From an uncultured Ignavibacteria bacterium (GTDB taxonomy: Bacteria; Zixibacteria; MSB-5A5; CAIYYT01): a stretch of 64,000 nucleotides of DNA. The notes under the pieces are model-generated. The model saw only the letters and a list, made by a program, of their open reading frames with translations, ran no database searches and had not been told where the DNA came from. Location of the stretch: assembly GCA_964552775.1 (NCBI GenBank), contig CAZKIH010000014.1, positions 26,991 through 90,990 of the forward strand, given 5' to 3'. Positions within the stretch are counted from its first letter, which is position 1, and every line of letters begins with the position of its first letter. Positions 1 through 64,000 of this stretch are shown here, one piece after another. Both the position numbers and the translations under genes were made by a program.

Positions 1-408
1 GGTGAACTTATCGACCACCCGCTCGGCTTGCTCGGTCACTCCGATGCCGATGTCTTGTTGCACGCACTCTGCGACGCTCTCCTCGGCGCCGTCGCCAAGG
101 GCGATATCGGCAGGCACTTTCCACCCAATGACGAGCGCTTCAAGGATATCTCCTCCACGCTGCTGCTCAAGCAGGTCATTGCAATATTGGCAACCGACGG
201 TTGGAAACTGGTCAACGCCGATATGACCATCGTCTGCGAAGCGCCAAAGATTGCCCCATACTCCGACAAGATTCGCGCCAACATCGCCGAGGTCACTGGT
301 GTCGCGGTCGATGCTATTTCGCTCAAGGCGACGACCTCGGAGAAACTCGGTTTCACCGGCCGCGAGGAAGGCATTGCGGCGATGGCAATTGTGTTAGTGG
401 AGAAGTAG
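1..408 (+). CDS. ispF: 2-C-methyl-D-erythritol 2,4-cyclodiphosphate synthase, 5' partial (runs off window start)
   Basis: Frame 1 reads GELIDHPLGLLGHSDADVLLHALCDALLGA... from nt 1; the HSDADVLLHAL zinc/substrate motif is typical of IspF; stop TAG at 406-408. Confidence 0.85.
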   Translation, partial: GELIDHPLGLLGHSDADVLLHALCDALLGAVAKGDIGRHFPPNDERFKDISSTLLLKQVIAILATDGWKLVNADMTIVCEAPKIAPYSDKIRANIAEVTGVAVDAISLKATTSEKLGFTGREEGIAAMAIVLVEK

Positions 409-446
409 TGGAAGTCTTTTTCGCTAAGGCCGACGAAATCCTGAAC

Positions 447-1040
447 ATGGTGGCGGGGCACAGCGCAGTCTGGATCTATCTCTTCGTGCTCGTTTCGATG
501 ATAATCGAAAACTTCTTCCCGCCATACCCCGGCGATACTTGCATCTTTATCTGCGGCGTTTATGCTGCCGGCGGCAACGCCTCGTGGTCGAGTATTTATA
601 TTCTGTCTATTGTCGGTACATTGATTTCCGTGATGGGACTCTACTATGTCGGTCGCACCAAGGGCCGTACTGTTTTGTCAAGTCACAGCGCGCGCTGGCT
701 GGGCGTACGGCGTCTCGACCACGTCGAAAAATGGTTCGACAAATATCACGACAAAGTCCTGCTCGCCTCGCGCTGGCTGACCGGCGTGCGGGCATTGATT
801 GCCGTGATGGCCGGTATTGGCCGCGTGCCGGCCTGGCGTATGCTGATCTACAGCACGATCTCTACGATCACCTGGAATTTTGTCGTGTTGTTTCTCGCCC
901 TTCGCCTTCGCCGCGATTGGGACAAGATTGACCAGATACTTGTTGCCTACAATCAGATCATTATCGCGATTGTTTTAGTTGTCGTGGGATTTCTGATTTA
1001 CAAGATTATGGCGCGCAGGAAACGAGGAGAATCGAATTGA
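447..1040 (+). CDS. DedA/SNARE-associated (VTT-domain) family membrane protein
   Basis: ATG at 447 begins MVAGHSAVWIYLFVLVSMIIENFFPPYPGDT..., multi-TM with DedA-like motifs; an alternative GTG at about 408 overlaps the ispF stop; the ORF track's upstream extension (201..) is an implausible Arg-rich leader. Confidence 0.7.
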   Translation: MVAGHSAVWIYLFVLVSMIIENFFPPYPGDTCIFICGVYAAGGNASWSSIYILSIVGTLISVMGLYYVGRTKGRTVLSSHSARWLGVRRLDHVEKWFDKYHDKVLLASRWLTGVRALIAVMAGIGRVPAWRMLIYSTISTITWNFVVLFLALRLRRDWDKIDQILVAYNQIIIAIVLVVVGFLIYKIMARRKRGESN

Positions 1041-2038
1041 GAATCTTGGTGCTGGCCGGGGGCGAGTCAAAGGAGCGTGAGGTCTCGCTTAATACCGGCA
1101 AGGCAATCGCCGTCGCGCTCAAGACGATTGGCCACGATGTCGCAATGATCGACACTCGTGACGGCCGCGATCTGCTCGGCACCGCTGTCGCTCCTGTGCT
1201 GGAGCAATCATCATCTTCCGGCCCTGCCTCAAAACAGCCTCGATTCGAACTGGCGCTGCCGTCATCTCTTCGAGATTGCGATTGCGTTTTCATCGCGCTC
1301 CACGGCGGATTGGGCGAGAACGGAACGCTTCAGGCCATGTTCGATCTCGCCGGCGTTCCTTACACCGGGTCCGGCGTGCTGGCCTCGGCATTGGCGATGG
1401 ACAAGCAGCGCACCAAACTGGTTCTCGGATCGGTTGGTGTTCCATCTCCGCGCACTGTCTGCTTCGGTGATGAGGTGTCGCTCTTTCGTTTCCTCGGCAG
1501 CGAGGATGCCGATTTCCTCGAATACCCAATGGTCGTCAAGCCCAACTGCGAAGGTTCCACCGTCGGCCTGAGCATCGTGCACAATTACGACGAATTGCTT
1601 CACGGCATCCGCACGGCCGCGCAATTTGACCGCGCCATCCTGGTCGAGGAATTTATTCCGGGCCGCGAATTGACAGTTGCCATCCTCGGCGAAGAGGCTC
1701 TCCCGGTCGTTGAAATCGTTCCCAAGTCCGGATTCTACGACTATCACGCGAAGTACACTTCTGGTGCCTCCGACTACTTCTGCCCCGCAGATATCACTCC
1801 CAAAGTCGAGGCCGAGGCCAAGGACTTTGCGCTGACGGCTTTCAATATTCTGGGCTGCTCTGGTTATGCGCGGGTCGATTTTCGTCTCAATCCCGATGGT
1901 GAATTGTTCTGTCTTGAAGTCAACACCCTTCCCGGCATGACTTCAACCTCACTGGTTCCAAAAGCCGCCAAAGCCGCCGGTTTGTCCTTCGAGCAATTGT
2001 TGACCAAGATCATCGAGCTCTCGCTGAAGAAATCGTAG
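1037..2038 (+). CDS. ddl: D-alanine--D-alanine ligase
   Basis: MRILVLAGGESKEREVSLNTGKAIAVAL..., ALHGGLGENGTLQAMFDLAGVPYTGSGVLASALAMDKQRTK, ATP-grasp C-terminal region; start overlaps the upstream stop. Confidence 0.85.
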   Translation: MRILVLAGGESKEREVSLNTGKAIAVALKTIGHDVAMIDTRDGRDLLGTAVAPVLEQSSSSGPASKQPRFELALPSSLRDCDCVFIALHGGLGENGTLQAMFDLAGVPYTGSGVLASALAMDKQRTKLVLGSVGVPSPRTVCFGDEVSLFRFLGSEDADFLEYPMVVKPNCEGSTVGLSIVHNYDELLHGIRTAAQFDRAILVEEFIPGRELTVAILGEEALPVVEIVPKSGFYDYHAKYTSGASDYFCPADITPKVEAEAKDFALTAFNILGCSGYARVDFRLNPDGELFCLEVNTLPGMTSTSLVPKAAKAAGLSFEQLLTKIIELSLKKS

Positions 2039-2210
2039 CCGGTTTCGGTGCTCGGCGGATGTCCACATCCGCCGAAAACGTCCATCGGCTCCAGAAACAA
2101 ATCTCGTCGATTGGTGGTGGACCAAGGCGATCGAGCAGCCAATCGGAAGCGCATGAATTAAGCCATGCGGTCGATGTGGACATCATCGCGCACGGAAATT
2201 GCCTCTTCTT

Positions 2211-2366
2211 TGTAGGTCGAAACCCCTAATTCCACCGTCGTGACCCTTAACGTGTCGTCTGGGGGGTTTCGACACCTATGATGTTCGGATCACCAAGACG
2301 CATGTCGAAACCCCTCAAGGTATCTCTTAGCTCTGAAGACTTTCCAATAAGGGATTTCGACCTACA
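2211..2366. repeat. Nested inverted-repeat element in the convergent gap between ddl and the helicase: two copies of a GTCGAAACCCC...(about 37 nt)...GGGGTTTCGAC hairpin unit, bracketed by a perfect 12-bp inverted repeat TGTAGGTCGAAA / TTTCGACCTACA
   Basis: Read directly: 2216-2226 pairs with 2264-2274 (11 bp), 2304-2314 with 2351-2361 (1 mismatch); outer 2211-2222 pairs with 2355-2366. Confidence 0.55.
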
Positions 2367-2379
2367 GCATTTCCCAACG

Positions 2380-5007
2380 TTAACAAATCGCCGCATTGGC
2401 CAATCGTCTGGTCAGCTCCGCCAATTCCAGGTCTGAATAGGCCTCCATCGACTCGACATCAATCTTGATTTGCTCAGGCTTGAGATTGAGTCGATAGAAT
2501 CCCGACTTGTTGTTTTCGATGCGATCCTCAAGACCCGTGGCGAAGCGCTTGAGTTCCTGCTTGACGCGGTAAATATTCTTCGCCTGGTTGAATCCCGGCT
2601 CGATTTCTTCCTTGCTCATCCAACCTTCCGGCTTCAGGAATCGCGCCGCTCCGAGTTTGTACAAATAGTTGAAACTCTTCGGCGTCAAATCGATCTCGGC
2701 TTCATTGAAAAAGATCTTTACGCGTTCGCCGGTCAGCAGACCGCGCAATTTCAAGGTGGGCATTGTTTCCTCCTCGTGAATTGTTTCTGTTGTTTCTACT
2801 TTTCGAAGTCTTTTGAATTTCGTAAGAAGCTGCTCAGCAGCGCTATTACCCACGAGCGCCGCGAGCCTGGCCCGCTTTTCATCAACAAATTGATTTGCGG
2901 CTGCCCAGCCGGCATTGAATAGCTGCCAGACCAGATCGCGTTCGTCCGCTCCGAATCCTCCCGCATCGTAAATTGATCCGGGTAGTTCGAACCCCTTGCC
3001 GACGAAATGCGAGAACATTCGCAGTTGCTCTGTCTGTCCGGTGGGTTGGTGCAGCAGTTCCGAAAGTTCGGCCAGTGAATCAATTAACCAGGCCGCAGTC
3101 TCGGCCATTTGCAGTAGTGCTCCGGCATGCGTCTTGAAACGCAATTCCAACGTGACAGTCTCAACTTCGGTGGTCCATTCATTCAACAGGAATGCCGTCT
3201 TGAGCGTCAGCAGTTCACTCTCGGTCAACAGATAGTCGTTGTCGACCAATCGCTGCAGCCACGGCGCCGCCTGGGCATGCTCGCGCAGATAGGTCAACAA
3301 CCGGCCGCGATAAACCCGGCCATAATCATCCGAGGCATCGAGATAAATGCCGGCAACCTCGAAATCGGGGAGCATTGCGACCGCATAGAGCCAGCTCAAA
3401 CGGTCGGTGCCGTTGTAGTCATGCAAACGGTTTACCAAACGATTTAGTGAGGCGACGCCAATTCCGCGCAGGCTGGCGAGTTGTCCAACCGGCGAGGTTG
3501 TGATTGCGTCCTCATCGACAAACACCATTCGCTGCGACGTCAACCGCACCACGACTTCGCGAATTTTCCCGGTATCGATGCGACCATCAACAGAGGCGGA
3601 GAAAGTCGCCGACAGTACATCCTCCATCGCTGAAACCTTGCGAATGACCTTTGCAGAGACCAGGTCGAGAATGACATCGGCAAGCGGCCGCGTCAACAGC
3701 GCCGAACCGACACCCTCCGCATGGCCATCAACGTACAGTTTCCAGAGGGTTTCGGCCTCAAGTTCCGAATTGGCAATCAGTACCGAGCGGCCAAACTTTG
3801 CCCCACGGCCAAAGCGTCCGGCGCGTCCCGACATTGCCTCGTACTCGCTCCAACTCAATGGTATTACCTGCGCGCGTTGCCCGTGGCGTCCGGCCTGGTA
3901 TTTGTAGCAGTCGACGAACACCGTTTGCGCTGGAAGATTCACCCCCATCGCAAGCGTAGTGGTTGCGATCAGTACTTTGATTTCGCCATCGAGATAGCCG
4001 CGTTCGAGAATTTTGCGTTGTCGATGAGAGAGATCGGCGTGATGAAACGCCACACCCGATTGAAGCATTTCGATCAGACGCGGCCCAAGTATCGTCGCAG
4101 TCTCGTGCTGGATACGTTCGATCGTGTGATGTGCCGGCGCCCAGAAATTCCGTTCCGCCAACCGTGTCGCCAAGATTTCGCAGGCGCGCTTGGCTCGCAG
4201 GAACACCAACACCTGCTCGTCGGCGTTGACGAGCGTCTCGATATTGGCAAGCAGCAATTCGCCGGCATCATCGGTAGGGCAGTCAGAGAAAATCTCTTCA
4301 CCACCGACACGATCCGCACCGCAACGATAGCGATAGCGGCCCTGGTAGAGCACGCCATGGCGCAACTCGATCGGCCGATAGTGATCCACCAACAACCGGC
4401 AGCCCAGCCACTCGGCGAGTTGGTCGGCATTGTCCAGCACCGCCGACAAGGCCACAATCTGCGGATGGTATTCCGAGCGAAGCGTCTTGAGAATCGCCAA
4501 TTCCAGCGTCGCACCGCGTTCACTGTCGCCGAGCATTTGTACTTCGTCGATCACGATCAATCCGACCGACGACAGCAGGTCGAGATTGCGAATCAGCAGT
4601 TGATTGAATTTTTCGTAAATGAGAATTGCCAGATCGAACTTGCCGTTCTCCAGATCGTGCTCGAACTCGCGATGGTCACCAGTCGAAATGACCACGCGAA
4701 TTCCCAGCCGCTTGTAGCGGTTGACGAACTCGCCATAGCGCTCCTCGGCAATCGATTTCAGCGGTACCAGGAAGAGTGCCTTGCGACGGTTGAAAATCGC
4801 CGCTGTCGCCGCCAGTTCGCCGCAAAACGTCTTTCCCGACGAAGTCGGAGCGCAGACCAGCACATTTTCACCGGCAAGAATTCGGTTCTCGATCACCGCC
4901 TTGCGCTGCAGCGGCAACAGCTCCTGGCCGAGCCGTTCCCGCCAACCAGCGACGACCACCTCCGGCAGTCCGTATGATCTCAAGTGTTCCATTTGCATCA
5001 AAGTCAT
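2380..5007 (-). CDS. Ski2-like (Hel308/Lhr-type) superfamily-2 DExH-box helicase with long C-terminal extension
   Basis: Walker A VLVCAPTSSGKTF, motif II VIDEVQML, helicase C region (TLAMGVNLPA, SGRAGR); start set at MTLMQMEH (ATG 5005-5007), the ORF track's start is further upstream at 5064. Confidence 0.8.
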   Translation of the reverse strand: MTLMQMEHLRSYGLPEVVVAGWRERLGQELLPLQRKAVIENRILAGENVLVCAPTSSGKTFCGELAATAAIFNRRKALFLVPLKSIAEERYGEFVNRYKRLGIRVVISTGDHREFEHDLENGKFDLAILIYEKFNQLLIRNLDLLSSVGLIVIDEVQMLGDSERGATLELAILKTLRSEYHPQIVALSAVLDNADQLAEWLGCRLLVDHYRPIELRHGVLYQGRYRYRCGADRVGGEEIFSDCPTDDAGELLLANIETLVNADEQVLVFLRAKRACEILATRLAERNFWAPAHHTIERIQHETATILGPRLIEMLQSGVAFHHADLSHRQRKILERGYLDGEIKVLIATTTLAMGVNLPAQTVFVDCYKYQAGRHGQRAQVIPLSWSEYEAMSGRAGRFGRGAKFGRSVLIANSELEAETLWKLYVDGHAEGVGSALLTRPLADVILDLVSAKVIRKVSAMEDVLSATFSASVDGRIDTGKIREVVVRLTSQRMVFVDEDAITTSPVGQLASLRGIGVASLNRLVNRLHDYNGTDRLSWLYAVAMLPDFEVAGIYLDASDDYGRVYRGRLLTYLREHAQAAPWLQRLVDNDYLLTESELLTLKTAFLLNEWTTEVETVTLELRFKTHAGALLQMAETAAWLIDSLAELSELLHQPTGQTEQLRMFSHFVGKGFELPGSIYDAGGFGADERDLVWQLFNAGWAAANQFVDEKRARLAALVGNSAAEQLLTKFKRLRKVETTETIHEEETMPTLKLRGLLTGERVKIFFNEAEIDLTPKSFNYLYKLGAARFLKPEGWMSKEEIEPGFNQAKNIYRVKQELKRFATGLEDRIENNKSGFYRLNLKPEQIKIDVESMEAYSDLELAELTRRLANAAIC

Positions 5008-5157
5008 GTATAGCTCCCTGAAAAATTCTGCATTTGCGATTCGGACGGCGCCGCGAAGACACACCCTGCCTTGAGGGACTGTTGACTAACCCGTCTTATC
5101 CGCAGAGTGCGCGGCGGTCGTCCACGCCCGCCGCGCCAGAACGCGCCCGCGTTTCGG

Positions 5158-5364
5158 TCACGACATCTCACAGCTTGAAGCCGCACACGAGAGGCAGAAA
5201 AAGCAACTCCCCTCGTGAATCACACTGCCGCCGCATTCAGCGCAAAAGCGATCGCCGCAGTCGGCACAAAGATAATTATTGCCACTCGGCACCAGCATTC
5301 CACCGCAGCAGCATTCCAGTTGATTGGTTTCCAGCACATTCATTTCACTTTCCTTTCGCGTCAT
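5158..5364 (-). CDS. Small Cys-rich zinc-ribbon protein (hypothetical), directly upstream of the helicase on the same strand
   Basis: MTRKESEMNVLETNQLECCCGGMLVPSGNNYLCADCGDRFCAECGG...CFFCLSC, paired CxxC motifs; short, no homolog recognised. Confidence 0.35.
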   Translation of the reverse strand: MTRKESEMNVLETNQLECCCGGMLVPSGNNYLCADCGDRFCAECGGSVIHEGSCFFCLSCAASSCEMS

Positions 5365-5737
5365 CGGAAAGCCGCCTAACCGATGTCGCCTTGGCGGAGC
5401 GGGCCGCACGCCCGCTCCGAGGGTTTCCCGTGGTAACCGTGCTTGTTTTTAACGTGGAGTCAATATACTGCACATTTGTGCAGTCGTCAAGAAGATTCTA
5501 AAACTTAATCGAAAATAAGTTCACAGCTTTGAGTCCGCCTGGCAGGAATGGATACCTCGCCGCAGGACTGGTTATATGGTAGTCGGTTATGTTGTTTATG
5601 GACAACATATTGCCGCGATTATCGGAAGCTAAACTTGATAGGCGTTTACCTTAACGACCGAGGCCGCTCCTACCAAAGAAAGGGTGTCAAGCGGGTAGTT
5701 GCGGCAGGAGCGGCCTTAATTGTGACTGTGCCCCAAG

Positions 5738-5777
5738 GTCCTTTTAAACGCCGATGGGAGCCGGCTACCCGGCTCCC
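5738..5777 (-). terminator. Candidate Rho-independent terminator of the lipoprotein gene
   Basis: GGGAGCCGG-CUAC-CCGGCUCCC perfect 9-bp stem at 5756-5777, followed on the minus strand by AUCGGCGUUUAAAAGG. Confidence 0.4.
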
Positions 5778-5820
5778 GTTGGAGGCTGACTAAGTGTCTC
5801 AAACGATCTCTAAGGGATTC

Positions 5821-6459
5821 TCAATCAAAGTGACGCTCTGTATCGGAATCCATCCCTTGATCGCCAATCTGGTAACTGATGCCATACTTTGAAAAGTGGG
5901 ACAGCAGGAACACACCCTTGCCATCCAACACCTGGGACGGCGCTACCGTCTCCCAGCCAATGCCATCACCGTCTTCAACAGACTCATCGAAATAAAGAAG
6001 TGTGGCGATTGATCCGTCGGGCCTGTCAATCAACTGGGTCAGCTCAAGCGGCAGGTTGAACTGTAGGCCGCTCGGACCACACTCGTAGGTGTAAAGATCA
6101 GTTGTCCTGCCAATCCGATATCTCGTGCCAATGATCGTTATAGTAACGGAGTCGTTCACAGCGCCTGGACGAACAACAAAGTCGACTTTCTTGCCCTGAA
6201 TAAAGATGCGCGAATCAGCGCCTTCAGGCATGGCCAGAAAGATGGTCGTATCAGCGGCGACGAATACGGTGTCATTGACGAACGGATTGCCTCCGCCATT
6301 CTCATTGCCATTGCCGGGCAACAGCTCCTTGTTGTTTTCGGCGGCTGTTGGTGCAGCCGGATTCTCGGCACAACCAAAAAACAGAATCGCGATGGCGCAC
6401 GAAACAAGTATAATCAGCGCGACAAGCCCTTGATCTCTTAATTGCTGGTTCGTAAACAC
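5821..6459 (-). CDS. Hypothetical lipoprotein
   Basis: MFTNQQLRDQGLVALIILVSC...: n-region, h-region and LVSC lipobox; Gly/Asn-rich linker; no recognised domain. Confidence 0.6.
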   Translation of the reverse strand: MFTNQQLRDQGLVALIILVSCAIAILFFGCAENPAAPTAAENNKELLPGNGNENGGGNPFVNDTVFVAADTTIFLAMPEGADSRIFIQGKKVDFVVRPGAVNDSVTITIIGTRYRIGRTTDLYTYECGPSGLQFNLPLELTQLIDRPDGSIATLLYFDESVEDGDGIGWETVAPSQVLDGKGVFLLSHFSKYGISYQIGDQGMDSDTERHFD

Positions 6460-6785
6460 TCACCCTCCTCATATCAATATGGATAAAATCATCTACTCAT
6501 ACTCCCGCTATACTTCGCAAGAGCTGTTCCGAACATACTCAAATTGAAACACCGACGACCGGCGTCGGGTAACCGACAATGGCTACTGCTGTTGCAGCCT
6601 GTGTCGTATGGGAGCAACGTGCTGTTCATTTCCTGAGCAGTGACAATTAGCCAAAAAACCGTGGGGTAATTCCAACGGAGGATGGGAATCGAGCCATACA
6701 CATGGTGTTCGAGACGAAAAGCACCGGTGTCTCACTCGTATTCGTGTGGCTTACATGATTCGTTCTCGATGCCGATATCACTTGT

Positions 6786-8972
6786 ATGATCCGATTAATC
6801 CTCGTTCTCCAATTCGTCTTGTGTACGCTGGGTGCATCAGCTTTCGCGGAAAACAGGGCAGTCCCGCCACAATTCCACGCACGCAAAATCAGCGGCGCAA
6901 AATCGAAATCTCCGACGCTCTCGGCAATCAATAAGTCGGCAGTAAGTGTTCAGCCTCTTCAGAAGCCGGCGTTTGCTGACGCCTCGCACTGTACGGTCTA
7001 TGTCGATGAGCCGCAGAATGCGCTCTATGATTGGATGCTCGGGAACGAAATCTACTACGCGTATCAAGACCTGTTCTTTCCGAAGGTCTTCTGCGACACC
7101 ATCTATCCGTTTGTGGTCACTCATATCGGTATGACGCTCGTGCTCAATGACGCCGGAACGATGAATGTCCAGGTGTTTATCTCCGAGGTCGACCCCTTGT
7201 TTTCGTCGCCCGTTTGTCCAGTCCCGGGTGAGATTATTTATCTTGAGGACGAATACGCCGTTCAAATTCCGGGCGCGGATATCTACTCGGTTGTGATCCA
7301 ACTGAGCCAGCCGGTTCCGGTCTACGGCCCGTATTTTGCCTGCATCTATTTCGGCTCGGACATGGAGGCGATGTATCCCGGACTGGCGATCGACACGGCA
7401 GCCTATCTTTGCATCAACTACAATGAGTGGGGCGAAGGGTTGACCGACCTGGCATCGAATGACTACTACAACTTCCCCGGATCAATCCATCTCTACTCGT
7501 ACGGATACACAAAGGTCGGCATGTTGTCGCGACCGCGATTTATCGTGCCCTCCGATTCTGGCGTCACATTTCCGGGCAAGACCATCTGGGTGGGCGAGGC
7601 GAATGATGCAGTCACCTATCAAGGTGCGAAATTCGAATACTTTAAGGCTGGTGTCTGGTACGAATTTGGCGTCGATTTCAATGGCACCAGTCCATTGCGC
7701 GACGGCGTCAGCGCGGCAACAGCCGGTGACGGCTGGTCGACTGTCTGGCAGCCGTTTGGACTCAACGAAGGCAGTTATCCGCTGCGTGTGACAGTCGCCG
7801 ATTTTGACTCGACTTATGCCTCGGACACCGCGACCGTCTACCTCGACATGAAACCGCTCGCCGCCAAGTTCACGAGTCGCACCGACCTGATGTCCACCTG
7901 CGGCGCGGAGACGGTCAAGGTCTCGATCGAGGATGAAAACCCAATCGCTGTGACACTTGGTTTTCGCTATCTGCCAAATTTCGAAGAGCGCACACTGTTA
8001 CTTCTGAAGCGAAACGACTATGGTGATGTAAACGGCAATCCCAATGACGGCAACCACAACTACTCTGGTGAATTTGGTGAGTACTACTCGGCGCCGACAA
8101 TAGTCGCCGCGTTTCTCAAACATTGGTTCGACAAGGGTTACATCGAAGTAATGGCCGAAGGGTCAACATTCCTGACAATTCCCCAGCAGGTGGAAAGTCT
8201 CGCTGTTGATTTCACAACCCGCGTTAATCTCGGCACCGAGGATGACAATCTCGCGGCCGGATTGATCGACTACTTGAAGAGTCATGGCAATCGGATCAAG
8301 CCGGATATCAAGCCGAAACCGAATTGGGAGTGGTTCAAGTCGGCCTATCTTGGTCGTCTCGCGACCGTGATGCTGGCCGTCGACGGTCCGTTTGGACATT
8401 GGCTCGCGGTGCAAAAGGTTGACTATTCAGCAGCACAGAACGACAGTTTTCCGGTCACGTTCTATGATCCCATCGGCGGTCTGCTGAGATCATCTTTCCT
8501 GATCGCGCGCGGCGATTCACTGGTTCTGGGCTACTTGCCCAATAACAAGAAATACCGCGCTCAGCTCGGAATTGCACTCTATCCGAAACAGGAGGCGATC
8601 ACCTATTCGACCTTCTGGACGGACTTCAACACACTCGATGGCTTCTCAGGATTGCTGCCAACAGGCACATTCCAGGAAGACCTGCTCTATCTCGTGCGCG
8701 CGCGCGCGCTGGACGCCAACAACGACGTAGCCGACAGCTATTGGATCATCAAGAACGATTGCGTCCATCCGGTTGTGCACGGTGATGCCGATCACAATGG
8801 GCTGATTTCGATCTCCGACGCCGTGTACCTGATCAACTGGATATTCGCCTCCGGTCCCGCGCCGTATACGATGGCGCACGGAGATGCCGATTGCAGTGGT
8901 GTGGTTCAAATCTCCGATGTGGTCTTTCTCATCAACTATATCTTCGCTTCCGGTCCCGCTCCCTGTCCGTAG
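6786..8972 (+). CDS. Secreted protein with C-terminal dockerin-like repeat pair
   Basis: Signal peptide MIRLILVLQFVLCTLGASAFA; C-terminus VHGDADHNGLISISDAVYLINWIFASGPAP...HGDADCSGVVQISDVVFLINYIFASGPAPCP, two Ca-binding dockerin repeats. Confidence 0.75.
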   Translation: MIRLILVLQFVLCTLGASAFAENRAVPPQFHARKISGAKSKSPTLSAINKSAVSVQPLQKPAFADASHCTVYVDEPQNALYDWMLGNEIYYAYQDLFFPKVFCDTIYPFVVTHIGMTLVLNDAGTMNVQVFISEVDPLFSSPVCPVPGEIIYLEDEYAVQIPGADIYSVVIQLSQPVPVYGPYFACIYFGSDMEAMYPGLAIDTAAYLCINYNEWGEGLTDLASNDYYNFPGSIHLYSYGYTKVGMLSRPRFIVPSDSGVTFPGKTIWVGEANDAVTYQGAKFEYFKAGVWYEFGVDFNGTSPLRDGVSAATAGDGWSTVWQPFGLNEGSYPLRVTVADFDSTYASDTATVYLDMKPLAAKFTSRTDLMSTCGAETVKVSIEDENPIAVTLGFRYLPNFEERTLLLLKRNDYGDVNGNPNDGNHNYSGEFGEYYSAPTIVAAFLKHWFDKGYIEVMAEGSTFLTIPQQVESLAVDFTTRVNLGTEDDNLAAGLIDYLKSHGNRIKPDIKPKPNWEWFKSAYLGRLATVMLAVDGPFGHWLAVQKVDYSAAQNDSFPVTFYDPIGGLLRSSFLIARGDSLVLGYLPNNKKYRAQLGIALYPKQEAITYSTFWTDFNTLDGFSGLLPTGTFQEDLLYLVRARALDANNDVADSYWIIKNDCVHPVVHGDADHNGLISISDAVYLINWIFASGPAPYTMAHGDADCSGVVQISDVVFLINYIFASGPAPCP

Positions 8973-9398
8973 GGACGCCGATTTCATTTCCGCAAAGCAA
9001 TCAATCCTCGACGTTACGTCATTCCCGGGCGTGTTATGAAAGTCGATTATTGCTCATCGACTCTGACTTCTTGAAAACAATCGTTGAGCCAAGTCATTCC
9101 CGCGAAAGCGGGAATCCAGGTTTGTCTCCAGCGATTGAAGGACATTCGATCCAACCTGAATACTTTATCAACATCCCCTCCCGGTGGGAAAGCGAATCGT
9201 GTGAGTGCCCGGCGGTATCAAGACAACAACAAATTCTCGCGCCTGCCAATATCACTCCATTTTTTCGTTCAACCGGCAAATAGGGGAATCCCGAAACGAT
9301 TCACCTTGAATACCGTACAATTTATTATTATTGTATTTGATGTCCCTGATGTCAGGGTGCACAAAAGAGGACAATATTTTAACCACGGAGGTTTGACT

Positions 9399-10472
9399 GT
9401 GGACAGAACCGAACTGCTGTTAGAGGAACTTACCAACGCTTATGGTCCTCCGGGGCACGAAAGTGCCATTGCCGAGATATTCAAGAAGCATGTCGCCAAA
9501 CTGGGCAAGGTCTCATACGACAAGATGGGCTCGATCATTGCCGAGCGCAAAGGCACTTCCGCCGATCCGAAAATCATGGTCGTCGGCCATCTCGACGAAA
9601 TCGGCTTCATGATCACCGAAATCACGACCAATGGTTTCCTGAAATTCCTCCCGCTCGGCGGCTGGTGGGGCCATGTCGCTCTGGCACAGCGCGTGGTGAT
9701 CCTGAGCAAGAAGGGCCCGATCCTCGGCGTCATCGGCTCAACTCCCCCACACATTCTCGAACCGGAAGCCCGCAAGAAAGTCCTCGACATCACGGATATG
9801 TACATCGATGTCGGCGTCAAGGGCAAGTATGACGTTGCCAAGAAACTCGGCATCTCGGTCGGTGACGTAGTTCTGCCCGATTCAAAGTTCACGATCATGG
9901 CCGAGAAGGACATGTACATGGCCAAGGCGATTGATAACCGCTTCGGTTGCGCCGCCGCCATCGAGGTCATGTGGCGTCTTGAAAAAGTCAAGCATCCCAA
10001 CACGCTGTACAGCGTCGGTTCGGTGCAAGAGGAGGTCGGCTGTCGCGGCGCCGGCACAGCAGCCTGGATGATCGACCCCGACCTGGCGATTGTGCTCGAT
10101 ACCGGCATTGCGCGCGACACGCCCGGAATCTCCGGCGAGCCGAAGGAGAAAGTCGGCTCCGGTCCGTCGATACTTGTCGTCGACGGCGGCATGATTCCCA
10201 ACGTCAAATTGCGTCATTTCGTGCAGGCGACTGCCGACAAGATGAAGATCAAATATCACCTATCGTCGATTCGCGGCGGCACCACCGACGGTTCGCGCAT
10301 TCACATGTCGCGCCTCGGCGTGCCCTCGATCGTGATCGGCCCGGCTGTGCGCTACATTCACGGCCACAATGCGATCATGGCGCGTGGCGACTATGAAGCG
10401 TCCGTCAAGCTGGTCGTCGAGCTCCTGAAGAAACTCGACGCCAAGACCGTGAAATCATTTACGCAATCGTAA
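9399..10472 (+). CDS. M42 family aminopeptidase (FrvX/CelM-like)
   Basis: GGAGG then GTG at 9399; VVGHLDEIGFMITEI, GFLKFLPLGGWW, DNRFGCAAAIEVM, metal-ligand pattern of peptidase M42. Confidence 0.8.
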   Translation: MDRTELLLEELTNAYGPPGHESAIAEIFKKHVAKLGKVSYDKMGSIIAERKGTSADPKIMVVGHLDEIGFMITEITTNGFLKFLPLGGWWGHVALAQRVVILSKKGPILGVIGSTPPHILEPEARKKVLDITDMYIDVGVKGKYDVAKKLGISVGDVVLPDSKFTIMAEKDMYMAKAIDNRFGCAAAIEVMWRLEKVKHPNTLYSVGSVQEEVGCRGAGTAAWMIDPDLAIVLDTGIARDTPGISGEPKEKVGSGPSILVVDGGMIPNVKLRHFVQATADKMKIKYHLSSIRGGTTDGSRIHMSRLGVPSIVIGPAVRYIHGHNAIMARGDYEASVKLVVELLKKLDAKTVKSFTQS

Positions 10473-10482
10473 ATCTGTACCG

Positions 10483-10524
10483 CCTCACCCCTCTCCCGGT
10501 TTGGGAGAGGGGTTGGGGGTGAGG
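10483..10524 (+). terminator. Rho-independent terminator after the M42 peptidase gene
   Basis: CCTCACCCCTCTCCC-GGTTTG-GGAGAGGGGTTGGGGGTGAGG long GC stem followed by GCAAGTATATTTT. Confidence 0.6.
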
Positions 10525-10546
10525 GCAAGTATATTTTGGAGACCCA

Positions 10547-11950
10547 ATGCCGTTGAAATTTTTCAACACCATGACACGTCAACTCGAAGAATTCCACTCG
10601 ATCCATCCGGGTGAGGTGCGCCTCTACACTTGCGGACCAACCGTCTACAATAACGCGCACATCGGCAATTTCCGCGCCTATATGTTCGAGGATCTGCTGC
10701 GCCGCTATCTCAAATATCGCGGCTACAAGATCACTCAGGTGATGAACCTCACCGACATCGATGACAAGACCATCAAGGGTTCAATCGCTAAAGGTGTAAC
10801 TCTCGACGAATACACGGCTGTCTTCATCAAGGCGTTCTTCGATGACATGGACGCGCTTCGCATCGAGCGCGCCGAATACTACCCGGCGGCGACCACGCAC
10901 ATCCCCGAGATGGTCGCATTGGTCAAGACGTTGCTCGACAAAGGTGTTGCCTATCGCGCGGGTAACGACATCTATTTCTCGATCTCCAAGTTCGGCGAAT
11001 ACGGCAAGCTCTCGCACATGGATCTCACCCAGCTACAGGCGGGCGCATCGCAGCGAGTCGCGGCCGATGAATACGAAAAAGAGCAAGTCTCCGATTTTGC
11101 CTTGTGGAAGGGTTGGGATGAGGCCGACGGCAACGTCTTCTGGGAAACCGAAATCGGCAAGGGCCGCCCCGGCTGGCATCTCGAGTGCTCGGCGATGTCG
11201 ATGAAATATCTCGGCGAGTCGTTCGACATCCACACCGGCGGCGTCGACAACATGTTTCCGCATCACGAAAACGAAATCGCCCAGTCGGAGGCCGCCACTG
11301 GCAAGAAATTCGTCAACTATTGGCTCCACTGCGCCCACCTCATCGTCGAGAGCAAGAAGATGTCGAAGTCGCTTGGCAACTTCTTCACCGTGCGCCAACT
11401 TCTCGACAAGGGTTATCCCGCCGTCGCGATTCGCTATCTGCTGTTGTCGACGCATTACCGCGCCTCGCTCAACTTCACGATGGACGGCCTCGATGGCGCC
11501 AAGGCCGCGATTCAGCGCCTCCGCGATTTCTACGACAACCTCACCATCGGCGTCAAGGATGTCGCTTCCGGCAAGGTCGATGAATACGTCGAGCGCGTCA
11601 AGAGCGGCTTCACTGACGGACTCGATGATGACCTCAACATCTCGCCCTCGCTCGGCGCGATTTTCGATTTCGTCCGCGACATCAATCGCCTCATCGCCGA
11701 GGGCGGCATCTCCAAAGATGACGCCGCCAAGGTCAAATCGACGATGGACGGATTCGATTCCGTGCTGGCGATTTTGCACAAAGAGGAAGTCTCGCTCGAC
11801 ACCGAGGTGGAAAAACTGATCGCCGACCGCATTGCCGCACGCAAGGCCCGCGACTTCAAGAAATCCGACACCATCCGCGACCAACTCCTGGCGATGGGCA
11901 TCATCCTCGAAGACACCCCGCAGGGCACCGTCTGGAAGAAGAAGCTGTAG
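10547..11950 (+). CDS. cysS: Cysteine--tRNA ligase
   Basis: CGPTVYNNAHIGNFRAY (HIGH motif), KMSKSLGN (KMSKS), Zn-binding Cys residues; full-length 467 aa. Confidence 0.9.
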   Translation: MPLKFFNTMTRQLEEFHSIHPGEVRLYTCGPTVYNNAHIGNFRAYMFEDLLRRYLKYRGYKITQVMNLTDIDDKTIKGSIAKGVTLDEYTAVFIKAFFDDMDALRIERAEYYPAATTHIPEMVALVKTLLDKGVAYRAGNDIYFSISKFGEYGKLSHMDLTQLQAGASQRVAADEYEKEQVSDFALWKGWDEADGNVFWETEIGKGRPGWHLECSAMSMKYLGESFDIHTGGVDNMFPHHENEIAQSEAATGKKFVNYWLHCAHLIVESKKMSKSLGNFFTVRQLLDKGYPAVAIRYLLLSTHYRASLNFTMDGLDGAKAAIQRLRDFYDNLTIGVKDVASGKVDEYVERVKSGFTDGLDDDLNISPSLGAIFDFVRDINRLIAEGGISKDDAAKVKSTMDGFDSVLAILHKEEVSLDTEVEKLIADRIAARKARDFKKSDTIRDQLLAMGIILEDTPQGTVWKKKL

Positions 11951-12046
11951 GCGAGAGCAGGGTCGCCCACAGCAAGCTGTGGGCGACCCACGCAGGCTGT
12001 AAACGGCCCAACCACGGCGTAGAATTTGAAAAAGGAGATGACCTCG

Positions 12047-12475
12047 ATGCCGTCAGTTCTCGCTCTCGACCTCGAAGGCACATTGATATCGAATGCGGTT
12101 AGTCAGATTCCGCGTCCCGGCCTCTTCTCGTTCTTGGAAGAAGCAAGCAGGCTCTTCCCGCGCATTGTGATCTTCACGGCGGTTCGCGAAGCGACTTTTC
12201 GCAGTGTGGCCCAAGGCTTGGTTGATTCGGGCGACGCTCCCGCTTGGTTCGCAGATTTGGAGTATGTGAATTGGCACGGCTCGGCAAAGGATTTACGCTT
12301 TATCAAAGATGCGTGTATCGAAGATATCGTGCTTGTTGATGATTTTGAAGGCTATGTTATGGCAGAGCAGAAGCAGCATTGGATTGCGATTAAGAGCTAC
12401 GAAAATCCCTATGGCACCGACGATCGCGAACTGCTTCTCACCCTTGAAGAGCTAAGAGTGCTGTGGCAGAATTGA
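12047..12475 (+). CDS. HAD-superfamily (NIF/FCP1-like) phosphatase/hydrolase, hypothetical
   Basis: AAAGGAG RBS then ATG 12047; MPSVLALDLEGTLIS contains the DxDx(T/V) HAD motif I. Confidence 0.55.
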   Translation: MPSVLALDLEGTLISNAVSQIPRPGLFSFLEEASRLFPRIVIFTAVREATFRSVAQGLVDSGDAPAWFADLEYVNWHGSAKDLRFIKDACIEDIVLVDDFEGYVMAEQKQHWIAIKSYENPYGTDDRELLLTLEELRVLWQN

Positions 12476-12568
12476 CCCAGTCTGTATGTCGGACTGTGGT
12501 TTGGACTTTGTGTTCCCAACAGGATTTGTCGTGCGTGGCGCACACGCCCTCGTATGCAACAGAGTTGA

Positions 12569-12596
12569 GTAGGTCCGAACCCCCGAGGTTCGGACC
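12569..12596. repeat. Palindromic repeat element copy A (GTAGGTCCGAACC-CCCGA-GGTTCGGACC)
   Basis: Perfect 10-bp stem; same family as copies at 12619-12645 (inverted orientation), 13758-13788 (degenerate) and 13819-13846. Confidence 0.6.
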
Positions 12597-12618
12597 ACTT
12601 GTTCGCCCAAAGATAATC

Positions 12619-12645
12619 GTCCGGACCGCAGGGGTCCGGACCTAC
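12619..12645. repeat. Palindromic repeat element copy B (GTCCGGACC-GCAGG-GGTCCGGACCTAC), inverted relative to copy A
   Basis: 9-bp perfect stem, ends in ...GGACCTAC which is the reverse complement of the GTAGGTCC... start of copies A and D. Confidence 0.55.
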
Positions 12646-12694
12646 AAACTAACTCAGTTCTCTGATCATCGAATATCGTGCGTACCCCGACCAC

Positions 12695-13618
12695 TCACTC
12701 GAGCGGCAAACCGATTCTCCCGAGCTTGAAGTTGAACCATACGCGAATGGCACGACCCCTGATCAGGTCCCTGGTAACCGGCCCAAAGAAGCGCGAATCG
12801 AATGAATCATCACGACTATCGCCGAGCATGAAGTAGGAATTCGCGGGAATAGTGTATGGGCCAAAATCATCGCGCTTGGGATTCATCTCGGTATCGCTGT
12901 GAAGACCAGCAGGCGGCAGCGGCACTCTTTCGCCGTTGACGAGTAGCTGCTTTTCTCTCATCTCCACGACGTCAGACCCGACGGCGACGCAGCGTTTGAC
13001 ATATGTAACAGTGTGAACTGCCGGGTGGTAGAATACCACCAATTCACCCCTTTGCGGCTCAGCGCTCTCATAGGCAGAAAGATCCACCAGAATTCTATCG
13101 CCAATGGCGATCGTATTTTCCATACTTGCGCTGCTGCTCACAAAGGTCTCGTAACTGCCAAATATCGGTGTTGTCAAAGTGGCGATGATCCAGATGGCCA
13201 CAAACAAACCGGCATACACGAAGAGATTTGTGACTCGCCTCGGCTTGTTCGTGAGAGCATGATAGGACTTCGCGACCTTGACTGCAGAGACAATGGAGAC
13301 GACAAGGAACACCAAACTACTCAACAGGGGAAGGACCACATTGAAGGGTTGTGCATCCCAGAAAACAACCATCGCCATTTCAATATTGGCGAGGACTATT
13401 GCTGCAACCAGGAAACTGATGGCAAGCTTCAGTGAGCCGCCATACAAATGGCCGAGGCCGGGTGCTAACAACGCCAGCAAGCCGGCCAGAATGGGTCTTG
13501 GGTGAGCCTTGCGCAAGGGCTGCCTGACTCTGCCGCAGTTGGGGCACTTAAAGTCGGGCAAAAGGACTTCTTGCTCGGTGAGTGTAGAGGTCGTTCCACA
13601 GAGGCACCTGTATTCCAT
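12695..13618 (-). CDS. lepB: Signal peptidase I with N-terminal zinc-ribbon extension and extra TM segments
   Basis: Catalytic Ser region SSSASMENTI, GDRILVD, Lys box VKRCVAVGSD, GDSRDDSFDSRFFG (S26 boxes B-E); N-terminus MEYRCLCGTT...FKCPNCG is a C-x-C...C-P-x-C ribbon not typical of LepB. Confidence 0.8.
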   Translation of the reverse strand: MEYRCLCGTTSTLTEQEVLLPDFKCPNCGRVRQPLRKAHPRPILAGLLALLAPGLGHLYGGSLKLAISFLVAAIVLANIEMAMVVFWDAQPFNVVLPLLSSLVFLVVSIVSAVKVAKSYHALTNKPRRVTNLFVYAGLFVAIWIIATLTTPIFGSYETFVSSSASMENTIAIGDRILVDLSAYESAEPQRGELVVFYHPAVHTVTYVKRCVAVGSDVVEMREKQLLVNGERVPLPPAGLHSDTEMNPKRDDFGPYTIPANSYFMLGDSRDDSFDSRFFGPVTRDLIRGRAIRVWFNFKLGRIGLPLE

Positions 13619-13757
13619 ACCCTCTCCTTAGATTCGCTTCTTGCGATTCTGTTCAAATCTCGATGAGGATAAACTACTCCACAAAGCAGAATTGCGCAAT
13701 GCAATTCCGTAGCACGCCATTTTCTGATAGACGTGCGTTCACACCAATATCTCAGCC

Positions 13758-13788
13758 CGTAAGCCGAACCCCCGTGATACGGACCCCT
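13758..13788. repeat. Degenerate copy C of the same palindromic element (GTAAGCCGAACCCCCGTGATACGGACCCC)
   Basis: Shares the CCGAACCCCCGTG core with copy D but the stem is degraded. Confidence 0.4.
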
Positions 13789-13818
13789 TTCTGGTACTTG
13801 ACGCCTCCGCACTAGGAA

Positions 13819-13846
13819 GTAGGTCCGAACCCCCGTGGTTCGGACA
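13819..13846. repeat. Palindromic repeat element copy D (GTAGGTCCGAACC-CCCGT-GGTTCGGAC)
   Basis: Near-identical to copy A (loop CCCGT versus CCCGA); sits between lepB and the NrfD-type gene. Confidence 0.6.
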
Positions 13847-13852
13847 GAACAT

Positions 13853-15052
13853 TTATACACCTCTCGGCTTCGCACCCATCCAGACCGGCATCACGCGCGA
13901 CAAGAGATAGAGAATGACAAAGGGCATTATCAGCATGGCTGTAGCCACCAGCAATCCTTCGATTCCGAACAACTGCAGCTTGTAAATCGTCAGTCCACGC
14001 AATGACTTCGAGAACAATTGTCCGCCGATTACCACATTCCAACGCGTGCTGAAAATTCCGATCTGCACCAGGACGGCGCAGACGAAATACAACAATCGAC
14101 GCATCTCGTCATGCATGCGGGCAAAACGCGCCACTGCCAGTCCAATCACGGGTATAGCGGATCCGATAATGATCTGGGTCACAATCAGGCTGATGAACAG
14201 CCTACTGCTGATCATCTGCGAGAGAATGTTGATTGATTCCTCCGACTCGTAAAGACGGTGCACAAAATCGAGCAGCTCCAGCGAGAAATCGAGGATCATG
14301 GCGTACATCAAGAATTCGCCCAGCTTGTTGAGACAGGACATGTCAATCTGGCGGCCGCGCAACAGCGACATCAGAAGGTACAGCAAGAGGATTATCGCGA
14401 TGCCTGATACGATAGCTGAGAATAGGAAGACGATCGGCATGAGCACGCTGCTCCACCACGGGTTTGCCTTGACCGATCCAAAGATAAACCCGACATAACC
14501 GTGCAGCAAAAACGCCGACGGAATACCGATTATCGTGATCACGCGACCGATCTTCTCGTCCCAGGCCAAAGCCTTTGGCGAAATGTCGTTGGCGCCGAGG
14601 GTCAGAATCTTATAGACCAATCTCCGCCAGCCGCGGCTGCTGTTTGACCAGACCACGAAATCGTGACGGTAGTCGAACCAGATTTCAAGCAGCAAAACCA
14701 CCATCAGATACCAGGCATAGACAAATCCGAACATCGCCATCGCCGAACTTGTGTGCGGAGTCAAGAACATTTCCATTGCCCGTTCCGGTCGGCCCAAATG
14801 CGCCAACAGTGGCAGTGGCGCCACAATCAGAAAGGCCAGTGCCCCCAGCAGCGACAGCCGGTAGACCGGTTGGAGCGCCCTGACTTTGAACACTCGTTCC
14901 AACGATGCCAGTATGAACGCACCGGCGACCAGTCCGGTCAGATAAGGATAGACAACGATCAGTATGCTCCAGTGGAGCTCGTATTCATTGGGGTAGATAT
15001 AGCCGGTCACTCCCGACAGAGCTTCTCCCGCCTGTCCAATAAGGTCGATCAT
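13853..15052 (-). CDS. NrfD/PsrC-family polytopic membrane subunit (quinone-interacting) of a membrane-bound oxidoreductase
   Basis: 399 aa, about 10 TM helices, typical of NrfD/PsrC/ActC/DsrP; start 4 nt after the stop of the FeS gene. Confidence 0.8.
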   Translation of the reverse strand: MIDLIGQAGEALSGVTGYIYPNEYELHWSILIVVYPYLTGLVAGAFILASLERVFKVRALQPVYRLSLLGALAFLIVAPLPLLAHLGRPERAMEMFLTPHTSSAMAMFGFVYAWYLMVVLLLEIWFDYRHDFVVWSNSSRGWRRLVYKILTLGANDISPKALAWDEKIGRVITIIGIPSAFLLHGYVGFIFGSVKANPWWSSVLMPIVFLFSAIVSGIAIILLLYLLMSLLRGRQIDMSCLNKLGEFLMYAMILDFSLELLDFVHRLYESEESINILSQMISSRLFISLIVTQIIIGSAIPVIGLAVARFARMHDEMRRLLYFVCAVLVQIGIFSTRWNVVIGGQLFSKSLRGLTIYKLQLFGIEGLLVATAMLIMPFVILYLLSRVMPVWMGAKPRGV

Positions 15053-15055
15053 AGA

Positions 15056-15826
15056 CTATATCACCTCTCCGTCCGCACCGGCATAGAAGACTTTGGGCTT
15101 TGTGTTGAGCCACGGCTTCAGGATGTTGACCTCGTTGAATCGCAAGAATCGGAGCAAGGGCGAACTGCTCTTGTCCAGTTCACCGAATACGCGAGCCTGG
15201 GTGGGGCAGACCTCAACACAAGCCGGTAGCAGCCCTTGCGTTATGCGGTGATAACAGAATGTGCATTTGTCGGCGACCTTCTTTTCGGGATGCAAGTACC
15301 GCGCTCCATACGGGCATGCCTGAATGCAGTAGCGGCAGCCGACGCAGTAGGTCTCGTCGACGAGCACGACACCATCGCGACTCGTAAATGTCGCGCCCAC
15401 CGGGCAAACCTGTACGCAGGGAGCTTGCTCGCAGTGGTTGCAGAGCTTGGGCACGAAGAAAGTCCGCAGTACCGCTTCACCATCCTCAATCTGACTGAAT
15501 CCATTGATGCCGCCATTTGGCGATTCGACAATAGTCTCGCCCTTGATCGGAACAACATATCGCTCAACCCAGGTGCGGAAAAACATCGGCTCCTTCGGTA
15601 CATGATTTTCTTCTTTGCAAGCAACGGCACAGCGACCGCAACCGATGCACTTGTGGATGTCAATCCCCATGGCATAGTTGTGCTGAGTCGGGTCGTAATC
15701 CTTGTTGCCCTCGGCCAGCAGCATCATCGGGTCAACGGTCGCCGCCAGTGCCAGCCACAAGGTCAGCTTCTGCGAGAGGTTGTCCATGAAGTCGCGTCGC
15801 GACATCCCGGGATGTTGAGTTGTCAT
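15056..15826 (-). CDS. Tat-exported 4Fe-4S ferredoxin-type subunit (NrfC/PsrB/DsrO-like)
   Basis: GGAGG then ATG 15824-15826; MTTQHPGMSRRDFMDNLS twin-arginine motif; four Cys clusters (CIGCGRCAVAC, CNHCEQAPCVQVCP, CVGCRYCIQACP, CTFC...CVEVCP). Confidence 0.8.
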   Translation of the reverse strand: MTTQHPGMSRRDFMDNLSQKLTLWLALAATVDPMMLLAEGNKDYDPTQHNYAMGIDIHKCIGCGRCAVACKEENHVPKEPMFFRTWVERYVVPIKGETIVESPNGGINGFSQIEDGEAVLRTFFVPKLCNHCEQAPCVQVCPVGATFTSRDGVVLVDETYCVGCRYCIQACPYGARYLHPEKKVADKCTFCYHRITQGLLPACVEVCPTQARVFGELDKSSSPLLRFLRFNEVNILKPWLNTKPKVFYAGADGEVI

Positions 15827-16566
15827 TGATAGGCCTCCGGATAATGAGGATAGTGGCACTCCCAACAAAGATAGCGCCCACCGTGAGTCTGCAGATCGAC
15901 TTTCGGGACCCCGCGGTCGCCATCCAAATCGAGATCGTGACACTTCCCGCAAACACTGCGTTCACGCGGTTTCTCCGCCTCTGTCGTATTCGGTTGCGTG
16001 AAATGTTCGGGCGGCACAATGTGGCACTCTGTGCAAGCCAGCGCCGCATGATGAGACGCGAGCTTCACATTGTAAATATTGCGATGGCAGGCACTGCATT
16101 CTGTGGCGGAAGTTGTCGGCAGGAGCGGATTATGTGGATCGTGGCAGCTCTGACACGGCTGACCGGGATTGTGACGCTCGGTCACAACCTGCGGAAAACC
16201 GGTTGGGCGTGAAATGTTATAGCCATGACAAAGCGGACAAAAATCGCGACCGGATGGCAAATCCGGAGTGTGCTCGTCGGGTGCCTCGATGTGAGCCGTA
16301 GATGGTCCATGACAGGTCTCGCAGGAGATGCCGCGATGATGCGATTTTGAGCGCTCCTCAAAGATGTCGTCGTGACATTCCATGCAAGCCTGGTATCCCG
16401 CATAGGCAACAGGCAACGCTTGAATTTCGTCCACTGCGGCCGCGCGGTAGTGACCGTATTCCCCAAATGTCTTGGGCATGAACAGAAATCGGCCCACAAA
16501 AAATGTGGCCACCACGAGTGCAAAGGCCAGAATCAACGGTCGTACCTGTTGCGGTAACCAATTCAA
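15823..16566 (-). CDS. Membrane-anchored multiheme (8 x CxxCH) cytochrome c
   Basis: N-terminal TM (LILAFALVVATFFVGRFLF); CMECH, CETCH, CPLCH, CQSCH, CSACH, CTECH, CGKCH, CWECH; its stop overlaps the FeS-gene start. Confidence 0.8.
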   Translation of the reverse strand: MNWLPQQVRPLILAFALVVATFFVGRFLFMPKTFGEYGHYRAAAVDEIQALPVAYAGYQACMECHDDIFEERSKSHHRGISCETCHGPSTAHIEAPDEHTPDLPSGRDFCPLCHGYNISRPTGFPQVVTERHNPGQPCQSCHDPHNPLLPTTSATECSACHRNIYNVKLASHHAALACTECHIVPPEHFTQPNTTEAEKPRERSVCGKCHDLDLDGDRGVPKVDLQTHGGRYLCWECHYPHYPEAYQ

Positions 16567-16874
16567 GTCATCTCCTCGGACGACGTTTACGATAGGGAAT
16601 CGATAACTGAACCCAAGAAACCATTCATGGTCTTTTCTGTCAACTATAATTTTGTATCAAAATGGTAATTTTTATCTTGTTATCCAGGTACGTCACTGTA
16701 TTTTGGATTCAAGCAGCATCTCTCAATAGAACGACATCATTCTGCGTCCACGAACTGCAATTGCAGTCGCGATGTGAGCGGCCTCCACCACGGCCAGGCG
16801 ACTCGCAGTTGCGAAACTCGCAACGCGCCCGGTCATCTCTGGCATTTCGGGTGCGATACTCTTGAGGAGGAGAT

Positions 16875-16997
16875 ATGAGTTGGAGTCTTTATTTTCTCGT
16901 AGTCGTCATCTTGGTTGGCGGTGTTCTTACAATCGGACTCTTTGGAGGGATGTTCTGGCTTGCTCGACGCAAAGACAGCGAAAGGCCAAACAAGTAG
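16875..16997 (+). CDS. Candidate 40-aa single-TM small protein (not in ORF track)
   Basis: GGAGGAGATATG strong RBS; MSWSLYFLVVVILVGGVLTIGLFGGMFWLARRKDSERPNK*; hydrophobic helix plus basic tail. Confidence 0.35.
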   Translation: MSWSLYFLVVVILVGGVLTIGLFGGMFWLARRKDSERPNK

Positions 16998-17090
16998 TGC
17001 CCGCATGGCAAGTTGGTAGGTTGGAACACCCTCCAGATTGGACAAGTTGTTCTGAGTGGCACCCGCCCTCGTGTGCCACGGAGTAAAACA

Positions 17091-17618
17091 ATGCCGAAAC
17101 CCCTCCTCACCGAATTCGAACGCTACCGCCTGATCGGCGAAAAAGCGCTCGCCCAAGTGTCCGAGGAAGACTTGAACCGTCTTCCCGGCCCAATAGGTGG
17201 CCACAACTCGATTGCGATGATCGTCAGGCATCTCGGCGGCAACCTGCTTTCGCGCTTCACAGATTTCCTGACAACCGACGGTGAAAAACCGTGGCGCGAT
17301 CGCGATGCCGAATTCGAGGAGCGCCGCTACACACAGCAGGAGGTCCTCGAGTGGTGGAACAAGGGCTGGCAAGTCCTTCAGGCGGAACTGGCGAAGCTGA
17401 CCGATGCCGACCTGAATCGGACAGTGACGATTCGCGGAATTTCACTAACCGTCGGCGAAGCCCTCACGCGCTCAGTCGCGCATGTCGCATATCATGTCGG
17501 ACAGATTGTGCTGCTGGCCCGAATCGCAAGCGGCGAGCAGTGGCAGTGGATAAGCATCCCCCGCGGACAATCCAAAGACTACAATCTGAATCCAACGAAA
17601 GAGAAGAAGCCGGAATAA
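17091..17618 (+). CDS. DinB/YfiT-like (DUF1572/DinB_2) family protein
   Basis: MPKPLLTEFERYRLIGEKAL...; metal-binding His pattern (HNSIAMIVRHLGGN, VAHVAYHVGQI) typical of the DinB_2 four-helix bundle. Confidence 0.7.
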   Translation: MPKPLLTEFERYRLIGEKALAQVSEEDLNRLPGPIGGHNSIAMIVRHLGGNLLSRFTDFLTTDGEKPWRDRDAEFEERRYTQQEVLEWWNKGWQVLQAELAKLTDADLNRTVTIRGISLTVGEALTRSVAHVAYHVGQIVLLARIASGEQWQWISIPRGQSKDYNLNPTKEKKPE

Positions 17619-17864
17619 TCCGTAAACAAAATGATCCGAACCCCTGCGAGTCGCTTTCTTGATAATCCGACTCATTACAGAGAACCCTGTACATATCATA
17701 ATCACCGGTGCTGAAACCGTCTGTCGACTTTCGGCACTCAAAATTCAGGTTGGTTTGGAGATGTATAAAGACTTGATTTTTATTCAAAAGCGCATAAATT
17801 GGAGTTGTCACACGACATTTGTCCGGATTGAGTGAGAGTGTCCTCACTGTTCCAAGGATGATTT

Positions 17865-20800
17865 ATGCGAATCAACAGCAGAACGATTTTGGATCTGCTG
17901 CATCGTTCGCAATACCGCTGTTGTTGCTCGACTCTGCTTGCTGTGACTCTTCTTACAGCTCTATTGTACGGTGCTGTGGATGAAGCCGCCCTCAGCGGCG
18001 GCACCGCTCACATGGCGATTCTGCTCAAGCCCGAGCAGACCCAGATGAACCCTCTTCGAATCGACACGCTGTCGTACGATTTCACTTCCAGTCTCGACGG
18101 CTGGGGATTCCTGAACTCGCCTGACACCGTCCAGGAATACTACCCGGACGCATCCTGCATCGAACGCTGGAGAATGATATCCGTTTCGCCTGTCTTTGAC
18201 ATTCAGTGGAGTAGTTTCAGCACGACAGGTGCCGCGCAAGTGTATTGTCCATTCCGGGGTTACAACTCCGGCTCCTGCAATTACCGCTGGTGGATCAAAT
18301 CCATTCAGACTCCTGTCCCCACACAGTGGAATGGCGTACGTCGCATCGAAGCACGCATCTACCGATCCACAAGTGGCTCTGTGTATGCGATGATTGGATA
18401 CAAACGACCGGGTGATGACGTATACCAATATCAGAGTTGGTCGGGAAGCTTGCCCGGCAATACCTGGACAACCATCTATCTCGACGAGCCATCCACAGGA
18501 GCCTTCAGCAATCTGACCGGAGTCTCGGTGCTCTTTGGCGCGTATTCTGCCGACGGGAACGTATATGTTGATCTGGTCAGAGGCCTTAAGTTCGTGGCCG
18601 TTACTCCGACGCTCGTATCTCCGGGGGATTCCGTTGTCATACAAGATAATACTCCCAATTTCGTCTGGTCTGGAGACGGTGACTCCTATACTCTGCAGAT
18701 CGACACGGACCCGATTTTTGCCACACCCACCATCTATCCTGGCATAGCGGCCAAGAATTATACTGCGCCCGATCCGTTGCCAAACACTGGAGGCTATTCC
18801 GGATTCCGATACTACTGGCGGGTACAGGCCAATTATTCCAACGGACAGAACTCTGCGTTTTCAACCGCTAATCGTCTTGAGATTAGTGGACCGCACGAGG
18901 TCCCGTCCGAGTTTCCTGATCTTCGATCGGCTTACAATGCTTTCCAGAGATTTTCTGGAGGGACCATCTTGGTAGCGCCGGGTACCTACACTGGGCCCAA
19001 TAACTGCAATCTCGGTGGATTCGGGGAAAAACCTGTTCATGTTATTTCTTTAAGCGGCGCCAGCGCGACGATTATTGACTGTCAGGGGCTCTACCGCGGA
19101 TTCTACTACGATCTGTATTCAGTTGGTGGCACGCGGCTGGATGGATTCACAATTCGCAATGCTGTCGGCACTGGGGATAGTGCAGCTGTAGTCTGTTGGA
19201 CCGGTTCGCCCGACATCCGCAACTGCATCATCGAGAACACCAGGGGAAAAGGCATTTACTGTCGCAGTGGCGCACAACCCAAAATCACCAATTGCCGGAT
19301 TGCCGGCAGCGACAGCGCCGGCGTCGTCCTTGAATTGGGTGCCAACTCTACAATCAGTGGTTGTACCTTCACAAACAACCGAACCTATGGCTTGGAATTG
19401 CGAGATGGCACCACGGCCCAGGTCAATGGCTGCAGTTTTCTTGAAGTCCTTCCCGGTTCCAGCGGCATCAGCCATAGTCTCTCTGCCTCCGGAGCAACTC
19501 TCACCATCAGCAATAGCCGCTTCTCCAATTCCCGTGGTACCGGACTGGTTGGATCAAATAGTGCGTTGACAATCCGTAACTGCGTTTTCTCGGGAAACAA
19601 GGAGTCCTATGCAGGCGGAGGCATTGGACTGTGGTTGGCGCGAGACAAAAGTGTCACGATAGATTCCTGTCTGTTCGAAGACAACAGCGCGCCAAGTGGC
19701 GGCGGCATCTTCATTTCGCAAGTCGCCGCGCTGAATATCTCTCGCAGTACATTTGTCCGGAACAGCATTGGCATTGACGTAAGCGCCGAAGCGTCAGTTG
19801 CCAAACCAATCAGCGTCAACAATACGATTATAGCTTTTAGCACTACCGGCGCAGGTGTCAGGTCGCCGAACACTTCAATTGCCTTGAATTTTGCCTGCAG
19901 TGACATCTTCGGCAACACAGGTGGAGATTGGGTCGGTACGATTGCCGGTCAGTTGGGAGTAAATAACAACATTGGCCTTAACCCGCTATTTTGTGATACT
20001 GCCAATCATGACTTGACGATTGCGACAATTTCACCGTGCGCTGCTTCCAATACTTCGTGTGGGCAAATCGGGAGGTACGAGGCTAACTGCACATTGAATC
20101 GACCTCCGACTTTCTCTTTGACACGCGACACCGTAATTGCTGAAGGTACTGCTCTGGTCTTGACAGTCTCTGCGACCGATCCGGACGAAACCACACCTTC
20201 CCTTTCTGCAGAGAACCTGCCCACGAATTCAACGTTCTCAAGTCCTGCCGGTGGTTCTGGGACTCTGTTGTTTAATCCAGATTACAATCAGGCTGGCATT
20301 TACTCGGTCAGGTTCATTGCGACGGATGGCGAGTTGTCGGATACGCTGGTGGTGACTATCACCGTGAATGACGTTAATCGCCCACCGACGCTTGACTTGG
20401 TGAGAGACACTTCAATTGCGGAAGGTGCAACATTGTCGCTTGTGATTCGAGCTAATGACCCGGACGGGACCACTCCCGTCCTGACAGCAACAGGTGTACC
20501 TTTGCACGCAATCTTCACGGACAACAGGAACGGCACAGGTGTGCTGACCTTCTCTCCGCAAACTGGTCAGTCCGGCAACTACGCACTTGGGATCATCGCA
20601 AGCGATGGCAAATTGGCTGATAGCGCGACGATCAACATTCGGGTCTATCACCAGAATCGAGTTCCAGAAATCTCCGTCCCTAACGACACTACTGTGAGCG
20701 AAGGGCAACATCTAATGCTGACGATTCACGCAGCCGACCCTGATGAAACCATTCCTGCATTGAGTGCAAGCGAGTTGCCACCCGGCGCCACTTTCGTTGA

Positions 20801-22517
20801 CAATCATGACGGCTCCGGTGAATTTAACTGGACACCTACACTGACTCAAGCCGGAACCCATGTGGCGACTTTCCGCGCGAGCGACGGTGAGTTAAGCGTA
20901 TCTGCGTCCGTTAGCATCCATGTATCAAATGTCAACCAGGCACCGCAGTGGACCATCTCCCGCGATACTCTGATCTCGACTAATGACAGTTTAACATTAG
21001 TGGTCTCTGCCTTCGACCCCGACGGCACGCTGCCAGTTCTGTTCGCCGAGAATCTTCCGGCGAATTCGCAGTTTACGGATAGCGCCGACGGACGCGGCGT
21101 GATGATTTTCTATCCCGAGGTTACCCAGGTTGGCGCATATTCGATCAGGTTCATTGCGTCTGACGGCATTTTGCAGGACACTATGTATGTTACTGTGACT
21201 GTTACGCTCGGCCCGTTGCTTGCAGTGGATCCGGACACGCTCAGTCTTCAGAATGACCAAGTAACCGGTTCGATTACCATTTCTAATTCCGGTAAAGGAA
21301 ACCTTGAATGGACGGCAACTGCTGATGCCGCTTGGTTGAGTCTCGATCAGACGTCAGGAAATCTGACCGAATCGGAGTCCGTGACAGTAACAGCTTCGGT
21401 CGATACGTCTGGCATGAGTTCTGGCTCGCACTCTGGACAGGTGATGATAAACTCCAACGAGGGACAAGTTAACGTCACCGTTACCATTCACAGATTGTTG
21501 TCGCTAATGATGCCACCGATTCTGACCAGCGTGCATGTGGTTGACTCGATTCGAATTCCCTTCAATGGGTTCATAGACGCAGATTCATTGCTCGCCACTG
21601 TCGAAGTGGAAACGAAATCGCATCGAGCCAGCAAGAAGATGGTGGTCCAGCAGGGTGGGCGAACGATTCTCTACGTCGCGCCGCTCAATGAGCAGGAATT
21701 TGATGAGCTTGATCTGATAAAGGTTCATGTCGGCCAAAATCTACGCGATGCTCGAGGCGTTCCGCTCAAAGCCAGTGACACATTGCGCGTCTTTCTTACC
21801 GGTGCAGCAATCTGGCCCGGCGATACCAATGCGGATAGCGTTGTAGATGAACGCGATATTCTGCCAATCGGCGTCTACTTCAATCAACAGGGACCACCGC
21901 GTCAAGATGCAGTCCTGAATTGGTACCGTCAGCTTTGCCATGCCGTTGTTGCCGGCAGCGCCTGGGAACCGTATGAATCGATATATGCCGACGCTGATGG
22001 CAATGGCAGCATCGAGTACGAAGATATTTGTGCGATCAGCGACAACTGGATGAAGAGCGTTCCAAACGAATCACTCGCATCCAGATCGTTCGACTCCCGC
22101 GTTTCACTGCAAAATCTGGGGCCGGAGACAATCAACGGCCTTTATACGGCACTTCTTGGCTGCGACGAGTCACAAGGGCGCGCAGAGATCAGAGACATGC
22201 TGGAGGCCATGTTGGTAGAGCAAAAGGAAGTCCTTCCCGATCGCGTGACATTGTGCCAGAACTATCCGAATCCGCTCAACCCCACAACCACAATCGAATT
22301 CTATTTGACTGAAGCGGCTCACGTCAAAGTGACTATACTGAACGTGCTCGGAAGGGAAGTGCGGACATTGTGTTCCGGCAATTACGGTGCCGGTTTTAGT
22401 CGAGTGGAGTGGAACGGCACCGACGACTTAGGGCGAGATGTAGCTTCTGGGGTCTACTACTATCGTCTGCAAATCGGTGATCTCACATTGACGCGGGCAA
22501 TGTTGCTGAGCAAGTAA
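17865..22517 (+). CDS. Giant (1550 aa) T9SS-secreted surface protein: right-handed beta-helix (pectate-lyase-like) region, 5 cadherin-like/Ig repeats, BACON-like domain, dockerin-like Ca-binding repeats, T9SS type-A C-terminal sorting domain
   Basis: Parallel beta-helix repeats (NCRIAGSDSAGVVLELGANSTISGCTFTNN...); about 100-aa repeats PPTFSLTRDT...ATDPDETTP...; BACON-like DPDTLSLQND...NLEWTATADAAWLSL; DTNADSVVDERDIL / DADGNGSIEYEDI; C-terminus LCQNYPNPLNPTTTIEFYL...VYYYRLQIGDLTLTRAMLLSK. Confidence 0.85.
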   Translation: MRINSRTILDLLHRSQYRCCCSTLLAVTLLTALLYGAVDEAALSGGTAHMAILLKPEQTQMNPLRIDTLSYDFTSSLDGWGFLNSPDTVQEYYPDASCIERWRMISVSPVFDIQWSSFSTTGAAQVYCPFRGYNSGSCNYRWWIKSIQTPVPTQWNGVRRIEARIYRSTSGSVYAMIGYKRPGDDVYQYQSWSGSLPGNTWTTIYLDEPSTGAFSNLTGVSVLFGAYSADGNVYVDLVRGLKFVAVTPTLVSPGDSVVIQDNTPNFVWSGDGDSYTLQIDTDPIFATPTIYPGIAAKNYTAPDPLPNTGGYSGFRYYWRVQANYSNGQNSAFSTANRLEISGPHEVPSEFPDLRSAYNAFQRFSGGTILVAPGTYTGPNNCNLGGFGEKPVHVISLSGASATIIDCQGLYRGFYYDLYSVGGTRLDGFTIRNAVGTGDSAAVVCWTGSPDIRNCIIENTRGKGIYCRSGAQPKITNCRIAGSDSAGVVLELGANSTISGCTFTNNRTYGLELRDGTTAQVNGCSFLEVLPGSSGISHSLSASGATLTISNSRFSNSRGTGLVGSNSALTIRNCVFSGNKESYAGGGIGLWLARDKSVTIDSCLFEDNSAPSGGGIFISQVAALNISRSTFVRNSIGIDVSAEASVAKPISVNNTIIAFSTTGAGVRSPNTSIALNFACSDIFGNTGGDWVGTIAGQLGVNNNIGLNPLFCDTANHDLTIATISPCAASNTSCGQIGRYEANCTLNRPPTFSLTRDTVIAEGTALVLTVSATDPDETTPSLSAENLPTNSTFSSPAGGSGTLLFNPDYNQAGIYSVRFIATDGELSDTLVVTITVNDVNRPPTLDLVRDTSIAEGATLSLVIRANDPDGTTPVLTATGVPLHAIFTDNRNGTGVLTFSPQTGQSGNYALGIIASDGKLADSATINIRVYHQNRVPEISVPNDTTVSEGQHLMLTIHAADPDETIPALSASELPPGATFVDNHDGSGEFNWTPTLTQAGTHVATFRASDGELSVSASVSIHVSNVNQAPQWTISRDTLISTNDSLTLVVSAFDPDGTLPVLFAENLPANSQFTDSADGRGVMIFYPEVTQVGAYSIRFIASDGILQDTMYVTVTVTLGPLLAVDPDTLSLQNDQVTGSITISNSGKGNLEWTATADAAWLSLDQTSGNLTESESVTVTASVDTSGMSSGSHSGQVMINSNEGQVNVTVTIHRLLSLMMPPILTSVHVVDSIRIPFNGFIDADSLLATVEVETKSHRASKKMVVQQGGRTILYVAPLNEQEFDELDLIKVHVGQNLRDARGVPLKASDTLRVFLTGAAIWPGDTNADSVVDERDILPIGVYFNQQGPPRQDAVLNWYRQLCHAVVAGSAWEPYESIYADADGNGSIEYEDICAISDNWMKSVPNESLASRSFDSRVSLQNLGPETINGLYTALLGCDESQGRAEIRDMLEAMLVEQKEVLPDRVTLCQNYPNPLNPTTTIEFYLTEAAHVKVTILNVLGREVRTLCSGNYGAGFSRVEWNGTDDLGRDVASGVYYYRLQIGDLTLTRAMLLSK

Positions 22518-22721
22518 TCGGGCTGCTGACCACGTTGACGGCCATCATCCGCTATTTTGGATAATAGCCAAATCACTGTATTGTGTGTTGTCAGACCAAT
22601 CTGAACTTTGATTGCTGAAGGTCCGAACATGGTTTCGACTTTCGCAATCATTATCGGTCTTGCTTTCTCCTTGTATCCTGAATCAGATTACAGCGGACAA
22701 TCCTCAATATGCCCCCTGCTC

Positions 22722-23426
22722 TTAGTTCCTTGCTTCGACCAGGGCATGGACCAAGTAGCTGATTGGTACGATCAAGCCTGTCGCAAGACCCAATCGATGT
22801 TGAAATCGGATGCCGCCGTGAAGGTTCTTGATCTTGTGCGTTCTTACGATCGGATCGGTGGAATTGTAATCGTATTCTGAAGCCCGGTATGGAAGTGAGA
22901 CATGCCGAAGATAGAGCCCAGCCCAATTGTTGAGTGAGACAGCAACGTCAACGGTTGTACCGGAACCATCCAATCGCGATGGAGGAATTCCATAGTACAA
23001 TGGCGTGCGTCTTCCAATGTCCTCATTGTCGAATGCCCCGATGGTTCGACCGAGACCGACGTCAAGACAGATGTCTCTACTGAGCCAAGTCTTGATGCGT
23101 CCCTTCAATGCTATGGGAAAGTCGATTTTTTCAGTCGCACCTTCAACAACCAATCCGATAGCAAACCCACGCGTGATGTTACGCATGATCCCCAGCGACC
23201 AGACCAGATCAAAATTCGAATTGCTGACATACCCGGGCGTATCGTTGCCTTGGAGCGGGAAATCAACTCCGAAGTCAGTCATCAGAAAAAACTTTGACTC
23301 ATTGATTTGTTGTGCTTTCCAGCAGATGTTCTTCGGTTGTGCCGACACAGCACTTGTAAAAACCAGCGCCACGAGAATAACTGCGACCTGTCTCAATATC
23401 CACCTCCGTTCAATGAATCCATTCAT
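22722..23426 (-). CDS. Secreted hypothetical protein, possibly outer-membrane beta-barrel
   Basis: Start chosen at MNGFIERRWILRQVAVILVALVFTSAVSAQ (signal peptide); alternating amphipathic beta-strand pattern. Confidence 0.5.
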   Translation of the reverse strand: MNGFIERRWILRQVAVILVALVFTSAVSAQPKNICWKAQQINESKFFLMTDFGVDFPLQGNDTPGYVSNSNFDLVWSLGIMRNITRGFAIGLVVEGATEKIDFPIALKGRIKTWLSRDICLDVGLGRTIGAFDNEDIGRRTPLYYGIPPSRLDGSGTTVDVAVSLNNWAGLYLRHVSLPYRASEYDYNSTDPIVRTHKIKNLHGGIRFQHRLGLATGLIVPISYLVHALVEARN

Positions 23427-23545
23427 CTTGGAAATCAGCTGTTTTGTCAACGGCTCACCTTTTGGAGCAGCTAAGTTAGACCAAGAAGCAGTAGCGGTCA
23501 ACGATTCCTTTAAAGCCATTTCGGAACTGAGCTGCCGACACCTGC

Positions 23546-25090
23546 CTACCCCTCGCACGGCGGTGCCCCGCCACCAAAGATATAAAGTATCAAGTAAACG
23601 GCATCCGAGATATTGATTCCTCCGCTGCAATTGGCGTCACCAGCAGCAAGCGGATTGGGCGCTGCACCGCCGGCGAAGATGTAGTTGATCAAGAACACCA
23701 CGTCCGAGATGTTGACTACAGCGTTGCCGTCGGCATCGCCGGGAAGAAAGTCGCGGACAACGACTTCAAGCGAGTCGGACCATTGGCGTGCTGGTTCCCA
23801 ATCATTGCGCGACAGAACGCTCACCTGATAGACACCTTGGCTTGTCCAGGAGTAATTGACTTGGCAAGTGTCGCCAGACATGTAGGGACCCAGCCAGGCC
23901 GAAGAATCACCATTGCCGAAATCCCATCTGAAGTGCAGGGGACGAGCGGCGCTGTCCACGCAGCTCGTTGAATAGCTGCACGTCGAGTCTGGCATAACAA
24001 AGGAGCAACCCTCTGGAAGTTGAGCCCGATCTGGTCGAGGTGCGGTGAGCTCGCGACTGGCGACTTCGAAGCTAATCTGGAGCTGAAAACTATCGACATA
24101 GATCAGAGAAACGGAGAGGTAGAGATCGTGCGTGGACCTTGCACCACTCTGTCTGATTCGACTCGCATACGCGGCTGTGTCGGTTGCACCGCCAACCAGA
24201 ACATCATATCCTCCATCATAGTAGCATGTCGGAGTGTAACGAACATTGTATTTGCTGTGCAGGAATGAATTGGCAATCGAGTTCGAAGTCGGCAAGGCTG
24301 TGAAAAGGAACTGGTACGTGCCTTGAGTCCAAATCGTATGCAACGCAGACCGCGTCGCCGGGCAGTATCCTCAGCCACTGCTTGCTGCCCATTCGATAAG
24401 AACATTGTGCGTAAAGCTCCCGGAAGCTGTGTCGGTACCAGTCTGGCCGGGAATGGCCGCAGCGGCAGCGTCAATCCAATTGGCGGTGAAAAGGTACGAA
24501 GGAGGAGGGCCCGGGCTGGAGTAAGCCGTGTGGCCTTCTCCGTTGGAAACCGCGGCCAATACCATGATGTTGTCCTGCTGAATCACTCCAAACGAGGCGG
24601 AATTCCAGATGACGGTCTGCCTGATCGTGTCAGTATAACCGAGCGAGATCGATTGGTTGTAGGCAAAGTCGAGTAGGCCGAAGTCAAACGGGACTCCATA
24701 AGAGTCTGCGTAGCGAGATACCGGTTCAACTACGTAGACCCGTAGAGTACCATTGTAGACCGAGCTATTTAGTTTTTTCCCGGCAGGTGTTGCAGGCTTG
24801 GCGTCTTCTCGTGCTGAATCGTAATCAGGCTTTACAGATTGCGGGTCTGGTGGAACTTGTGAAAAGTCGTGTGCCAGAATCAAATCTTGGGCAGCACTTG
24901 CCCCGGTCTCGACCACTGCGGGGCTCGCAAAAAGGGGAACAGATATCACGAGCAGCAGGTAGACTGCACCAAACAATTTAGAAATTGCGCCCTCTATACG
25001 TAGTCCTGACCTCAACGATACATCCACGGCGCCATCTGGCGACCGGTGCCGCTTATTCTGTCGATCCCTGCGTGAAAAGCATGAACACAT
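23546..25090 (-). CDS. Secreted PKD- and dockerin-containing protein split by a single in-frame UGA (ORFs 24371..25090 and 23546..24343 share a frame); pseudogene, sequencing error or UGA recoding
   Basis: Read-through gives ...IEWAASSG-[UGA]-GYCPATRSALHTIWTQGTYQ... with continuous sequence character; PKD-like FRWDFGNGDSS; C-terminal dockerin pair GDADGNAVVNISDVVFLINYIFAGGAAP...GDANCSGGINISDAVYLILYIFGGGAPPCEG. Confidence 0.6.
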
Positions 25091-25164
25091 GGTAACACCT
25101 CTATTCTGAGCCTAACTACTTCCGCTTATCGCAAAACTGCTAAAAACCCTCGGTGTTGCACGCC

Positions 25165-25282
25165 GCCTACCCTTCGCACGGCGGTGCTCCACAACCACAG
25201 ATATACTGAATCAAATATACAGCATCAGAGGTGATGACATCCCCACTTCAGTTCGCATCGCCTGAGCGCGGACAATGACCCA
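25165..25282 (-). pseudogene. Decayed remnant of a dockerin-module 3' end (intergenic)
   Basis: Minus-strand reading gives ...SGDAN*SGDVITSDAVYLIQYICGCGAPPCEG* with the same CCTACCC(T/C)TCGCACGGCGGTGC sequence found at the 3' ends of genes 23546.. and 49315.. Confidence 0.5.
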
Positions 25283-25330
25283 GCACACACTGAGCTCCAT
25301 TTGCGGCAATTCTGCATCACGAACGACCTC

Positions 25331-26890
25331 TCAATCAATTTGGGCTGTGACGACGCGTACTCCATCAATTTCGCGGGCCATGGCGAGGATTCCCTTGGCG
25401 ATATTATCGTCTTCCGAAATGTTGATGATCTTGCTCTGACCGCCGAACCGTTTACGAGTGTTCTTCAGATATGTCGCACAACTGCCGGGTGGTACGGCGG
25501 TGACAATCGGAGCGGCCATTGCCCCGGGCTGTCGCCGGGTACGGTAGCGACCATTGAACTGCTTCATGTATTCGTCCAGCGACCGGCCATACGATTCGAG
25601 GTCGGTTGGACACTTGTCAAATTCGAGAACCCAGTGGTGACGCGGAATGAGTGAACCAGTTGTTGAACCATACGTCAAATGGTGATTTAGACACTTCGCT
25701 CCGTTCTTTTCATCAACGGCAATGAGCACTCGGCGCGCGTGATCGGCGTTGGTCGCATCGCCAAAGCGATCAAGCACTTCTCCTACCCGGCCAATTACGC
25801 GCATACGAGGTGGCCGAGTAGATATGAATTGCACAATGTCTCCCACACACAGGCTCCAAAGCCCACTTGCATTGGTAACATATAATGAATAGTCGATGCC
25901 CGACTCAACGGTCTCGATCGTATATCTGGTCGGACTCGCCAGATTTTCTTCTCCTGCCTGGACGAACTCGAAGAACACTCCGCCATTCAGATTCATGACC
26001 AGACCTTCATTTTCACCTCGATCCTGAAATGCAAACAGTCCTTCTGACGCGGAGTAGGACTCGACAAAATCCACTTTTGGTCCGAGGAAAGATTCGAGTA
26101 TCGCGCGATAGGAACTGAGAGCGACTCCACCGGAAAAGAAAACCTTCAGATTTGGCCAAACCTTCCTCACCGCTTCTGCACCGGAAGAGGCGCCAACAAC
26201 TTCGCGCACACGTTCAAAGAAAACTGGTGCCCAGCTCGGGACCATAGCGAGCGATCGCACATCCTTTCGCACTGCCATCGCGGCAGACTTCATGAGTTTT
26301 GTATCCCAATCGTCCATCAGCATGACGCGCAGCGGTAGCGCCTGAAGCCAGGGCGCGAGAGTTCGTGGCGCGTAATAGGCGAGGAGTCCACTGACTTCAC
26401 CGGCTATCTTGCCTCCCACGATACCGGCTTCGATGCCGCCTGGCAGGCTGAGAATTGTCCCTCGCAGTATCGCCGAAGCACCATCTTTGTTTGCGAGGTA
26501 ACACAACCCGGGTAGCAAACTGCTCTTGGTGAGGTACGACACTGTCTCCCGAGACAATGGTATGGCGCGTCCTCCCGAACGGGTTCCGCCGGAAACAGCG
26601 AATGCCATCGGAACACCGGGCCAGACCACGTTCGGCTCGCCACCGACTACACGATCAAGGTAGGGTCGCAGATCGGCGTAGTCCGACAGTGGGACGCGAC
26701 ATTGGTACTCTTTTATCAACTCAGGAGAACGCTGAAGCTCACCAAACCTGTGTGTGCGTCCCCAAGTGGTATCCTTTGCTCGCCGAACCAGGGCGCATAG
26801 CAAGTTTCTTTGGGCATCACCTGGGTGTTGCAGCGATCGTCTGAGACGCCACAACGGTGAAAACGGGCAATTCAGTACATGCGCAAGCAT
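25331..26890 (-). CDS. GH3 (auxin-responsive promoter) family adenylating enzyme-like protein
   Basis: About 520 aa, recognised from overall size and composition only (weak call); start set at MLAHVLNCPF so it does not overlap the divergent gene. Confidence 0.5.
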   Translation of the reverse strand: MLAHVLNCPFSPLWRLRRSLQHPGDAQRNLLCALVRRAKDTTWGRTHRFGELQRSPELIKEYQCRVPLSDYADLRPYLDRVVGGEPNVVWPGVPMAFAVSGGTRSGGRAIPLSRETVSYLTKSSLLPGLCYLANKDGASAILRGTILSLPGGIEAGIVGGKIAGEVSGLLAYYAPRTLAPWLQALPLRVMLMDDWDTKLMKSAAMAVRKDVRSLAMVPSWAPVFFERVREVVGASSGAEAVRKVWPNLKVFFSGGVALSSYRAILESFLGPKVDFVESYSASEGLFAFQDRGENEGLVMNLNGGVFFEFVQAGEENLASPTRYTIETVESGIDYSLYVTNASGLWSLCVGDIVQFISTRPPRMRVIGRVGEVLDRFGDATNADHARRVLIAVDEKNGAKCLNHHLTYGSTTGSLIPRHHWVLEFDKCPTDLESYGRSLDEYMKQFNGRYRTRRQPGAMAAPIVTAVPPGSCATYLKNTRKRFGGQSKIINISEDDNIAKGILAMAREIDGVRVVTAQID

Positions 26891-26970
26891 AGCAATATCC
26901 AGTTTAATATAGACAAAATGCGCCAGATTAAGTATGTCTTTTTGGGATGGTTTCTTCACACTGTATTGGT

Positions 26971-28197
26971 ATGACAGAGCATTCGAGCTACTTCTCCGAC
27001 ACGGGCCCGCATCGATACCACGCTCTTGACAATCTCAGAGCGATTCTCTTGTTGCTCCTCTTGGTCCTGCACGCCTCAGTTGCATACATGGTGACGCCTC
27101 TCGACAAAATCTGGCCGTTTAAGGACAGCTCGACCAACATAGCCTTCGACGTAGTGGTGGCGTTCATCCACGCGTTTCGCCTACCGCTCCTCTTCGCGAT
27201 GGCCGGATTCTTTGGAGGAAAGCTCTACTCGGAGCGGGGCCCGCTCGAATTTCTGAGGAACCGGTTGAAGAGAATCGCAATTCCCCTAATTGTCTTTTGG
27301 GTGGTCTTGGCTCCCCTGATCCTTGCTCCCTTCGCCCTCATCCAGCTCGACCCTGGCACACGCACGATTGTGGGACTGGCCTCTTGGCTTGTCAGCTCGG
27401 AAGCACGGTCTCATCTTCAATTCTTCCACCTTTGGTTTCTCTTTGATCTTCTTCTTTATTATGGCGCGGTACTGCTCTTCCTCTGGATTTCCAAGCTGAC
27501 TTGTCCAAAGTGGAGAGCCGAGATTCACCGAAGGATCGGTCTGGTGGTCTGGAGTCCATGGGGCCTATTACTGTTCGTGGCTTTAACCGCAACAACCCTG
27601 CTTCCCATGAAATTAGGGATCCTCGAGACTCCGGCAACATTCGAGCGACCACTATCAACCTTGATAGCAAATTCTCTCTTCTTCCTGTTTGGCTGGGGGC
27701 TGTTCATTCGCCGTGATCTCCTGGACCGCTTTACCCAGCGAGCGTGGTTCACTGCATCGCTCGGAGTCGCGTTCTTCTTAGCACATCTGGTTTGCGTAAG
27801 CTCGTTGCTTGGTGGTGGCAGGTTGCTCTGGATCCCGTCGATCATATTCGCTTCGTTGGCGATTTGGCATCTCATCTATGGAATCATGGGGCTGTTCCTC
27901 AGGTATTGTAACATGCCAAGTCGCCTCTGGCGCTATATCTCTGATTCATCCTACTGGTGCTTTCTGGTGCATCTGCCCCTGATCGTCTGGCTGCAGATTC
28001 TAATGGCGGAGTGGAAGATTCCCTCGATATCTAAATTCGCGATTGTACTCGCAATCACGACAGCAATTTGTCTATTGACCTACGACAGGTTCGTGCGTCA
28101 CACGCGAATCGGGATTCTCATCAACGGAAGACGACGCCCGCGGCACTCACGATCCGACGAAATGATCAGCGATCGGAGCGAATCTGATTTTCGGTAG
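26971..28197 (+). CDS. Acyltransferase family 3 (OpgC/OatA-like) integral membrane protein
   Basis: RYHALDNLRAILLLLLLVLHASVAY N-terminal motif, about 10 TM helices. Confidence 0.65.
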   Translation: MTEHSSYFSDTGPHRYHALDNLRAILLLLLLVLHASVAYMVTPLDKIWPFKDSSTNIAFDVVVAFIHAFRLPLLFAMAGFFGGKLYSERGPLEFLRNRLKRIAIPLIVFWVVLAPLILAPFALIQLDPGTRTIVGLASWLVSSEARSHLQFFHLWFLFDLLLYYGAVLLFLWISKLTCPKWRAEIHRRIGLVVWSPWGLLLFVALTATTLLPMKLGILETPATFERPLSTLIANSLFFLFGWGLFIRRDLLDRFTQRAWFTASLGVAFFLAHLVCVSSLLGGGRLLWIPSIIFASLAIWHLIYGIMGLFLRYCNMPSRLWRYISDSSYWCFLVHLPLIVWLQILMAEWKIPSISKFAIVLAITTAICLLTYDRFVRHTRIGILINGRRRPRHSRSDEMISDRSESDFR

Positions 28198-28343
28198 GGG
28201 GGTTAACATTCTGCCGAGAACGAAACCGCTCGCTGGTCGCGTATTGACCTGCGTATCTTGAATTTCAATTCCCAGTGCCCGGGTTGAGAGGAAGAGGAAG
28301 TGTGGATTGGCAATGCACGCGTCTCCGGAAATGGCCCCGACTT

Positions 28344-28730
28344 TCATCGTCCGGTTGTTGAAGCCAGGTCGCCCCCGGCCAAAATCTCTTGATTGCCAAA
28401 CTCGGATTTCTCTTTTGCTGCACCACGAATCTTACTTCCATCGAATCGCACCGAGGTCTCTGCGACCAAAATCGATAGCCCCGTGCGTTCGGCTTGATCC
28501 CACAGCTCTGCCATTAGTCGTGACGAAGAGTGGGTTCTTTGGCTCCAACGTGACAGTCCCCTGACACGAAGCACTACAAACCCGCGCGACCAGAGCTCCT
28601 TGACAGCGAGTTCAAAAGCCTCACATTCGGCATCACGATTGACCCAGACGCCGACCAGATAGGACTCCTCTGAATCACCATTGACTTGATCAGAAGACGC
28701 TTTTCGGCACAAAAACTCAAGAAGTAGCAT
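28344..28730 (-). CDS. Hypothetical protein
   Basis: 128-aa ORF with reasonable codon usage; no recognisable motif. Confidence 0.3.
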   Translation of the reverse strand: MLLLEFLCRKASSDQVNGDSEESYLVGVWVNRDAECEAFELAVKELWSRGFVVLRVRGLSRWSQRTHSSSRLMAELWDQAERTGLSILVAETSVRFDGSKIRGAAKEKSEFGNQEILAGGDLASTTGR

Positions 28731-29051
28731 CGGTATACCCCACCGTTTTATCCATGTTATTTGAACTCAAGAATAGCAACCCGACCCTCCATGTCAAGGA
28801 CGAAAACGCCTATTTGCACCAATTCTTGGTCAAAAGCGCTATCCCGGCCTCGAGTCAAAGCCATCAGAATTTTTCTACAAATCCGCCCCTTCGCTCCTAT
28901 AGAGAATAAAGAGTCCACAAAAATGGTCAAATCACGCCATAACTGGTGTGTTTGGCAGACATTGACAGACATTGGAGATACTGCCCTGATGACGCCAAAT
29001 CCAAGAACCGAAATTGGGCAATTGCACATTTAAAGGGCCGAAGGAGAAGTT

Positions 29052-32000
29052 ATGAAGAATCTTTCTCACATCTTAAGTGAACGGAGGGAGGCAACTATGT
29101 CGTTGTTAAAGGCAAAAAAAATCGTCTGGCAGGTTTTGATACTAAGTGGCTTGCTCTTGTCGAATTCGTTGGTGTTCGGGCAAGTATCACCGCCCTGCAA
29201 ATTCGGTAACTCAGTTGAATTTCACCAGATTGGTGATTCAGTCAAAGTACCGTCAGTTGCCCTTAACAACATGCCGCAGGGGACAGTGGAGGCATGGGTC
29301 AAATTCGACAACTTGAATAGTGCTTCCCCACACTTTGGTGAAATGTTCATAGTTAGCAGGGCGAAGGCACCAGGCGGGGACTTCCGTCTCGAAAAGGCAC
29401 GCACTACTGTACCGGAAGCCAACAAGTTCGTATTTAGTCTGGATAATGGAAATACTAACCTCTATTCAACGACGGTTGCCCAAGTCAAGACATGGTATCA
29501 TGTAGCTTGCACCTGGGATGGAGTCGAGTGGCAAATTTACGTCAACGGTATCTTAGAAAACTCGCTGCCGGATACCAGGACTCTTCCAAACAACAACTCA
29601 TTGTCGGTATTGGTGGGCGCCTACAACTATTCGGTTGCGGCGACAGCAGTTTCGTTCGATGGCACGATCGATGAAATTCGAATAAGTAATATTGTTCGTA
29701 CCCCGTCCGATTTCTGCCTGACTGGCGAATGTGGATCAGACGACAATACGGTGGCACTCTGGCACTTCAACGAGACAACGGGAGCAGCCGCATCCGATGC
29801 GACGGGGCATGGGTATGACGGAATGATTCATGGGGCGACGCATGTGAATTGTACTGCGTCAACGGCAGCCTGCAGCAATTTCGACACCCCAGCTAACCTT
29901 GCTGCGGATTGGATTACCGTTCAGGGCAGCCATTCCGTGGTAAGTACGCCGACTCCGCATCAAGGCACGGGTGCTCTTAGAACTCAGGAACCGGGCGGTT
30001 CTAATCCCTACTCCCTCCTGAAGCACCGCGACCTTCAAGCAAGTGGTGGTGAATACAATTTCTGGTTCTACCAGTCGAACACGGTTGGCGGGGCTGTGTT
30101 CATGCAATCCGACCCTGGGGGAGGAAACCCTTCGACCGGGGCCGCGCGGTGCTATCGGATGGGATTCACAGCAAACGACGGGTTTGCCGGGGGTACCATG
30201 GATTTCGGCAGGATCAATTCTGACGGCACTTCGACGCAGCTCTGGGGATATCATGCGCCTCCCTTTGTGATGAATCAGTGGGTAAATTTCTTTGTCCGCT
30301 TCGGAGAGGGTGGCGTAATCCAAGTTGGATTCATCCAGGGCAACACTAGCTTCAGTCAATCTTTCGTTGACCCGGATCCAATCACGCAGCCCGGTGAATT
30401 CTACCTGCTCTCCGATCGAACAAATTACTTCGATGACGTATGCTTCAACCCAGTCGCAGTTGAGCCGGCGAATTACAGCGAAGCAGAATTTGGTGGTTCG
30501 CACTGCTTCAATGGCGTCGACGATTACATTACGGTTGCCAACAGTCCTTCACTCGACCTTGGGTCAACCTACACGATTGAGGCCTGGATCAAAATGCGAA
30601 ACTTGCCATACTTGGACGACTATACAATTGTATCTAAATGGGCCGGCAGCGAGTCGGGTGGATATCTATTTGCAATCACGGGCGGTTTTTCTCCCCGTGG
30701 CAGATTGATGCTCTATGCCGGTTTCTCCGTATATGCGACTTCAGCTATGACTCTTACCCCTGAAGTCTGGCATCATGTGGCTGTGACTTACGACGGACAG
30801 GCTATAAGGTTCATCGTTGATGGCACCTCGGAAGAAGCAGTAGATGCGCCAGGAGGAACGGCAACTAATAGTGTGCCTTTGACAATCGGTATCAACGCTA
30901 ACCACTTTACAGATCCAAGTGAGGATCCTAACTACTTCAGAGGGCAGATTGATGAAGTGCTGATCAGCAATCGGGTGAAATTGCCATCAGAGTTCTGCCT
31001 CACGGCACCTTGCATCCCCGATTTACACGGGTCTACTGCTGCGCTCTGGCATTTCGATGAGGCAGACATTTCTGACGCCAGCGGTAGGAATAATTCGGGA
31101 ACGGTAGTGGGGAGTGGGTGCGAAGGATGCCCCGGCTCTCCTGTGCTGACAGCTGAAGCTACCTGCAATAATATCACTCTGTATTGGGACGAAGTCGCAA
31201 ATGCCGATCAATATCAGATCATCAGAAACGACATTCGCATAGTCAGTCTTCCCTCGGGAACAACGACGTATATTGATAATACCGTGATTCAGGGTTCACC
31301 CAACTATCAGGTAAGAGCACTTAGGGCTGGCTGCAGTGACGGCACCTCAGAATTAGTACATATTGGGCTTCTGGAAATTCCTGCTCCCCCATCGCAAATC
31401 GAGACCACACCACGCCTCGCCGCCATTGAGGTTGAGTGGCAGGCTGTACAAAAGGCAACTTCTTATGAGCTGTATGAAGATGACCAACTCATCGGAAGAA
31501 CAATCGACACAAAGTACCTTAGTAGTGTGAGTCGCGGCACTCATTGCTACCAAGTGAAATCTGTTAACGATTGCGGCAAGAGTGAATTGTCCAGTCCTGT
31601 GTGCGACGAGGCTCGTTTTGAAGTATCATGTTGTGGTACAGTTTACGCAGATAGAAATGGAAATGAAGTCCATGATGTGGGCGAAGAGATCGCGGGCGCC
31701 AGTGTCTTTGTATTGGATCCAGAATTCGGCTTCTTCCCTTTGCACGCAACCTCCAGCGATCCGTCGGGCAGATTCTGCCTGACAGTACCATACCATAGAC
31801 TTGGGCAACTATGGGCTTACGCAGGGGACTACAGCAGTGAAAAGGAGGCAATGTTCTTCACTCGCGATGAAACAGACCACAAACTAGCGACCTTTAGATT
31901 CGGCCCGTGCCTCCATTTGTCTGCGGCCGACCAGTGCCTTCAGTCAACTGCAACGCTGGTTCCTGTTCTTAGTGCCGTCCCAACCGGAATGGGACTCATG

Positions 32001-33815
32001 AACAAAATGTGCGAAATTCGCGACTGTTTTGAAAAAGGCGATTATCTCGGAATGGCCAATCATATCCGAGAAATGAGGGAGCTATCTGCGTCATTTGTTT
32101 TGAAGCTGGCCGCTGCAATACCCGGTCTTGGTTTTCTCCAGTTAGCCGAGATCAAGAAGTACGCAAATGCCTCTGTAGATTGCCAAACCACTCTGTTGGA
32201 AGAGCAATGTCCCCTCTTGGATGTGATTTGCCTAGCTGCAAATGGTGGTGCCTGTGATTATGACCACCCATACTTCATGGTATCAAAGCGAAGCCCTGTA
32301 ACTCTGCAGATCGTCGGTCAAAACGGCGACACTATTAGCGATGAAGTGGAAGCAACTAGCGGTGCTAACCCAGGTAGTGTTGGAGGGTTTCTGGTCAGCA
32401 CTGATCGAATTCACTCTCTCGGCATGGCAATGGACAGCCTGCAGTCATACACGATCGTAGCTACAGGCGATGAGACCTCAAGTGCTGGCACTACATGCGG
32501 AATGTCGCTCGTTTTGTATCCGGGTACCGGCCGAGCATTTAGCCTAATTTTCGAGGGCATACCTGTGGTTCCGGGTACTCGCGCCAGTATCACGATTGGG
32601 GACAGAGGCAGCAGAGTATCAGCGGCAAGTTTAGATTACGATGGAGATGGGACTCCCGAATCCGTTGTTCTGCCTTCTGCATCCAGCGATAGTAATACGA
32701 TTCAGATCAAATGCTTTGTGCAGGGCAATCTTTCAACCGCTGGCATTGCCGCCAACGTCTACGATGCCGCCGATAATCTAGTTGCTTCGCTCGTTACCGA
32801 TCAGAACGGCCGCTGCGAAACCAGCAAACTCATGATCGGTGAGTATCGAGTGGTTCTCGAATCACCCCTCGGCTACACCTGCAACGAACCAATCAAGACA
32901 GTAGTATTAATCACCGACTCGGCAACTGTCAATTTTGAATTGACCAAACTCAATATTACTCCCCAGCAGCGCTCTCGCGACTATTGGGCTGGTCAACTCA
33001 CTAAGGTCTTGCAGAATAAACGTGCGGACTTCACCAAAGCGCAATTCTCGAGATTCGCCGGCTTGATCTCGCAACACTTCAACGACAACCTCCTAAACTC
33101 AGTTGCAACTTATGTCGTTCCACAACCGGCAAATCAAAACGACAGTCTGATCATGATGAAGAAGCTCCTGACCTTTGGCTGCACCGAAGTCAACGAGCCA
33201 TTCCTGAAGAAGGTCGCCAAAGGCGAACTTGTTGCTCTGATGCTCAATGTGGCTGCCGGCAAGGTAAGTCAGACTCACATTGTTTCTCACGATGGAGTGA
33301 CTCTTAGTCAGGCAATCACCTATTGTGACATGCTGATCAACGAGGCCGATTGCCCGATAGGCACTGTACCATCGTGGTTCATGCCCGGATATCCTAACCG
33401 ACTTGAGATAATGCGCTATCTCAAGGCGGCCTTTGTGGCGGGCCTGATCAACATCGGAGTCACGTTGCCTTCCGGGCAGATTCCGCTGGACATCATGGAC
33501 ATCGCGTACAAAGAGTTTGCGACTCAACCAATCCCGACCGCTTTTGAATTGAGCCAGAATCATCCCAACCCCTTCAATCCAATCACGACGATTCGTTTTG
33601 CCATCCCGCAGGCAGGGAATGTGCAACTTGAAGTTTTGAATGTGATCGGACAGCGGGTTCGCACGCTCGTCGATGAGACCAAACCGGCCGGTACCCACGA
33701 AGTCCAATGGGATGGACGCGACAGCAACGGCAATGCTGTCTCATCTGGTGTCTATCTCTATCGCATCAAGGTAGGCGAATTCACCGCGACCAAAAAGATG
33801 GTGCTGATGAAGTAA
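29052..33815 (+). CDS. Giant (1587 aa) T9SS-secreted protein with two LamG/concanavalin-like lectin domains, FN3-like and SdrD-B/Cna-B-like modules, T9SS type-A C-terminal sorting domain
   Basis: AAGGAG RBS then ATG; signal peptide; two LamG-like modules (TWYHVACTWDGVEWQIYVNG, EVWHHVAVTYDGQAIRFIVDG); CCGTVYADRNGNEVHDVGEEIAGASVFVLD; C-terminus LSQNHPNPFNPITTIRFAIP...GVYLYRIKVGEFTATKKMVLMK. Confidence 0.85.
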   Translation: MKNLSHILSERREATMSLLKAKKIVWQVLILSGLLLSNSLVFGQVSPPCKFGNSVEFHQIGDSVKVPSVALNNMPQGTVEAWVKFDNLNSASPHFGEMFIVSRAKAPGGDFRLEKARTTVPEANKFVFSLDNGNTNLYSTTVAQVKTWYHVACTWDGVEWQIYVNGILENSLPDTRTLPNNNSLSVLVGAYNYSVAATAVSFDGTIDEIRISNIVRTPSDFCLTGECGSDDNTVALWHFNETTGAAASDATGHGYDGMIHGATHVNCTASTAACSNFDTPANLAADWITVQGSHSVVSTPTPHQGTGALRTQEPGGSNPYSLLKHRDLQASGGEYNFWFYQSNTVGGAVFMQSDPGGGNPSTGAARCYRMGFTANDGFAGGTMDFGRINSDGTSTQLWGYHAPPFVMNQWVNFFVRFGEGGVIQVGFIQGNTSFSQSFVDPDPITQPGEFYLLSDRTNYFDDVCFNPVAVEPANYSEAEFGGSHCFNGVDDYITVANSPSLDLGSTYTIEAWIKMRNLPYLDDYTIVSKWAGSESGGYLFAITGGFSPRGRLMLYAGFSVYATSAMTLTPEVWHHVAVTYDGQAIRFIVDGTSEEAVDAPGGTATNSVPLTIGINANHFTDPSEDPNYFRGQIDEVLISNRVKLPSEFCLTAPCIPDLHGSTAALWHFDEADISDASGRNNSGTVVGSGCEGCPGSPVLTAEATCNNITLYWDEVANADQYQIIRNDIRIVSLPSGTTTYIDNTVIQGSPNYQVRALRAGCSDGTSELVHIGLLEIPAPPSQIETTPRLAAIEVEWQAVQKATSYELYEDDQLIGRTIDTKYLSSVSRGTHCYQVKSVNDCGKSELSSPVCDEARFEVSCCGTVYADRNGNEVHDVGEEIAGASVFVLDPEFGFFPLHATSSDPSGRFCLTVPYHRLGQLWAYAGDYSSEKEAMFFTRDETDHKLATFRFGPCLHLSAADQCLQSTATLVPVLSAVPTGMGLMNKMCEIRDCFEKGDYLGMANHIREMRELSASFVLKLAAAIPGLGFLQLAEIKKYANASVDCQTTLLEEQCPLLDVICLAANGGACDYDHPYFMVSKRSPVTLQIVGQNGDTISDEVEATSGANPGSVGGFLVSTDRIHSLGMAMDSLQSYTIVATGDETSSAGTTCGMSLVLYPGTGRAFSLIFEGIPVVPGTRASITIGDRGSRVSAASLDYDGDGTPESVVLPSASSDSNTIQIKCFVQGNLSTAGIAANVYDAADNLVASLVTDQNGRCETSKLMIGEYRVVLESPLGYTCNEPIKTVVLITDSATVNFELTKLNITPQQRSRDYWAGQLTKVLQNKRADFTKAQFSRFAGLISQHFNDNLLNSVATYVVPQPANQNDSLIMMKKLLTFGCTEVNEPFLKKVAKGELVALMLNVAAGKVSQTHIVSHDGVTLSQAITYCDMLINEADCPIGTVPSWFMPGYPNRLEIMRYLKAAFVAGLINIGVTLPSGQIPLDIMDIAYKEFATQPIPTAFELSQNHPNPFNPITTIRFAIPQAGNVQLEVLNVIGQRVRTLVDETKPAGTHEVQWDGRDSNGNAVSSGVYLYRIKVGEFTATKKMVLMK

Positions 33816-33844
33816 CAGATTTTCCAAGAGAGGCGGGGAGGAAG

Positions 33845-33886
33845 AGAGCAGGCTTGACACACGTTGAGCCTGCTTTCGTTTTTTGG
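33845..33886 (+). terminator. Rho-independent terminator
   Basis: AGCAGGCT-TGACACACGTTG-AGCCTGCT followed by TTCGTTTTTTGGG. Confidence 0.7.
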
Positions 33887-34092
33887 GACCACTCAGACGC
33901 CCACTGCATTGTTCAGGCAAACAAGCGACTGGATTGACTTGCATACAATATCGGACTCGCTCAATTCCGATACCGATCAAAGTAGTTGCGAATGTGACTC
34001 ACCATCACTATCTTTCTATCTGCATAGACCATACCTATTCTAAGATCAGCACTATAAGCGATGTCGGACGGCAGGCAGACTAGCGAATTCTC

Positions 34093-35160
34093 ATGACTTC
34101 GGAATCAGACCACAAAGGAGCGGATGACAACCAGGCTCTGAAGAACTTTCTTCAGCACGCCGGAGATCGTCATGCATTCATAGCCTTCTATCGGCTGTGT
34201 CACAATCTCGCGGTTGGCAGCTTGGGGTATCTTCAAAGGCGCGGCTATCGACTGCCCGTCGGACCGCACAATTCGTTCTCGAGTATTTCTGATTTGGCTA
34301 TCGACATTCTCGGCACATTCCTGCGCGTCGAAAAGAACAGAAAGTACGGAGTGATATTTGGATATTTCGCAAGGGAAGGCATTGTTGAATTCGATGGCGT
34401 TGATCCGCTAGTCTTGATGTACAAGTTCCGGGCACTCCTTCTGGGCTACGTCAGGCAGGAACTGTATCGCATCACTCAGCAGGAGTATCCCGATGCCGCG
34501 GATCTGAAAAGGCGGCTGAATCGAATCCTCTCTGGCGACAATTATTCCACACTTTCACTCGACGGGAAATCTGACCTGGTCTGTCTGAAGAATGCGAATG
34601 AAATCACCTTTATGAGTAAGCCACTAATCCCCTCCAACATCATGGATTACGTAGCTGAAGAGGCGTATCTCACCACTCGCACGATCGAGGAGTGGTGTGC
34701 CAAGATATTCGAGCTGTTGGCGCTTCGCGACGAATACCTCACAGCCATCCCACGCCATCAGCTATTGGCGGCAGCGGTTAAGATCTCAGGCACTCATCTC
34801 GAGATCGACGCCATACCTCCATCAGCCCTCCCAACGCCTGAGCAAATGATGATTGCTTCGGAACTGGAGAAATTGCGAGAAGAGGTTTCGGTATTTGTCC
34901 GTACCGCCGTAATAGACAGCTTTGTCCGTAAGGGCAGGATATCGGCAGAAACAGGGGTTAACTTTCTGAAGGCTGCCGAGCTCTTTCTGGCCGACAAGTG
35001 CAACGGTGGCCAAGTTGACCTGTTGCCCGCCTATTTCCGGGAAACCATGCCGGAATCCGAGCACGAGAAATATCTGAATCACTACAAGTACGTCTTCGAG
35101 ACAGTCATAAATCGGGCTGAGGAAGAATTTGTCGAACGGATTAAGAGAAAATTTCGATAA
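34093..35160 (+). CDS. Divergent sigma-70 (ECF-like) family protein with long C-terminal region
   Basis: N-terminus ALKNFLQHAGDRHAFIAFYRLCHNLAVGSLGYLQRRGY...ISDLAIDILGTFL resembles sigma-70 region 2 (inference from pattern); a weak region-4-like stretch LEKLREEVSVFVRTAVIDSF...RISAETGVNF; first gene of a 3-gene operon. Confidence 0.45.
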   Translation: MTSESDHKGADDNQALKNFLQHAGDRHAFIAFYRLCHNLAVGSLGYLQRRGYRLPVGPHNSFSSISDLAIDILGTFLRVEKNRKYGVIFGYFAREGIVEFDGVDPLVLMYKFRALLLGYVRQELYRITQQEYPDAADLKRRLNRILSGDNYSTLSLDGKSDLVCLKNANEITFMSKPLIPSNIMDYVAEEAYLTTRTIEEWCAKIFELLALRDEYLTAIPRHQLLAAAVKISGTHLEIDAIPPSALPTPEQMMIASELEKLREEVSVFVRTAVIDSFVRKGRISAETGVNFLKAAELFLADKCNGGQVDLLPAYFRETMPESEHEKYLNHYKYVFETVINRAEEEFVERIKRKFR

Positions 35161-35211
35161 TTCGGCAATTGTAACACTACTCTCAGGACGAGGAGGGTCA
35201 AAGGACTCACT

Positions 35212-36054
35212 ATGCATCCATTGCGCGAAGAACTAAATCGGCTCGCCGAAGGACTCGAGACGGCCGAGTCTATAATTGTCCACGTCCGTGATTGCGAATT
35301 TTGCAGCACTTACTGTGAACGATTCAAGATGCTATTGTCTTCCGTCGAATCGGCCGAAGTCCTTGATCCATCAGCAATCGCTGACATTGCAGCAGGCATC
35401 TTTGAAGCAACTACTTCATCGAAGATCATTCCTTTATCGCGAATGATCCATGACCGACTGTCGGCTCAGCGCCTTCTGGCAGCCGACGGCGGGCGTGCCA
35501 ACGAACCCTCTCTGCAGAACCTGTCAACATGGTATTCACAGGAGCAGGACATCGTTGTTCGCGTAATGCGTGACACAAGGCGTGCTGTCGATTTTCTGCA
35601 AGTAATCGCTCCCGACGAATCACTGATGGCGCACGTACTTATTGAATCGGTAGATGCGAGGCTTGCTTACGTGACAGACAACCTCGGCAAAGTAGAATTC
35701 GGTATGATGCAGATCGAGGATATCGCCTCGGTGAAGTGGCAGATTAAACTCCCCGAGGCCGTCTTCCGACTCGACTTGCTTGCCTACGATCCAGAACATA
35801 TCAAGAGCGAGACTGATACGATTCTCGTCTCTCCGGGCGGAGATAAGGTGAGCATCAAGCTGCAGAATAAGACCGAGGGCAAAGAAATTCTTGTCCGTGT
35901 GCTTGCACTCGATGGGAACGACCGTTATCAGCACGCGCGTATTGCCATTACCTCGAATAGCGGATCAGAGATTAAGGCGGTCACTCCAAAAGATGCCATG
36001 AAGTTCGCGCTGATTGACGCAAACACCGAAATCGGCATCCGGATATTCGACTAA
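35212..36054 (+). CDS. Putative zinc-finger (ZAS, zf-HC2) anti-sigma factor, soluble
   Basis: LREELNRLAEGLETAESIIVHVRDCEFCSTYCERFKMLL carries the H-x3-C-x2-C ZAS signature at the N-terminus; no TM segment; stop is 1 nt before the next gene's ATG. Confidence 0.6.
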   Translation: MHPLREELNRLAEGLETAESIIVHVRDCEFCSTYCERFKMLLSSVESAEVLDPSAIADIAAGIFEATTSSKIIPLSRMIHDRLSAQRLLAADGGRANEPSLQNLSTWYSQEQDIVVRVMRDTRRAVDFLQVIAPDESLMAHVLIESVDARLAYVTDNLGKVEFGMMQIEDIASVKWQIKLPEAVFRLDLLAYDPEHIKSETDTILVSPGGDKVSIKLQNKTEGKEILVRVLALDGNDRYQHARIAITSNSGSEIKAVTPKDAMKFALIDANTEIGIRIFD

Positions 36055-36055
36055 T

Positions 36056-38443
36056 ATGGCAACGTCACCGGTAGAATTCGCGGCGGCATTCGAGCGACTT
36101 CGCAACCATCTGTCAGTTAATTTCGAGGACGACAGCTCAATCCTTCAGCTTCTTGAGTTCTGGCCAAAGCTCGCGCCACTTCGCGAGAATCCCGCATACT
36201 CCAGTTATGTCGCCGAGTATCTTGCCTTTCTCGAAGCGGCACTCACAGATGACAATCTTCGCGATCTGTCGATTGATGAACTAACTCAACTCGAAGCGCT
36301 TTGCCTGGACTCAGGCATGAAGGTCGACCTCCTTCAGTCGGTGCAGAAACAGATTGCCCGCCAGTTCTTCTTTGTTGGAAAACTTGATGAAGGTCTGGCA
36401 GCTTGTATTCGAGTGTCGAAGGAAAACGCGGTAGTCGAAAGGCGGCCCTCTCCGGAGAGCAGCCTGACCGAATTTGAATCATTCCGGGCGTTTGCAAATA
36501 CCATCGACGACCAGTGGCCCAATACCAAGATACTGCTTACTGACATTGCTTCGGAGTGGCAAAGCGAACGCGAATTTGTGTGGTTCGACCGAATCAATTG
36601 TCTGTTTGTGCGGATGACTGCCATCGACGATAAACCGCGCGGTAAGCTGCGTGCGCTGACAGGGTCAGTCGAAGAGCGTGGTCGCAATTGCCAGAACGAT
36701 GAGGTCACATTCGACAACCAACTTCGGGCGTCGGATGATCCAATGGTCGGCGTCGCCTATCAGGCAATGGTCGCCACTCGCCATTACCTTCGGTCGACGG
36801 GGCACCCGCGGCTCGGCTCGGTCTACTACCACGCCCATTTCTCAGTGGCCGACAAACAGACAGCCTATACCGGAGATTCAATCGGCATTGCGACCGCACT
36901 ATTGGCCTACGCGCAGCTGTTGCACACTGAAGCTTTGCGCCATGACCACCTGCTTCCCGGCGACGTCGCCTGTACTGGCGGTATCGATGAAGCAGGAAAG
37001 GTCACGCCAATCAATGGCGATACCCTTCACGCCAAAATCGAACGGGCGTTCTTCTCGCATATCAAATATCTGGCCCTGCCTGTAGCTAATGCAACGCAAG
37101 CGCGACGCTACCTCGACACCCTACAAATCGAATATCCCGCGCGGCAGCTTGTCTTGTTGCCAGTGAACTCATTGAGTGCTGCCATCAACGATCACAACAT
37201 AGTTCGCCCCGAGAAGGTCTGCATCGGCGAGTTCGTCGCCAAGAAGGCAGTCAGGTACTCACGTATGACGAAAGTACAAGTGCCGATGCTGTTGGTGTTG
37301 GCGTACTTGTTGTTGTGTGTGATTTACCCGAAGGCGTGGGTGGGGTTTGATTGGAGGCTCGAGACTATTGAGTTGGATGGCAATCGATTCAAGGCAATCA
37401 ACTCAGATGGGCAGATTATCTGGAAATCCTGTGATTTTCGCGGGGCACTTGACTCGGCAATGACTTTCGGACCACACGTTGCATTAGGTAGGCGGTACCT
37501 ATGTCCGACTGACGTTGACTCGAATGGCAGAGTGGAATTATTCGCCTCTCCGAAAATACTCGAAAGAAATGTCTGCAGCGCAGAACTCTATTTGTTCGAC
37601 TCGGATGGCAAACAGTGTTGGCCCAATCCGGTCAGAATGTTTGAACCGACAAGCTATCCGGGAGACATCTCATGGAATGATATTGGGCAGACCCTTGACT
37701 ATGTTTCGCGCGGGATCTCAATCGTTGAGGTTCAGAATTACGGCAAGTGCGTCTTTTCAACGGCGGAAGTATCGGGTCCTGCCAGAGAACAATTCATGAC
37801 GATTGATGCGTCCGGTCAAAAGGTCTCCGGCCCATATCTTATGACAGGAAGTGAAGTCCTCCGCCCGCCACTGCAGGTTGACGAAGACGATGACGGCTGG
37901 AATCACCTAATTGTATTTGGGGTCAATAGGCGAGAGGATAGAGCGTGCCTAATCGTGCTCGACCCGGCTAAACTTAGCGGCGTGAGTCCGCCCTACGATG
38001 AAGAGCTGTTTATCGTCTCTGGAATGCAGAAGGGAAGCCAGCTCTACTACGTGTCATTTCCAGAGACAAGGCTTTCGCAAGGGACCGAATATACGAATTT
38101 TGTTTCGCTGATAGTGTTCGACCCACAATCCAGTTATCCGTACAAGATCACTTTGCGGGAAGGTACGAATCGGCTTGTTGGTGATTCGATGGTAAATGTG
38201 ACAGATAACGATACTCGGCTGCCTGCTGCTGTTGTCACCTTGGATTCGAATTTCATTCCATTTTCGTACCTGTTTGGCACCGGAAGCTTTGCACACATTA
38301 ACTCTATTCTAATATCGAGCGGAAAGCAGCCTTACCCTGATCAGGACTCGCTTCAAGCTGCCCAGCTAAACGACATCATCGTATACCATGGTGATTCCAT
38401 CGTCCATCACCCAGCCGCCGGAATATTCTACAAGAGACCCTAG
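36056..38443 (+). CDS. Membrane protein with cytoplasmic Lon-like (S16) Ser-Lys protease domain, one TM helix and about 370-aa extracytoplasmic beta-rich domain
   Basis: YHAHFSVADKQTAYTGDSIGIATALLAYAQLL...DVACTGGIDEAGKVTPINGDTLHAKIERAFFSHIKYLALP aligns by eye with the Lon P-domain (DGPSAG...VAMTGEITLRG.VLPIGGLKEK...IP); TM VQVPMLLVLAYLLLCVIYP; start ATG 36056 follows the preceding stop. Confidence 0.7.
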   Translation: MATSPVEFAAAFERLRNHLSVNFEDDSSILQLLEFWPKLAPLRENPAYSSYVAEYLAFLEAALTDDNLRDLSIDELTQLEALCLDSGMKVDLLQSVQKQIARQFFFVGKLDEGLAACIRVSKENAVVERRPSPESSLTEFESFRAFANTIDDQWPNTKILLTDIASEWQSEREFVWFDRINCLFVRMTAIDDKPRGKLRALTGSVEERGRNCQNDEVTFDNQLRASDDPMVGVAYQAMVATRHYLRSTGHPRLGSVYYHAHFSVADKQTAYTGDSIGIATALLAYAQLLHTEALRHDHLLPGDVACTGGIDEAGKVTPINGDTLHAKIERAFFSHIKYLALPVANATQARRYLDTLQIEYPARQLVLLPVNSLSAAINDHNIVRPEKVCIGEFVAKKAVRYSRMTKVQVPMLLVLAYLLLCVIYPKAWVGFDWRLETIELDGNRFKAINSDGQIIWKSCDFRGALDSAMTFGPHVALGRRYLCPTDVDSNGRVELFASPKILERNVCSAELYLFDSDGKQCWPNPVRMFEPTSYPGDISWNDIGQTLDYVSRGISIVEVQNYGKCVFSTAEVSGPAREQFMTIDASGQKVSGPYLMTGSEVLRPPLQVDEDDDGWNHLIVFGVNRREDRACLIVLDPAKLSGVSPPYDEELFIVSGMQKGSQLYYVSFPETRLSQGTEYTNFVSLIVFDPQSSYPYKITLREGTNRLVGDSMVNVTDNDTRLPAAVVTLDSNFIPFSYLFGTGSFAHINSILISSGKQPYPDQDSLQAAQLNDIIVYHGDSIVHHPAAGIFYKRP

Positions 38444-38617
38444 AAAGGCATCGCCGCAATTCGGTTGCCAACAAAGTCCGCAGCTTCAGACACCCCTGAT
38501 TAGTGCGACTTGGCAAAACTACATCTCTAACGGGAAAGAATCTACAAGAACGCGACTCGCGGGCTACTCTTACCATTGTGACAGGAGTTTCAAATCACAA
38601 GAAGTAGGAGGAACGCA

Positions 38618-40657
38618 ATGCGTTTGAACAAATTGTTTCTAACGATCTGTGCAGTTCTAGGATTGAGTTTGGCATCAATCCCAACTGCGGCACAACCGTC
38701 GCCCGTGGCGAGGTATCTGTTTAACGGCAATGCAAACGATGAGAGCGGAAACGGACACAACGGTATTGTCACTGGTGCGATCCTGGTTCAGGATCGACAC
38801 GGCAACGACAGTGGGGCATTTGGCTTCAGTGCAGACGGCGACTGCATTACGGTCCCTCACTCGCCTGCACTTTATCCTGAATCTGGAGTTATTGTCGAAG
38901 GCTCGATCTATCCAACGGCCTATCCTCCAACCGATCATCAATTTGGACACTACATGGTATTGGGTAATCAAGGCTATGACCTCAGCATACGAAGTGATAG
39001 CACAATCAACTTCTATATTCTAAAGTCACTTTTGCCAGGCGCTGATTGGGAGCGAATTCCATCACTAAGCCCTATTCCGTTGAACCAGTGGACGAGCCTG
39101 CGCGGGGAGTACAGTTTCTCCACGGGACTCATGAGATTCTTTGTGAATGGAGAATTGCAGGGCACTAGGTCCATCAGCGTTTCTGGTTGGCTGGATCCTA
39201 ATTCGGATCTCAAAATTGGTGGACACTTGTGGGAAGGAGTGTCGTCTTTCCGAGGCAGTATTGATGACATCACAATCTGGGATTGGTGGCAGCCATCTGA
39301 CACCCTCCGCATCGGCAACCCAACCTGCCTACAGTCTGTTCTGCCAACCCAGCAGGCAGTTCCGATCTATCTCGACAATCCCGACACCGTCAAGGGCCTC
39401 GACATTCCGCTCAAATACGACTGGGCGAACGATCCCTTAAGTATCAGCTTCGCAGGAACCCGAATGGATGGTGTCTCAGGCGTACACTGGTCAATCGACG
39501 CAGATTCAAATCGTCTGCGCATTGTTTGGGGCTGGCAGGGCGACCCGAGCGAACTACTTTTACCGACCGATGCAACTTCAGCCAACCTGCCAATAGCGAA
39601 GATCGTCTTTTCTGCCGACTATGCCTGCATTGACGATTACACCTCGCCACCGGACACGACCTCAATCTGGGTAGGTGAAGACCTCCAGAGATTGTTGATC
39701 GTTGACAAGAATGCCGTCGAATACGTTCCCGTGGTCGATACCACCAGCACTCGAACGCGCCACTATCGAGTCGGGGATGCCAATTTCAATCAGTCCATAA
39801 ACATCTCGGATGCCGTGTTCCTCATCAACTATATCTTCGCAGCCGGAACAACTCCGGCCTGCTTCACCGCAGCTGATGTCAACGGTAACGGTATCATCAA
39901 TATCTCAGATGTTGTCGCGTTGATTAACTACATCTTCTCCGGTGGTGCAACTCCGGGTTCAAGCCAACTTTGTAGCTATGTCGGCCCTCTTTTCAAGTCA
40001 CAACCCGCCTCAGCCAATGTCGAGTCACAGGAATCTGTTACCCCCAATCTGAAGACAATCGACATCACAACGCAGACGACCTCTGAACTTCAGGCTGCTC
40101 AACTGACATTCGACATTCACGGGAAGGTGCAGAAAATTGAAGTCAACAGCATCGATCAGCGATTGCAAGTCTTTGGCGGCACCGCTGACCGCGAATACCG
40201 TGTTGGCTTAGTTGACTTAACAGCTGCCACGACTCTTCCTGCCGGAGAACATCAACTTCTGACAATTACTTACTCAGGCGAAGGCGAATTGACGATGCGC
40301 GAGGCTGTTATCGTTGACTCCGATGCCGAGCCGATGGTCACAACAATTCAATCGACCAAGGCAGAGCAGAGTCTGCCGACCGAGTTTACCTTATCGCAGA
40401 ACCAGCCCAATCCCTTCAATCCGACTACTGATATCAGCTTCAGCCTTCCACGTACGGGAGCCGTGAAGTTGGTAGTCTACAATATCCTTGGCGCGGAGAT
40501 CGCAACTCTCGTCGACGAAGTCCGGGCGGCTGGGATACACACGGTGACCTGGAACGGACAAGACAAGTCCGGCCGGGCGGTAGCATCGGGAGTCTATCTC
40601 TATCGACTGAGCACGTCAGACTTCTCGGCCACGAAGAAGATGGTGTTGATGAAGTAG
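38618..40657 (+). CDS. T9SS-secreted scaffoldin-like protein: LamG domain, two cohesin-like modules, dockerin-like repeat pair and T9SS type-A C-terminal sorting domain
   Basis: Signal peptide; LamG-like N-terminus; cohesin-like AVPIYLDNPDTVKGLDIPLKYDWANDPLSISFAG... and ...AQLTFDIHGKVQKIEVNS...; dockerin GDANFNQSINISDAVFLINYIFAAG...DVNGNGIINISDVVALINYIFSGGATP; C-terminus LSQNQPNPFNPTTDISFSLP...YLYRLSTSDFSATKKMVLMK. Confidence 0.8.
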   Translation: MRLNKLFLTICAVLGLSLASIPTAAQPSPVARYLFNGNANDESGNGHNGIVTGAILVQDRHGNDSGAFGFSADGDCITVPHSPALYPESGVIVEGSIYPTAYPPTDHQFGHYMVLGNQGYDLSIRSDSTINFYILKSLLPGADWERIPSLSPIPLNQWTSLRGEYSFSTGLMRFFVNGELQGTRSISVSGWLDPNSDLKIGGHLWEGVSSFRGSIDDITIWDWWQPSDTLRIGNPTCLQSVLPTQQAVPIYLDNPDTVKGLDIPLKYDWANDPLSISFAGTRMDGVSGVHWSIDADSNRLRIVWGWQGDPSELLLPTDATSANLPIAKIVFSADYACIDDYTSPPDTTSIWVGEDLQRLLIVDKNAVEYVPVVDTTSTRTRHYRVGDANFNQSINISDAVFLINYIFAAGTTPACFTAADVNGNGIINISDVVALINYIFSGGATPGSSQLCSYVGPLFKSQPASANVESQESVTPNLKTIDITTQTTSELQAAQLTFDIHGKVQKIEVNSIDQRLQVFGGTADREYRVGLVDLTAATTLPAGEHQLLTITYSGEGELTMREAVIVDSDAEPMVTTIQSTKAEQSLPTEFTLSQNQPNPFNPTTDISFSLPRTGAVKLVVYNILGAEIATLVDEVRAAGIHTVTWNGQDKSGRAVASGVYLYRLSTSDFSATKKMVLMK

Positions 40658-40678
40658 AAGCATGACGAAAAGAGGGGA

Positions 40679-40720
40679 AGAGAGCAGGCTCGGAACATCT
40701 GGGCCTGCTCTTGTCATTTC
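40679..40720 (+). terminator. Candidate terminator hairpin sharing its 5' flank (GAGGGGAAGAGAGCAGGCT) with the terminator at 33845
   Basis: AGAGCAGGC-TCGGAACATCTGG-GCCTGCTCT; poor U-tract (TGTCATTTCC). Confidence 0.4.
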
Positions 40721-41143
40721 CAGGCACCAGCCTTAGTCCGACTTGCGAGTTTACCTAAACTCGTCACTAAGGGATTCTTCGACAGCTGTTTCTTACGAGT
40801 CGTTGCGCCTCAGTACTTGCGATCATAACATCAATAATTGCAATAGCTTACAGATGCTGGGACACTTGCGTCAATCTGTATTCGTTTGTATCTGTTGTGA
40901 TGCTCTGTGAACGCAAGATGGGCACAAATCAAGAAGGGTGTCACTGTACGCAATTCCATTCTCTGTCATAATGATCTTCGTTGAAGTCCTACTGAGAACT
41001 GGTTACCTCCGCTCAAACCGTACATCAGCTTTCATCACTCAAAGTCCGAATTGGTTTGGCAAAGTACAAGGCATTGGGTTAATTATCCTTACCGAGAGTA
41101 TCAGAATTTGAGGGCGACGAAGGACTTAGTTTAAAGAGACCGC

Positions 41144-42421
41144 ATGTCAGACGAAATCAAACTGGAGAATGAAAGACTAAAGCGCGCCATCGCAGAGCTA
41201 AGGATTCTGAATGAGGTTAGCGTTGCGATTAGCGGTGCAATTGGTGTTGGCGCGATTACCGACCTAATTGTCAGTAGGTGCCTCCAACACATTGGTGCCG
41301 AACAAGGTGCGGTCTGGCTCCTTGACCAACTTGACAAAGCCGCCCCCCCGAGGACTTTCATCAGAGTAATGGAGACCGGCAATGATTCGATTCCATTCAA
41401 AGTGGGAGCCAGTCTTGTGGGGTTGGTAATCAAGAACAAGAATCCCTTGATCGTAAACGACATTCGGAGGGACAGCAGGTTTGTAGATCTTGCTCACGAG
41501 TATGAGAATCTTCGTTGTCTAATAGCTGTACCACTGCGACTCAAAGACACCTTGATCGGCGTTATTTGTCTACTAAATAAGAGCGACGGCCAAGAATTTT
41601 CGAGTGATGATGCCCGACTGATGACAATTGTTGCATCTCAATCAGCTCAGACGATCGAGAACGCGCGCTTGTATGAGGATGAGCGACGGCTGATGGCTCT
41701 TGAGGAAGACCTCCGGACTGCGCGTATTATCCAATATTCGCTGCTGCCACGCGAAAAGCCTAAGGCAGACAACTATGATATAGCGGGACTCTATGAACCG
41801 GCGCAAATGATAGGGGGAGACTATTTTGACTTTATTCCGATCGATAAGGACCATCTCGGAGTCTGTATAGCCGATGCGTCAGGAAAAGGAACTTCCGCCG
41901 CGCTCCTCATGGCCAGCCTACAATCCGGTTTGCGAGGGCAGGCTATATTGAACTTACGTCCCTATGAAACAGTCAACAACCTCAATTTGATGCTCTCCCG
42001 ATTCCTAGTGTCAGGACGATTCATCACTCTCATCTACGGAGTTCTGGACGTGCGCCGAAACACCTTCACTTATGTGAATGCAGGACACTGTTACCCAATA
42101 TTCGTTGGCAATGATGGTGCTGAAGAACTAAAGGGTAGTGACTTAGTGCTTGGCGTTATCCCAGACTTCAAGTATTCGGAGACGGAAGTAGCTCTGTACC
42201 CGGGTGAGTCAATTTTGCTATACACCGATGGCATAACTGAAGCCACTAATTCTGCGGATGAGCAGTATGGAGAACAACGCCTTCTCGATCTGGTCAGAGC
42301 AAATCGAAGTCAATCCACAACAAACCTCGTGCAATCGATCAAAGACTCTGTAGTTCGCTTTCAAGCTGATGTTCCGCAGAGTGATGACATCACTCTCGTT
42401 GGCGTGAAGAATCCTCTGTAA
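41144..42421 (+). CDS. GAF-domain PP2C-type Ser/Thr phosphatase (RsbU/SpoIIE family)
   Basis: N-terminal coiled coil plus GAF-like region; PP2C motifs GGDYFDF, CIADASGKGTSAAL, YTDGITEA. Confidence 0.85.
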   Translation: MSDEIKLENERLKRAIAELRILNEVSVAISGAIGVGAITDLIVSRCLQHIGAEQGAVWLLDQLDKAAPPRTFIRVMETGNDSIPFKVGASLVGLVIKNKNPLIVNDIRRDSRFVDLAHEYENLRCLIAVPLRLKDTLIGVICLLNKSDGQEFSSDDARLMTIVASQSAQTIENARLYEDERRLMALEEDLRTARIIQYSLLPREKPKADNYDIAGLYEPAQMIGGDYFDFIPIDKDHLGVCIADASGKGTSAALLMASLQSGLRGQAILNLRPYETVNNLNLMLSRFLVSGRFITLIYGVLDVRRNTFTYVNAGHCYPIFVGNDGAEELKGSDLVLGVIPDFKYSETEVALYPGESILLYTDGITEATNSADEQYGEQRLLDLVRANRSQSTTNLVQSIKDSVVRFQADVPQSDDITLVGVKNPL

Positions 42422-42490
42422 AAGTCGAGAACTTGAATTGATTGCAGCGGAATCGGCCTTCAAAGCGTGAGCCGACATTAAGATTGGAAT

Positions 42491-44821
42491 GTGGGCCATT
42501 CTAATTGGACCCTTTCGGCTTCCGGACTCACTGAATCACCTTGTTTACTACGCATTTGCGACCTATTTTGCAGGCAAGAGAAGGCAGGCTTTTTGGTGAT
42601 CTGCGATTCTCGAGGTAAAAGCACTATAGATTCAGAAATCTGGGAAGAACAATTGTTAAGCAACGGATCACTATTTGGCAGCTACCGAATTGTCAGGACA
42701 CTCGGTCAGGGTGGAATGGGGGTTGTCTATGAGGCGGTCGACGAGCGACTTGATAGAACTGTTGCGCTCAAACTGATTGCGGACAAATTTGCGCGCGATC
42801 CAGAATATCGATTAAGACTTATGCAGGAAGCCAAGAGCGCCGCTAGAATCAACTCTGAGCGCATTGTAAAAATCTGGGAATGTTCGGTGCTTGAAGATGT
42901 TCCTTTTATCTCCTACGAGTATGTCTCAGGCCGTGGTTTGGACGAAGTAATGTTGGAGGTTTCTTTTGCAGAGAAACTCAGGCTTGCCCGTGAAGTAGCG
43001 GAAGCGCTGCACATCGCACATTCGTTCGGAGTGGTACACCGCGATCTGAAACCAGATAATATCATTGTGTCCGATAGCGGCTCAGTCAAGGTTCTTGACT
43101 TTGGTCTGGCAAAAGTCGTTGCCGCAGACACAGTCGACAGTCAGGGAAACATCGAAGGCACACTTTTCTATATGTCGCCAGAGCAGATTTTGGGTACGAA
43201 GCAAACGTTCTCGACAGATATCTTCAGCTATGGTGTGATTCTCTATGAACTGCTCACTGGTCACAAGCCATTTGACGGTGATTATTCCGCGGCTGTCATT
43301 TACTCAATATTACATGAAGATCCGATTCCTCCTTGCGAACTATTGCCTTCATTGCCACTCTGGATTGACCCACTGGTTCTTAAGCTCTTGGCCAGGAATG
43401 TCACCGAACGCTTCCCCGATATGCGTTCAGTATTGGATTATCTTGACACGCAGCAATCGGCAGATTCCTCAACTGACAGTACCCGCTACCAGAAGGCCCG
43501 ACGGCGAGCTGTAACTGTAATGCATCTGAGAAACCTATCTGGTGATCCATCGTGGGACTACTTCTGTATTGGCTTCACGGAAGATTTGATTCGTGAGATT
43601 TCGTTGAGGATCGACGCAGTGGTTTCGGTTGAACCGGCCGGTGTTGCTGCACGAGAAATCGCAAGCGTATTTCGCAGATGTCGAGCGGATTATGTGATTA
43701 CTGGAACTCTGATGAGATGGCAAGACGAAATCAAGCTTGGCTTGAGTATTTACGGTGAAAGTGGCCATAAGTTAATTTATGGCGAGCAGTTTAGGGGTGA
43801 GATTAAACAACTTTTCGAGTTGCTTTTCCATGCGGCTCGTAGTGCTTCGGTTGCGTTGGCCAAATCCAGCGGTGGGGCTTTCGTTGATATCGATCGGATT
43901 CCGAGCGCGGACATCTCGGCCTACGACTTCTATCTGAAGGGTAGAAGCTACTATCACACGAGCAAGCCAGATGACCTCGCATTCGCGATTAGTATGTTTA
44001 ACAGAGCATTAGACCTTGATCCTGGATTCGCCCTAGCAAGAACCGGCCTGTCCGATGTCCATGCGTTTCAGTACAATGCCTACTATGACCGACGCCAAGA
44101 GAAGATCTCATTAGCGATACAAGAGGCCCAACAAGCACTGGCAATAGATCCGCTTCTGCCAGAGGCACATCGTGCGTTGGGCCGCTGCTATATGTTCATT
44201 GGCGATTTTAACAACGCTGAGATATCTCTGCAGAAATCAATTGAGATTGCGCCTAAGTTCTTTCTGGGTTACAGGGCTCTTGCGTGGTTAAAGGATATGG
44301 CCGGCGATGATGAGGCTGCTTTGGCGTGGGCAAAGAAGGCTCTCGAACTGGCACCAACTGATCTCGAAACGCTCTTGCTCTTGGGCTTGCTGTATCTCGA
44401 CATGCGCAAGTTCACACTGGCTATGGCGACACTTCAACGTGCAGTAGAATTGGGGCCAGACTACGGGCGAGCCTATTACTATCTTGGTGTCGTTTTCATG
44501 AAGCTTGGTGTACCGGACCTTGCTCTCGAGAACTTTCAGTGGGCGATTAAATACAAAGGAGATCCGAACAGTCACATCGACGCCGGATACGCTTGCATGG
44601 TGCTGGGAAACTACAATCAAGCGAAGTTATTCTTTAGTGAATCTCTCGAATACGACTATTTGCCATTTATCGCACACTACTTCCTCGGGCTCCTCTCTTT
44701 GATTGGCAATGATGCCGACGCGGCAGCAAATCAATTCGAAGCCGCGGCAATATCTTCCGAGCAGTATTTGACTGGGGATCCGGCAAAAACTACGTCGCAA
44801 GTTACCGAGCCCTTTCATTAG
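42491..44821 (+). CDS. Ser/Thr protein kinase with C-terminal TPR repeats; the 3' end appears frameshifted (TPR-like sequence continues in another frame to about 45057)
   Basis: YRIVRTLGQGGMGVVYEA, VALK, HRDLKPDNI, DFGLAK, SPE; TPR-like repeats from about aa 480; true start uncertain (possibly internal GTG). Confidence 0.8.
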   Translation: MGHSNWTLSASGLTESPCLLRICDLFCRQEKAGFLVICDSRGKSTIDSEIWEEQLLSNGSLFGSYRIVRTLGQGGMGVVYEAVDERLDRTVALKLIADKFARDPEYRLRLMQEAKSAARINSERIVKIWECSVLEDVPFISYEYVSGRGLDEVMLEVSFAEKLRLAREVAEALHIAHSFGVVHRDLKPDNIIVSDSGSVKVLDFGLAKVVAADTVDSQGNIEGTLFYMSPEQILGTKQTFSTDIFSYGVILYELLTGHKPFDGDYSAAVIYSILHEDPIPPCELLPSLPLWIDPLVLKLLARNVTERFPDMRSVLDYLDTQQSADSSTDSTRYQKARRRAVTVMHLRNLSGDPSWDYFCIGFTEDLIREISLRIDAVVSVEPAGVAAREIASVFRRCRADYVITGTLMRWQDEIKLGLSIYGESGHKLIYGEQFRGEIKQLFELLFHAARSASVALAKSSGGAFVDIDRIPSADISAYDFYLKGRSYYHTSKPDDLAFAISMFNRALDLDPGFALARTGLSDVHAFQYNAYYDRRQEKISLAIQEAQQALAIDPLLPEAHRALGRCYMFIGDFNNAEISLQKSIEIAPKFFLGYRALAWLKDMAGDDEAALAWAKKALELAPTDLETLLLLGLLYLDMRKFTLAMATLQRAVELGPDYGRAYYYLGVVFMKLGVPDLALENFQWAIKYKGDPNSHIDAGYACMVLGNYNQAKLFFSESLEYDYLPFIAHYFLGLLSLIGNDADAAANQFEAAAISSEQYLTGDPAKTTSQVTEPFH

Positions 44822-45270
44822 CAGCGGCTGGGAAGAGAGCCGAAGCAACGGGAATATTGAGGCGGATCCAAAGTGATCCCCAGTGCCAGGGAGATTTACT
44901 CCACAACATCGCGAGATGTTATGCTCTGCTAGGCGAAAAGCAGGATGCAGAGTCGGCAAAAGAGAGTGCAGGTAAGCATCATGCTGGGCCGACGGCCAAA
45001 GAGTTGGAACATGACCCTCATTTCTCAATACTTTTCGATTGTGCCGGTTCAAGATGAATGGCACGTGCACCAGAATTACCGGTTCTCAGAAACTAGTTCT
45101 GCAGTTGGAAGGTTGTCACAAACGCGTGCGTTAACCGCGCTTGTGAATCAGAGAACAGAAACCGCACCGAATAGAATTGTCAATGCCGAGATACTCAGTC
45201 GGCTACATTTCACCTGAAGTGCGTTTCATCTCATCATCCAGCTTTGTCCGTCGGTTTCGCGTTTGAGCGG

Positions 45271-48141
45271 CTAATCGCAGGGGGCGGCACCGCCTGAAAA
45301 AATGTAGTTGATGAGATAGACCACATCCGAAATTGTGATGAGTCCACTGCAATTTGCATCACCGGCCTCCACGGGATCAGGAGAAGCGCCGCCAGAAAAA
45401 ATGAAGTTGATCAGGAAGACTGCGTCGGAGATTGTAATCATCCCGCTCCCATTCGCGTCACCAGGCACATAGGGTCTAGGAGGAACTATATACAGTGCAA
45501 ATATACGCGAGTAGTCAGAAGGCACCCCTGCGGAAAATGGTCTTACCCTCCAATAGTACACCGAGTCCGGTATCAAGTCAGCAGCAACTTTGAAACTAGG
45601 GGATGCCAAGCCCGAGACATCGTAGATCGGTGAGCGAAAATCGTAATAGCGATCCAGCTGAAGTTGAAAGCTGTCAGCCGCGGGGAATTTCTTGTCCAAG
45701 AGTCCCGACCAGTTCAGAGTCGGCCTAAGGTTGGGCCAGGGAAGGCCATTGGGCGGATTAATCGAGGATTCCGATTCAACAGTGAAATAGAATAGCATGG
45801 TGTCGCCGAAATCCGGTGTGCTGTAGTTGTGGAAGATCACGCGATTCTGGGTGCCGTCGATACGAATGCCGCAATTCAACCGAGAATCGGGTGCGCTGTT
45901 GGTTCTCCTGAATATAGCGAATTGGTACTCTCCGTATACTAGGTTGAAGTCAGCTGACGATTCATCGATCTCGCCATTTCGATCTGAGTCCAACCGCCAG
46001 TAATCGGCACTGGCGACAGTACGGTAACTTCGGGAGATTTCGAAGCTGTCTGGATTTTTGACGCCAATACTCGCGGTATTGTACACGGTTGCCACCATTT
46101 CATCGGCAAGAACGGGGGCATCAGGGAGAGTGTTAATCAATACGATTAAGTTGTCGATTGCAACGTATGGAAGAAGCGCGGCAATTGCAACATCGGGATT
46201 ACCATCCCGATCAAAGTCGGCCGAAGTGAAGGAAAACGGGACATTAGTAGTTGGCAGAGCAACGCGTTGGGCGAACGTGAAGTCTCCTCCCGCAAGGCCG
46301 AAATATATCTCCATTTCTTTCTGGGCGCCGTCAACGAGCACCAAATCGAGCCGATGGTCGCGATTGATATCAGTGGCCAGTACATTGTAGCAGACTCCTT
46401 GCACGGAGATCGAGTCAAGCCTTTTCACTCCTCCAAGGCCATCGCCAAGACCCACAAGAATGTGGCTGTAGGTAATACCACCTGGTGGTGGGATCATCAT
46501 CACGAAATCGGAATTCCCGTCACGGTCAAAATCGGCCATTGAGTTTGCAGTTGTTCCGCTGTACGAGGTTATGTTTAAAAGGAGATTACTCCAACTGGCC
46601 GTGAAATTGCCACTGCCGTCGTTCAAGAAAATGGTAACGCTGTTGACACCTGCGTAGCCGGCCGAACCAACGATATCGTCAAAACCGTCGCCGTTGAAAT
46701 CCGATACTTCCGCAGTTTTCACAGTGTCTGGAAATGTGGCAGAACTGAGAAAACCGCCTTGGCCATCTCCAAAAAGCATTCGGCGGGGAGACACCAGGAA
46801 ATCGGCGTACGCGTCGTCGTTGAAGTAGCCGATGCAAACATCGGTGGTGCTGATCCAACTGTGGCTGTAGCTTCGCGTTGTGTAGTTTCGACTCCCATTG
46901 TTAAGAAATATCTGAATTCTATTGTCGTCAACAGCAACTATATCCGGTAACGAGTCCTGATTTACAAATCCAACCCGTAGCCCAGCTCCAGAAACAAGGC
47001 TACTAATCTGTTGCGGAGTTGAAAAACCGGCACTGCCGTTCCCGTAAGACACCCAGACACCATTACGACTCAGCATCCCTGAGAACACAAGGTCGGCATT
47101 ATTGTCACGATCGAGGTCGCTGGACTTTATCGTCCAAGCTTCACAAGAAAAGGGGCGTTGAACATTGAATCCGACTACTCCGGTGCTGTCGATCACGGAG
47201 ACGAAGCTCGCCTTCACCAGGGTATCTGTTCCTGCAGAGCTGACAACAGATAGACTGACATCATACTCGCCGGGATTCGAGTAGGTATGGATCGGATTGG
47301 CCGCTGTGCTGGAATCACCATCTCCAAACCTCCAAAGCCAACTACCGATAGTTCCACATGTGCGTACTTCTTCAGAGAAAGCTACCTGTAACGGTGCGGC
47401 ACCGAATCGCGGGCTGGCAGAGAATCCGGTCGCCAGGCCTGAAAAATCAGTTTCTCCGACAACCTTGAAACGAGGATAGCCTGGGGCTGGTGCGGTCCAA
47501 AAATCGTTCCACTCGACCCATTGACCGGCGCTATACATCCAATTGTCGCATACCGTGGCTTCCGTGCTGTCGAACAAAACTGACGAATACGGGCCTCCTG
47601 ACGTGCTGCGATACTCGATACCCATGTAAAATGGACCACCAACACAAACTCTACCAGGAATGTCGACAGTTCCAAAATGCGGAAAGGCAAAGTGGCCAGG
47701 GAGGCATGTTACTCCAAATCTCTTTAGTTCCAGGCCCGGCCCAGCACAGGGGTTTCCTGAAACAGCCAGATCGTAGATTACGACGTCCACATCAACAGGC
47801 CATTCTGCTGTTTCCGGATCATAGAGTGTAAAGGAAAATGTATTGAAAATGAACGGGTAAGTAGGAGATCCCGAGCAGGTCGCCGGATCAAAATAGGTTA
47901 CTGTCCGAATTCCGTAGTCGTAGTCCTGCCAATAATAGCCGGAACCCGGAACGTCCTTCTGAAGTTGACAATTCGCAGTCGCATCGCTGTGATCTCGATC
48001 ATACAGAAGTGAATCTGAAACAGAAGTCGGTGTCGCTTGCTCGTTAGCCACCGTGAGAGGAGACAAGTGGAAAATCAGTAGTGAAACAATGATCCAAAGA
48101 CGCCAATAGTATCGTAACATGATGCCCTCCCGTTTGAGCAA
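45271..48141 (-). CDS. Secreted 956-aa protein with FG-GAP/VCBS-type beta-propeller repeats, PKD domain and C-terminal dockerin pair
   Basis: Signal peptide LWIIVSLLIFHLSPLTVA; repeated DxDxDGxxD loops (DLDRDNNADLVF, DFNGDGFDDIV, DFDRDGNSDFV, DINRDHRLDLV, DFDRDGNPDVA); PKD WRFGDGDSSTAANPIHTY; C-terminus GDANGSGMITISDAVFLINFIFSGGASP...GDANCSGLITISDVVYLINYIFSGGAAPCD. Confidence 0.85.
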   Translation of the reverse strand: MLKREGIMLRYYWRLWIIVSLLIFHLSPLTVANEQATPTSVSDSLLYDRDHSDATANCQLQKDVPGSGYYWQDYDYGIRTVTYFDPATCSGSPTYPFIFNTFSFTLYDPETAEWPVDVDVVIYDLAVSGNPCAGPGLELKRFGVTCLPGHFAFPHFGTVDIPGRVCVGGPFYMGIEYRSTSGGPYSSVLFDSTEATVCDNWMYSAGQWVEWNDFWTAPAPGYPRFKVVGETDFSGLATGFSASPRFGAAPLQVAFSEEVRTCGTIGSWLWRFGDGDSSTAANPIHTYSNPGEYDVSLSVVSSAGTDTLVKASFVSVIDSTGVVGFNVQRPFSCEAWTIKSSDLDRDNNADLVFSGMLSRNGVWVSYGNGSAGFSTPQQISSLVSGAGLRVGFVNQDSLPDIVAVDDNRIQIFLNNGSRNYTTRSYSHSWISTTDVCIGYFNDDAYADFLVSPRRMLFGDGQGGFLSSATFPDTVKTAEVSDFNGDGFDDIVGSAGYAGVNSVTIFLNDGSGNFTASWSNLLLNITSYSGTTANSMADFDRDGNSDFVMMIPPPGGITYSHILVGLGDGLGGVKRLDSISVQGVCYNVLATDINRDHRLDLVLVDGAQKEMEIYFGLAGGDFTFAQRVALPTTNVPFSFTSADFDRDGNPDVAIAALLPYVAIDNLIVLINTLPDAPVLADEMVATVYNTASIGVKNPDSFEISRSYRTVASADYWRLDSDRNGEIDESSADFNLVYGEYQFAIFRRTNSAPDSRLNCGIRIDGTQNRVIFHNYSTPDFGDTMLFYFTVESESSINPPNGLPWPNLRPTLNWSGLLDKKFPAADSFQLQLDRYYDFRSPIYDVSGLASPSFKVAADLIPDSVYYWRVRPFSAGVPSDYSRIFALYIVPPRPYVPGDANGSGMITISDAVFLINFIFSGGASPDPVEAGDANCSGLITISDVVYLINYIFSGGAAPCD

Positions 48142-48439
48142 TCAAAGACTATCAAAAGGTCTACTAACTTCGATTGGTTAGTCGGCGTAAATGCATCCCA
48201 AAACAAGAGTTACTGGTCCAGTATAGCATAACATGTATCATTTTGTCAAGTATTAATCTCATTTGTGGCGAATTGTCGAACTCCCAACTCCGGTTGGCAC
48301 AGATGGTGACGGTAGTGAACTTTGTTGGAGTCTGAGACAGAAGCAATAGAGCTGAACGCCGAGGTGTTCGCCGTCAGTTAAATCCAGACCTTGAGTGCCG
48401 AAAGTCCGTATACAAATTGAGCGGTGGTGAGTCTCTTGC

Positions 48440-49207
48440 TCAGCCGGTAGTAATTACGTGCAATGCCATCTGGCGATCCAGCGTGGCTAATTCGGCAAGA
48501 TTGGCGCTTTGAATACCCAATCGCGAAAGCGCTTTGCTTGTCGCGTGATATGGTTCGCTGCCCGGATTCGCGATTGGGTTCCAACGGTTATCGTGGCAGT
48601 GAGCGAGGTAAATACCGGCGGGAGCCAGACGCTGCAGGAGGCGCTGAACAGCGATGATCTGATCTGACTCGGGATAGTCCTGAATAGTCTTGCGCTCGAC
48701 GATAACATCGTAAGGCCCTGGGCAGATAGCCTGATCGAAGAGGTCGCCCACAACATACTCTACCGTGCCGCCGTCTCGGAACGAATTCCGAGAGAGAAAC
48801 CTTTCGCAATCTTCATCGGTAACAGCCGCATGTTCGAGCATCCATTTGCCGAGTCTGCCAACGACTGGCGAGATATCGAGTGCGGTTACTGCGAATCCGG
48901 CACGCGCGAGCGCAAACGGTTCCAGTGACGCTCCCGGACCAACGTAAAGAACAGCTTTGAGATTGAGCCGCTGGGCGGCTTCCACAAGTTGATGGCTATG
49001 GACCATGAGATCGCAGAAACCCGCCACATCATGTTCGAACTGGTTCTTCCAAAACAGATCCCAGCCGTTTGCGCTGTGGGGATCAGACGGCGGGAACATC
49101 CACTTCAAGTCTTTGCGGATATCTCCTTTCGACTTCTGATTCGGCTCGGCGCTCTTGCTAAAATGGGATTTGAACCATCCGACGACTTGCTGAGGAAGAT
49201 TCGACAT
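48440..49207 (-). CDS. Class I SAM-dependent methyltransferase
   Basis: GGAGGG RBS then ATG at 49207 (MSNLPQQVV); motif I VLYVGPGASLEPFALARAGFAVTALDIS. Confidence 0.7.
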   Translation of the reverse strand: MSNLPQQVVGWFKSHFSKSAEPNQKSKGDIRKDLKWMFPPSDPHSANGWDLFWKNQFEHDVAGFCDLMVHSHQLVEAAQRLNLKAVLYVGPGASLEPFALARAGFAVTALDISPVVGRLGKWMLEHAAVTDEDCERFLSRNSFRDGGTVEYVVGDLFDQAICPGPYDVIVERKTIQDYPESDQIIAVQRLLQRLAPAGIYLAHCHDNRWNPIANPGSEPYHATSKALSRLGIQSANLAELATLDRQMALHVITTG

Positions 49208-49314
49208 ACTTGCCCTCCAGGTTTTCTGCAAACTACTTTTAGAACAGTCTAAGTCATTTCGGGCCAATTGGCGTGCGTCTTCAAACTAATTTGAATTCAA
49301 GGCGCTAAGCGCCC

Positions 49315-52300
49315 CTACCCCTCGCACGGCGCTGCTCCCCCACCAAAGATATACTGAATCAAATACACCGCATCTGAGATGTTGATTCCACCGCTGCAAT
49401 TGGCGTCGCCTGCATCAAGCGGATTGGGTGCCGCGCCGCCCGCAAATATGTAATTGATCAGAAATACAACGTCGGAGATAGTCACTACACCGTTTCCATC
49501 AGCGTCACCGGGCACCAAAGTCTTGAATCTAAAAGTTTGCGATGACCAAGTAATTCCCTCGTAGAGATCAACAGCTTTGACCGTCCACCAGTAATCTTCA
49601 GAATAGCTGAGTGGTGAAGCTAGCGAAAAGATGGTATCAGCAATTCCTGCGAATTCCACTTTGAACAAGAATCCCGGATCGAGCGCCAGCACCAGAGTAT
49701 AGCTAACCGAATCAAGTGGGTCATTGTCTATAGCTCGCCGCCATGAGAATTGCGGAGTAACTCCCACCGAGAGCTTGTTGTTCGGTGGCAATGCCAAACT
49801 GAAACTCGTCGGGAAGTCGTTTCGCCAGTTTGTCCAGAAGTCGTAGGTCACAGACCATACCGAGACGGCACCTTCATCATCCGCAGTCTGAATACGGTAG
49901 AAATGGTGGGTCTCATCAGTTAACGAATCAACTTCGACAGATGGCTGTCCGAACGCTGTCCAATACGACTTGACATAGGGGCCGGCAAAATCGGGGTTAT
50001 CGTCAACAAGCACAAAGTACCGAAGATGTGCGGCATCATCGCTGGGATCAGGATCAGATGCTGAATACCAGGACAGCGCGGGAGTGAGGTCATTTACCGG
50101 TTCACCTGCCTTGGGGTATATCGTTGCGGACACCGCATGAGGAGGAGTATTGGCTTTGTTCAGGAAGAAGACATGCGAACCTGGCGAGAATGCTGATGTT
50201 CCACCGTACTTGTCGATGCCCCTTACGCGCCAGTGGTAATAGGAATCATCAGAGAGATCTCCGTAGCAGACAATCGAGCCGATCTGGAGGCCAGTTATCG
50301 CGTCCTTTGCTACCAGTGGATTTGGGCCAAGGCTGTCTTCGCGAATAGTCACATTGCAGAGCAGTACTTCGAACAGATTATTCGAAGCAATCTGCACGTT
50401 GTACCATAAGCTGTCATTGATGTCCAGATCGAGTGATTCGGTCCAGAGTAGCCAATCGTCAGCCAGAACTTCTGTAGAATCGATGGGCGCAAACACTGAC
50501 GGGGACGTCGGAGCAAGATTGGTGTTGACTACCAAGACAGAAACTTCAAGCGTGTCGGCCGCCAACGAGTCATCCTCCACGGTGAATGCAGGTTGAAAGA
50601 AACCAGCCTGTGTATAATCAGGGCTGAACTCGAATACTGCGCTGCCGTTTCCGCTGTCGACGAACGAGGAGTTTAGTGGTAAATCCGATGCTGCAAAATG
50701 CAGATCGTCGCCATCGATATCGGTTGCCACCAGGTGCAATCTGAGTGTATCACCTTCACTTACCAAGATCGAATCCATCTCCGGAAAGACGGGAGCATCA
50801 TTGCGAGCTACATATGAGATGGAAACAAGCAACGAATCCGCGAGAAAACTATCTGAGGCAATGACCAGGAAACTCGAGTCCGACGATCCATTCGGCGGGG
50901 CACCATGCAAGTCTGTCGAGTCGACACTTAGCCAACCCGGATAGTGCAGATACGATATGAGTCCCGTCGGTCCGTCCACGTCTGAAAAATCCGCGATATA
51001 GCTGAAGGGAATATCTTCGTAGGCCGTCACTTTGTCTTCAGAGGTAATCTCCGGCGCGGCGTTTTCGCAGGCAACCCCGTATTTGCCCATCAAGGCTTCG
51101 CACTCATTGTTTTCGGGTGCACACGGTGAGCTATTCCGAAGGTGATAATCTCCGCTAGCCGTATCGCAGAAGAGCGGATCAGCGGAGATATTTCCATTGA
51201 TCCCGAGTTGCGGCGCCAGGGAATCGGTCCAGTCACCACCTTCGTTGCCGAAGATGTTTGTGCAAGAGATCGAGACGTTCTCGTAGGAACCTCTGGCATG
51301 AATCGCAGGGCCATTCTGATTGAATGCGAAGATGCAGGAATCGAATTGGATGTGTCGATTGCTCGTTTTGATTACATAGACAGCCGCGCCGGAATCGGCA
51401 CGATTATTGATGAATGTACAGCGTCGGAATATGCCTTCATTTGGAGTGCTTCCTCCTTGCTCGTAGACTGCGCCGCCTTTCGCAGCTATATTGCCATCGA
51501 AGACTGTGCCGGAGATAGAGATATATAGAGGGTTACCCGACCGAAAATTGATTGCTCCGCCTTCCGAAGTGCTTGTCCCGTTCTTTCGAAACGTGCTGTT
51601 AGTAATCGTTGGCCAGACATCCCCAGCTAATTGTAGACCGTAGAGTGCATTTCCTTCGAATAGACAAGAGTCGAACGTCCAGTGAGCGTCGGCGGACTGT
51701 ATTCCAGCACCATTGTCAAGCACAGTGACATTGGTAAACGTACCCCAACCTCGTTGGTGCGGCGCCGCGCCGACTTCTGCACGATCAGGAATCGCGGTGT
51801 ATCCAATCGCACGCAAATTCGAATCAATCAGACAATCCCGAACAGATGCAATTTGCATGCTGAGAATTCCGGTGCCAGCGTTGTGGGAAATTCTACACCT
51901 ACTCACGGCGCTAACTTCAGAAACGCCGTAGCGGTGTATTCCATCCCCCTGGTTCTGTGAAATGATACAATCCTCCACTGAGCGTAGTACACTTCCAAAG
52001 GCTATTCCATGTCCTGAATTATTAGAGACTATGCACGAGCTGACCACTGATTCGGAGGACCGGAGTCGGATTCCATACTCACGATTTTCGACTATGCGAT
52101 TGTGAGGAAAGGAAGGAGAGGAGGATTGGCAGATAATTCCGCCATGACCATTCCGGATTGTGAAGCCAGTCAATACGCAGGTGGAGTCCTCGCCACTCAC
52201 AAACCGCACCACGCTACTGTCACCATTCTGGATCGGATTGGAGAGCGTATCGCCATCGATGATGGTCTGATAAATGTGCATCGTATCTGCGTCGATGAGA

Positions 52301-55300
52301 TAGTGGCTCGCAACAGTGATCTTCTTGCCAAGGAAATTGATGCGTTCAAAATAGTGTCCATTGTCGACCAACACTGTGTCACCGCTTACCGCAGCGTCAA
52401 TAGCTGACTGAATCGTAGGATACTCATGCGGCACCTCTCTGCGTGGGTCAGGAGTAGCGAACGGTAATGCACCCATGTCATTTCGCGTGCCGTCAGGGTC
52501 GTTGTAGATTGGCTCTGGATCGCCGGCATTGACGCATGGGGAATTAGCTGATAAATTGAAATTCAGTTCAACCGGCGCCTGGAAAAGAGGATCTGCCGAA
52601 ATATTGCCAAGCCCAGGAGTTGCCCCACCATCGTAATCAATTCCATTGTTCCAAACATCGTTATATGCGAGGACTGCGAAGTTGCCAGAGACTCCGTACT
52701 CAGATGAACCCACTACAATATTATTCTTTGCAACTGCCAGACCAGACAAGCAATAGAACCCGCGGCTATTACTCTGAAACGTGTTATTGGTTATGTCTGC
52801 CCGCGTGCTATCTATATAGACGCCGATACAGGCGTTTCCAACTGTGTTCGAAATGAAGAGGTTCTTCTCGATACAAGGATGGGAATTGTGGCAGAAAATC
52901 AGCGTTTGATCTCCGACAAGCCCTGTAAATTTGTTACCTCTGATTCTCACACGACTTCCATCAGTTGCGGTCAAGAGATGAATAGCATTAGAATTCTGAA
53001 ATGTGAACCCACTTACCTCTGAAGTAGAATCAACGCTCCCATCGCAAATCAGGATCGGTGTCATCGGCACAGCACCTTGGAGAATCGTTGAATCTGGACC
53101 TGATTCAGACGCCAGAACAATACTCTTCTGGACTAGATCGAGGTTTTCCAAGTAAATGCCTTTGGAAACCAGCACCGTATCCCCATCCACCGCCACATCA
53201 ATTCCTCGTTGTATGGACGCGAACGGATTCGTCTCACTACCGTCTCCAAATGAATCATCACCGTTAGGATCAATGTGCCAAGTCGGACCGGCATAAACGA
53301 GTCTAATTAGCTTGGACACAAATGCGTCCTTACTACCCAAGCTGCCATCAAAAGGTCTCGCCGTCGGGAAATTTGATGATTCAGTGCATCCAGTCACGTA
53401 CGCGTTCCCCGCCAAGTCCACCGCGATGGCATAGCCTTCCTCACTATCAGTGCCGCCCAGATAAGTGCTGTAAATCAATCTAGTGCCACCAGGACTAAGT
53501 TTCGTCACAAAGGCGTCACTACTGCCATTGTAACTGCCGTCAAAGGGACTGGCCGTGGGGAAATCAAATGACCGCGTCCCTCCCATCACATACGCGCTCC
53601 CCGCCAAGTCCACCGCGATGGCATAGCCAACGTCATCATTAGTGCCACCCAGGTACGTGCTGTAGACCAGGCTATTGCCATCCGAGCTAAGTTTTGTCAC
53701 GAAGACGTCACCACCACTATTGTAGCTGCCGTCAAGAGGGTTAGCAGTCGGGAAATTAGTAGACCGAGTATCTCCCGTCACGTACGCGCTCCCGGCCAAA
53801 TCCACTGCGATGTCACGGCCAAAGTCTTCATTAGTGCCGCCCAGATAAGTGCTGTAGACCAAGCTGTTACCGGCGGGACCAAGTTTCGTCACGAAGGCGT
53901 CATTGTTGCCATTGGAGCTACCGTCAAAAGGGCTGGCCGTCGGAAAATCGGATGACGATGTCCTTCCGGACACGTACGAGCTCCCCGCAAAGTCCACCGC
54001 GATGTCATAGCCTTGGTCATAACCAGTGCCTCCCAGATAAGTGCTGTAGACCAAGCTATTGCCAGCCGGGCTAAGTTTCGTCACGAAGGCGTCGCCACCA
54101 CCATTGTAGCCGCCGTCAAACGGATTTGCAGTGGGGAAATTAGATGACGACGTCCCTCCCATCACGTACGCGCTCCCTGCCAAGTCCACCGCGATGGCAT
54201 AGCCAACGTCATCATTAGTGCCACCCAGGTACGTGCTGTAGACCAGGCTATTGCCATCCGAGCTAAGTTTTGTCACGAAGACGTCACCACCACTTTTGTA
54301 GCTGCCGTCAAAAGGATAGGCCATCGGGAAATCGGACGAATAAGTTAGTCCGGTCACGTACGCCCTCCCCGCCAAGTCAACCGTGATGCTACTGCCAAAC
54401 TCGCCATTAGGACCGCCGAGATACGTGCTGTAGACAAGGCTATTGCCATCCGAGCTAAGTTTCGTCACGAAGACGTCATTATTGCCACCATTGAAACCAC
54501 CGTTGAGAGGACTGGCCGTCGGAAAATCGGAAGAATTAGTGCTTCCCGTCACGTACGCGCTCCCCGTCGAATCAACCGCGATCGAATAGCCTATGTCCTC
54601 ATTTATGCCGCCAAGATAAGTGCTGTAGGTTAGACCGACTGCGAGCGTACCCATCGCCTGCCGACTTGAGCCATTGAAATTCGATGTAGTTGTATATTCC
54701 GGTGACCGTGAGAAGGTAGCGGTACCGGAAAGGATGCCAAATGCCGGTGTCTGGAAGGGTACGATTAGGTCTCCCAGCTTGGTCCTCAAAATCATTCTTC
54801 CGTCGGCAAATAAAGAAGTGCCTTCGGCCCCATCATATTCAACTTTAATCTGTGCTATATCTGCACCCGGCGCGACAACGAACTCGTAAGCTGCCTGACC
54901 ATTACCGTCGCCGGCGTATTTCAGGTCGATACCGGGATAAATGTCTTTGAGCGTGATCGCTTCGTAGTTCGGCACGTCGGTATGCCACTTCGCCGGTTCA
55001 TTTCCGAGGAAGTAGTTGCACTTGTATTCCATCAATCCACCGCTTATCACTTGGGGATTCGCATTTGATCCAACGAACGAAGCCCTAATCACCAAAGTCT
55101 CAACGCTATCCGCCTCACGGCCAAATCTGTCCAATGATCGAAAATCGTCGACTCCCTGCAGTCGCACAGCCATTCGCTCTTCCGAATCAGCCTTCGCCAC
55201 AGTTCTACAGAACTGGTAATAGATGCCATCATTGGCTATCCAAATTGTTGCGCCACCAGCATCCGTTCGATAGAGAACCTTCTCATCCCACTGACCCACA

Positions 55301-55380
55301 TTCTTCGTGAATGCCACCGGCATTGCACTCACTTGCAGCGACAGCGCCAGGATGAACAGCGAAGCTATGGCGGTTTTCAT
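49315..55380 (-). CDS. Giant (2021 aa) secreted protein: about 8 SBBP beta-propeller repeats, two parallel beta-helix regions, cadherin-like and FN3-like modules, C-terminal dockerin pair
   Basis: Signal peptide MKTAIASLFILALSLQVSA; repeats ...VYSTYLGGTNDDVGYAIAVDLAGSAYVMGGT.SSNFPTANPFDGGYNGGGDAFVTKL... x8; beta-helix repeats; C-terminus GDADGNGVVTISDVVFLINYIFAGGAAP...GDANCSGGINISDAVYLIQYIFGGGAAPCEG, about 90% identical to the C-terminus of gene 23546.. Confidence 0.85.
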   Translation of the reverse strand: MKTAIASLFILALSLQVSAMPVAFTKNVGQWDEKVLYRTDAGGATIWIANDGIYYQFCRTVAKADSEERMAVRLQGVDDFRSLDRFGREADSVETLVIRASFVGSNANPQVISGGLMEYKCNYFLGNEPAKWHTDVPNYEAITLKDIYPGIDLKYAGDGNGQAAYEFVVAPGADIAQIKVEYDGAEGTSLFADGRMILRTKLGDLIVPFQTPAFGILSGTATFSRSPEYTTTSNFNGSSRQAMGTLAVGLTYSTYLGGINEDIGYSIAVDSTGSAYVTGSTNSSDFPTASPLNGGFNGGNNDVFVTKLSSDGNSLVYSTYLGGPNGEFGSSITVDLAGRAYVTGLTYSSDFPMAYPFDGSYKSGGDVFVTKLSSDGNSLVYSTYLGGTNDDVGYAIAVDLAGSAYVMGGTSSSNFPTANPFDGGYNGGGDAFVTKLSPAGNSLVYSTYLGGTGYDQGYDIAVDFAGSSYVSGRTSSSDFPTASPFDGSSNGNNDAFVTKLGPAGNSLVYSTYLGGTNEDFGRDIAVDLAGSAYVTGDTRSTNFPTANPLDGSYNSGGDVFVTKLSSDGNSLVYSTYLGGTNDDVGYAIAVDLAGSAYVMGGTRSFDFPTASPFDGSYNGSSDAFVTKLSPGGTRLIYSTYLGGTDSEEGYAIAVDLAGNAYVTGCTESSNFPTARPFDGSLGSKDAFVSKLIRLVYAGPTWHIDPNGDDSFGDGSETNPFASIQRGIDVAVDGDTVLVSKGIYLENLDLVQKSIVLASESGPDSTILQGAVPMTPILICDGSVDSTSEVSGFTFQNSNAIHLLTATDGSRVRIRGNKFTGLVGDQTLIFCHNSHPCIEKNLFISNTVGNACIGVYIDSTRADITNNTFQSNSRGFYCLSGLAVAKNNIVVGSSEYGVSGNFAVLAYNDVWNNGIDYDGGATPGLGNISADPLFQAPVELNFNLSANSPCVNAGDPEPIYNDPDGTRNDMGALPFATPDPRREVPHEYPTIQSAIDAAVSGDTVLVDNGHYFERINFLGKKITVASHYLIDADTMHIYQTIIDGDTLSNPIQNGDSSVVRFVSGEDSTCVLTGFTIRNGHGGIICQSSSPSFPHNRIVENREYGIRLRSSESVVSSCIVSNNSGHGIAFGSVLRSVEDCIISQNQGDGIHRYGVSEVSAVSRCRISHNAGTGILSMQIASVRDCLIDSNLRAIGYTAIPDRAEVGAAPHQRGWGTFTNVTVLDNGAGIQSADAHWTFDSCLFEGNALYGLQLAGDVWPTITNSTFRKNGTSTSEGGAINFRSGNPLYISISGTVFDGNIAAKGGAVYEQGGSTPNEGIFRRCTFINNRADSGAAVYVIKTSNRHIQFDSCIFAFNQNGPAIHARGSYENVSISCTNIFGNEGGDWTDSLAPQLGINGNISADPLFCDTASGDYHLRNSSPCAPENNECEALMGKYGVACENAAPEITSEDKVTAYEDIPFSYIADFSDVDGPTGLISYLHYPGWLSVDSTDLHGAPPNGSSDSSFLVIASDSFLADSLLVSISYVARNDAPVFPEMDSILVSEGDTLRLHLVATDIDGDDLHFAASDLPLNSSFVDSGNGSAVFEFSPDYTQAGFFQPAFTVEDDSLAADTLEVSVLVVNTNLAPTSPSVFAPIDSTEVLADDWLLWTESLDLDINDSLWYNVQIASNNLFEVLLCNVTIREDSLGPNPLVAKDAITGLQIGSIVCYGDLSDDSYYHWRVRGIDKYGGTSAFSPGSHVFFLNKANTPPHAVSATIYPKAGEPVNDLTPALSWYSASDPDPSDDAAHLRYFVLVDDNPDFAGPYVKSYWTAFGQPSVEVDSLTDETHHFYRIQTADDEGAVSVWSVTYDFWTNWRNDFPTSFSLALPPNNKLSVGVTPQFSWRRAIDNDPLDSVSYTLVLALDPGFLFKVEFAGIADTIFSLASPLSYSEDYWWTVKAVDLYEGITWSSQTFRFKTLVPGDADGNGVVTISDVVFLINYIFAGGAAPNPLDAGDANCSGGINISDAVYLIQYIFGGGAAPCEG
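53560..54290. repeat. Tandem SBBP-repeat coding units of about 165 bp within the giant gene, including an about 130-bp near-perfect direct duplicate (about 53581-53715 versus 54150-54285)
   Basis: Identical stretch ...CCAAGTCCACCGCGATGGCATAGCCAACGTCATCATTAGTGCCACCCAGGTACGTGCTGTAGACCAGGCTATTGCCATCCGAGCTAAGTTTTGTCACGAAGACGTCACCACC... read twice. Confidence 0.6.
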
Positions 55381-55760
55381 AAGGTCCCTCTCCCTTTACG
55401 ATCCTATCAATCAACGATTAGACTTGCCCATGACAGACTCGGTTGGTAGTCACTGGTTTTGCGAATAATCTGAATTCTCCCTAAATGTATAGAAATATCG
55501 ACCTTCGTCAAGGACAATCGGCTTTTGAACATGCAGCATACAGACCCGACAATGGGAGTCAGAGTTTGAGTGAGACTGTCCGCCAAGCCTCGTGTATTTT
55601 CTCATATGCGGCCTCAATCGCTTCTCGACCCAGGCTTCCTGGCAGGATCCAATTGTCGAGAAGCAACGAGCCGATGCACTCATCCCGCCACTAAGAAGAT
55701 TTCCCAGACTCAAAACTCGCCCTTTCTCGGCTGTATCTTCTTGATACGCAAGAGAATACC

Positions 55761-55789
55761 TTGACATTGTCGATGTGATTCCCTATATT
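55761..55789 (+). promoter_or_regulatory. Near-consensus sigma-70-type promoter (TTGACA - 17 nt - TATATT) with no obvious downstream ORF
   Basis: TTGACA 55761-55766, 17-nt spacer, TATATT 55784-55789. Confidence 0.4.
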
Positions 55790-56269
55790 GACTTGATTCG
55801 TCCATCGTTTGAGTTGAAAGCCGTGCCGCCTTCTGCGGACAGATAATGTCGATGACAACAACCTCAACAAGGCATGTACTGACCTGACCAAACCTTGGGC
55901 GCAACCGGTCCGGGTTCTCACTCGAACTTTGGACACTTAACCTGTCACTCATTACGAGCGCGTCGGCCGGCAGTGGGACAGCGATAGCCTTGGCTGTCAG
56001 TCCCAGATACCTTTGGCTGCTGCAGCGATCGATTCCGTGGTACGCAGAGTCGCGGACCAGACCCGACGACAACGGGCTGCGCCTCCCCGACACGCACCAA
56101 CGAAAAGAGCTTCGAGTGAGTTGCGCCGTTTGGCTCATCGAGCACTACGTTTGTCTTACTTGCAGAGGTAGGCAACCCGACTCATAGCGCCGTAAGTAAT
56201 TATCGTTCAGCATGTTGCATCGCCACACCTCATTCTTAAACCTGAACATGCATGGATTTTACGAGCACA

Positions 56270-56440
56270 TCAAGTGAATCCACTTCTGCCGACCCAGAAC
56301 ATTTGTTCCTCGATACACTGGCGGTAAATTTCCTGACTCAACTCAGGTTCCGAAGGTTCACAAAGTTGGTGAATCCACGCGATGACTATCAACTCAATGT
56401 ACATGGCAACTTTGATTCTATTTTCAGAATTTTCGATCAT
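56270..56440 (-). CDS. Candidate 56-aa protein with strong RBS (not in ORF track)
   Basis: AGGAGGAAGU then AUG; MIENSENRIKVAMYIELIVIAWIHQLCEPSEPELSQEIYRQCIEEQMFWVGRSGFT*. Confidence 0.3.
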   Translation of the reverse strand: MIENSENRIKVAMYIELIVIAWIHQLCEPSEPELSQEIYRQCIEEQMFWVGRSGFT

Positions 56441-56539
56441 ACTTCCTCCTATTTGATATTCCCAACCAGTGGGGTGTAATCGTAACGAGGAATGGAATTT
56501 TTCAAAAAAAGTTGTGAAATAGAGAAAATCGGTGGCACG

Positions 56540-57064
56540 TAGTGGCGCGTTATGTCACCTTATGTCACCCAAAAAAATGAGCTCGATCTGAAGCTATATG
56601 GTAGACAACTAATAAGTACTATACTAATTAGTTACTATACTAATTAGTAGTTCTCTTATTAACGCTTATGAAAAACTTATTTACGCTTAAAGAGGGCTTA
56701 CTAGTAAGCGTTAATTAAACCCCCTCTTTAAGCGTATTCTCCCCCTTTCTAGCTATGCTAAATCCCAGGAAAGAAGATTCCGGTAACCTGAGCTTATCCA
56801 CCCTCTTTACGGTTACCGGCGACCGCATGCTTGCGCATGCAGTCGGACAAGGGGTACTTACGTACCCAGAGTTGTAGTTGAGCTTAGTCCCTGTTCACCT
56901 GGAATCTTACACACGTCTTACCGGTAGCTGGTACTCGATAGCGTAGGATATCTGCACGTTGTTGATTCTCTAGAAAGCGCCAATGGTTGCTTAGGCCTGC
57001 CGCCCCCCCAAAAAAAATCACTTTTTGTTGTTCGATGTGACGATTTTTTGGGGGTGGTGTAGAT
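56540..57064. repeat. AT-rich iteron/palindrome cluster, putative replication origin or att-proximal region of an integrated element
   Basis: TATGTCACC x2 (56551-56569); (T)TACTATACTAATTAG x2 tandem (56617-56646); 14-bp inverted repeat ACGCTTAAAGAGGG (56683-96) / CCCTCTTTAAGCGT (56722-35) around the palindrome CTTACTAGTAAG; TTAACGCTTA / TAAGCGTTAA inverted repeat; hairpin CCCCCCCAAAAAAAATCAC...GTGACGATTTTTTGGGGG at 57014-57064. Confidence 0.45.
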
Positions 57065-57102
57065 TTATACTTGTGGGGCAGACCATCTGATAGAGGAGAA
57101 TT

Positions 57103-57990
57103 ATGATAGTATTTGACATTGAGACAGTACCAGCATCGGCCGGTGAACTTGTTGATGCAGAGAGGTATATGGCGAAGCTGCCTGACGCCCGAGCTGCTTT
57201 CGAAAAATTTATGGAGTCCCCAAGTGTTGCGGGAGCCGAAAAAATCGAAAAGTATAACGAAGAAGTTTGTAAAGCGGCCTCTCCGGACACCATAGCCCTC
57301 TGGCAGATACTCCAGAGCCTGTTTCTAAACGGCTCGCCAATCAACGAAATTACCGTCCGCAATCAGTTACCGCGTGGACTGTCGATCGATTGGGCTTTCG
57401 AGCACTCGGACGTCTACAAAGTTGATGTCTACATCTCGATCTTGAAAGACAACTATCTGCGGCGTTCTCTCTCGGCGGCTACCGATCGGGTGACCAAACA
57501 GGTGGGTGATATGAGTGTATCGGCTTCCGCTGTCCGCGACGACCTGCAGCAGACGATCCTGGATCTTGCGCTGGATGACGCGGGACATCGGGACACGTCC
57601 GTCAAAGCCGCCTTGAAGGTCGCAATGGCTCAGGCGCGTGATAATGCGGCTATCATGCGCGAGCGAGGTATGATAGGCATCGACCTCTGCAGCTCGAAAG
57701 TCAACTGGCTGACCGCGGGTGCCAGACGCAAGGAGTTGACGATTCTGGGAGGTCTCACGGGCATGGGCAAGAGCCTCTACATGAACGCCCTGGTCGATCG
57801 CAACAGCCGGGTACTCCGTCGCCGCGGTCTGGTCATCAGCCTCGAGATGTCGGCCTCGTCCATCTGTTACCGCCTGATCGGTACGGCCTTTGGGGTGAGC
57901 GCTAAACGTTTCGCCACGGGGTTTATGAGAAGACAGGAGCTGGATGATATTGGTCGTTTCTTCATTTCTTTGCCCCCATGGCAAAGAGGA
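57103..57990 (+). pseudogene. Truncated phage/plasmid-type DnaB-like replicative helicase (N-terminal two-thirds only)
   Basis: ...GIDLCSSKVNWLTAGARRKELTILGGLTGMGKSLYMNALVD...GLVISLEMSASSICYRLIG (Walker A plus DnaB motifs), then low-complexity Arg-rich tail and a GC-content drop after about 57990; the ORF to 58269 is not credible. Confidence 0.5.
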
Positions 57991-58484
57991 CAATTCATAT
58001 CAATATTTTCACCCTTAAAGTTAGGAGCATGCATGTCAGTACATTCGGCAATCAGTAGGAGACAGAGAAGGCATTGTGCCAGGGCTCGCAGGAGCTCAGA
58101 GATCACTTCAACAACCTGGCTAGATGTGAGGGGGAATTGCAGCAGAACCAGGCAGCAAAGGAGTCGCCAATTTCTCGCTGGGAGGTATCAGCAGCGTCAC
58201 TTCCACGAAATCATGAAAGCGGATCGCTCAAGATCAAAACCTCGAATTTACACCAAGAGGACACCATGAAGAAACTCAATCTAACTTCAAAGTCTAGAAG
58301 GATGTCACAAGTAGCCATGAAACTGAACTTCGGAAACGACCACTAAATGGAGATCTGTGTGGAAGCCTATGAGTAGTATCAAAAAAACACAGTGTGTGAG
58401 CGAAATGGAATTCAGGACCCTGAATCCCGAGTCACCAAAAGTATCAACCTGTTCAGATGCCGACTGGACATTGCGAGAGAATTA

Positions 58485-58712
58485 ATGGACTGGAAAGAAA
58501 CAGTCGAATCAATAGCCGTCGAGTTAGGCAAGAGTACATCGTGGGTCTACAAGGCCACGAGCACCGGTATCCTGCCTTGTATTCACATCGGAGGAGGTCT
58601 TCGATTCAACAAGGAAGAAGTGTGGGCTCATCTTGCGGACCAGCGACCAAAGAAGCGCGGTCGACCGTGTAAGGGAGCACGCGATGTCACGAATCAAGAA
58701 AAGAGGCAATAA
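58485..58712 (+). CDS. xis: Excisionase/HTH_17-family DNA-binding protein
   Basis: MDWKETVESIAVELGKSTSWVYKATSTGILPCIHIGGGLRFNKEEVWAHL matches the excisionase/AlpA winged-helix pattern; overlaps the integrase start. Confidence 0.55.
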   Translation: MDWKETVESIAVELGKSTSWVYKATSTGILPCIHIGGGLRFNKEEVWAHLADQRPKKRGRPCKGARDVTNQEKRQ

Positions 58713-59712
58713 TTGGCAGCTCGACTACTATCTCAATGGACGGCGTTACCGCCGAAGCCTTGGCGAAATGACGAAGGCCAAGGCAGAAGAGATAGCACGC
58801 GACTATGAACAGCAAATAATCACCGGTCGACTTGGGTTTGAGACCAAGAAGTCGCCGTTACTGAGAGATTTCTGTCAGGATTACTTTGAGTATAGTAAAG
58901 CTAACCACGCGCCCAAGACAAGCAGAGATATTGCATTCACATTTGGCAAGAACTTGATTCCATACTTTGGCGATCAGAGGCTTTCCGAGATCGATTTTGA
59001 GCTAGTAGAGAAGTTCAAACTATCTCGCCGGGGACGAGTCTCAGACTCGACAGTGAACAAAGACCTTCGTTATCTGCGGGCGATGCTCAATTATGCGAAG
59101 TCTGTTGGAAAGATTGATGCCAACAAGATGGCCGGTGTAAAGCTCTTAAGGACGACGACGTGTACGGGCAGAATTCTTGATGAGTCAGAAATTGAGAAGA
59201 TCGGGAGCTCCTCGAATTTCTTGCGCCCACTCTTCCTAACTGCTATTCATACTGGCCTTCGCGCAAACGAACTATTCAACCTGAGCTGGGATGATGTGGA
59301 TTTTGGTGAAAAAACAATCACTGTCAGGGCCAAGGGTGACTGGCACCCCAAAAACTACAAAAATCGTGTTGTCCCGATGACCGAAAGACTGTATGATATC
59401 CTGCTCCAAACTCATAAGAGAGGGCATGTATGTGTCTTCACGTACGAGAATGGAAGAAAGATCAAAGACGTTCGGTCGGCGATAAGAAAACTCTGCGACG
59501 AATTAGACATCGAGATTTTCACCATGCATGATCTTCGCCGAACATTTGCGACATTCATGGGACACGTTGGTGGCGATATCCTCTCTGTGAAAGAAGCAAT
59601 GGGCCACTCAGATGTCCGCACAACGATGGGTTACATGCGCACAGGTCTCGATAGAATTCGCAAAACAGTAAACAAATTGCCGTTTGCTGAAAAACAAAAA
59701 ATCGTAGACTGA
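58684..59712 (+). CDS. int: Tyrosine-type site-specific recombinase/phage integrase
   Basis: N-terminal SAM-like domain plus catalytic domain with TGLRANEL (Arg), HDLRRTFAT (H-x-x-R), HSDVRTTMGYM (catalytic Tyr). Confidence 0.85.
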   Translation: MSRIKKRGNNWQLDYYLNGRRYRRSLGEMTKAKAEEIARDYEQQIITGRLGFETKKSPLLRDFCQDYFEYSKANHAPKTSRDIAFTFGKNLIPYFGDQRLSEIDFELVEKFKLSRRGRVSDSTVNKDLRYLRAMLNYAKSVGKIDANKMAGVKLLRTTTCTGRILDESEIEKIGSSSNFLRPLFLTAIHTGLRANELFNLSWDDVDFGEKTITVRAKGDWHPKNYKNRVVPMTERLYDILLQTHKRGHVCVFTYENGRKIKDVRSAIRKLCDELDIEIFTMHDLRRTFATFMGHVGGDILSVKEAMGHSDVRTTMGYMRTGLDRIRKTVNKLPFAEKQKIVD

Positions 59713-59840
59713 TTTAGGTAATGATTGTGACCATTTGTGACCATGACTTGAAAAAAAGAGCGGAAATTCGACAAAATCAGGCATTTGCCGGAGAATTTCT
59801 GCGAAAAGCTGGAATTGTTAAATTGTTATAGTCGAGTAAC

Positions 59841-61553
59841 TTACTCATAAGTCGTTAGAAAGCCGGTGTAGCTCAGTTGGTAGAGCAGCTGATTTGTAAT
59901 CAGCTGGTCGGGGGTTCGAGTCCCTTCACCGGCTTTTAACATTGTGGATGTTTGGTCTGTTAAGACGTTGACTGGCTGAATGTTACCGTAGATGGTAATC
60001 TCTCGATCCTCTGATGTTCCGGAAATCTTTACAGTCAATCGACCAGGAAACATCCTGTCAAAATGCCTCTTGATCTCGGATACAGTAGTTGTCGTCTGCA
60101 ATTTTTGAGCTACTGTTACCAGCAACTCTCTGACGCGCTCTGGTCTAAACTGTCGCGCAGAGATGTCCTCGCTCGCCTGAGAGTTCAATTTTTGCGTGAC
60201 TGCGGTCAGTTCACGTTCCTTCTGCCTTAGTCTCTCCGACACCGACTCCGATGCTTTCCCGGCTTCGATGTAATCGACGAGCGATTCAATTGCGTTCTTA
60301 AGTTCTCGCGATTTCTTAGAAAGCACCGTGCGATTCTCAACTAAGCTGGTCTTCTTGGAGGCCATATGTTGAGTGACCATCCCGGTCAGTCTGTCGACAA
60401 CGCTCCTTGAAACAAGTAGGCGCTGCAACCCCGCAGTCACATTCGAATCGACCTCATCACATGGAATTCTTTGATTGCAGCGACAGAATGCAGTACCGCG
60501 ATTTCTATAGCCATTGCAAACGTAGCCTGCCCAGTTCTTGCCCGATTTTCCGCCGACGTATGATGATCCGCATTCCGAGCATTTCAGTAGTCCAGAAAGC
60601 AGGTAGACTCCACGAGGTCCGGAGCGGAGCCGTTTCGGTCCATGATCATCGTTCAATGTTGTTTGAACCGCATCCCAAATCTCTTGCGGAATGATTCGAA
60701 GCGTATCGTCGATACGTTCGATCCAGTCCTCGGACGACTTGGGGCGACTCGAGCGCTTTGAAAATGACGTTTTCTTAATTGAGCGCGATTTGTTCCAAGT
60801 CCAGTCACCGATGTACTTGCGCTGACGTAACATACTTCTAATGGTCGAACTCGTCCAAGAGCCTGTCCGGGTTCCTTTGCCTGCGAATGGAGCTGGAATG
60901 CCTGATTCATTTAGGATTTTCGCTATTGACCTGAAGCCGTGGCCGTCCCGGCGCAAGTTGAATACACGTTTGACGATTTTAGCCTCGTCTGGACGTATTA
61001 CGGTTTTGACTCCATGGCGGCGCGGACGACCGAATTTGTCGTTTCCTGCTCCTTCGATTAGCTCAGATTGGGAGGAGTAGCCGAAGAGTTTACCCCCTGC
61101 TGAGTATCCTCGAATTACCTGGCCCTTCAAACCGCGAGTGATCTTGGCTTTGAGTTCGTCGAGAAAGAACTCGTTGGTTAAGCTCTTGAAGTAATAGGGC
61201 AATTTGCCTGAATCCAGTGAAGTGTCGATTCCGTCAGCGACTGCCACAATGGATACCTCAAGCACTCTGAGTTCCCGAAATACCTGAAGCGATTCAACAG
61301 CGTCGCGTCCAAGTCGGGACAAATCATCGACGACGATTGCATCAAAATGATTGGCGAGTGCTGCCCGCTTGAGGTCTTGATATGCGTCGCGATTAGTCTC
61401 GAGTCCGCTGATTGCTTCATCGGCATAAACGTGACTCTCGCTGAAGCTCCAACCTTTTCGATGAATGAAGTCAGTACATTCTCGAACTTGATCGGCTATT
61501 GAAGTCTTCTTCTGGGCGTCGCTGGAATATCTGGCGTAGATTGCACAATTCAT
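59841..61553 (-). CDS. Large serine recombinase (resolvase/invertase N-terminal domain plus recombinase domain plus zinc ribbon); the ORF's last about 30 codons are antisense to tRNA-Thr
   Basis: MNCAIYARYSSDAQ...SIADQ (catalytic Ser region), DDLSRLGRD, recombinase domain, CSECGSSY...CNGYRNRGTAFC zinc ribbon, coiled-coil tail; no stop until 59841, beyond the tRNA. Confidence 0.85.
   Translation of the reverse strand: MNCAIYARYSSDAQKKTSIADQVRECTDFIHRKGWSFSESHVYADEAISGLETNRDAYQDLKRAALANHFDAIVVDDLSRLGRDAVESLQVFRELRVLEVSIVAVADGIDTSLDSGKLPYYFKSLTNEFFLDELKAKITRGLKGQVIRGYSAGGKLFGYSSQSELIEGAGNDKFGRPRRHGVKTVIRPDEAKIVKRVFNLRRDGHGFRSIAKILNESGIPAPFAGKGTRTGSWTSSTIRSMLRQRKYIGDWTWNKSRSIKKTSFSKRSSRPKSSEDWIERIDDTLRIIPQEIWDAVQTTLNDDHGPKRLRSGPRGVYLLSGLLKCSECGSSYVGGKSGKNWAGYVCNGYRNRGTAFCRCNQRIPCDEVDSNVTAGLQRLLVSRSVVDRLTGMVTQHMASKKTSLVENRTVLSKKSRELKNAIESLVDYIEAGKASESVSERLRQKERELTAVTQKLNSQASEDISARQFRPERVRELLVTVAQKLQTTTTVSEIKRHFDRMFPGRLTVKISGTSEDREITIYGNIQPVNVLTDQTSTMLKAGEGTRTPDQLITNQLLYQLSYTGFLTTYE
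59862..59934 (+). tRNA. tRNA-Thr (anticodon TGT), no encoded CCA
   Basis: GCCGGTG-TA-GCTCAGTTGGTAGAGC-A-GCTGA-TTTGTAA-TCAGC-TGGTC-GGGGGTTCGAGTCCCTT-CACCGGC-T: cloverleaf with 7-bp acceptor stem, T-loop GGTTCGAGTCC. Confidence 0.85.
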
Positions 61554-63043
61554 GAAACGGCCTCTCCTGATTGCAATGGAACACTTTGTCCACACTTCTC
61601 GCAATAACTTTCTACGAGATTTGTCTTGATTGAGTAAAATCTCGAAATGCGGAGGTCGTGCTTTACCGTGACTTTCATGCCGCTGGCTCCGAATCGTTGC
61701 ACCGGAATTCCAATGTCGAACAGGTGGGTCTTCTCGCCTGGCGTTCGGTCGTGATTATGCAGGATGATCGCGCAGTCGCAAGCTTCTGCAATTCCGCCAG
61801 ATTCTTTGAAGTCGCCAACCGTGGGCTGGTCTTCGAATTCCGCTCTGTTGGCGAGTTGTGAGAGTGCAATCAAAGCCACATTGTATTTTCGCGCTGCGTC
61901 TGCCAGTTGGTTCACAGCCTTTTGGATCGCTGTCGCCCTGGAGTCGCCCTTGTTAGGAATATCTATGCGTTGCAGATAGTCAAGGAGCACAACCTTCACG
62001 CCTTTGCGTGACTGTCGTCGTATATGGCTTGTGATTTGCTCGATTGTCATTCCGGGGCTATCGACTACTTGCAGCGGCCAGTCGTCAACGATGTTCGCAG
62101 CGGTGTCGAGTTGAGACAGTTGAAGAGCGCTTATGTACTGAGTGCCGAGCAACCGTGAATCAACGTTAGCTTGTCGCGAAAGGAGAATGCGGTTGACTTG
62201 ATCGGCTGACATTTCAAGTGAAACAATCAAGCAGGGAATGCGTCTTTCCGCAATCAAGTTCCCGACAAGCTCGGATATGACACTAAGTCCGAATCGTGAT
62301 TTTCCAGTCTTCTTTAAGCCTCCGACCGCATAGTACCGGCCCGGCACGATTCCGCCTGTAAGTTCATCCAAACGCTTATCGATTCCCCACGAATATCCGA
62401 TTCCGCCAGACTTCTTTGCTTCGTGAATAGACTGGAGGGTTTCATATATGGTGACAGTCTTGACAGGATCCAAAAACCGATCCTTCAGAATTTCATCCTC
62501 GAGCTTCGCACGGAAAAGCTGATAGTTGTCCGGTTTGCATATCAGCTCGGACTTGAATCGTTGTAGATTATTGAAGAGTAATTGCTTATCGAAATTCTCT
62601 CTGACTCTTGCAATGTAGTGGGCCGCGTTCTCGGAACTGACGGGATGCTGGCGCAGAAGTCCCAGAGAGATCTCTGGGGAGCTGCCTTCTTCGATTGACC
62701 TTTTGCACTTCGAAGCAAGTTCCTGAAGTCGGTCAATCAGGCTTACGTCGTCAACTTCGATTTGCTCGGCCATGAGTCCGTAAACAGCATCTGCGATTCG
62801 ACGCGCCAACGGCGAGGCAAACATCTCTTGCGGCACTGTCTCGGAGATTTGATCGCGTGAGTCGCGATCCGTGGCAAGCAGAACGGCCAGATACTCTTCT
62901 GCGGCGACGTCTGGTTCGATAACCTGTGATTCGAGATTAGTATTCTGCAAGCGGTAGTCCTTTCCTTTCCTTGTGACCGTTTTGGCTGAAATAGCGCATG
63001 AATTGAGTTCTGAAAACGCCGAGCCCGCGATCGGTGCCGGCAA
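61550..63043 (-). CDS. Phage/plasmid-type DnaB-like replicative helicase (intact)
   Basis: DnaB N-terminal domain (EEYLAVLLATDRDSRDQ...), Walker A VGGLKKTGKS, LIVSLEMSADQ, Walker B VVLLDYLQ, ALSQLAN; stop overlaps the recombinase start (coupled); true start may be internal to 63043. Confidence 0.8.
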   Translation of the reverse strand: MPAPIAGSAFSELNSCAISAKTVTRKGKDYRLQNTNLESQVIEPDVAAEEYLAVLLATDRDSRDQISETVPQEMFASPLARRIADAVYGLMAEQIEVDDVSLIDRLQELASKCKRSIEEGSSPEISLGLLRQHPVSSENAAHYIARVRENFDKQLLFNNLQRFKSELICKPDNYQLFRAKLEDEILKDRFLDPVKTVTIYETLQSIHEAKKSGGIGYSWGIDKRLDELTGGIVPGRYYAVGGLKKTGKSRFGLSVISELVGNLIAERRIPCLIVSLEMSADQVNRILLSRQANVDSRLLGTQYISALQLSQLDTAANIVDDWPLQVVDSPGMTIEQITSHIRRQSRKGVKVVLLDYLQRIDIPNKGDSRATAIQKAVNQLADAARKYNVALIALSQLANRAEFEDQPTVGDFKESGGIAEACDCAIILHNHDRTPGEKTHLFDIGIPVQRFGASGMKVTVKHDLRISRFYSIKTNLVESYCEKCGQSVPLQSGEAVS

Positions 63044-63692
63044 CGAATTTGTCAGTGTCGTAAAGGAATTTTATCGCACACTGTCGCAAAATTTCCAATT
63101 CGATTCCCTCTCTCAGTATCTCTTTGATCTTCGCTTGATCCTTCCCATGTGTAGGGATATACTTCACCCCCATGGCCTTTTCGTATTCAGAGCAGAACCA
63201 GGTCAGAAATTCAAGCACGCGCGGATCACCAATTTCCTTATTTCCCTTATTACCTTTATTATATTCCTGCCCTTTGCGTGCCCTTGTCGTGCCCTCCACG
63301 GTTCTTTCTTGTGCCCCTGAGTTCGATAAAGGATTGTATTCGTTATAGTTGACTATGGTAATCATCGTGCCCTTTTTTCCGGCTTCCATTGTGATGTATC
63401 CGCGAGTTCTCAAATTCCCAAGAAATCCGCGGACCTTTTTGATCGACCAGCGCCAACGTTGGGCGAGATATGAGTATGAGAATACCTGGCTTCCGCGTTC
63501 TACGGTGATCAGTTTTCCATCAATGAGTCGCCCCTGATCAGTGCCACGGACACTAAGAAGTAGGTCGAGTTTGGCTTCTTGTTTAGTGAACGGCCGGCGC
63601 TCCTGAATCGGCGAAGTCTCATCCTCAAAGAATGACCGATAGAGCCGAATGTAGCCGGTCGAGAGCTTGTCAGGATTCGCGCTACATGCCAT
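62937..63692 (-). CDS. Replication-initiator / replisome-organizer-like protein (hypothetical)
   Basis: GYIRLYRSFFEDE...LAQRWRWSIKKVRGFLGNLRTRGYITMEAG resembles winged-helix phage replication proteins (inference); Lys-rich linker; located upstream of dnaB. Confidence 0.45.
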   Translation of the reverse strand: MACSANPDKLSTGYIRLYRSFFEDETSPIQERRPFTKQEAKLDLLLSVRGTDQGRLIDGKLITVERGSQVFSYSYLAQRWRWSIKKVRGFLGNLRTRGYITMEAGKKGTMITIVNYNEYNPLSNSGAQERTVEGTTRARKGQEYNKGNKGNKEIGDPRVLEFLTWFCSEYEKAMGVKYIPTHGKDQAKIKEILREGIELEILRQCAIKFLYDTDKFVAGTDRGLGVFRTQFMRYFSQNGHKERKGLPLAEY

Positions 63693-63993
63693 TTGAATCC
63701 AGCCTTTTGATTCTGTAATTCAGTGCCGCAGCCTTGTCGTCGAGATAAGCTTCGTGATCCTCGGCGTCAGCGATAATAGTGTAGTATTGGCACTTAGTGA
63801 TAAGTCCGCATCTAAGTCGCACTTTCGCAAATTTGACTCTGAAGGCATGTTCCTCGGCGAGGCGGATCACAATCTCGCGACACTTGCGGAGCTCCGCTCT
63901 CTTGCGGTGAATCTCAAGCTGTTTCTGAGTGGTCACTTCAGTAATGGCGAAAGTGGGCCGGGTAGTCTTTGTGAATCCGAGTGGAAGCGTCAC
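63682..63993 (-). CDS. Hypothetical element-borne protein (may extend past window end)
   Basis: 103-aa ORF on the same strand as the replication genes. Confidence 0.3.
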   Translation of the reverse strand: MTLPLGFTKTTRPTFAITEVTTQKQLEIHRKRAELRKCREIVIRLAEEHAFRVKFAKVRLRCGLITKCQYYTIIADAEDHEAYLDDKAAALNYRIKRLDSNGM

Positions 63994-64000
63994 GCCTTTG

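Follow-up and report, generated by a model that had tools for sequence, protein, structure and literature searches.

Does an in-frame TGA in a bacterial gene for a secreted protein end the reading frame, or does it specify selenocysteine (Sec)? The question arises at a locus on the minus strand of a 64,000-nucleotide (nt) stretch of DNA, here called the window. Two open reading frames (ORFs), 24371..25090 and 23546..24343, share one frame, and a lone TGA (24373..24371) is all that separates them, as a preliminary description of this DNA had reported. Gene callers split the region 23546..25090 at this codon into ORFs of 239 and 265 amino acids (aa). Read through, the sequence around the codon is ...FTHNVLIEWAASSG-U-GYCPATRSALHTIWTQ... 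(that is, ...EWAASSG-U-GYCPATRSALHTIWTQ...), and the U-x-x-C arrangement that the description had foreseen is indeed what the translation gives. We consider it highly probable that the TGA is a genuine Sec codon accompanied by a bacterial SECIS (bSECIS) hairpin, and that the two ORFs form one gene for a secreted selenoprotein. That reading, first put forward in the preliminary description, is supported by the pairing of Sec and Cys among homologues, by the open frame past the TGA, by purifying selection, and by a hairpin that is specific to the TGA forms. The features of the gene are collected in Table 1.

UGA also serves as a normal stop in this DNA, as had been noted before: it terminates 9 of the 34 long reading frames in the window, from which we conclude that the standard genetic code applies there. 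When the window was scanned for further pairs of ORFs joined by a TGA and the flanking translations were inspected, none besides 23546..25090 was gene-like.

Table 1. Features of the interrupted gene (positions in the window)
Feature	Position	Strand	Description
Full read-through coding sequence (CDS)	23546..25090	-	514 codons plus a TAG stop; putative Sec at codon 240
N-terminal hydrophobic segment (KLFGAVYLLLVISVPLFASPAVV)	24911..24979	-	Predicted signal peptide or signal anchor, read from the translation; homologues have hydrophobic leaders
Beta-sandwich, N-terminal part of the conserved core (LRVYVVEPVSRY ... DAAAAAIPGQTG)	24413..24754	-	Homologue alignments and AlphaFold model of P0003
Thioredoxin-fold domain	24086..24412	-	Strand THNVLIE, U-G-Y-C at the start of the first helix, TPT cis-Pro loop
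Putative Sec-UGA codon	24371..24373	-	Opens the U-G-Y-C redox motif, in the column of the invariant N-terminal Cys of CxxC
bSECIS-type hairpin	24340..24358	-	5' arm GCGACGC (24358-24352), loop GGUCU (24351-24347), 3' arm GCGUUGC (24346-24340)
PKD domain	23762..23983	-	Pfam PKD E=2.2e-5, PKD_4 E=8.2e-5
Type I dockerin, C-terminal	23579..23743	-	Pfam Dockerin_1 E=4.6e-7, residues 450-504

Residues aligned with the TGA in homologues

Homologues were collected by protein search, from one genome per species, and from JGI metagenomes, scanned with the family alignment; the column corresponding to the U was then located in all six-frame translations with a hidden Markov model. The preliminary description had asked whether Cys occupies the UGA position in orthologues. 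It does so at 64 of the 92 distinct sites, where the codon is TGT or TGC; 27 sites have TGA (the window gene and 26 further homologues), and the remaining one has GCT (Ala). Neither TAA nor TAG was found at this column at any of the 92 sites. Among the 96 full-length Cys homologues that were aligned, there is no variation at either Cys of the CxxC motif, at a His, or at the cis-Pro.

Individual relatives show the same relationship from both sides. P0003 (...TTGCGYCP...) and P0004 (...SGCGPC...) are full-length proteins with Cys at the UGA column. P0005, a Zixibacteria protein, ends exactly one residue short of that column, and P0001, which is 79% identical, covers the downstream ORF alone. The contigs of relatives are arranged like the window; in the Zixibacteria gene of locus L001, for example, ...EECTWDG-TGA-PGCPSTRAAL... 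is followed by a PKD domain and a dockerin. Both the TGA and the hairpin of the window gene recur in locus L006, a relative that is 79% identical and comes from another sample.

The family occurs in Zixibacteria, Ignavibacteria, and Thermoplasmata. Sec forms alternate with Cys forms within it, in many cases as tandem paralogues, and Sec is found in the bacterial members only. By genome label, TGA forms are present in one unclassified bacterium, in 3 Ignavibacteria metagenome-assembled genomes (MAGs), and in 7 of the 9 Zixibacteria genomes; the last count includes the closed chromosome CP070796.1, whose Sec form is at locus L110. Each of the 13 Thermoplasmata MAGs has Cys at the column. Adjoining Sec and Cys paralogues were found at loci L008/L041, L011, L012, L016, L017, and L110. 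The closest relatives of the window gene are in MAGs labelled Zixibacteria. Bacteria of the Zixibacteria and Ignavibacteria types thus very probably decode Sec.

The neighbours of the L001 gene include dockerin-bearing peptidases of the C25, C1, and C39-like types. A Pfam scan of the 20 larger ORFs of the window showed no peptidase theme among the neighbours there.

The reading frame past the TGA

An error of sequencing or assembly was one of two alternatives that the preliminary description had offered for the TGA, and the window does come from a metagenome-assembled contig, of 96 kb. However, the Logan assembly of SRR14932662 matches the window over 3,603 nt at 100% identity. The same TGA is present in L006, which comes from a different sample and has diverged from the window gene to a dS of about 0.8-1.1, and five assemblies of a Zixibacteria homologue agree on their TGA. 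Because the independent assembly is identical, and because L006 has both the TGA and the hairpin, we conclude that the TGA is not an assembly artefact; the chance that it is false for any such reason appears close to negligible.

The other alternative was a recent nonsense mutation. A TGC or TGT codon in a Cys-form gene would have become TGA, which takes one substitution, and the downstream ORF would be the decaying remnant of a pseudogene. This proposal was not borne out either. The very same column has TGA in 27 distinct sequences, which belong to several phyla. The frame 3' of the window TGA is open over 274 codons, and between the window and L006 the value of dN/dS is 0.163 downstream of the TGA, at a dS of 0.78, versus 0.065 upstream. 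In 26 of the 27 TGA forms the TGA is the gene's one stop, and the frame beyond it is open for 186 to 649 codons, in some cases to the edge of the contig; a typical TGA form has 270 to 285 codons past the TGA and reaches the end of the dockerin. The exception is L081, whose frame is closed again by a TAG 11 codons past the TGA; it is perhaps a true pseudogene. Considering also that the hairpin described below is specific to the TGA forms, we regard it as very improbable that the window gene has decayed in this way.

Public annotation implies something different again, namely two separate genes, a beta-sandwich protein that ends at the UGA and an independently initiated PKD-dockerin protein: gene callers and NCBI give hypothetical proteins, either separate or "partial," for the window gene, P0005, and P0106. 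A break at the UGA would nevertheless split the thioredoxin fold, with the first strand on one side and the active-site helix that carries CxxC on the other. Translation of the downstream ORF on its own could begin no earlier than a TTG within the hairpin, and the product would have no leader peptide despite having the domains of a secreted protein. In addition, the Cys homologues are single polypeptides, of 390 to 440 aa. Independent translation of two proteins from this locus is accordingly a very unlikely explanation, and we return to that of a single gene with a Sec codon.

The hairpin downstream of the UGA

The mRNA 3' of the UGA, GGAUACUGCCCGGCGACGCGGUCUGCGUUGCAUACG, can form a 7-bp stem with one G-U pair and a 5-nt loop, the same stem that had been drawn in the preliminary description; RNAfold also predicts it. 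The stem starts 13 nt after the UGA, and the GGUC of the loop 19 nt after it. [quoted passage not shown] A bSECIS check of the sequence after the UGA, which had been proposed earlier, was made with a script of our own (not bSECISearch), and the window hairpin satisfied all four constraints of the model (PMC13188914), with 7 bp, a GGUCU loop, a spacing of 19 nt, and, for the isolated hairpin, an energy of -9.9 kcal/mol. Compared with dinucleotide shuffles, the fold of the single sequence was no better than chance (z=0.30). The SECIS families of Rfam had no match in the window at the gathering threshold, nor in 24200-24500 at E values up to 10. Because the single-sequence fold is unremarkable and Rfam gave no match, the case for the hairpin rests on the comparison of homologues.

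Among the 27 TGA forms, 25 have a hairpin at a spacing of 17 to 21 nt with a G in the first two loop positions. Two or three (L011, L041, and L008) have a mismatched hairpin only; that of L011 and L041 is the L110 hairpin, AGGGCC-CGUGU-GGCCCU, with one A-C mismatch. When the region from +10 to +51 was folded, the median energy was -8.8 kcal/mol for the TGA forms versus -4.2 kcal/mol for the Cys forms (Mann-Whitney p=6.5e-8). Because the TGA forms are more G+C-rich (0.50 versus 0.42 in the Cys forms), and because the peptide itself is conserved, we controlled for both with synonymous-codon recoding, using 200 recodings per sequence. The mean best stem centred at +20 to +30 was 5.96 bp in the TGA forms and 3.62 bp in the Cys forms; after recoding the values were 3.89 bp and 3.64 bp, respectively. 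Stems of >=5 bp centred in that interval were present in 93% of the TGA forms and 23% of the Cys forms. Relative to the recodings, the median z-score was -0.97 for the TGA forms (Wilcoxon p=8e-4) and 0.12 for the Cys forms.

The stems differ in sequence from one TGA form to another and the pairing is kept, as in GCGACGC/GCGUUGC, CAACCAG/CUGGUUG, GCAAGG/CCUUGC, GUGCAG/CUGCAC, and CGGUGC/GCACUG. Fourteen sequences in the register of the window, a group that was picked by eye and so favours structure, had 83.9% of cells paired, versus 73.5% in shuffles, and none of 500 shuffles reached the observed value. If the register of these 14 sequences was slid, only 25% to 52% of cells were paired. Four core pairs are present in 14 of the 14 sequences, with changes on both sides. 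For the whole set in a single fixed register, where the signal is diluted by register shifts, pairing was 66% versus 59%. A covariance model built from the 14 hairpins recovered its training set at 43 to 58 bits, and it gave TGA forms outside that set the same range, 16 to 24 bits, as a small number of Cys forms; for that reason the model does not discriminate beyond its own register. Its sole match in the window was at 24340..24358, a sequence that is itself one of the 14 used for training. Overall, these comparisons support a putative bSECIS that is specific to the TGA forms, covaries, and fits the bSECIS model.

The hairpin has a close counterpart in the SECIS of E. coli fdhF, which is likewise located in the CDS directly 3' of the UGA and likewise has a loop that starts with GGUC. 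The fdhF-like spacing of about 20 nt that had been noted for the window gene was confirmed: in the K-12 genome the GGUC of fdhF is 18 nt past the UGA (context GCAGGUCUGCA), and in the window the distance is 19 nt (context GCGGUCUGCG). In contrast, the sequence of the stem and the lower part of the window hairpin are unrelated to those of fdhF, and recognition by SelB is here a prediction. The loop also varies across the window family (GGUCU, GGC, GUG, AGUU, and CGUGU), as does the register, which moves by as much as about 3 nt.

Structured RNA 3' of stop codons can generally promote read-through, and this counts in favor of recoding of another kind, in which near-cognate read-through (inserting Trp or Cys) stimulated by the hairpin, or some other event, would take place in a host that lacks the Sec machinery. 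The search for that machinery is relevant in the same way. ARAGORN found no tRNA-Sec among the 10 tRNAs in the window and loci L001-L110, and tblastn with E. coli SelA, SelB, and SelD found no selA, selB, or selD in these 613 kb. A Pfam scan of the 20 larger window ORFs detected neither sel genes nor known selenoproteins. However, the position of the UGA is that of the catalytic CxxC Cys of the homologues, which is the usual site of Sec in known selenoproteins, and the bSECIS hallmarks of a loop G and a spacing of 17-21 nt are present in 25 of the 27 TGA forms. Furthermore, the archaeal members of the family never have TGA, and UGA is an ordinary stop elsewhere in the window. We therefore think it unlikely that the UGA is recoded as anything other than Sec. 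Following the known bacterial pathway, the hairpin would act as a bacterial SECIS that brings SelB with Sec-tRNA(Sec) to the ribosome, and the UGA at codon 240 would be decoded as Sec.

Domain architecture and proposed function

The gene had been described as encoding a secreted protein with dockerin and PKD domains, and Pfam recognizes both (Table 1). By sequence and homology, the full product is shown to be modular, with a predicted signal anchor, a beta-sandwich, a modelled thioredoxin fold in which U-G-Y-C stands for CxxC, a PKD domain, and a dockerin. Pfam Thioredoxin_3 matches weakly from the U position (residues 237-295, E=0.045), and the window protein is under the gathering thresholds of the Pfam thioredoxin families PF00085, PF13098, and PF13192 (14.2 versus 24.8 bits for the last). 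Some relatives are just above the thresholds of Pfam Thioredoxin and Thioredoxin_2, such as P0012, with 27.2 versus 27 and 23.9 versus 23.5. Solved thioredoxins gave weak profile matches to the domain. Foldseek searches of the PDB found matches to single domains only, 4xed for the PKD domain and, in addition, the thioredoxin-related protein 3gnj; for the PKD domain of the family, 4xed is the best match both in structure and in sequence.

The fold was modelled with AlphaFold on the Cys homologue P0003, not on the window protein, with the 96-sequence alignment as input. The P0003 model has a mean pLDDT of 88, and its strands at residues 33-140 have a pLDDT of >95. In order, it consists of the beta-sandwich (33-140), the thioredoxin core (151-239), two more strands, the PKD domain, and the dockerin. 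The core is beta-alpha-beta-alpha-beta-beta-alpha (E151-157, H164-177, E182-188, H193-202, E210-213, E218-221, and H228-239). C161 of the C161/C164 motif is directly before the first helix, and the invariant P209 is the cis-Pro. Thus, the predicted structure of P0003 has the order of the core, the CxxC at the N terminus of the first helix, and the cis-Pro loop that define a thioredoxin fold. In the Thermoplasmata and in one bacterial group the halves of the conserved core are reversed, so that the thioredoxin part comes first; TGA forms exist in both orders.

Bacterial selenoproteins with a thioredoxin fold and a UxxC motif include Sec forms of thioredoxin, glutaredoxin, DsbA-like proteins, redoxin, and similar proteins (tabulated in PMC13188914). 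The window protein resembles them in that Sec would replace the N-terminal Cys of a CxxC motif placed where the first helix begins, and in that Cys homologues are common. It differs from them in having a beta-sandwich, a PKD domain, and a dockerin on the same chain as the thioredoxin domain, in having a predicted secretion leader, and in matching thioredoxin models only marginally. Neither the window protein nor five other Sec forms matched any of the selenoprotein models of NCBIfam release 20.

Among those models, the one nearest to the family is possibly NF045500 (Omp28-related selenoprotein), which appears as "Hypothetical protein GOS_C," with the motif UxxC, in a 2026 review (PMC13188914). 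The UxxC motif is common to NF045500 and the window family. NF045500 matched 29 of the 96 Cys homologues weakly (best E 6.9e-5), and the Omp28 lipoprotein family (NF033782 / PF11551) matched 42 of the 96, also weakly (best E 8.4e-5). The scores are far under the curated cutoffs, about 15 bits in the two that we inspected versus 200. Of the Omp28-type matches inspected, that of P0012 is around the CxxC; that of P0003 is instead over the C-terminal dockerin region. The order of the window protein, with the beta-sandwich first and the thioredoxin domain second, is also a difference from the Omp28-related family. These matches suggest a remote relationship between the window family and the Omp28-related families, and the window family falls outside NF045500. 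Literature searches found no published description of the family or of Sec use in Zixibacteria, and the literature on Omp28 with selenoproteins yielded nothing on the window family.

Judged from its domains, from which both function and location are predicted, the protein would most likely be a thiol-disulfide oxidoreductase that works outside the cell or on its surface. Nucleophilic attack would come from the selenolate, and the oxidized state would be a selenenylsulfide with Cys243. The dockerin would tether the enzyme to a partner that bears a cohesin. More broadly, we tentatively propose, as a possibility that we rate at somewhat below even, that the family is an undescribed one of selenoproteins, consisting of dockerin-tethered selenol-thiol oxidoreductases on the cell surface of anaerobic sediment bacteria (Zixibacteria and Ignavibacteria), with Cys-only counterparts in Thermoplasmata and recurrent tandem Sec/Cys pairs. 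In some genomes (L001) these enzymes, in concert with the adjoining dockerin-bearing secreted peptidases, may attack extracellular disulfides.

No principle is changed by these results, since thioredoxin-fold proteins with UxxC are the commonest kind of selenoprotein. What they add is a candidate selenoprotein family that lies outside every current NCBIfam selenoprotein model. There is also a consequence for annotation: public records show truncated "hypothetical" or "partial" proteins, and reading the codon as Sec restores about 30 full-length secreted redox proteins. Finally, the Sec/Cys pairs at single loci, with hairpins that track the codon, are a natural data set on how a SECIS originates and decays within a coding sequence.

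Tandem Sec- and Cys-form paralogues

Among the fetched genome and metagenome loci with homologues of the selenoprotein (L-numbers), several from Zixibacteria and Ignavibacteria genomes carry Sec-form and Cys-form paralogues in tandem (see the table). In the Zixibacteria chromosome CP070796.1 (L110), the Sec form (8451-9845), which the annotation splits into two genes, lies directly upstream of a Cys-form member. The latter is UCD17930.1 (L110 10001-10546), designated "partial" at NCBI, and is interrupted by an N run in the assembly. Most Cys copies at the tandem loci lack the hairpin that follows the UGA; a few (L012 3385 and L015 3385) retain a degenerate version of it, which suggests that switches between Sec and Cys have occurred recently.

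Features of the homologue loci and the window
Feature	Locus	Position	Strand	Remark
Tandem paralogues	L008/L041	9076 and 10490		
Tandem paralogues	L011	1972 and 3385		
Tandem paralogues	L012	1692 and 3385		
Tandem paralogues	L016	392, 1884 and 3385		
Tandem paralogues	L017	3385 and 4318		
Tandem paralogues	L110	9006 and about 10500		
NrfD-type membrane subunit and 4Fe-4S dicluster protein	window	13853-15952	-	Adjacent
Orphan dockerin tail	window	25167-25265	-	Within 163-nt gap between GH3-family gene and selenoprotein gene
DnaB-like helicase genes	window	57103-58269 and 61550-63043		On either side of integrase/tRNA-Thr
Tyrosine integrase gene	window	58633-59712	+	Adjoins tRNA-Thr
tRNA-Thr	window	59861-59935	+	

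Core order and atypical members

In L022-L035 (Thermoplasmata MAGs), L029/L080, L059-L071 and L086 the conserved core has its halves swapped, the thioredoxin part (HMM positions 110-241) preceding the beta-sandwich part (3-108). The unit is either circularly permuted in these members or has its domains in exchanged order. Both arrangements include Sec forms.

The TGA forms at L011 1972-2019 and at L041 1980-2027 (corresponding to L008 9076) encode the peptide TRDG-U-PYCPWTR. Their only hairpin is weak: its arms, GG-A-CG / CG-C-CC, include an A-C mismatch and enclose the loop CGUG(U/C). This element is non-canonical or decaying. In the related L110 copy the 6-bp stem is perfectly paired. The form at L081 729-776 runs into another in-frame stop, TAG, 11 codons past its TGA, and probably reflects either a pseudogene or an error in sequencing. 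At L072 3046 the Sec/Cys column is occupied by Ala and the CxxC is missing (FATATFAWTDT); this member is presumably a derivative devoid of redox activity.

Dockerins and other loci in the window

The region at 57103-63692 looks like a mobile element integrated at a tRNA gene. The NrfD-type/4Fe-4S dicluster pair is a predicted PsrBC/NrfCD-like quinol-oxidoreductase module, with no large molybdopterin subunit adjacent to it.

The orphan dockerin tail reads ...SGDAN*SGDVITSDAVYLIQYICGCGAPPCEG and ends at TAG. It closely resembles the selenoprotein gene's own 3' end (AGDANCSGGINISDAVYLILYIFGGGAPPCEG), with a Cys aligned to the tail's in-frame TGA (25248-25250), and is probably what decay has left of a dockerin gene that was either a duplicate or a neighbour. 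Many other secreted proteins have a type I dockerin at the C-terminal end (L001 11785-20151; window 38618-40657 and 45271-48141), among them C25, C1 and C39-like peptidases, Laminin_G proteins and FG-GAP/PKD proteins. The abundance of these dockerin-ended proteins points to a cohesin-dockerin surface system in both the L001 and the window genomes, one that would have no relation to cellulose degradation.

Follow-up and report, generated by a model that had tools for sequence, protein, structure and literature searches.

A conserved three-gene locus as a candidate transmembrane signalling cassette with a Lon-type protease and a ZAS-type anti-sigma protein

Three adjacent genes in a 64,000-nt stretch of Zixibacteria DNA (hereafter the window) raise the question of how a signal outside the cell might reach transcription through an anti-sigma protein that is itself soluble. 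The original prediction, made from the window alone, read the genes as a divergent sigma factor, its zinc-binding (ZAS) anti-sigma factor and a membrane-bound Lon-like protease that destroys the latter. Having followed up each part, we modestly favor reading the locus as a self-contained transmembrane signalling cassette, in which a Lon protease would free a sigma-like factor from its anti-sigma.

Layout and conservation of the three genes

Three plus-strand open reading frames of 355, 280 and 795 aa were confirmed, as were the peptides quoted for them and their tight, operon-like packing. Genes 1 and 2 are separated by 51 nt, and the stop of gene 2 meets the start of gene 3 in the junction TAA-t-ATG.

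33844-33884, plus strand: intrinsic terminator closing the surface-protein gene upstream (hairpin 33844-33877, then a T-run)
34093-35160, plus strand: gene 1, 355-aa all-helical protein
35212-36054, plus strand: gene 2, 280 aa, predicted soluble ZAS (zf-HC2) anti-sigma protein
36056-38443 (ATG at 36056), plus strand: gene 3, 795 aa, membrane Lon-type protease

The terminator was graded strong (stem of 15 bp with 7 G-C pairs, T-run after it), and since it closes the upstream gene, the cassette starts afresh at this 5' boundary. We then fetched 55 related loci from Zixibacteria MAGs (51 from one-genome-per-species contigs and four contigs found by protein look-up) and asked whether the three genes co-occur, as the prediction implied. 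The order gene 1-gene 2-gene 3 on one strand was found in 42 of the 55, of which 3 duplicate another triad, leaving 39-40 distinct, and the spacing between genes 2 and 3 was held at -4 to +7 nt (38 loci). The three genes are a conserved unit, and their adjacency is not due to chance.

The anti-sigma protein and the membrane protease

35281-35304, plus strand: zinc-ligand motif H-x3-C-x2-C (HVRDCEFC) of gene 2
35476-35487, plus strand: LAAD motif in the gene 2 linker, candidate cleavage site

Among 40 gene 2 sequences, the ZAS zinc ligands H24, C28 and C31 were invariant and H2 nearly so. The gene 2 profile matched RsiW (E 0.0045), DdvA, RslA and ChrR, Pfam zf-HC2 was found in 13 of the 40 members (best E 6.8e-6), and hydropathy gave no transmembrane helix (Kyte-Doolittle maximum 1.1, a ceiling shared with the gene 1 product). 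By its sequence, then, the gene 2 product is a soluble ZAS-type anti-sigma protein, as had been proposed. Its ZAS N-domain is followed by a C-terminal domain of ~190 aa. Within LAAD, the two alanines (A90, A91) do not vary and D92 is at least 90% conserved across the same 40 sequences; the segments on either side are variable and indel-rich, and from this variability we judge that LAAD probably lies in a linker. LAAD is a candidate cut site by analogy with the anti-sigma CalpT, whose cut falls at LAA|A; cleavage here would leave an LAA C-degron exposed.

36056-36580, plus strand: N-terminal helical domain of gene 3 (residues 1-175), possible substrate-docking domain
36581-37255, plus strand: Lon (S16) P-domain of gene 3, with Ser275 (36878-36880) and Lys327 (37034-37036)
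36872-36886: GDSIG peptide of gene 3
37028-37048: HAKIERA peptide of gene 3
37274-37336, plus strand: single transmembrane helix of gene 3 (residues 407-427)
37337-38443, plus strand: extracytoplasmic FG-GAP-type (beta-propeller-like) sensor domain of gene 3

The gene 3 profile matched an archaeal Lon protease domain in an alignment that runs through the catalytic Lys, and G273, S275, T307, G308 and K327 were invariant in 47 homologues; the Pfam Lon_C match stayed under its gathering score (11.4 vs 21.1 bits). The profile match and the invariant residues support the predicted Lon-like domain: it has a true Lon (S16) P-domain fold, and its Ser-Lys pair is invariant. Residues 407-427 form one strongly hydrophobic segment (Kyte-Doolittle 2.16), flanked over 15 residues by 5 K/R and 0 D/E before it and by 1 K/R and 4 D/E after it. 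Because these charges obey the positive-inside rule, the protein is placed N-in/C-out, in agreement with the single helix and outer domain originally described. That beta-rich outer domain proved to be of FG-GAP type (Pfam FG-GAP_3 in 21 of 47 members, FG-GAP in 13 of 47), with profile matches to 6mlt_A (E 2.4e-5) and YesW. While the cytoplasmic half of gene 3 shares 63-70% identity with its nearest relatives, the outer half shares merely 14-35% with them and 32-44% with another clade, a pattern of mosaic ancestry (sensor swap) that would fit a modular input domain.

Must the protease act on the anti-sigma protein at all? The gene 2 product could instead be a ZAS switch that, like RsrA and ChrR, senses redox state or zinc and answers a cytoplasmic signal, with gene 3 supplying an anchor or scaffold, or a protease that processes itself or envelope proteins. 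Like RsrA, the gene 2 product is soluble, and those of the window's own clade carry an additional Cys35; moreover, some gene 3 homologues occur without genes 1 and 2 (L001/L011, L049, L051, L054, L041 and L044, the sequence upstream of the last two being partly masked). Yet Cys35 is not conserved family-wide, and the orphan gene 3 copies retain the promoter-like motif described below and sit in genomes that also contain a complete module. We consider this explanation improbable, given also the translational coupling of genes 2 and 3, the recurrence of the triad, the invariant protease dyad and a conserved LAAD in a variable linker that resembles the CalpT cut site.

Gene 1 and a module-specific promoter-like motif

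The claim that gene 1 is a sigma-70 relative was not established. Neither region 2 nor region 4 was detected by Pfam (108 members), three PDB-sequence profile searches or hhalign, and a sigma-4-type helix-turn-helix was not recognised in the product. Full-length sigma factors made up 4 of its top 10 Foldseek matches, none of them significant. The protein has no TM-like segment by Kyte-Doolittle (maximum 1.1), and a gene for a ZAS protein, here of just 86 aa, also comes after a distant relative of gene 1. We treat the gene 1 product as a candidate for a highly divergent sigma-like factor, which the ZAS domain presumably binds.

33986-34014, plus strand: candidate housekeeping (sigma-70-type) promoter of gene 1, TTGCGA-N17-TATCTT, a weak match (8/12)
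28874-28901, plus strand: third copy of the motif (1 mismatch), located 150 nt before a 1587-aa surface-protein ORF (29052-33815)
35154-35181, plus strand: motif P2, TCGATAA-N16-CTACT, overlapping the gene 1 stop and ending 30 nt ahead of the ATG of gene 2
38541-38568, plus strand: motif P4, TCTACAA-N16-CTACT, an exact match, 50 nt ahead of the ATG of gene 4
38618-40657, plus strand: gene 4, 679-aa secreted protein (Pfam: LamG, dockerin, T9SS C-terminal sorting domain)

In relatives, the region preceding gene 1 has a sigma-70-type arrangement scoring at least 10/12 in 16 of 38 loci vs an estimated ~1 by chance, and TTGACA was the top enriched hexamer. A different, module-specific promoter-like motif, TTCyACAA-N16-CTAyT, is new in this analysis; it has no site upstream of gene 1 and occurs before gene 2 and again immediately past the end of gene 3, where a conserved T9SS surface-protein gene follows. 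P2 departs from TCYACAA-N16-CTAYT at 2 positions, and a site with at most 2 mismatches precedes gene 2 in 25 of 40 loci, usually ending 27-32 nt upstream (chance ~1.8% per window). Just after gene 3, such a site was present in 39 of 46 loci, and exact matches across 678 kb of loci numbered 20 in this position vs 2 elsewhere. The two sites within one module co-vary (398 identical positions vs 351.7 +/- 8.0 permuted; 0 of 5000 permutations exceed), and the motif is nearly identical among paralogous modules within one genome. The third copy also fits conserved positions outside the search pattern (T-run, TT.G); alone it is not statistically decisive, as 0.48 sites with at most 1 mismatch are expected by chance per window. 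The 1587-aa ORF behind it is, on this pattern match, a possible regulon member.

Homologues of gene 4 form a cluster present in 23 loci; in ~21 of these the homologue lies on the strand of gene 3 and starts no more than ~320 nt past its end. Gene 4 is the likely target gene of the cassette. The suggestion that the unit may regulate its flanking surface proteins thus gained direct support from both the motif and this conserved T9SS cargo. A CalpL/CARF-Lon-type module for anti-phage defence, hinted at by a weak PADLOC match of the gene 3 product to CARF_LON (E 0.0095), is very hard to reconcile with a surface protein as the conserved neighbor, an extracytoplasmic sensor, the absence of a SAVED/CARF domain and the absence of CRISPR and cyclase genes nearby, and we give it very little credence.

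Which protein reads the motif is a harder question. Between insulated ECF systems, motifs usually differ; because the motif here is nearly the same in paralogous modules, a factor outside the module could read it. This point, and the complete lack of sigma-70 signal in the searches above, favor a gene 1 product that is a non-sigma effector bound by the ZAS domain (an RNAP-binding co-factor, activator or adaptor), modulating a sigma factor or regulator encoded elsewhere and leaving the protease and anti-sigma parts unchanged. However, ZAS domains are known to bind sigma-2 and sigma-4. The motif is laid out like a -35/-10 pair whose spacer is fixed at 16 nt, it is essentially confined to the module, where its two copies co-vary, and the module encodes no other DNA-reading candidate. 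We therefore regard the non-sigma explanation as rather unlikely, though the more serious of the alternatives, and suggest that the motif is read by the gene 1 product.

In the signalling cassette that we favor, a divergent sigma-like transcription factor (gene 1) would be expressed from a housekeeping-type promoter and kept inactive by the ZAS N-domain of the soluble gene 2 product. The gene 3 product would be a single-pass membrane protein whose outer FG-GAP-type domain senses a signal and whose cytoplasmic half acts as an ATP-independent Lon-type Ser-Lys protease behind a helical docking domain. The signal, probably through oligomerisation, would cause the Lon domain to cut the gene 2 product in its linker, likely at LAA|D, and the LAA-ending fragment would pass to ClpXP-type degradation. 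Freed gene 1 product would then direct RNA polymerase to TTCyACAA-N16-CTAyT promoters, with the site before genes 2 and 3 providing feedback and that before the downstream T9SS gene the output. The cassette thereby probably switches on neighboring surface-protein genes.

Comparison with known signalling systems

In regulated intramembrane proteolysis (RseA with DegS, RseP and ClpXP; RsiW with PrsW and RasP), the anti-sigma spans the membrane; a site-1 protease makes the first cut outside, and an S2P metalloprotease the second inside the bilayer. The scheme proposed here would share the extracytoplasmic signal leading to anti-sigma proteolysis, the exposed C-terminal Ala-Ala degron and the cytoplasmic AAA+ protease that finishes the task, and the ZAS N-domain is common to RsiW and the gene 2 product. 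In contrast, here the anti-sigma is soluble and the protease spans the membrane, and the module encodes neither an S2P nor a PDZ protease.

RsrA and ChrR are soluble ZAS anti-sigma factors that answer directly to thiol oxidation or singlet oxygen, and ChrR has a beta-rich C-terminal domain. The gene 2 product resembles them in its solubility and in its N-terminal anti-sigma domain, whose zinc site reads H/C-x(about 22-25)-H-x3-C-x2-C, whereas they partner a canonical ECF sigma and have no membrane protease translationally coupled to them. Lon-type proteases associated with the membrane include archaeal and B. subtilis LonB and the ATP-independent PDZ-Lon enzymes such as B. subtilis YlbL/DdcP. 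All attach a Lon P-domain with a Ser-Lys dyad to the membrane, and the YlbL type, like gene 3, lacks an AAA+ module. LonB, however, has an AAA+ ATPase, and YlbL has a PDZ domain and a protease domain that probably lies outside the cytoplasm; both lack an outward-facing FG-GAP sensor and a gene for a dedicated anti-sigma substrate.

Of the known systems, the type III CRISPR-linked CalpL-CalpT-CalpS cascade comes closest. There, the Lon-type protease CalpL cuts the anti-sigma CalpT to leave an LAA degron and the ECF-like sigma CalpS is released; the cytoplasmic SAVED sensor binds cA4 (bioRxiv 10.1101/2024.05.08.593097). The original claim of novelty was overstated in that coupling of a Lon protease to an anti-sigma/sigma pair was already known. 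The sensor of that system is a cytoplasmic SAVED domain and its anti-sigma protein is unrelated; in its present form the signalling design has not been described before. Both are three-part cassettes. CalpL is an ATP-independent Lon-type Ser-Lys protease that carries a docking domain at its N-terminus and is fused to a sensor, and gene 3 shows this order too (N-domain, Lon, sensor); both cassettes have a soluble anti-sigma, CalpT with an unstructured Ala-rich cut site and gene 2 with LAAD in its linker. They differ in that CalpT is a MazF-like/DUF2080 protein rather than a ZAS type, in that the 355-aa gene 1 product is not recognisably ECF, in the absence of CRISPR linkage here, and in the input: the SAVED sensor of CalpL is cytoplasmic, whereas gene 3 joins its protease through a transmembrane helix to an FG-GAP domain outside the cell.

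Organization and conservation of the three-gene module

The three open reading frames of the original prediction are present in the window, and the peptides it quoted were recovered where it had placed them.

34093–35160, + strand: gene 1, 355-aa ORF, candidate sigma-like protein
35212–36054, + strand: gene 2, 280-aa ORF, ZAS-type protein
36056–38443, + strand: gene 3, 795 aa from its ATG, membrane Lon-type protein

Genes 2 and 3 are joined by TAA-t-ATG as described, and the gap between genes 1 and 2 is 51 nt rather than the 50 nt first reported. Genes 1 and 2 also share a reading frame (35212 − 34093 = 1119 = 3 × 373), with one stop and 17 codons between them, which is probably a coincidence. 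A strong intrinsic terminator (33844–33877 plus a T-run) closes the upstream gene, and no comparable terminator was found between gene 1 and the gene that follows gene 3.

A scan of one genome per species yielded 51 loci, drawn nearly throughout from Zixibacteria MAGs (some labelled Ignavibacteria, one Abyssobacteria), and four contigs looked up by protein brought the sample to 55. Using HMMs of the three families, we found that 42 of these 55 fetched loci carry all three genes in identical order and strand (3 of the 42 being repeats of another locus), in agreement with the predicted unit. The spacing from gene 2 to gene 3 was −4 to +7 nt (38 loci), and several genomes carried two copies of the module. 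Loci lacking the triad include contig-end truncations and gene 3 copies without an upstream gene 1 or gene 2 (L001/L011, L049, L051 and L054); in two further exceptions, L041 and L044, the sequence upstream of gene 3 is partly masked. L041, on chromosome CP070756.1, contains masked N runs and bears a canonical ECF sigma and zf-HC2 anti-sigma pair (4521–5469, − strand) beside a partial gene 3 homologue. Downstream of gene 4, the window encodes a GAF-SpoIIE (PP2C) phosphatase and a TPR-repeat Ser/Thr kinase (41144–44821); these were rejected as conserved parts of the module, since other loci do not keep them as neighbours.

A membrane Lon-type protease and a soluble ZAS protein

A word-based search recovered 47 homologues of gene 3, all of them unnamed or "hypothetical". 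Alone, the window protein scored 11.4 bits against Pfam Lon_C, under the gathering score of 21.1, and gave a sub-threshold match to PADLOC CARF_LON (E 0.0095). In the alignment of the 47 homologues, G273, S275 (GDSIG), T307, G308 and K327 (AKIERA) are invariant, which by sequence is the GxS...TG...K arrangement of the Lon active site. The family profile matched the A. fulgidus Lon protease domain (E 0.004) across the K327-bearing segment, pairing K327 with the Lys of its QKIEAA segment, which we take to be the catalytic Lys, and Pfam Lon_C matched 17 of the 47 relatives at E ≤ 1 (best 7e-4). For residues 1–405, AF2 gave a model with a pLDDT of 87.6 and a pTM of 0.85. The Lon P-domain and Ser-Lys dyad claimed for gene 3 were thereby borne out, the fold being that of a Lon P-domain and the invariant S275 and K327 falling at the homologous Lon positions. 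Residues 1–175 form a helical repeat without AAA+ features, and no Pfam, NCBIfam or PDB match to an AAA module was found N-terminal to the P-domain; therefore, the gene 3 product probably acts as an ATP-independent Lon-type protease rather than as a canonical Lon (LonA, LonB or LonC). Two cytoplasmic cysteines, Cys182 at the start of the Lon domain (36599–36601) and Cys389 just ahead of the transmembrane helix (37220–37222), are also invariant in all 47 homologues.

Gene 3 encodes a single hydrophobic helix (residues 407–427), preceded by 5 K/R and 0 D/E and followed by 1 K/R and 4 D/E. This charge pattern indicates an N-in/C-out orientation, which upholds the predicted topology of a cytoplasmic domain, one transmembrane helix and an outer domain. 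The family profile of the C-terminal half matched the FG-GAP "hemolysin-related" propeller 6mlt (E 2.4e-5) and YesW, and Pfam FG-GAP_3 and FG-GAP were detected in 21 and 13 of the 47 members, respectively. When compared with homologues P0002–P0016, the cytoplasmic half of the protein was 63–70% identical to its nearest relatives and the outer half (37337–38443) 14–35%. The outer half is 32–44% identical to that of another clade, whose cytoplasmic halves are 35–39% identical. This split ancestry argues that the sensor was exchanged between lineages, and we regard it as a domain swapped between cassettes.

For gene 2, a word search returned only eight close homologues, and the alignment was enlarged to 40 sequences with homologous genes lying upstream of distant gene 3 homologues. 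H24, C28 and C31, invariant throughout, make up an H-x3-C-x2-C motif, and H2, at 90% conservation or more, would add a fourth ligand upstream; all lie in an N-terminal helical domain. While the window protein by itself gave no zf-HC2 match, Pfam zf-HC2 was detected in 13 of the 40 members (best 6.8e-6), and the family profile matched RsiW (5wuq_C, E 0.0045) as well as DdvA, RslA and ChrR, residues 6–55 of ChrR pairing with residues 2–51 of gene 2. No hydrophobic transmembrane segment was found (maximum Kyte-Doolittle 1.14). Judged by these features, the gene 2 product is assigned as a soluble ZAS anti-sigma protein, as had been proposed. Beyond the predicted zinc ligands, the only invariant positions among the 40 sequences are A90-A91, T155, G159 and W176; A90-A91 sit in an LAAD(G) motif between variable, indel-rich segments, and the other three belong to the C-terminal domain.

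A divergent sigma-like candidate and a promoter-like motif

Gene 1 is the weak point of our reading. A full HMMER scan (E ≤ 1e-3) placed 610 representatives in its family at the 50% identity level, nearly all of them 340–370 aa long. To the eye, its N-terminus (GDRHAF..., SDLAIDILGTFL, KFRALLLGYVRQEL) resembles ECF regions 2.1–2.4, and the original prediction had placed it in the sigma-70 family; profile searches did not confirm that placement. Pfam scans of two sets of members, 14 and 108, gave no Sigma70_r2, r4 or ECF match at E ≤ 10, no sigma chain was returned by three PDB-sequence profile searches (one limited to the N-terminal 148 residues), and no search recognized a sigma-4 helix-turn-helix in the C-terminal half, which is helical. 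An hhalign comparison with an ECF profile gave a probability below 10%, a weak negative because that profile, built from E. coli RpoE and three ECF genes of the fetched loci, is thin (Neff about 2.2). The AF2 model of gene 1, predicted with confidence (pLDDT 91.4), is all-helical with one hairpin, and its pTM of 0.59 suggests several domains. Foldseek returned nothing significant for this model (best E 0.42); full-length sigma factors made up four of its top ten matches, none of them significant. Conservation in the family is strongest near the C-terminus, in the motif D..P.YFRE.MP...H..YL..YKY.FET (35014–35157 in the window), which includes the highly conserved YFRExMP...YKYxFET and to which known sigma factors have no counterpart. 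In locus L056 (4383–5834), a distant relative of gene 1 (P0209, 373 aa) is followed by an 86-aa ZAS-only protein, with no gene 3. Since this relative again precedes a ZAS protein, it independently supports the gene 1 product as a ZAS ligand.

A motif, TTCyACAA-N16-CTAyT, is common to the intergenic regions after gene 3, and copies of it were located in the window as follows.

35154–35181, + strand: P2, motif copy at the gene 1/gene 2 junction
38541–38568, + strand: P4, exact motif match, 50 nt ahead of the gene 4 ATG
28874–28901: third motif copy, one mismatch with all extra conserved positions kept, 150 nt ahead of a 1587-aa surface-protein ORF

In 678 kb of loci, the motif matched exactly 20 times between −60 and +400 nt from the gene 3 stop (+ strand) and twice elsewhere; by our estimate, about 0.3 exact matches would be expected in total. 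With up to 2 mismatches, the motif followed gene 3 in 39 of 46 loci, and P2 was present in 25 of 40 loci, compared with 1.8% of control windows. The CTAyT end of P2 usually lies 27–32 nt ahead of the gene 2 start, and a G four bases before CTA, outside the search pattern, occurs in 62 of 71 motif sites. P2 and P4 of one module shared 398 identical positions, versus 351.7 ± 8.0 when shuffled (exceeded in 0 of 5000 permutations, with phylogeny uncontrolled). A related element, TTCAGCA-N16-CTATT, is found at the gene 1/ZAS junction of L056. Because of its fixed spacer, its −35/−10-like halves, its position relative to start codons and its restriction to the module, the motif is a candidate cognate promoter of a module-encoded alternative sigma, and it matches what one expects of such a promoter. 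We also considered whether gene 1 might be autoregulated from an ECF-type promoter of its own, and rejected this as the best motif match upstream of it had at least 3 mismatches in all 38 loci. Gene 1 is preceded instead by a candidate housekeeping promoter of the TTGACA-N17-TATnnT type (at least 10/12 in 16 of 38 loci, versus about 1 expected by our estimate).

Gene 4, downstream of P4 (38618–40657, 679 aa), carries LamG, dockerin and FlgD_ig/Por_Secre_tail domains, and is therefore assigned as T9SS cargo. Homologues of it form a cluster present in 23 loci; the homologue starts no more than about 320 nt past gene 3, on the same strand, in about 21 of these.

The LamG/T9SS surface protein of 1587 aa behind the third motif copy (29052–33815) is itself homologous to the gene 4 family, and locus L006 shares this upstream neighbour. 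Very large secreted proteins are unusually abundant in the window (17865–22517, 29052–33815, 38618–40657 and 45271–48141), with T9SS sorting tails and dockerin, LamG, FG-GAP and beta-helix domains.

In L001/L011 (7965 and 10470; CAZAZQ010000007.1), the gene 3 paralogue, which lacks gene 1 and gene 2, adjoins a divergently oriented LonC-type AAA-Lon gene and keeps the motif immediately on either side; that MAG also carries an intact module (L030). Orphan sensor-proteases may feed into the anti-sigma protein of another module.

Proposed mechanism and comparison with known systems

Signals from outside are known to reach alternative sigma factors by routes that include cleavage of membrane-spanning anti-sigma proteins (DegS/RseP, PrsW/RasP), conformational relays, partner switching and phosphorylation. 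While DegS/RseP-type proteolysis involves a membrane-spanning anti-sigma and a site-2 metalloprotease, the gene 2 product here is without a hydrophobic segment, and no S2P gene was found within or adjoining the module.

By analogy with CalpL, a CRISPR-linked Lon-type protease, we propose that the outer FG-GAP domain of the gene 3 product would control its cytoplasmic Lon domain, probably via oligomeric state, and that the Lon domain would cleave the gene 2 product at LAA|D. A ClpXP-type protease would then clear the ZAS fragment, and the released gene 1 product would drive P2, yielding more anti-sigma protein and protease as negative feedback, and P4 as the output. In its most novel form, to which we give slightly less than an even chance, the model has Zixibacteria using a hitherto unrecognised one-component transmembrane sensor-protease, in which an extracytoplasmic FG-GAP propeller is linked by one TM helix to an ATP-independent Lon domain, to cut a soluble ZAS protein directly at LAA|D. 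The protein set free would found a sigma family of ~350 aa, new and extremely divergent, whose promoters (TTCyACAA-N16-CTAyT) form a class of their own; each cassette would control the adjacent T9SS surface protein, and sensors would be exchanged between cassettes.

If this model is true, the protease itself spans the membrane and the anti-sigma stays soluble, and the logic of the CalpL cascade is transferred from CRISPR to envelope sensing. Three families now listed as "hypothetical" would gain a testable function, with concrete predictions in the promoter motif, the cleavage site and the output gene. Cassettes appear to have exchanged their sensor domains, so that the scaffold may work as an input/output device open to reuse, and the compact four-gene cassette could be used as an orthogonal signalling part.

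Pfam, NCBIfam and PADLOC hold no models for the three families; single-sequence scans of the three proteins against these collections gave almost nothing, and family profiles were needed. Literature text searches returned no description of this architecture, and neither Lon, FG-GAP nor Zixibacteria appears in the main text of the ECF re-classification paper.

Among described systems, CalpL-CalpT-CalpS (bioRxiv 10.1101/2024.05.08.593097) comes closest. CalpL combines an N-terminal domain, a Lon-type protease and a fused SAVED sensor; upon binding cA4 it oligomerises and cleaves the anti-sigma CalpT at LAA|A, exposing an LAA degron that triggers degradation, and the ECF-like sigma CalpS is freed. 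A reading of our cassette as a defence system was rejected, as neither a SAVED or CARF domain nor a CRISPR context was found for the module. Whereas the CalpL cascade couples a SAVED sensor to type III CRISPR, the module described here has a transmembrane helix and an FG-GAP sensor, and where CalpT is cut at its Ala-rich LAA|A, gene 2 bears the invariant LAAD motif as a candidate site. The novelty originally claimed is accordingly narrower, in that a Lon-type protease cutting an anti-sigma was already known from CalpL, while the transmembrane sensor form had no description in our literature searches. New here are the transmembrane sensor-protease, the ZAS protein as its proposed substrate, a divergent sigma-like partner and the promoter-like motif.

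Follow-up and report, generated by a model that had tools for sequence, protein, structure and literature searches.

Does a protein that combines cohesin-like modules, a dockerin and a T9SS sorting domain in one chain act as the scaffoldin of a cellulosome-like complex, or does it serve another kind of surface assembly? We addressed this question for the gene at positions 38618..40657 (+ strand, stop codon included) of a 64-kb stretch of DNA, hereafter the window. The ORF and both peptide strings that the initial annotation had quoted were present in the translation, an identical 679-aa protein (P0001) occurs in NCBI-derived public data, and an AGGAGG sequence 6 nt 5' of the ATG provides a strong ribosome-binding site. 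Promoter and terminator scans around the gene returned matches at chance level. The architecture of the secreted product is signal peptide (SP)–LamG–CohA–dockerin–CohB–T9SS type-A C-terminal sorting domain (CTD). Read by eye rather than with a predictor, the N-terminus (~aa 1-25; 38618..38692, +; MRLNK, then LFLTICAVLGLSLA, then SIPTAAQ) has the typical n-, h- and c-regions of a Sec signal peptide. The variable N-terminal payload is a LamG or concanavalin-A-like lectin domain at aa 88-222 (38879..39283, +), recognized by Pfam Laminin_G_3 (E 1.2e-14, 55.1 bits vs. a cutoff of 27.6). At the other end, the CTD occupies aa 597-679 (40406..40654, +) and was identified by TIGR04183 at aa 597-676 of 679, the extreme C-terminus (39.5 bits vs. 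a cutoff of 23), where the motifs PNPFNPTT, SGVYLYRL and KKMVLMK follow one another; Pfam matches to this domain were FlgD_ig at 34.7 bits and Por_Secre_tail (PF18962) at 21.1 bits, the latter under its cutoff of 27. Two modules of the protein are of the cohesin family and none is catalytic; Pfam searches found a LamG domain in it but no substrate-targeting CBM (e.g. CBM3).

The two regions flanking the dockerin had been described as cohesin-like, and both belong to the cohesin superfamily, as assessed with family profiles and, for the second region, a structural model. Pfam Cohesin (PF00963) matched neither region even at E<=10, such that the HMM searches bore out the initial annotation of the 38618 protein for Dockerin_1 and TIGR04183 but not for Pfam Cohesin, and close family members likewise had no direct Pfam or NCBIfam Cohesin match in either region. 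Shallow searches were similarly uninformative: word-indexed searches for homologues of each domain alone returned almost nothing, small profiles of 8 and 9 sequences found no cohesin among PDB sequences, and hhalign comparison of the small profiles with six Pfam-confirmed cohesin segments gave a weak match for the first region (36 columns, E 0.0017) and none for the second. For the first region, CohA (aa ~226-368; 39293..39721, +; containing VPIYLDNPDTVKGLDIPLKYD), a 47-sequence profile compared with the PDB gave 20 matches at E<=10, exclusively to cohesins (best 4uyp, 5.8e-6). The CohA family profile reached 630 protein clusters, and Pfam Cohesin matched 28 of 90 CohA relatives; in the four relatives that were checked (P0252, P0156, P0168 and P0182) the Pfam call covers the CohA stretch itself. 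Alignment of CohA with Pfam-confirmed cohesins by hhalign (E 5e-5) agrees with these results, and together the profile comparisons point to homology between this divergent module and solved as well as curated cohesins.

Structure prediction of the two regions gave a divided answer. The AlphaFold model of CohA was poor (pLDDT 66), and its best cohesin fold match had a probability of 0.51 and E 0.27. The CTD-proximal and highly divergent CohB (aa ~465-582; 40010..40363, +; containing QLTFDIHGKVQKIEVNS) was confidently modelled as a 9-strand beta-sandwich (pLDDT 80, core about 90), and Foldseek placed only cohesins among the top 24 PDB matches to this model (E 5.7e-7 to 5e-5, TM up to 0.66), including the Archaeoglobus fulgidus cohesin 2xdh and the Clostridium perfringens module 2jh2. 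CBM2 sandwiches matched slightly more weakly (E 5e-5 to 1e-4). The regions did not resolve into unrelated Ig domains. By sequence, CohB had no direct Pfam match and no significant match to solved cohesins in the PDB; a deeper profile compared with PDB sequences was best matched by cohesin-like NagJ modules (2jh2 top) at a non-significant E of 0.63. Its sequence homology to cohesins is transitive only, via the CohA profile (hhalign 93.9%, E 1.6e-7) and via an iterated CohB profile that extends to cohesins confirmed by Pfam in P0033, P0037, P0056 and P0252. A BLAST link between CohB and the cohesins of P0033 and P0037 was set aside, since the alignment might have been driven by the adjoining dockerin and CTD, and was later backed by the iterated profile.

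Cohesin fold or ancestry could also be retained without dockerin binding, in which case CohB would be an Ig/CBM-like spacer or a carbohydrate-binding module and the dockerin a Ca-binding stabiliser. Generic Ig/CBM-like spacers often precede T9SS CTDs, dockerin-like EF-hand pairs are found in many non-cellulosomal proteins, and both the CBM2 likeness of the model and the failure of CohB to match known cohesins significantly by direct sequence comparison are compatible with such a role. We nevertheless regard it as improbable, given that cohesins filled all of the top 24 fold matches and that the profiles of CohB and CohA are homologous to each other. Hundreds of clusters, moreover, combine cohesin-type modules, dockerins and CTDs in varying arrangements, a pattern that would be difficult to account for if the modules did not interact.

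Between the two modules lies a type-I-like dockerin (aa 386-439; 39773..39934, +), which Pfam Dockerin_1 (PF00404) recognized at E 8.2e-11 and 42.4 bits (cutoff 22.9), so that both the dockerin pair and the sorting domain attributed to the protein were upheld. Its two F-hand repeats (DANFNQSINISD... and DVNGNGIINISD...) share 16 of 24 residues, and each repeat has D at Ca-ligand positions 1 and 12 and N at positions 3, 5 and 9, such that the Ca-binding Asp and Asn residues are present. Six dockerin proteins had been proposed in the window, and besides 38618 they were corroborated for the genes 6786, 23546, 45271 and 49315, which we consider candidate cargo. The C-terminal dockerins of 23546 (a PKD protein; 23549..23743, −), 45271 (a PKD and FG-GAP protein; 45274..45465, −) and 49315 (a 2021-aa SBBP propeller and beta-helix protein; 49318..49512, −) matched Dockerin_1 at 1.9e-7, 4.5e-8 and 6e-8, respectively. 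That of 6786 (a DUF7451 protein; 8778..8969, +) fell below the cutoff of 22.9 bits in Pfam (18.7 bits, E 0.002) and was matched by a local dockerin HMM, with both Ca loops canonical on inspection. The proposed dockerin of 17865 could not be confirmed, as this protein had no Pfam match and offered no more than a pair of EF-hand-like loops separated by 56 aa. All four neighbours end in canonical dockerins very similar to one another, and by inspection three of the four have Sec-type signal peptides, the exception being 23546, whose start is unclear. At the positions usually involved in recognition, the cargo and 38618 dockerins have the same residues (I-S at 10/11, I-N or I-Q at 17/18), which makes a shared specificity plausible.

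The claim of three T9SS CTDs in the window also held, as TIGR04183 (cutoff 23 bits) identified further sorting domains in 17865, a giant protein with beta-helix, Big_9 and BACON modules (22263..22514, +; 28.7 bits), and in the LamG giant protein 29052 (33564..33812, +; 32.8 bits). None of the T9SS machinery (SprA/Sov, PorK/L/M/N, PorU/V) is encoded within the 64-kb window, and the system is implied by the three CTD cargos. The dockerin-only neighbours lack a CTD. The dockerin and CTD genes lie on both strands, scattered among housekeeping, signalling and mobile-element genes, and the locus is therefore not operon-like; dockerin genes may be numerous genome-wide, so that proximity would carry little meaning.

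If the 38618 protein were the anchored scaffoldin of a true cellulosome analogue, polysaccharide-degrading enzymes would be expected as its partners. The chain does combine cohesins with a dockerin and a surface anchor, the beta-helix domains of the neighbours weakly resemble lyases (Chondroitinas_B E 0.0031, Pect-lyase_RHGA_epim E 5.7e-4), and a comparable inference, with GH18, GH57 and peptidases, has been made for Cloacimonadota (PMC8542988). None of the window proteins, however, had a catalytic domain of a glycoside hydrolase, polysaccharide lyase or esterase above threshold, and the dockerin and CTD proteins of the window contain only generic beta-helix, propeller, FG-GAP, PKD and LamG modules together with DUF7451. 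There was likewise no CAZyme catalytic family among the 25 payload families listed for 34 related proteins, which comprise binding modules and a few phosphatase-type domains, and no CBM3-type substrate module. The initial annotation had suggested a T9SS-anchored, cellulosome-like assembly active in glycan binding or degradation; the anchored cohesin–dockerin assembly is consistent with the modules and the similar neighbouring dockerins, while cellulosome-like glycan degradation is unsupported because CAZyme catalytic domains are missing from both the window and the payload families. We consider a cellulosome analogue very improbable.

These related proteins share a module order with the 38618 protein. 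The C-terminal four-module cassette, CohA–Doc–CohB–CTD, was found in 34 of 150 cluster representatives, behind variable binding-type N-termini such as LamG, lectins and propellers (LamG in 10 proteins, FG-GAP in 3 and C-type lectin in 3). D398 and D431 of the dockerin are invariant across these 34 proteins. The cassette is also carried by the MAG loci L002, L003 and L004, and is widespread in related, mostly uncultivated FCB-group phyla (Zixibacteria, Latescibacterota, KSB1, Krumholzibacteriota and others). Other combinations among the 150 representatives included CohA–CohA–CTD (39), CohA–Doc (13) and Doc–CohA–Doc (9). The cassette is accordingly a conserved and portable unit on at least 34 protein clusters with differing N-terminal payloads, each protein being payload, adaptor and anchor in one. 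The 38618 protein, which had been a candidate scaffoldin, is not a dedicated non-catalytic one.

An alternative is that the dockerin folds back on CohB, or CohA, of its own chain, forming a rigid spacer between LamG and the outer membrane with no recruitment of other proteins. The dockerin always lies directly N-terminal of the CTD-proximal cohesin in a Doc–Coh–CTD triad, the linker from dockerin to CohB, modelled as ~22 disordered residues, would be long enough for folding back, and the nearly invariant Cys337 and Cys452 that flank the dockerin in cassette proteins could staple the arrangement. Such a clasp would give no role to the second cohesin, though, nor to the numerous family members of the dockerin-only and Coh–Coh–CTD types, and in loci L009 and L010 the modules are split between adjacent genes, [..CohA–Doc] followed by [CohA–CTD], which implies binding in trans. 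On balance, we find a clasp within the chain rather unlikely, if worth keeping in mind.

We therefore favor, as reasonably probable, a reading in which the 38618 protein acts at the surface of an uncultivated, Zixibacteria-like diderm (FCB group) as an assembly unit that cross-links a network of binding proteins. With two cohesins, a dockerin pair and a CTD on one chain, and neighbours whose dockerins are very similar, the most economical reading is an assembly of cohesins and dockerins anchored by the T9SS. By analogy with the T9SS of Bacteroidota, the protein would be exported by Sec and fold in the periplasm, after which the CTD would be recognized and the protein passed through the T9SS translocon. 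The PorU sortase would then remove the CTD and join the new C-terminus, just past CohB, to surface lipopolysaccharide, which would leave CohB membrane-proximal and LamG distal. From what is known of cohesin–dockerin biology, the surface cohesins would capture other secreted proteins by their dockerins in the presence of Ca2+, the four neighbours being candidates, while the protein's own dockerin would engage a cohesin on a further anchored unit, of the same type or of the abundant Coh–Coh–CTD type. The outcome would be a cross-linked surface network displaying lectin-, propeller- and beta-helix-type binding proteins, and probably an adhesion or substrate-capture coat rather than a polysaccharide-degrading cellulosome.

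Several observations were counted against the network reading. At the level of the locus, these were the dockerin neighbours without a CTD, the non-operon arrangement and the lack of T9SS genes in the window; at the level of the modules, they were the lack of a significant direct sequence match for CohB, its likeness to CBM2 and the poor model of CohA. A more specific form of assembly, which we consider unlikely, would use the Doc–Coh–CTD triad as a self-assembly device, with each dockerin inserted into the CTD-proximal cohesin of a neighbouring unit in a head-to-tail daisy chain, such that a lattice forms on the outer membrane and the free CohA recruits cargo. As a bolder corollary, CTD-less dockerin proteins might bind, while still in the periplasm, to cohesin proteins that have a CTD and hitch-hike with them through the T9SS. 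The cassette raises the question of the route by which such proteins arrive at the cell surface.

In textbooks, the pairing of cohesins with dockerins is the principle by which Gram-positive cellulosomes are assembled. In the cassette, its parts are wired to the T9SS anchor of diderm, mostly uncultivated FCB-group phyla, and if the modules bind as proposed these bacteria would use lectins, propellers and beta-helix proteins to form modular coats on their surface instead of enzyme complexes. Such a use, if true, bears on attachment to particles or partners in sediments. Since standard domain libraries miss the CohB subfamily, surveys based on Pfam Cohesin would undercount these systems, which could also be a source of new orthogonal cohesin–dockerin pairs for Gram-negative surface display.

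Among the closest parallels are the clostridial anchoring and adaptor scaffoldins (Acetivibrio cellulolyticus ScaA/ScaB/ScaC and C. thermocellum OlpC; 4uyp, 4dh2), which, like the 38618 protein, unite cohesins, sometimes a dockerin, and a surface anchor in one chain; clostridial cohesins were the best sequence match of CohA (4uyp) and among the best fold matches of CohB (4dh2, 5nrm). Those scaffoldins, however, are Gram-positive, anchored by SLH domains or sortase, and organise CAZymes, whereas the 38618 protein belongs to a diderm, is anchored by a T9SS CTD, carries a LamG payload with no CAZymes found, and has cohesins unseen by Pfam. Use of cohesins and dockerins outside cellulose degradation, as proposed here, is represented by the non-cellulosomal A. 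fulgidus cohesin (2xdh), from a protein that carries both a cohesin and a dockerin, and by the C. perfringens NagJ/GH84 modules (2jh2/2w1n), although these come from other organisms with other anchoring and, unlike the 38618 protein, have no T9SS link. Large surface proteins with a cohesin–dockerin pair also occur in another FCB-group bacterium, Chlorobium chlorochromatii (Chlorobiota), in which the neighbouring genes Cag_2037 and Cag_2038 encode giant symbiosis surface proteins whose pairing was modelled with AF3; these differ in T1SS export, in the placement of a single cohesin and a single dockerin on different proteins, and in the lack of a CTD and of a Coh–Doc–Coh cassette (bioRxiv 10.64898/2026.03.19.712371). 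Similar in anchoring is the scaffoldin-like protein of 'Ca. Stygibacter' (Cloacimonadota), likewise from an FCB-group candidate phylum with dockerins on secreted proteins, which was inferred from MAGs to combine tandem cohesins with a T9SS-type CTD for self-surface attachment (PMC8542988). That protein is 3,755 aa long, with many Pfam-visible cohesins, CBM2/CBM3 and cargo including GH18, GH57 and peptidases (PMC8542988), whereas the 38618 protein has a compact four-module cassette with its own dockerin, of a kind that is fused to varied binding payloads.

The gene at 38618..40657 (+) encodes 679 aa from an ATG with AGGAGG 6 nt upstream, and its product is identical to P0001, a protein from a 96-kb contig in NCBI-derived data. 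A Sec-like signal peptide was recognized at the N-terminus by inspection, and profile searches detected Laminin_G_3 (aa 88-222; Pfam, E = 1.2e-14), Dockerin_1 (aa 386-439; Pfam, E = 8.2e-11, 42.4 bits vs. a cutoff of 22.9) and the TIGR04183 T9SS type-A sorting domain (CTD; aa 597-676; NCBIfam, 39.5 bits vs. a cutoff of 23). The dockerin Ca loops are DANFNQSINISD and DVNGNGIINISD, with D, N, N, N and D at ligand positions 1, 3, 5, 9 and 12, and the position-12 aspartates are invariant across 34 homologues. The initial annotation had proposed a T9SS-anchored scaffoldin with two cohesin-like regions and a dockerin pair; the reading frame is real, both peptide strings it quoted occur in the translation, the dockerin and sorting domain score above cutoff, and because D or N fills the Ca-ligand positions, canonical in both loops, the dockerin is not one lacking Ca-binding residues.

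A direct Pfam Cohesin search, suggested as a check at that stage, gave no match at E ≤ 10 for region 1 (CohA, aa about 226-368), and seven relatives likewise had none. No PDB cohesin was found with an 8-sequence region-1 profile, and the AlphaFold model was poor (pLDDT 66), with no significant match in a fold search, where the best by probability was cohesin 4dh2 at only 0.51. Exhaustive profile searching retrieved 630 cluster representatives at E ≤ 1e-3, of which 130 also passed E ≤ 1e-10; many of them had between two and five copies in tandem. When 90 relatives were scanned whole, 28 contained Pfam Cohesin (best E = 3.5e-29), 52 the T9SS CTD and 33 a dockerin, and in P0252, P0156, P0168 and P0182 the region-1 profile match and Pfam Cohesin covered one and the same stretch. 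A 47-sequence CohA profile, with the query as first row, had 20 matches among PDB sequences at E ≤ 10, all 20 to cohesins, the best being 4uyp ScaC (E = 5.8e-6), 5m2s (2.4e-5), 2vn5 (4e-5) and 1g1k (7e-5) with alignments spanning nearly the whole module, and in hhalign CohA aligned with six Pfam-confirmed cohesin segments at E = 5e-5 (probability 67%). These profile comparisons indicate that region 1 is a divergent cohesin-family member.

Sequence methods alone found nothing in region 2 (CohB, aa about 465-582). Its AlphaFold model was confident (mean pLDDT 80, core about 90, nine strands), and the top 24 Foldseek matches in the PDB were all cohesins (E = 5.7e-7 to 5e-5, TM up to 0.66), among them cohesins of types I and II as well as 2xdh, a non-cellulosomal cohesin from A. 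fulgidus; CBM2 sandwiches ranked next with slightly weaker scores. A locally iterated CohB profile extended to the Pfam-confirmed cohesins of P0033, P0037, P0056 and P0252, and a 27-sequence CohB profile matched the CohA profile at 93.9% probability (E = 1.6e-7). Against PDB sequences the CohB profile had no significant match, the best being cohesin-like NagJ modules (E = 0.63). The modelled fold and the profile matches indicate that region 2 has a cohesin fold and is a remote cohesin homologue; CohB belongs to a subfamily that current domain libraries miss. Both proposed cohesin-like regions were thereby upheld, CohA by PDB- and Pfam-linked profiles and CohB by fold and profile-profile match, the CohB model resembling cohesins and not unrelated Ig-like domains.

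Multi-domain relatives were found in MAGs of Zixibacteria and other FCB-group lineages, including Latescibacterota, Krumholzibacteriota, KSB1, Eisenbacteria, Calditrichota and bins labelled Ignavibacteria. Scanning of MAG loci with local HMMs for CohA, CohB, dockerin (Doc) and CTD recovered the four-module cassette CohA–Doc–CohB–CTD in L002 (1208 aa), L003 (1574 aa) and L004, CohB–CTD at the ends of giant proteins in L008 and L016, and CohA–CohA–CTD anchors of 430 aa in L017 and L060. At L009 (5736-9340) and L010 (5838-9366), two adjacent genes encode a product of about 800 aa with CohA–Doc at its C-terminus and, about 245 bp further on, a product of about 290 aa made up of CohA and the T9SS CTD only; the pair looks like the fused cassette divided into adaptor and anchor. 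Among 150 cluster representatives, the full cassette occurred in 34, preceded by 0 to 1100 aa of N-terminal sequence, CohA–CohA–CTD in 39, CohA–Doc in 13, Doc–CohA–Doc in 9 and three or four cohesins plus CTD in several, and the Doc–Coh–CTD triad was strikingly constant among family proteins. The 38618 protein is not a dedicated scaffoldin but one case of a portable C-terminal cassette, so that each such protein combines the roles of payload, adaptor and anchor. Four metagenome proteins (P0134, P0146, P0187, P0205) with four tandem CohA-type cohesins and a T9SS CTD, up to 2056 aa long, are the family members that resemble scaffoldins.

As payloads, the 34 cassette proteins carried LamG (10), FG-GAP (3) and C-type lectin (3), along with propellers, TSP3, PKD, BACON, fn3, one CBM_4_9 and phosphatase-type domains, and the 25 payload families listed included no CAZyme catalytic family. 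Cargo domains in the window were DUF7451, PKD, FG-GAP, SBBP propeller, generic beta-helix/NosD, Big_9, BACON and LamG, with no glycoside hydrolase, lyase or esterase family above threshold on its dockerin/CTD proteins. Judged by domain content, both the payloads and the candidate cargo consist of binding or adhesin-like modules, and nothing points to the polysaccharide degradation suggested earlier.

Six dockerin proteins had been claimed in the window, and all but one stood: besides the 38618 protein, neighbours 23546, 45271 and 49315 have canonical C-terminal dockerins (Pfam, E = 2e-7 to 5e-8; window 23549-23743, 45274-45465 and 49318-49512), and that of 6786 (8778-8969) is under the Pfam cutoff and canonical by inspection. 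The dockerin of 17865 is unconfirmed, because this protein has no Pfam dockerin and only two EF-hand-like loops, DTNADSVVDERD and DADGNGSIEYED, 56 aa apart (aa 1320-1387; window 21822-22025) and about 80 aa before its T9SS CTD; they could be what is left of a degenerated Doc–Coh–CTD triad, though the space available is too small for a cohesin. T9SS CTDs were found, as annotated, at the ends of 17865 and 29052, and on none of the four dockerin neighbours. Sec-type (SPase-I-type) signal peptides were present on the 6786-8972, 45271-48141 and 49315-55380 proteins, which are not obvious lipoproteins and are without a T9SS CTD; the N-terminal start of 23546 is ambiguous.

These genes form a loose neighbourhood, not an operon: the window's genes are spread over both strands and include housekeeping functions (CysS, M42 peptidase, signal peptidase I, NrfD/Fe-S), signalling proteins, unknowns and a mobile-element block, with no T9SS core genes within the 64 kb. 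In the mobile-element-like block (57103-63692), just past the giant dockerin gene 49315..55380, a tyrosine integrase (58633..59712) and a large serine recombinase (59841..61604, -) lie between a DnaB_C-like protein (57103..58269) and a DnaB-like helicase (61550..63043, -). The 38618 gene is immediately preceded by three + strand ORFs in a row (34093-38443; 355, 280 and 809 aa), which matched no Pfam family at E ≤ 0.001. Directly downstream of the 38618 gene, on the same strand, lie a PP2C-type phosphatase (GAF–SpoIIE) and a TPR-repeat Ser/Thr kinase (41144-44821), which may have a regulatory connection with the surface proteins. Just upstream of 29052, a 1587-aa LamG/T9SS protein, a GH3-family gene (-), whose type is acyl-acid amido synthetase rather than glycoside hydrolase, adjoins an Acyl_transf_3 membrane acyltransferase (+) (25331-28197).

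By analogy with T9SS biology in Bacteroidota, the 38618 protein would be exported by Sec and translocated by T9SS via its CTD, which would be removed and the new C-terminus attached to lipid, leaving CohB next to the membrane; as in known cohesin–dockerin biology, Ca-dependent Coh–Doc contacts would bring in dockerin proteins and connect the anchored units with each other. We consider this the most likely mechanism. Scaffold-borne (38618) and cargo dockerins have the same residues at the usual recognition positions, which fits a common specificity, from which cross-linking would follow. The dockerin, joined to CohB by a linker of about 22 disordered residues, may bind CohB of the same chain (in cis, forming a clasp or stalk) or that of a neighbouring molecule (in trans, forming a daisy chain). 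The central idea of the initial annotation, a T9SS-anchored protein with cohesins and a dockerin amid dockerin-tagged secreted proteins, survived those of its own proposed tests that were run.

In the neighbours' cargo dockerins the fourth residue of the second Ca loop is Cys (DA[ND]CSG), and another Cys follows the final GG by about 5 aa (..APC..), a pattern shared by P0053, P0072, P0162 and others; many family members also have Cys directly before loop 1, and the arrangement looks like a disulfide clasp. The 38618 dockerin lacks these cysteines and has C415 and C452 instead; C452 and, within CohA, C337 show at least 90% conservation across the 34 cassette proteins.

A full-text literature search found no paper combining Zixibacteria with dockerin or with type IX secretion, and the cohesin/dockerin/T9SS literature examined held no description of the CohA–Doc–CohB–CTD cassette. 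Cohesin–dockerin modules outside cellulosomes were described earlier, for which the literature examined cites Peer et al. 2009, and a Coh–Doc pair joining giant surface proteins has been modelled in Chlorobium chlorochromatii (bioRxiv 10.64898/2026.03.19.712371). In Cloacimonadota MAGs, a CTD-bearing scaffoldin with tandem cohesins was inferred together with dockerin-tagged hydrolases (PMC8542988). The 38618 protein is not a categorical surprise: the parts and the principle were already known, and what is new is the widespread arrangement, the cryptic cohesin subfamily and the non-enzymatic payloads.

Follow-up and report, generated by a model that had tools for sequence, protein, structure and literature searches.

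A predicted serine-recombinase element at a tRNA-Thr gene, with a recombinase reading frame that runs antisense through the tRNA

Gene content of the locus

The window analysed here is a stretch of 64,000 nucleotides from an uncultured bacterium of the GTDB lineage Zixibacteria, towards the end of which two gene modules flank a tRNA gene (Table 1). The only tRNA that ARAGORN called in the window is a tRNA-Thr(TGT) on the forward strand, 59861-59935; direct reading of the sequence gave its parts and found no CCA encoded at its 3' end. The open reading frame of a large serine recombinase (LSR) lies on the reverse strand and crosses the whole of this tRNA to a 3' end at 59841. Its TAA stop occupies 59843-59841, so that the last sense codon ends 18 nt past the tRNA 5' end (21 nt with the stop). 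A preliminary description of the locus had reported the antisense overlap, the position of the stop and the C-terminal tail (...KAGEGTRTPDQLITNQLLYQLSYTGFLTTYE), and all three agree with the ORF and its translation.

The LSR ORF as mechanically delimited (59841-61604) begins with a TTG at 61604; the most likely true start is the ATG at 61553 (MNCAIYARYSS), which overlaps the stop of the helicase gene as ATGA and has a GGAGAGG motif upstream. The protein carries the Pfam domains Resolvase (PF00239, 1.6e-23), Recombinase (PF07508, 8.9e-26) and Zn_ribbon_recom (PF13408, 1.8e-11), matches the PHROG 95 integrases at 1.8e-89 and retains the invariant catalytic Ser and four zinc-ribbon Cys (alignment A1). 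Its best NCBIfam match is CcrB-like, far under the cutoff, and it bears little sequence identity to solved LSRs (SPbeta-type integrase, E 1e-7). The intact helicase is predicted to be translationally coupled to the LSR through the ATGA overlap. The DnaD-like ORF had no match in Pfam or NCBIfam, and the hypothetical ORF none in Pfam, PHROG or NCBIfam. This right-hand element continues past 64000 with its far end outside the window; a longer copy of the contig was sought and not found, and only one end of the element is in view, with neither its attR nor its attP.

Table 1. Features at the tRNA-Thr locus (window coordinates)
Feature	Position	Strand	Remarks
GC-poor repeat region	56480..57100	.	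GC 0.42 vs ~0.50
Repeats within it	56550-56569; 56608-56648		TTATGTCACC x2; 16-nt unit x2.6
Perfect 15-nt inverted repeat within it	56682-56696/56722-56736
DnaB-like pseudogene	57103..58269	+	DnaB models match only to ~residue 285; remainder out-of-family
HTH_17 / excisionase-like ORF	58392..58712	+	Pfam HTH_17 1.9e-5, under cutoff; TIGR01764 1.9e-4
Tyrosine integrase	58684..59712	+	342 aa from ATG; Pfam Phage_integrase 2.7e-24; PHROG 1 3.3e-65
Tandem TTGTGACCAT x2	59725..59744	+	TRF; directly after integrase stop
LSR	59841..61553	-	570 aa from ATG 61553; 3' end covers whole tRNA
LSR ORF stretch in putative non-element DNA	59841..59926	-	antisense tRNA + 18 nt 5' flank + stop; crossover inferred
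tRNA-Thr(TGT)	59862-59934	+	Rfam RF00005, 73 bits; intact
Anticodon	59895-59897	+
T-loop	59915-59921	+
T-stem 3' strand	59922-59926	+
Acceptor 3' strand	59927-59933	+
Discriminator	59934	+
Predicted crossover zone	59923..59935	.	homology with junction pairs of L019, L030 and attP-like sites of L005, L065/L070
Outer P-arm motif	59936..59950	-	TCC-N3-AATGT, here TCCACAATGT; 13-23 nt from putative centre
DnaB-family replicative helicase, intact	61550..63043	-	N- and C-terminal domains; Pfam DnaB_C 7.8e-38, DnaB 9.3e-6; PHROG 19 8.9e-56; TIGR00665 2e-43, under cutoff
DnaD-like helicase loader / replication initiator candidate	62937..63692	-	PHROG 2514 8.9e-18; PHROG 186 1.2e-12
Hypothetical ORF, same operon	63682..63993	-

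On the left, the excisionase-like ORF lies upstream of the tyrosine integrase gene and overlaps it, a gene pair also present in three relatives (L151, L158, L159), where analogous tandem repeats follow the integrase gene; the window's own tandem repeats are candidate arm-type integrase sites, and the GC-poor region is possibly an origin or a set of arm sites. L151, which comes from another sample, has an integrase 93% identical to the window's; it too stands upstream of that tRNA, in a matching position, and shares the downstream junction. The two DnaB-like proteins of the window share only 27% identity over 93 residues (E 2e-4), in keeping with the earlier view that the flanking modules are different elements and not a duplication. 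The left module, made up of the tyrosine integrase, the excisionase-like gene and the DnaB pseudogene, is an element in its own right, decayed and unrelated to the one on the right.

The gene layout given in the preliminary description was borne out on the right (LSR, intact DnaB-like helicase, initiator-like gene, hypothetical gene) by ORFs and domain matches, and on the left (AT-rich repeats, truncated DnaB-like gene, excisionase, tyrosine integrase) by ORF, domain and repeat analysis. Its term "hotspot" is not established for the tyrosine-integrase module, for which no tRNA fragment or att repeat was found within the window; the placement of the L151 integrase bears on this question too, as does the tandem occupancy seen in relatives L005, L039 and L104.

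Association of the recombinase group with tRNA genes

The relatives counted comprise 117 non-duplicate loci from at least six phyla in which the recombinase 3' region is present. A full opposite-strand tRNA lies beneath the recombinase 3' end in 54 of these and 12 nt or more of a tRNA's 3' terminus in a further 45, giving adjacency in 99 of the 117, with neither present in 18; ARAGORN, applied to the first 48 loci (L001-L048), placed an opposite-strand tRNA there in 23. The tRNAs concerned are Met, Pro, Glu, Lys, Ala, Thr and Leu, and this spread over at least seven species fits targeting better than carriage of the tRNA as cargo. The group is widespread and little described, its gene ending inside the target tRNA in nearly every relative. 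Four Xanthomonadales genomes are syntenic past the tRNA (75-88%) and mosaic on the opposite side, a pattern which marks the tRNA side as host DNA in the relatives. L001 (LSR 49% identical, no tyrosine integrase nearby) has the same tRNA; its match to the window runs to the end of the tRNA and is lost beyond it, and there the two LSR tails part too.

Approximately 85 of the best 120 protein homologues end in an antisense-tRNA peptide, read in either of two frames (VAGAGFEP..., or GCGGRI followed by a stop). Homologues therefore do align over the tail, a result once expected to dispense with the idea of a fused C-terminus, but they do so because they too sit on tRNAs; as the tail is shared in two reading frames, it is the DNA and not the peptide that is conserved. 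The proposal of an integration-generated fusion accordingly stands in that the ORF end is generated by integration, but not as a one-off event, nearly all relatives being alike. Since random stretches of 31 codons are stop-free with an estimated frequency of ~0.2, full read-through alone is not improbable; it is the systematic overlap across relatives, not the length of the tail, that exceeds chance. Most relatives stop after "SGAGT" at an antisense TGA in the T-loop; the window's T-loop reads TTCGAGT and has no such codon, which is the only reason for its long tail.

The attachment site and the proposed mechanism

The attachment site had been placed inside the tRNA gene, and the junction structure and attP-like forms of the relatives agree. 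The far end of L019 shows, after a host MFS gene, TGGTCGGGGTG and, across the junction, AAGCGATTTGCTC-TGTTCCTGC, while the recombinase end reads GCAGGAACA-AG-TGGTCGGGGTG up to the tRNA. The attP reconstructed from these ends contains a 9-nt inverted repeat, free of mismatches, which occupies positions 14-22 either side of the centre, and the tRNA arm carries 7 of the 9 positions of this motif 5 bp nearer the centre, which is the offset between attP and attB motifs described for LSRs (Rutherford et al. 2013, PMC3783163). L030 has the same geometry. In L005 an attP-like form, TCCAATAGC-N13 joined to N13-GCTATTGGA, occurs at the same junction, and over 30 nt its P arm does not differ from those of L071 and L086, which are integrated copies; L065, L070 and L156 likewise carry P joined to P', with a conserved P' motif. 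Among Zixibacteria-group relatives the outer P-arm motif TCC-N3-AATGT is kept at a fixed distance, protein- and DNA-level conservation being inseparable there, and the tRNA arm in this subgroup has no clear shifted copy of it. The Logan contig of L050, a close relative, breaks ~30 nt (about k-1 nt) past the inferred centre.

Carried over from relatives 30-50% identical, the dyad centre of the window's putative attL would fall at ~59926/59927, the boundary between the acceptor and T-stem 3' strands; sequence identity bounds the exchange point to ~12 nt only, and the centre rests on dyad symmetry. DNA to the right would belong to the element (P arm), and that to the left, the B' arm, to the tRNA that was there before. 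The element's share of tRNA-Thr would then be its last 8 nt at most, and the last ~27-30 LSR residues, (E)GTRTPDQLITNQLLYQLSYTGFLTTYE before the stop, would be host-encoded. With a crossover so close to the tRNA 3' end, the expected far-end repeat is only ~8-12 nt. The direct repeat of the tRNA 3' end that had been anticipated at the far boundary does exist in relatives, though only as 12-13 nt (12 nt in L022), and no tRNA repeat longer than 13 exact nt occurred in ~24 loci whose element is covered over 10 kb. If the crossover is indeed at the acceptor/T-stem junction, CACCGGCT(T) should stand at the element's far boundary, and no long tRNA 3' copy is to be expected.

From the observed domain architecture, operon, overlap, group-wide tRNA association and junction structure of the relatives, it is considered likely that one end of a small, presumably self-replicating element, inserted in tRNA-Thr by its LSR, stretches from ~59927 past 64000, the left module being a second element. 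The element, with its single operon of hypothetical protein, DnaD-like loader, DnaB helicase and LSR, would have entered the tRNA gene at its 3' end by means of its own LSR. The attP of the group would overlie the last codons of the recombinase gene, its P arm mimicking the target tRNA's acceptor 3' strand together with the discriminator and, where encoded, CCA, and attB would comprise the T-arm and acceptor 3' strand. Strand exchange at, or a few nt from, the acceptor/T-stem junction would regenerate the tRNA intact, only ~8 nt being swapped for an identical element copy. The integrated recombinase gene, convergent with the tRNA and devoid of its own stop codon, would then be read until host DNA first supplies an in-frame stop: in TTCAA T-loops an antisense TGA 3-6 codons on, which is lacking in the TTCGAGT loop, so that the ORF goes on through the entire tRNA and 18 nt of its flank. 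The odd read-through would thus be a by-product of where the element recombines, and the tail probably has no function. The element may well still be mobile. As the 5' flank of tRNA-Thr is another mobile element, the window's own tRNA is of probable rather than certain host origin.

Alternative interpretations

A classical tDNA island, in which crossover falls within the anticodon loop or the T-loop, the element brings along 20-45 nt copied from the tRNA 3' half and most of the tail is element-encoded and unchanged by integration, would accommodate the recombinase-adjacent fragments of L013, L024, L033, L062, L091, L116 and L124, which match tRNA up to the anticodon loop, the attP-like sites of L005, L057 and L065, which match as far as the T-loop, the end of the L050 contig in the anticodon loop, and the Dehalococcoides precedent mapped to the T-loop (PMC3146451). 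It is nevertheless unlikely given the want of longer repeats and the dyad centre at the acceptor/T-stem junction; moreover, the far-end copies of L019, L022 and L030 part from tRNA sequence as soon as the acceptor strand ends, with a T-stem strand that is unable to pair with the resident tRNA. The 3' half-tRNAs ending at the anticodon loop next to several relatives are attributed to later insertions, an attribution supported for L039 and L104, where further elements or a full tRNA some distance away accompany them.

That the tRNA is instead cargo of the tyrosine-integrase module or of the LSR element, or that 56.5-64 kb is one composite with two recombinases, appears rather improbable. It would explain why integrase, spacer and the 5' part of the tRNA are conserved as a block in L151 (86% nt) with differing cargo, why no core host gene separates the window's two modules, and why the integrase of the validated relative L161 adjoins tRNA-derived sequence in the same orientation. 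In relatives, however, the tRNA marks the border with syntenic host DNA, and the LSR group occupies many tRNA species; this reading also sits poorly with the dissimilarity of the DnaB genes, one of them a pseudogene, and with L001, where tRNA and LSR type are the same and the tyrosine integrase is absent nearby. Hardly credible is an ORF-calling artefact in which the recombinase ends upstream of a coincidentally adjacent tRNA: antisense tRNA ORFs are frequent artefacts and the read-through length is at chance level, but no in-frame stop precedes the tRNA in the window or its relatives, homology reaches within 2-3 codons of the junction, and adjacency recurs throughout the group.

Comparison with known systems

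Known phage LSRs mostly target protein-coding genes or intergenic DNA, with attP outside the integrase ORF. The window group shares with those of LI/A118, Bxb1 and phiC31 (PMC3783163) the three-domain protein and dyad-symmetric sites, and differs from them in an attP that covers the last integrase codons and an attB that is a tRNA gene.

The closest precedent is found in the ssrA-specific islands of Dehalococcoides, whose ~540-aa, CcrB-like serine recombinase DsiB is encoded on the opposite strand directly beside the tRNA-like gene's 3' end; these islands form tandem arrays, show the tDNA 3' end again at the far boundary as a direct repeat of 20 bp, and insert in the T-loop region (McMurdie et al. 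2011, PMC3146451). The likeness is one of layout, the window LSR also adjoining a tRNA 3' end on the opposite strand and scoring best against CcrB models. Unlike those islands, the window element targets a true tRNA rather than a tmRNA, has no small DsiA/CcrA-like partner recombinase in the 4 kb of it inside the window, carries a replication module as cargo, and has its inferred centre a few nt nearer the 3' end.

Serine integrases were stated in 2014/15 not to be known to target tDNA (PMC4383910). As in tyrosine-integrase tDNA islands (the Islander signature; PMC4383910), the tRNA gene would serve as attB and be regenerated by element sequence, the integrase gene lies at the tRNA-proximal end, and hotspots with arrays occur; the LSR family is, however, unrelated and without arm sites, and its identity block is ~8-13 nt as against 20-60 nt. 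In gene content the window element resembles the tycheposons of Prochlorococcus, a host of another phylum, described in a preprint as small tRNA-gene elements joining a site-specific integrase to helicase/primase replication genes, with a large serine recombinase in 27/937 (Hackl et al. 2020, 10.1101/2020.12.28.424599).

The overlap of the putative attP with the integrase ORF at a tRNA target, such that integration changes the integrase gene, recalls the SSV type. Archaeal integrases of that type are tyrosine recombinases with attP inside the integrase gene and a tRNA target, integration splitting the gene in two, whereas in the window group the exchange would be confined to a tail that looks dispensable, from a few residues to ~30 in length.

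The tRNA-Thr gene and the recombinase that overlaps it

The only tRNA in the 64-kb window is a tRNA-Thr(TGT), placed on the forward strand at 59861-59935 by ARAGORN and at 59862-59934 by Rfam (73 bits), and no other RNA gene that might serve as a target was found in the window by Rfam. The ORF of the large serine recombinase (LSR) reads antisense through the whole of this tRNA, its first in-frame stop being the TAA at 59843-59841, and its final 31 residues (AGEGTRTPDQLITNQLLYQLSYTG followed by FLTTYE) are encoded by the antisense strand of the tRNA together with 18 nt of its 5' flank. The read-through claimed in the preliminary description is thus upheld by the tRNA calls and the uninterrupted ORF, and the genes it listed on both sides of the tRNA were all recovered by domain and family searches.

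Coordinates of the tRNA-Thr parts and of the overlapping recombinase ORF
Feature	Sequence	Position	Strand	Basis or remark
tRNA-Thr acceptor 5' strand	GCCGGTG		+	sequence read directly
tRNA-Thr anticodon		59895-59897	+	sequence read directly
tRNA-Thr T-stem 5' strand		59910-59914	+	sequence read directly
tRNA-Thr T-loop	TTCGAGT	59915-59921	+	sequence read directly
tRNA-Thr T-stem 3' strand	CCCTT	59922-59926	+	sequence read directly
tRNA-Thr acceptor 3' strand	CACCGGC	59927-59933	+	sequence read directly
tRNA-Thr discriminator	T	59934	+	CCA not encoded
LSR ORF		59841-61604	-	mechanical limits; Resolvase, Recombinase and Zn_ribbon_recom domains

Translation of the LSR almost certainly starts at ATG 61553 (MNCAIYARYSS), since all aligned homologues begin there, which would give a protein of 570 residues; a GGAGAGG motif precedes this codon, and an ATGA overlap joins it to the DnaB stop upstream. 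The catalytic domain (PF00239, E 1.6e-23), with the serine of YARYSS nearly invariant among 31 aligned sequences, is followed by PF07508 (E 8.9e-26) and a zinc ribbon (PF13408, E 1.8e-11) whose cysteines C342, C345, C363 and C374 are invariant in the alignment. In the region relevant to the coiled-coil insertion of the LSR zinc-ribbon domain, residues 410-512 gave only a weak match to a helical family (TelA, E 0.0045). Matches to known phages, mainly those of Firmicutes, reach at most about 32% identity and mostly lie at 24-28%.

Overlap with tRNA genes across the recombinase group

A protein search returned 517 relatives of the window LSR, the closer of which belong for the most part to metagenome-assembled Zixibacteria genomes. 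Among the best 30 of these 517, homology extends to a common C-terminal '...SGAGT', beyond which several aligned relatives go on 'RTPDTRIMIPLL' and one 'RTPDLLITNQLLYQLSYTGL'; these continuations are antisense translations of tRNA 3' ends. Such endings recur in about 85 of the top 120 database proteins by a hand-made motif count. Related loci (denoted below by L numbers) were fetched from reference genomes (48), IMG/VR (20) and metagenomes (80), and each was scanned for tRNAs, the group count being made on the 117 loci that retain the recombinase 3' region after removal of duplicates. In 54 of the 117, the ORF end overlies a complete tRNA gene on the opposite strand, in 45 it coincides with 12 or more exact nt of a tRNA 3' terminus, and in 18 with neither. 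Many of the 45 are proviruses trimmed by IMG/VR at the stop codon; in L054, L056, L058-L061, L066 and L067, the IMG/VR boundary falls exactly at the recombinase stop, 44 nt into a tRNA-Met, and the tRNA is lost. The target tRNAs comprise Met(CAT), Pro(CGG), Glu(CTC), Lys(CTT), Ala(CGC), Thr(TGT) and Leu(CAA), and the hosts, as labelled, span Zixibacteria, Ignavibacteria, Nitrospirota, Nitrospinota, Planctomycetota, and Alpha- and Gammaproteobacteria, the last including cultured Xanthomonas, Pseudoxanthomonas and Arenimonas.

The view in the preliminary description that the C-terminus is a fusion generated by integration, if taken as a one-off event, does not survive this survey, given antisense-tRNA endings in most of the group and a tRNA or tRNA 3' terminus at 99 of the 117 loci. 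It is the DNA and not the peptide that is conserved, because two different reading frames occur across the tRNA (VAGAGFEPTTFGL and GCGGRI*). The ORF overlaps the tRNA by 20-128 nt across loci: a T-loop TTCAA yields an antisense TGA, and the proteins end 'SGAGT*', 'SGAGI*' or 'GRGDRI*', whereas with the TTCGA of the window, L001, L002 and L028 the ORF continues. The full read-through in the window is therefore an accident of a tRNA sequence whose T-loop lacks an antisense stop. In L001, which shares the same tRNA and 49% protein identity, the tail matches that of the window through the tRNA and diverges directly beyond it. A conserved tail peptide encoded by the P' arm (P and P' denoting the element halves of attP) was also considered and rejected, as the shared 'YL..P..IP' pattern maps onto a conserved P' DNA motif, a coincidence that makes conservation of the tails at the DNA level the simpler reading.

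Two further features concern particular sets of loci. The initiator-type tRNA-Met beside the LSR reads TGCGGGG...CCCCGCTACCA (U1/U72) in L014, L030, L035, L037, L040 and L041, from Xanthomonadales, another gammaproteobacterium and a Nitrospinota genome; the alphaproteobacterial L017 has the usual C1/A72, and position 72 falls in the part supplied by the element. In addition, a 287-aa tyrosine-recombinase-like ORF lies about 400 nt upstream of the LSR in L019 (8759-9622) and about 25 other proteobacterial loci, is conserved throughout the tRNA-Pro subgroup at 62-94% identity, and is a possible partner or directionality factor of the LSR.

Extent of the element and point of exchange

Across the four Xanthomonadales genomes compared, synteny holds past the 5' end of the tRNA (75-88% for some 10 kb) and the DNA upstream of the recombinase is mosaic, which places the element on the 3' side of the tRNA with its recombinase tRNA-proximal. 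A crossover in the anticodon loop was given up as a model, since the 3' half of the tRNA was not found repeated at the far end, as a copy of 40-50 nt, within 10 kb in 24 related loci; the only matches are repeats of 12-13 nt in L019, L022 and L030, which all start exactly at the tRNA 3' terminus.

The most informative locus is L019, in which 260 nt separate the repeat from a preceding host MFS-transporter gene, and 10.6 kb of cargo and then the recombinase follow it. Its far end reads TGGTCGGGGTG/AAGCGATTTGCTC-TGTTCCTGC (the slash marking the junction) and its recombinase end GCAGGAACA-AG-TGGTCGGGGTG/ followed by the tRNA. The attP rebuilt from both element arms is symmetrical: a 9-nt motif recurs, perfectly inverted, at positions 14-22 to either side of the centre, and the centre itself falls at the boundary of the acceptor and T-stem 3' strands. 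In the tRNA arm, TGAACCTGC matches 7 of the 9 positions of this motif at positions 9-17, 5 bp nearer the centre, and such an offset of the zinc-ribbon motif between attP and attB is described for serine integrases (PMC3783163). Short dyad sites of 40-50 bp with a 5-bp offset, as expected of LSR attachment sites, are thus present in L019 and in part in L030, which has the same arrangement, and L005; no shifted outer motif was seen in the tRNA arms of Zixibacteria, and the P' arm of the element in the window lies beyond the window.

Further versions of the site come from loci without an adjoining tRNA. L005, of the Zixibacteria subgroup, abuts non-tRNA DNA and has the site TCCAATAGC-N13/N13-GCTATTGGA about the same junction; its P arm equals, over 30 nt, that of two loci bordering a full tRNA-Met, L071 and L086, so that one site is seen in an unintegrated-type form in L005 and in an integrated-type form in those two. 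The proteobacterial phage contigs L065, L070 and L156 likewise have P joined to P' with the conserved P' motif. A second P' motif with a degenerate P-like arm was observed 4.5 kb downstream of the recombinase-adjacent attP-like site in the IMG/VR contig L070 (11538, 16101) and also in L154. A candidate independent attR in L155 was set aside as a bound on the crossover, its tRNA-like arm being 2 nt off the P arm of its relatives and a matching attL not being found.

Sequence identity bounds the exchange only to the approximately 12 nt common to both partners; within these, the dyad centre points to the acceptor/T-stem junction, the predicted central dinucleotide being GA in L019 and L030 as well as in the window. 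Transferred from the relatives, the centre in the window would be 59926/59927, the element would supply at most 59927-59934 of the tRNA, and the LSR codons after ...MLKAG(E), 27-30 residues, would be DNA present before the element arrived. Weaker support may come from L050, a k-mer-assembled Logan contig with 85-90% nucleotide identity to the window, which breaks off inside the anticodon loop, some 30 nt beyond the proposed centre, an ending that would fit sequence left of the centre being common to other contexts. The far boundary is predicted to read, on the forward strand, an inverted outer motif (approximately TCCACAATG), 12-14 nt, CACCGGCT(T) and then non-element DNA, and the attP of the circular junction would be ...TTAAAAGCCGGTG joined to the far-end sequence. 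No exact match to the window LSR protein was found, a 251-aa ORF of the window had an exact match on a 1.1-kb contig only, and the closest relative is on a 4.8-kb contig ending inside the tRNA; the genome and metagenome scans returned no relatives above 49% identity.

Half-tRNAs and probable tandem insertions

In L013, L024, L033, L062, L091, L116 and L124, what adjoins the LSR is just the 3' half of a tRNA, with the match ending within the anticodon loop or next to it. A full tRNA-Pro(CGG) occurs 9.4 kb further on in L039, and a tyrosine integrase follows the tRNA fragment in L104. On the cases examined, which are only some of them, such loci may be read as later insertions into the same tRNA, i.e., tandem arrays. 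L005 (4240-11150) has a 6.8-kb insert without a recombinase between the attP-like site and a full tRNA-Met, flanked by the 20-nt direct repeat AATAGCGGTGCAGGGACTTG and containing two large minus-strand ORFs of 1357 aa (CarboxypepD_reg repeats) and 696 aa (no Pfam match); this segment looks like a recombinase-less insert in tandem with the LSR element. Separately, the initiator-type tRNA-Met fragment beside the LSR in L062 (11538-11640) ends at the anticodon loop and is joined to a sense T-arm-like GATTCGAGTCCCC, which suggests a further rearrangement at this tRNA.

Comparison with known systems

On the right-hand side of the tRNA in the window, four co-directional, overlapping genes run towards it: a hypothetical ORF, a DnaD-like loader or initiator candidate (PHROG 2514, E 9e-18), an intact DnaB-family helicase and the recombinase. 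As the loader and helicase share an operon with the recombinase, this integrative element brings a replication module of its own. The 4 kb of it inside the window show no cargo genes. Relatives of the LSR serve widely differing elements, among them proviruses of about 40 kb in Proteobacteria and the 10.6-kb island of L019.

The closest described system is that of the Dehalococcoides ssrA islands, in which a CcrB-like LSR, DsiB, lies beside the 3' end of the tmRNA gene on the opposite strand, the far end carries a 20-bp repeat, insertion was mapped to the T-loop, and tandem arrays occur (PMC3146451). CcrB is also the best-scoring model for the window LSR, far below the cutoff. The convergence of LSR and tDNA 3' end is shared by the window and the 54 related loci, and a short distal tDNA repeat (12-13 nt) is seen in some relatives, the far boundary of the element in the window lying beyond 64000. 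The DsiB islands, however, have a small second serine recombinase (DsiA/CcrA-like), whereas no second resolvase-domain ORF was found in 59841-64000; the element in the window continues further and may carry one there. As late as 2015, the Islander paper held that serine integrases were unknown to target tRNA genes (PMC4383910); among the Prochlorococcus tycheposons at tRNA genes, a minority employ an LSR (10.1101/2020.12.28.424599), and the arrangement is not described in the later resource papers examined. The window element is best read as a serine-recombinase island at a tRNA-type gene, a known kind; for the group-wide embedding of attP in the stop region of the integrase gene, no description was found in the literature examined.

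Because attP lies on its last codons, the LSR has a different tail in each state, P'-encoded when free (for example ...SGAGTCNAIGVSIPFEVIVVSKRRAA in L005 and L075) and antisense-tRNA-encoded when integrated. Once integrated, the LSR gene must also have its transcription run against that of an active tRNA gene. The change of tail or the opposed transcription might conceivably sense the integration state and tune integrase stability, expression or directionality, analogous in logic to the integration-dependent immunity of mycobacteriophages, although this is unlikely and offered as a low-probability speculation; no evidence of a function for the long tail was seen. The read-through marks not a freak fusion but a large, cross-phylum group of serine integrases with tRNA landing sites, which could be useful as broad-host-range integration tools since they need no host factors, use short sites and are aimed at the conserved T-arm/acceptor end. 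For annotation, hundreds of database entries end in antisense-tRNA peptides and provirus boundaries cut inside them, and repeat-based island finders would miss these elements because the identity block is only 8-13 nt.

The tyrosine integrase module on the 5' side

The module on the 5' side of tRNA-Thr comprises a tyrosine integrase (PF00589, E 2.7e-24), an HTH_17/excisionase-like ORF and a DnaB-like ORF whose match to DnaB models gives out at about residue 285 and which shares 27% identity over 93 residues with its right-hand counterpart. The related locus L151 encodes an integrase 93% identical to that of the window, and its HTH_17 gene, integrase, 150-nt spacer and first 28 nt of the tRNA align with the window at 86%, with an AbiEii/AbiEi pair as cargo in place of the DnaB pseudogene. 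More distant relatives keep the excisionase-integrase pair and tandem repeats just past the integrase stop. L161 is a clean tRNA island, bounded at one end by a tRNA-Met whose 3' part is repeated over 55 nt, 22 nt past the integrase stop; the window tRNA-Thr has the same position and orientation as this repeat but is full-length. The displaced tDNA fragment typical of tyrosine-integrase islands is thus present in L161 and absent from the left module: no second copy of any tRNA part of at least 12 nt was found in the 64-kb window, no weak tRNA match in 55300-59870, and no 12/13 repeat between the integrase-tRNA spacer and the left region. A 15/20 repeat at 56501 and 59748 was discarded as an att site of the module, being at chance level. 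Lacking any tRNA copy or repeat, the left module is best read as a separate, decayed element lying against the tRNA 5' side.

In the adjoining 1.7 kb (55381-57100), no ORF exceeds 142 aa and no family was matched; two inverted repeats lie in it, a perfect one of 15 nt at 56682-56696/56722-56736 and one of the form C7A8...T6G5 near 57001-57055. Very large ORFs occupy 49315-55380 (minus strand), 17865-22517 and 29052-33815; in the 2021-aa one of these, beta-propeller-like units recur and a dockerin-like repeat lies at the C-terminus. In L151, the AbiEii/AbiEi cassette (1783-4062) is bounded by direct repeats some 300 nt long, with 77-89% identity, beside the excisionase-integrase pair, and the element is flanked by a similar dockerin/FG-GAP gene.
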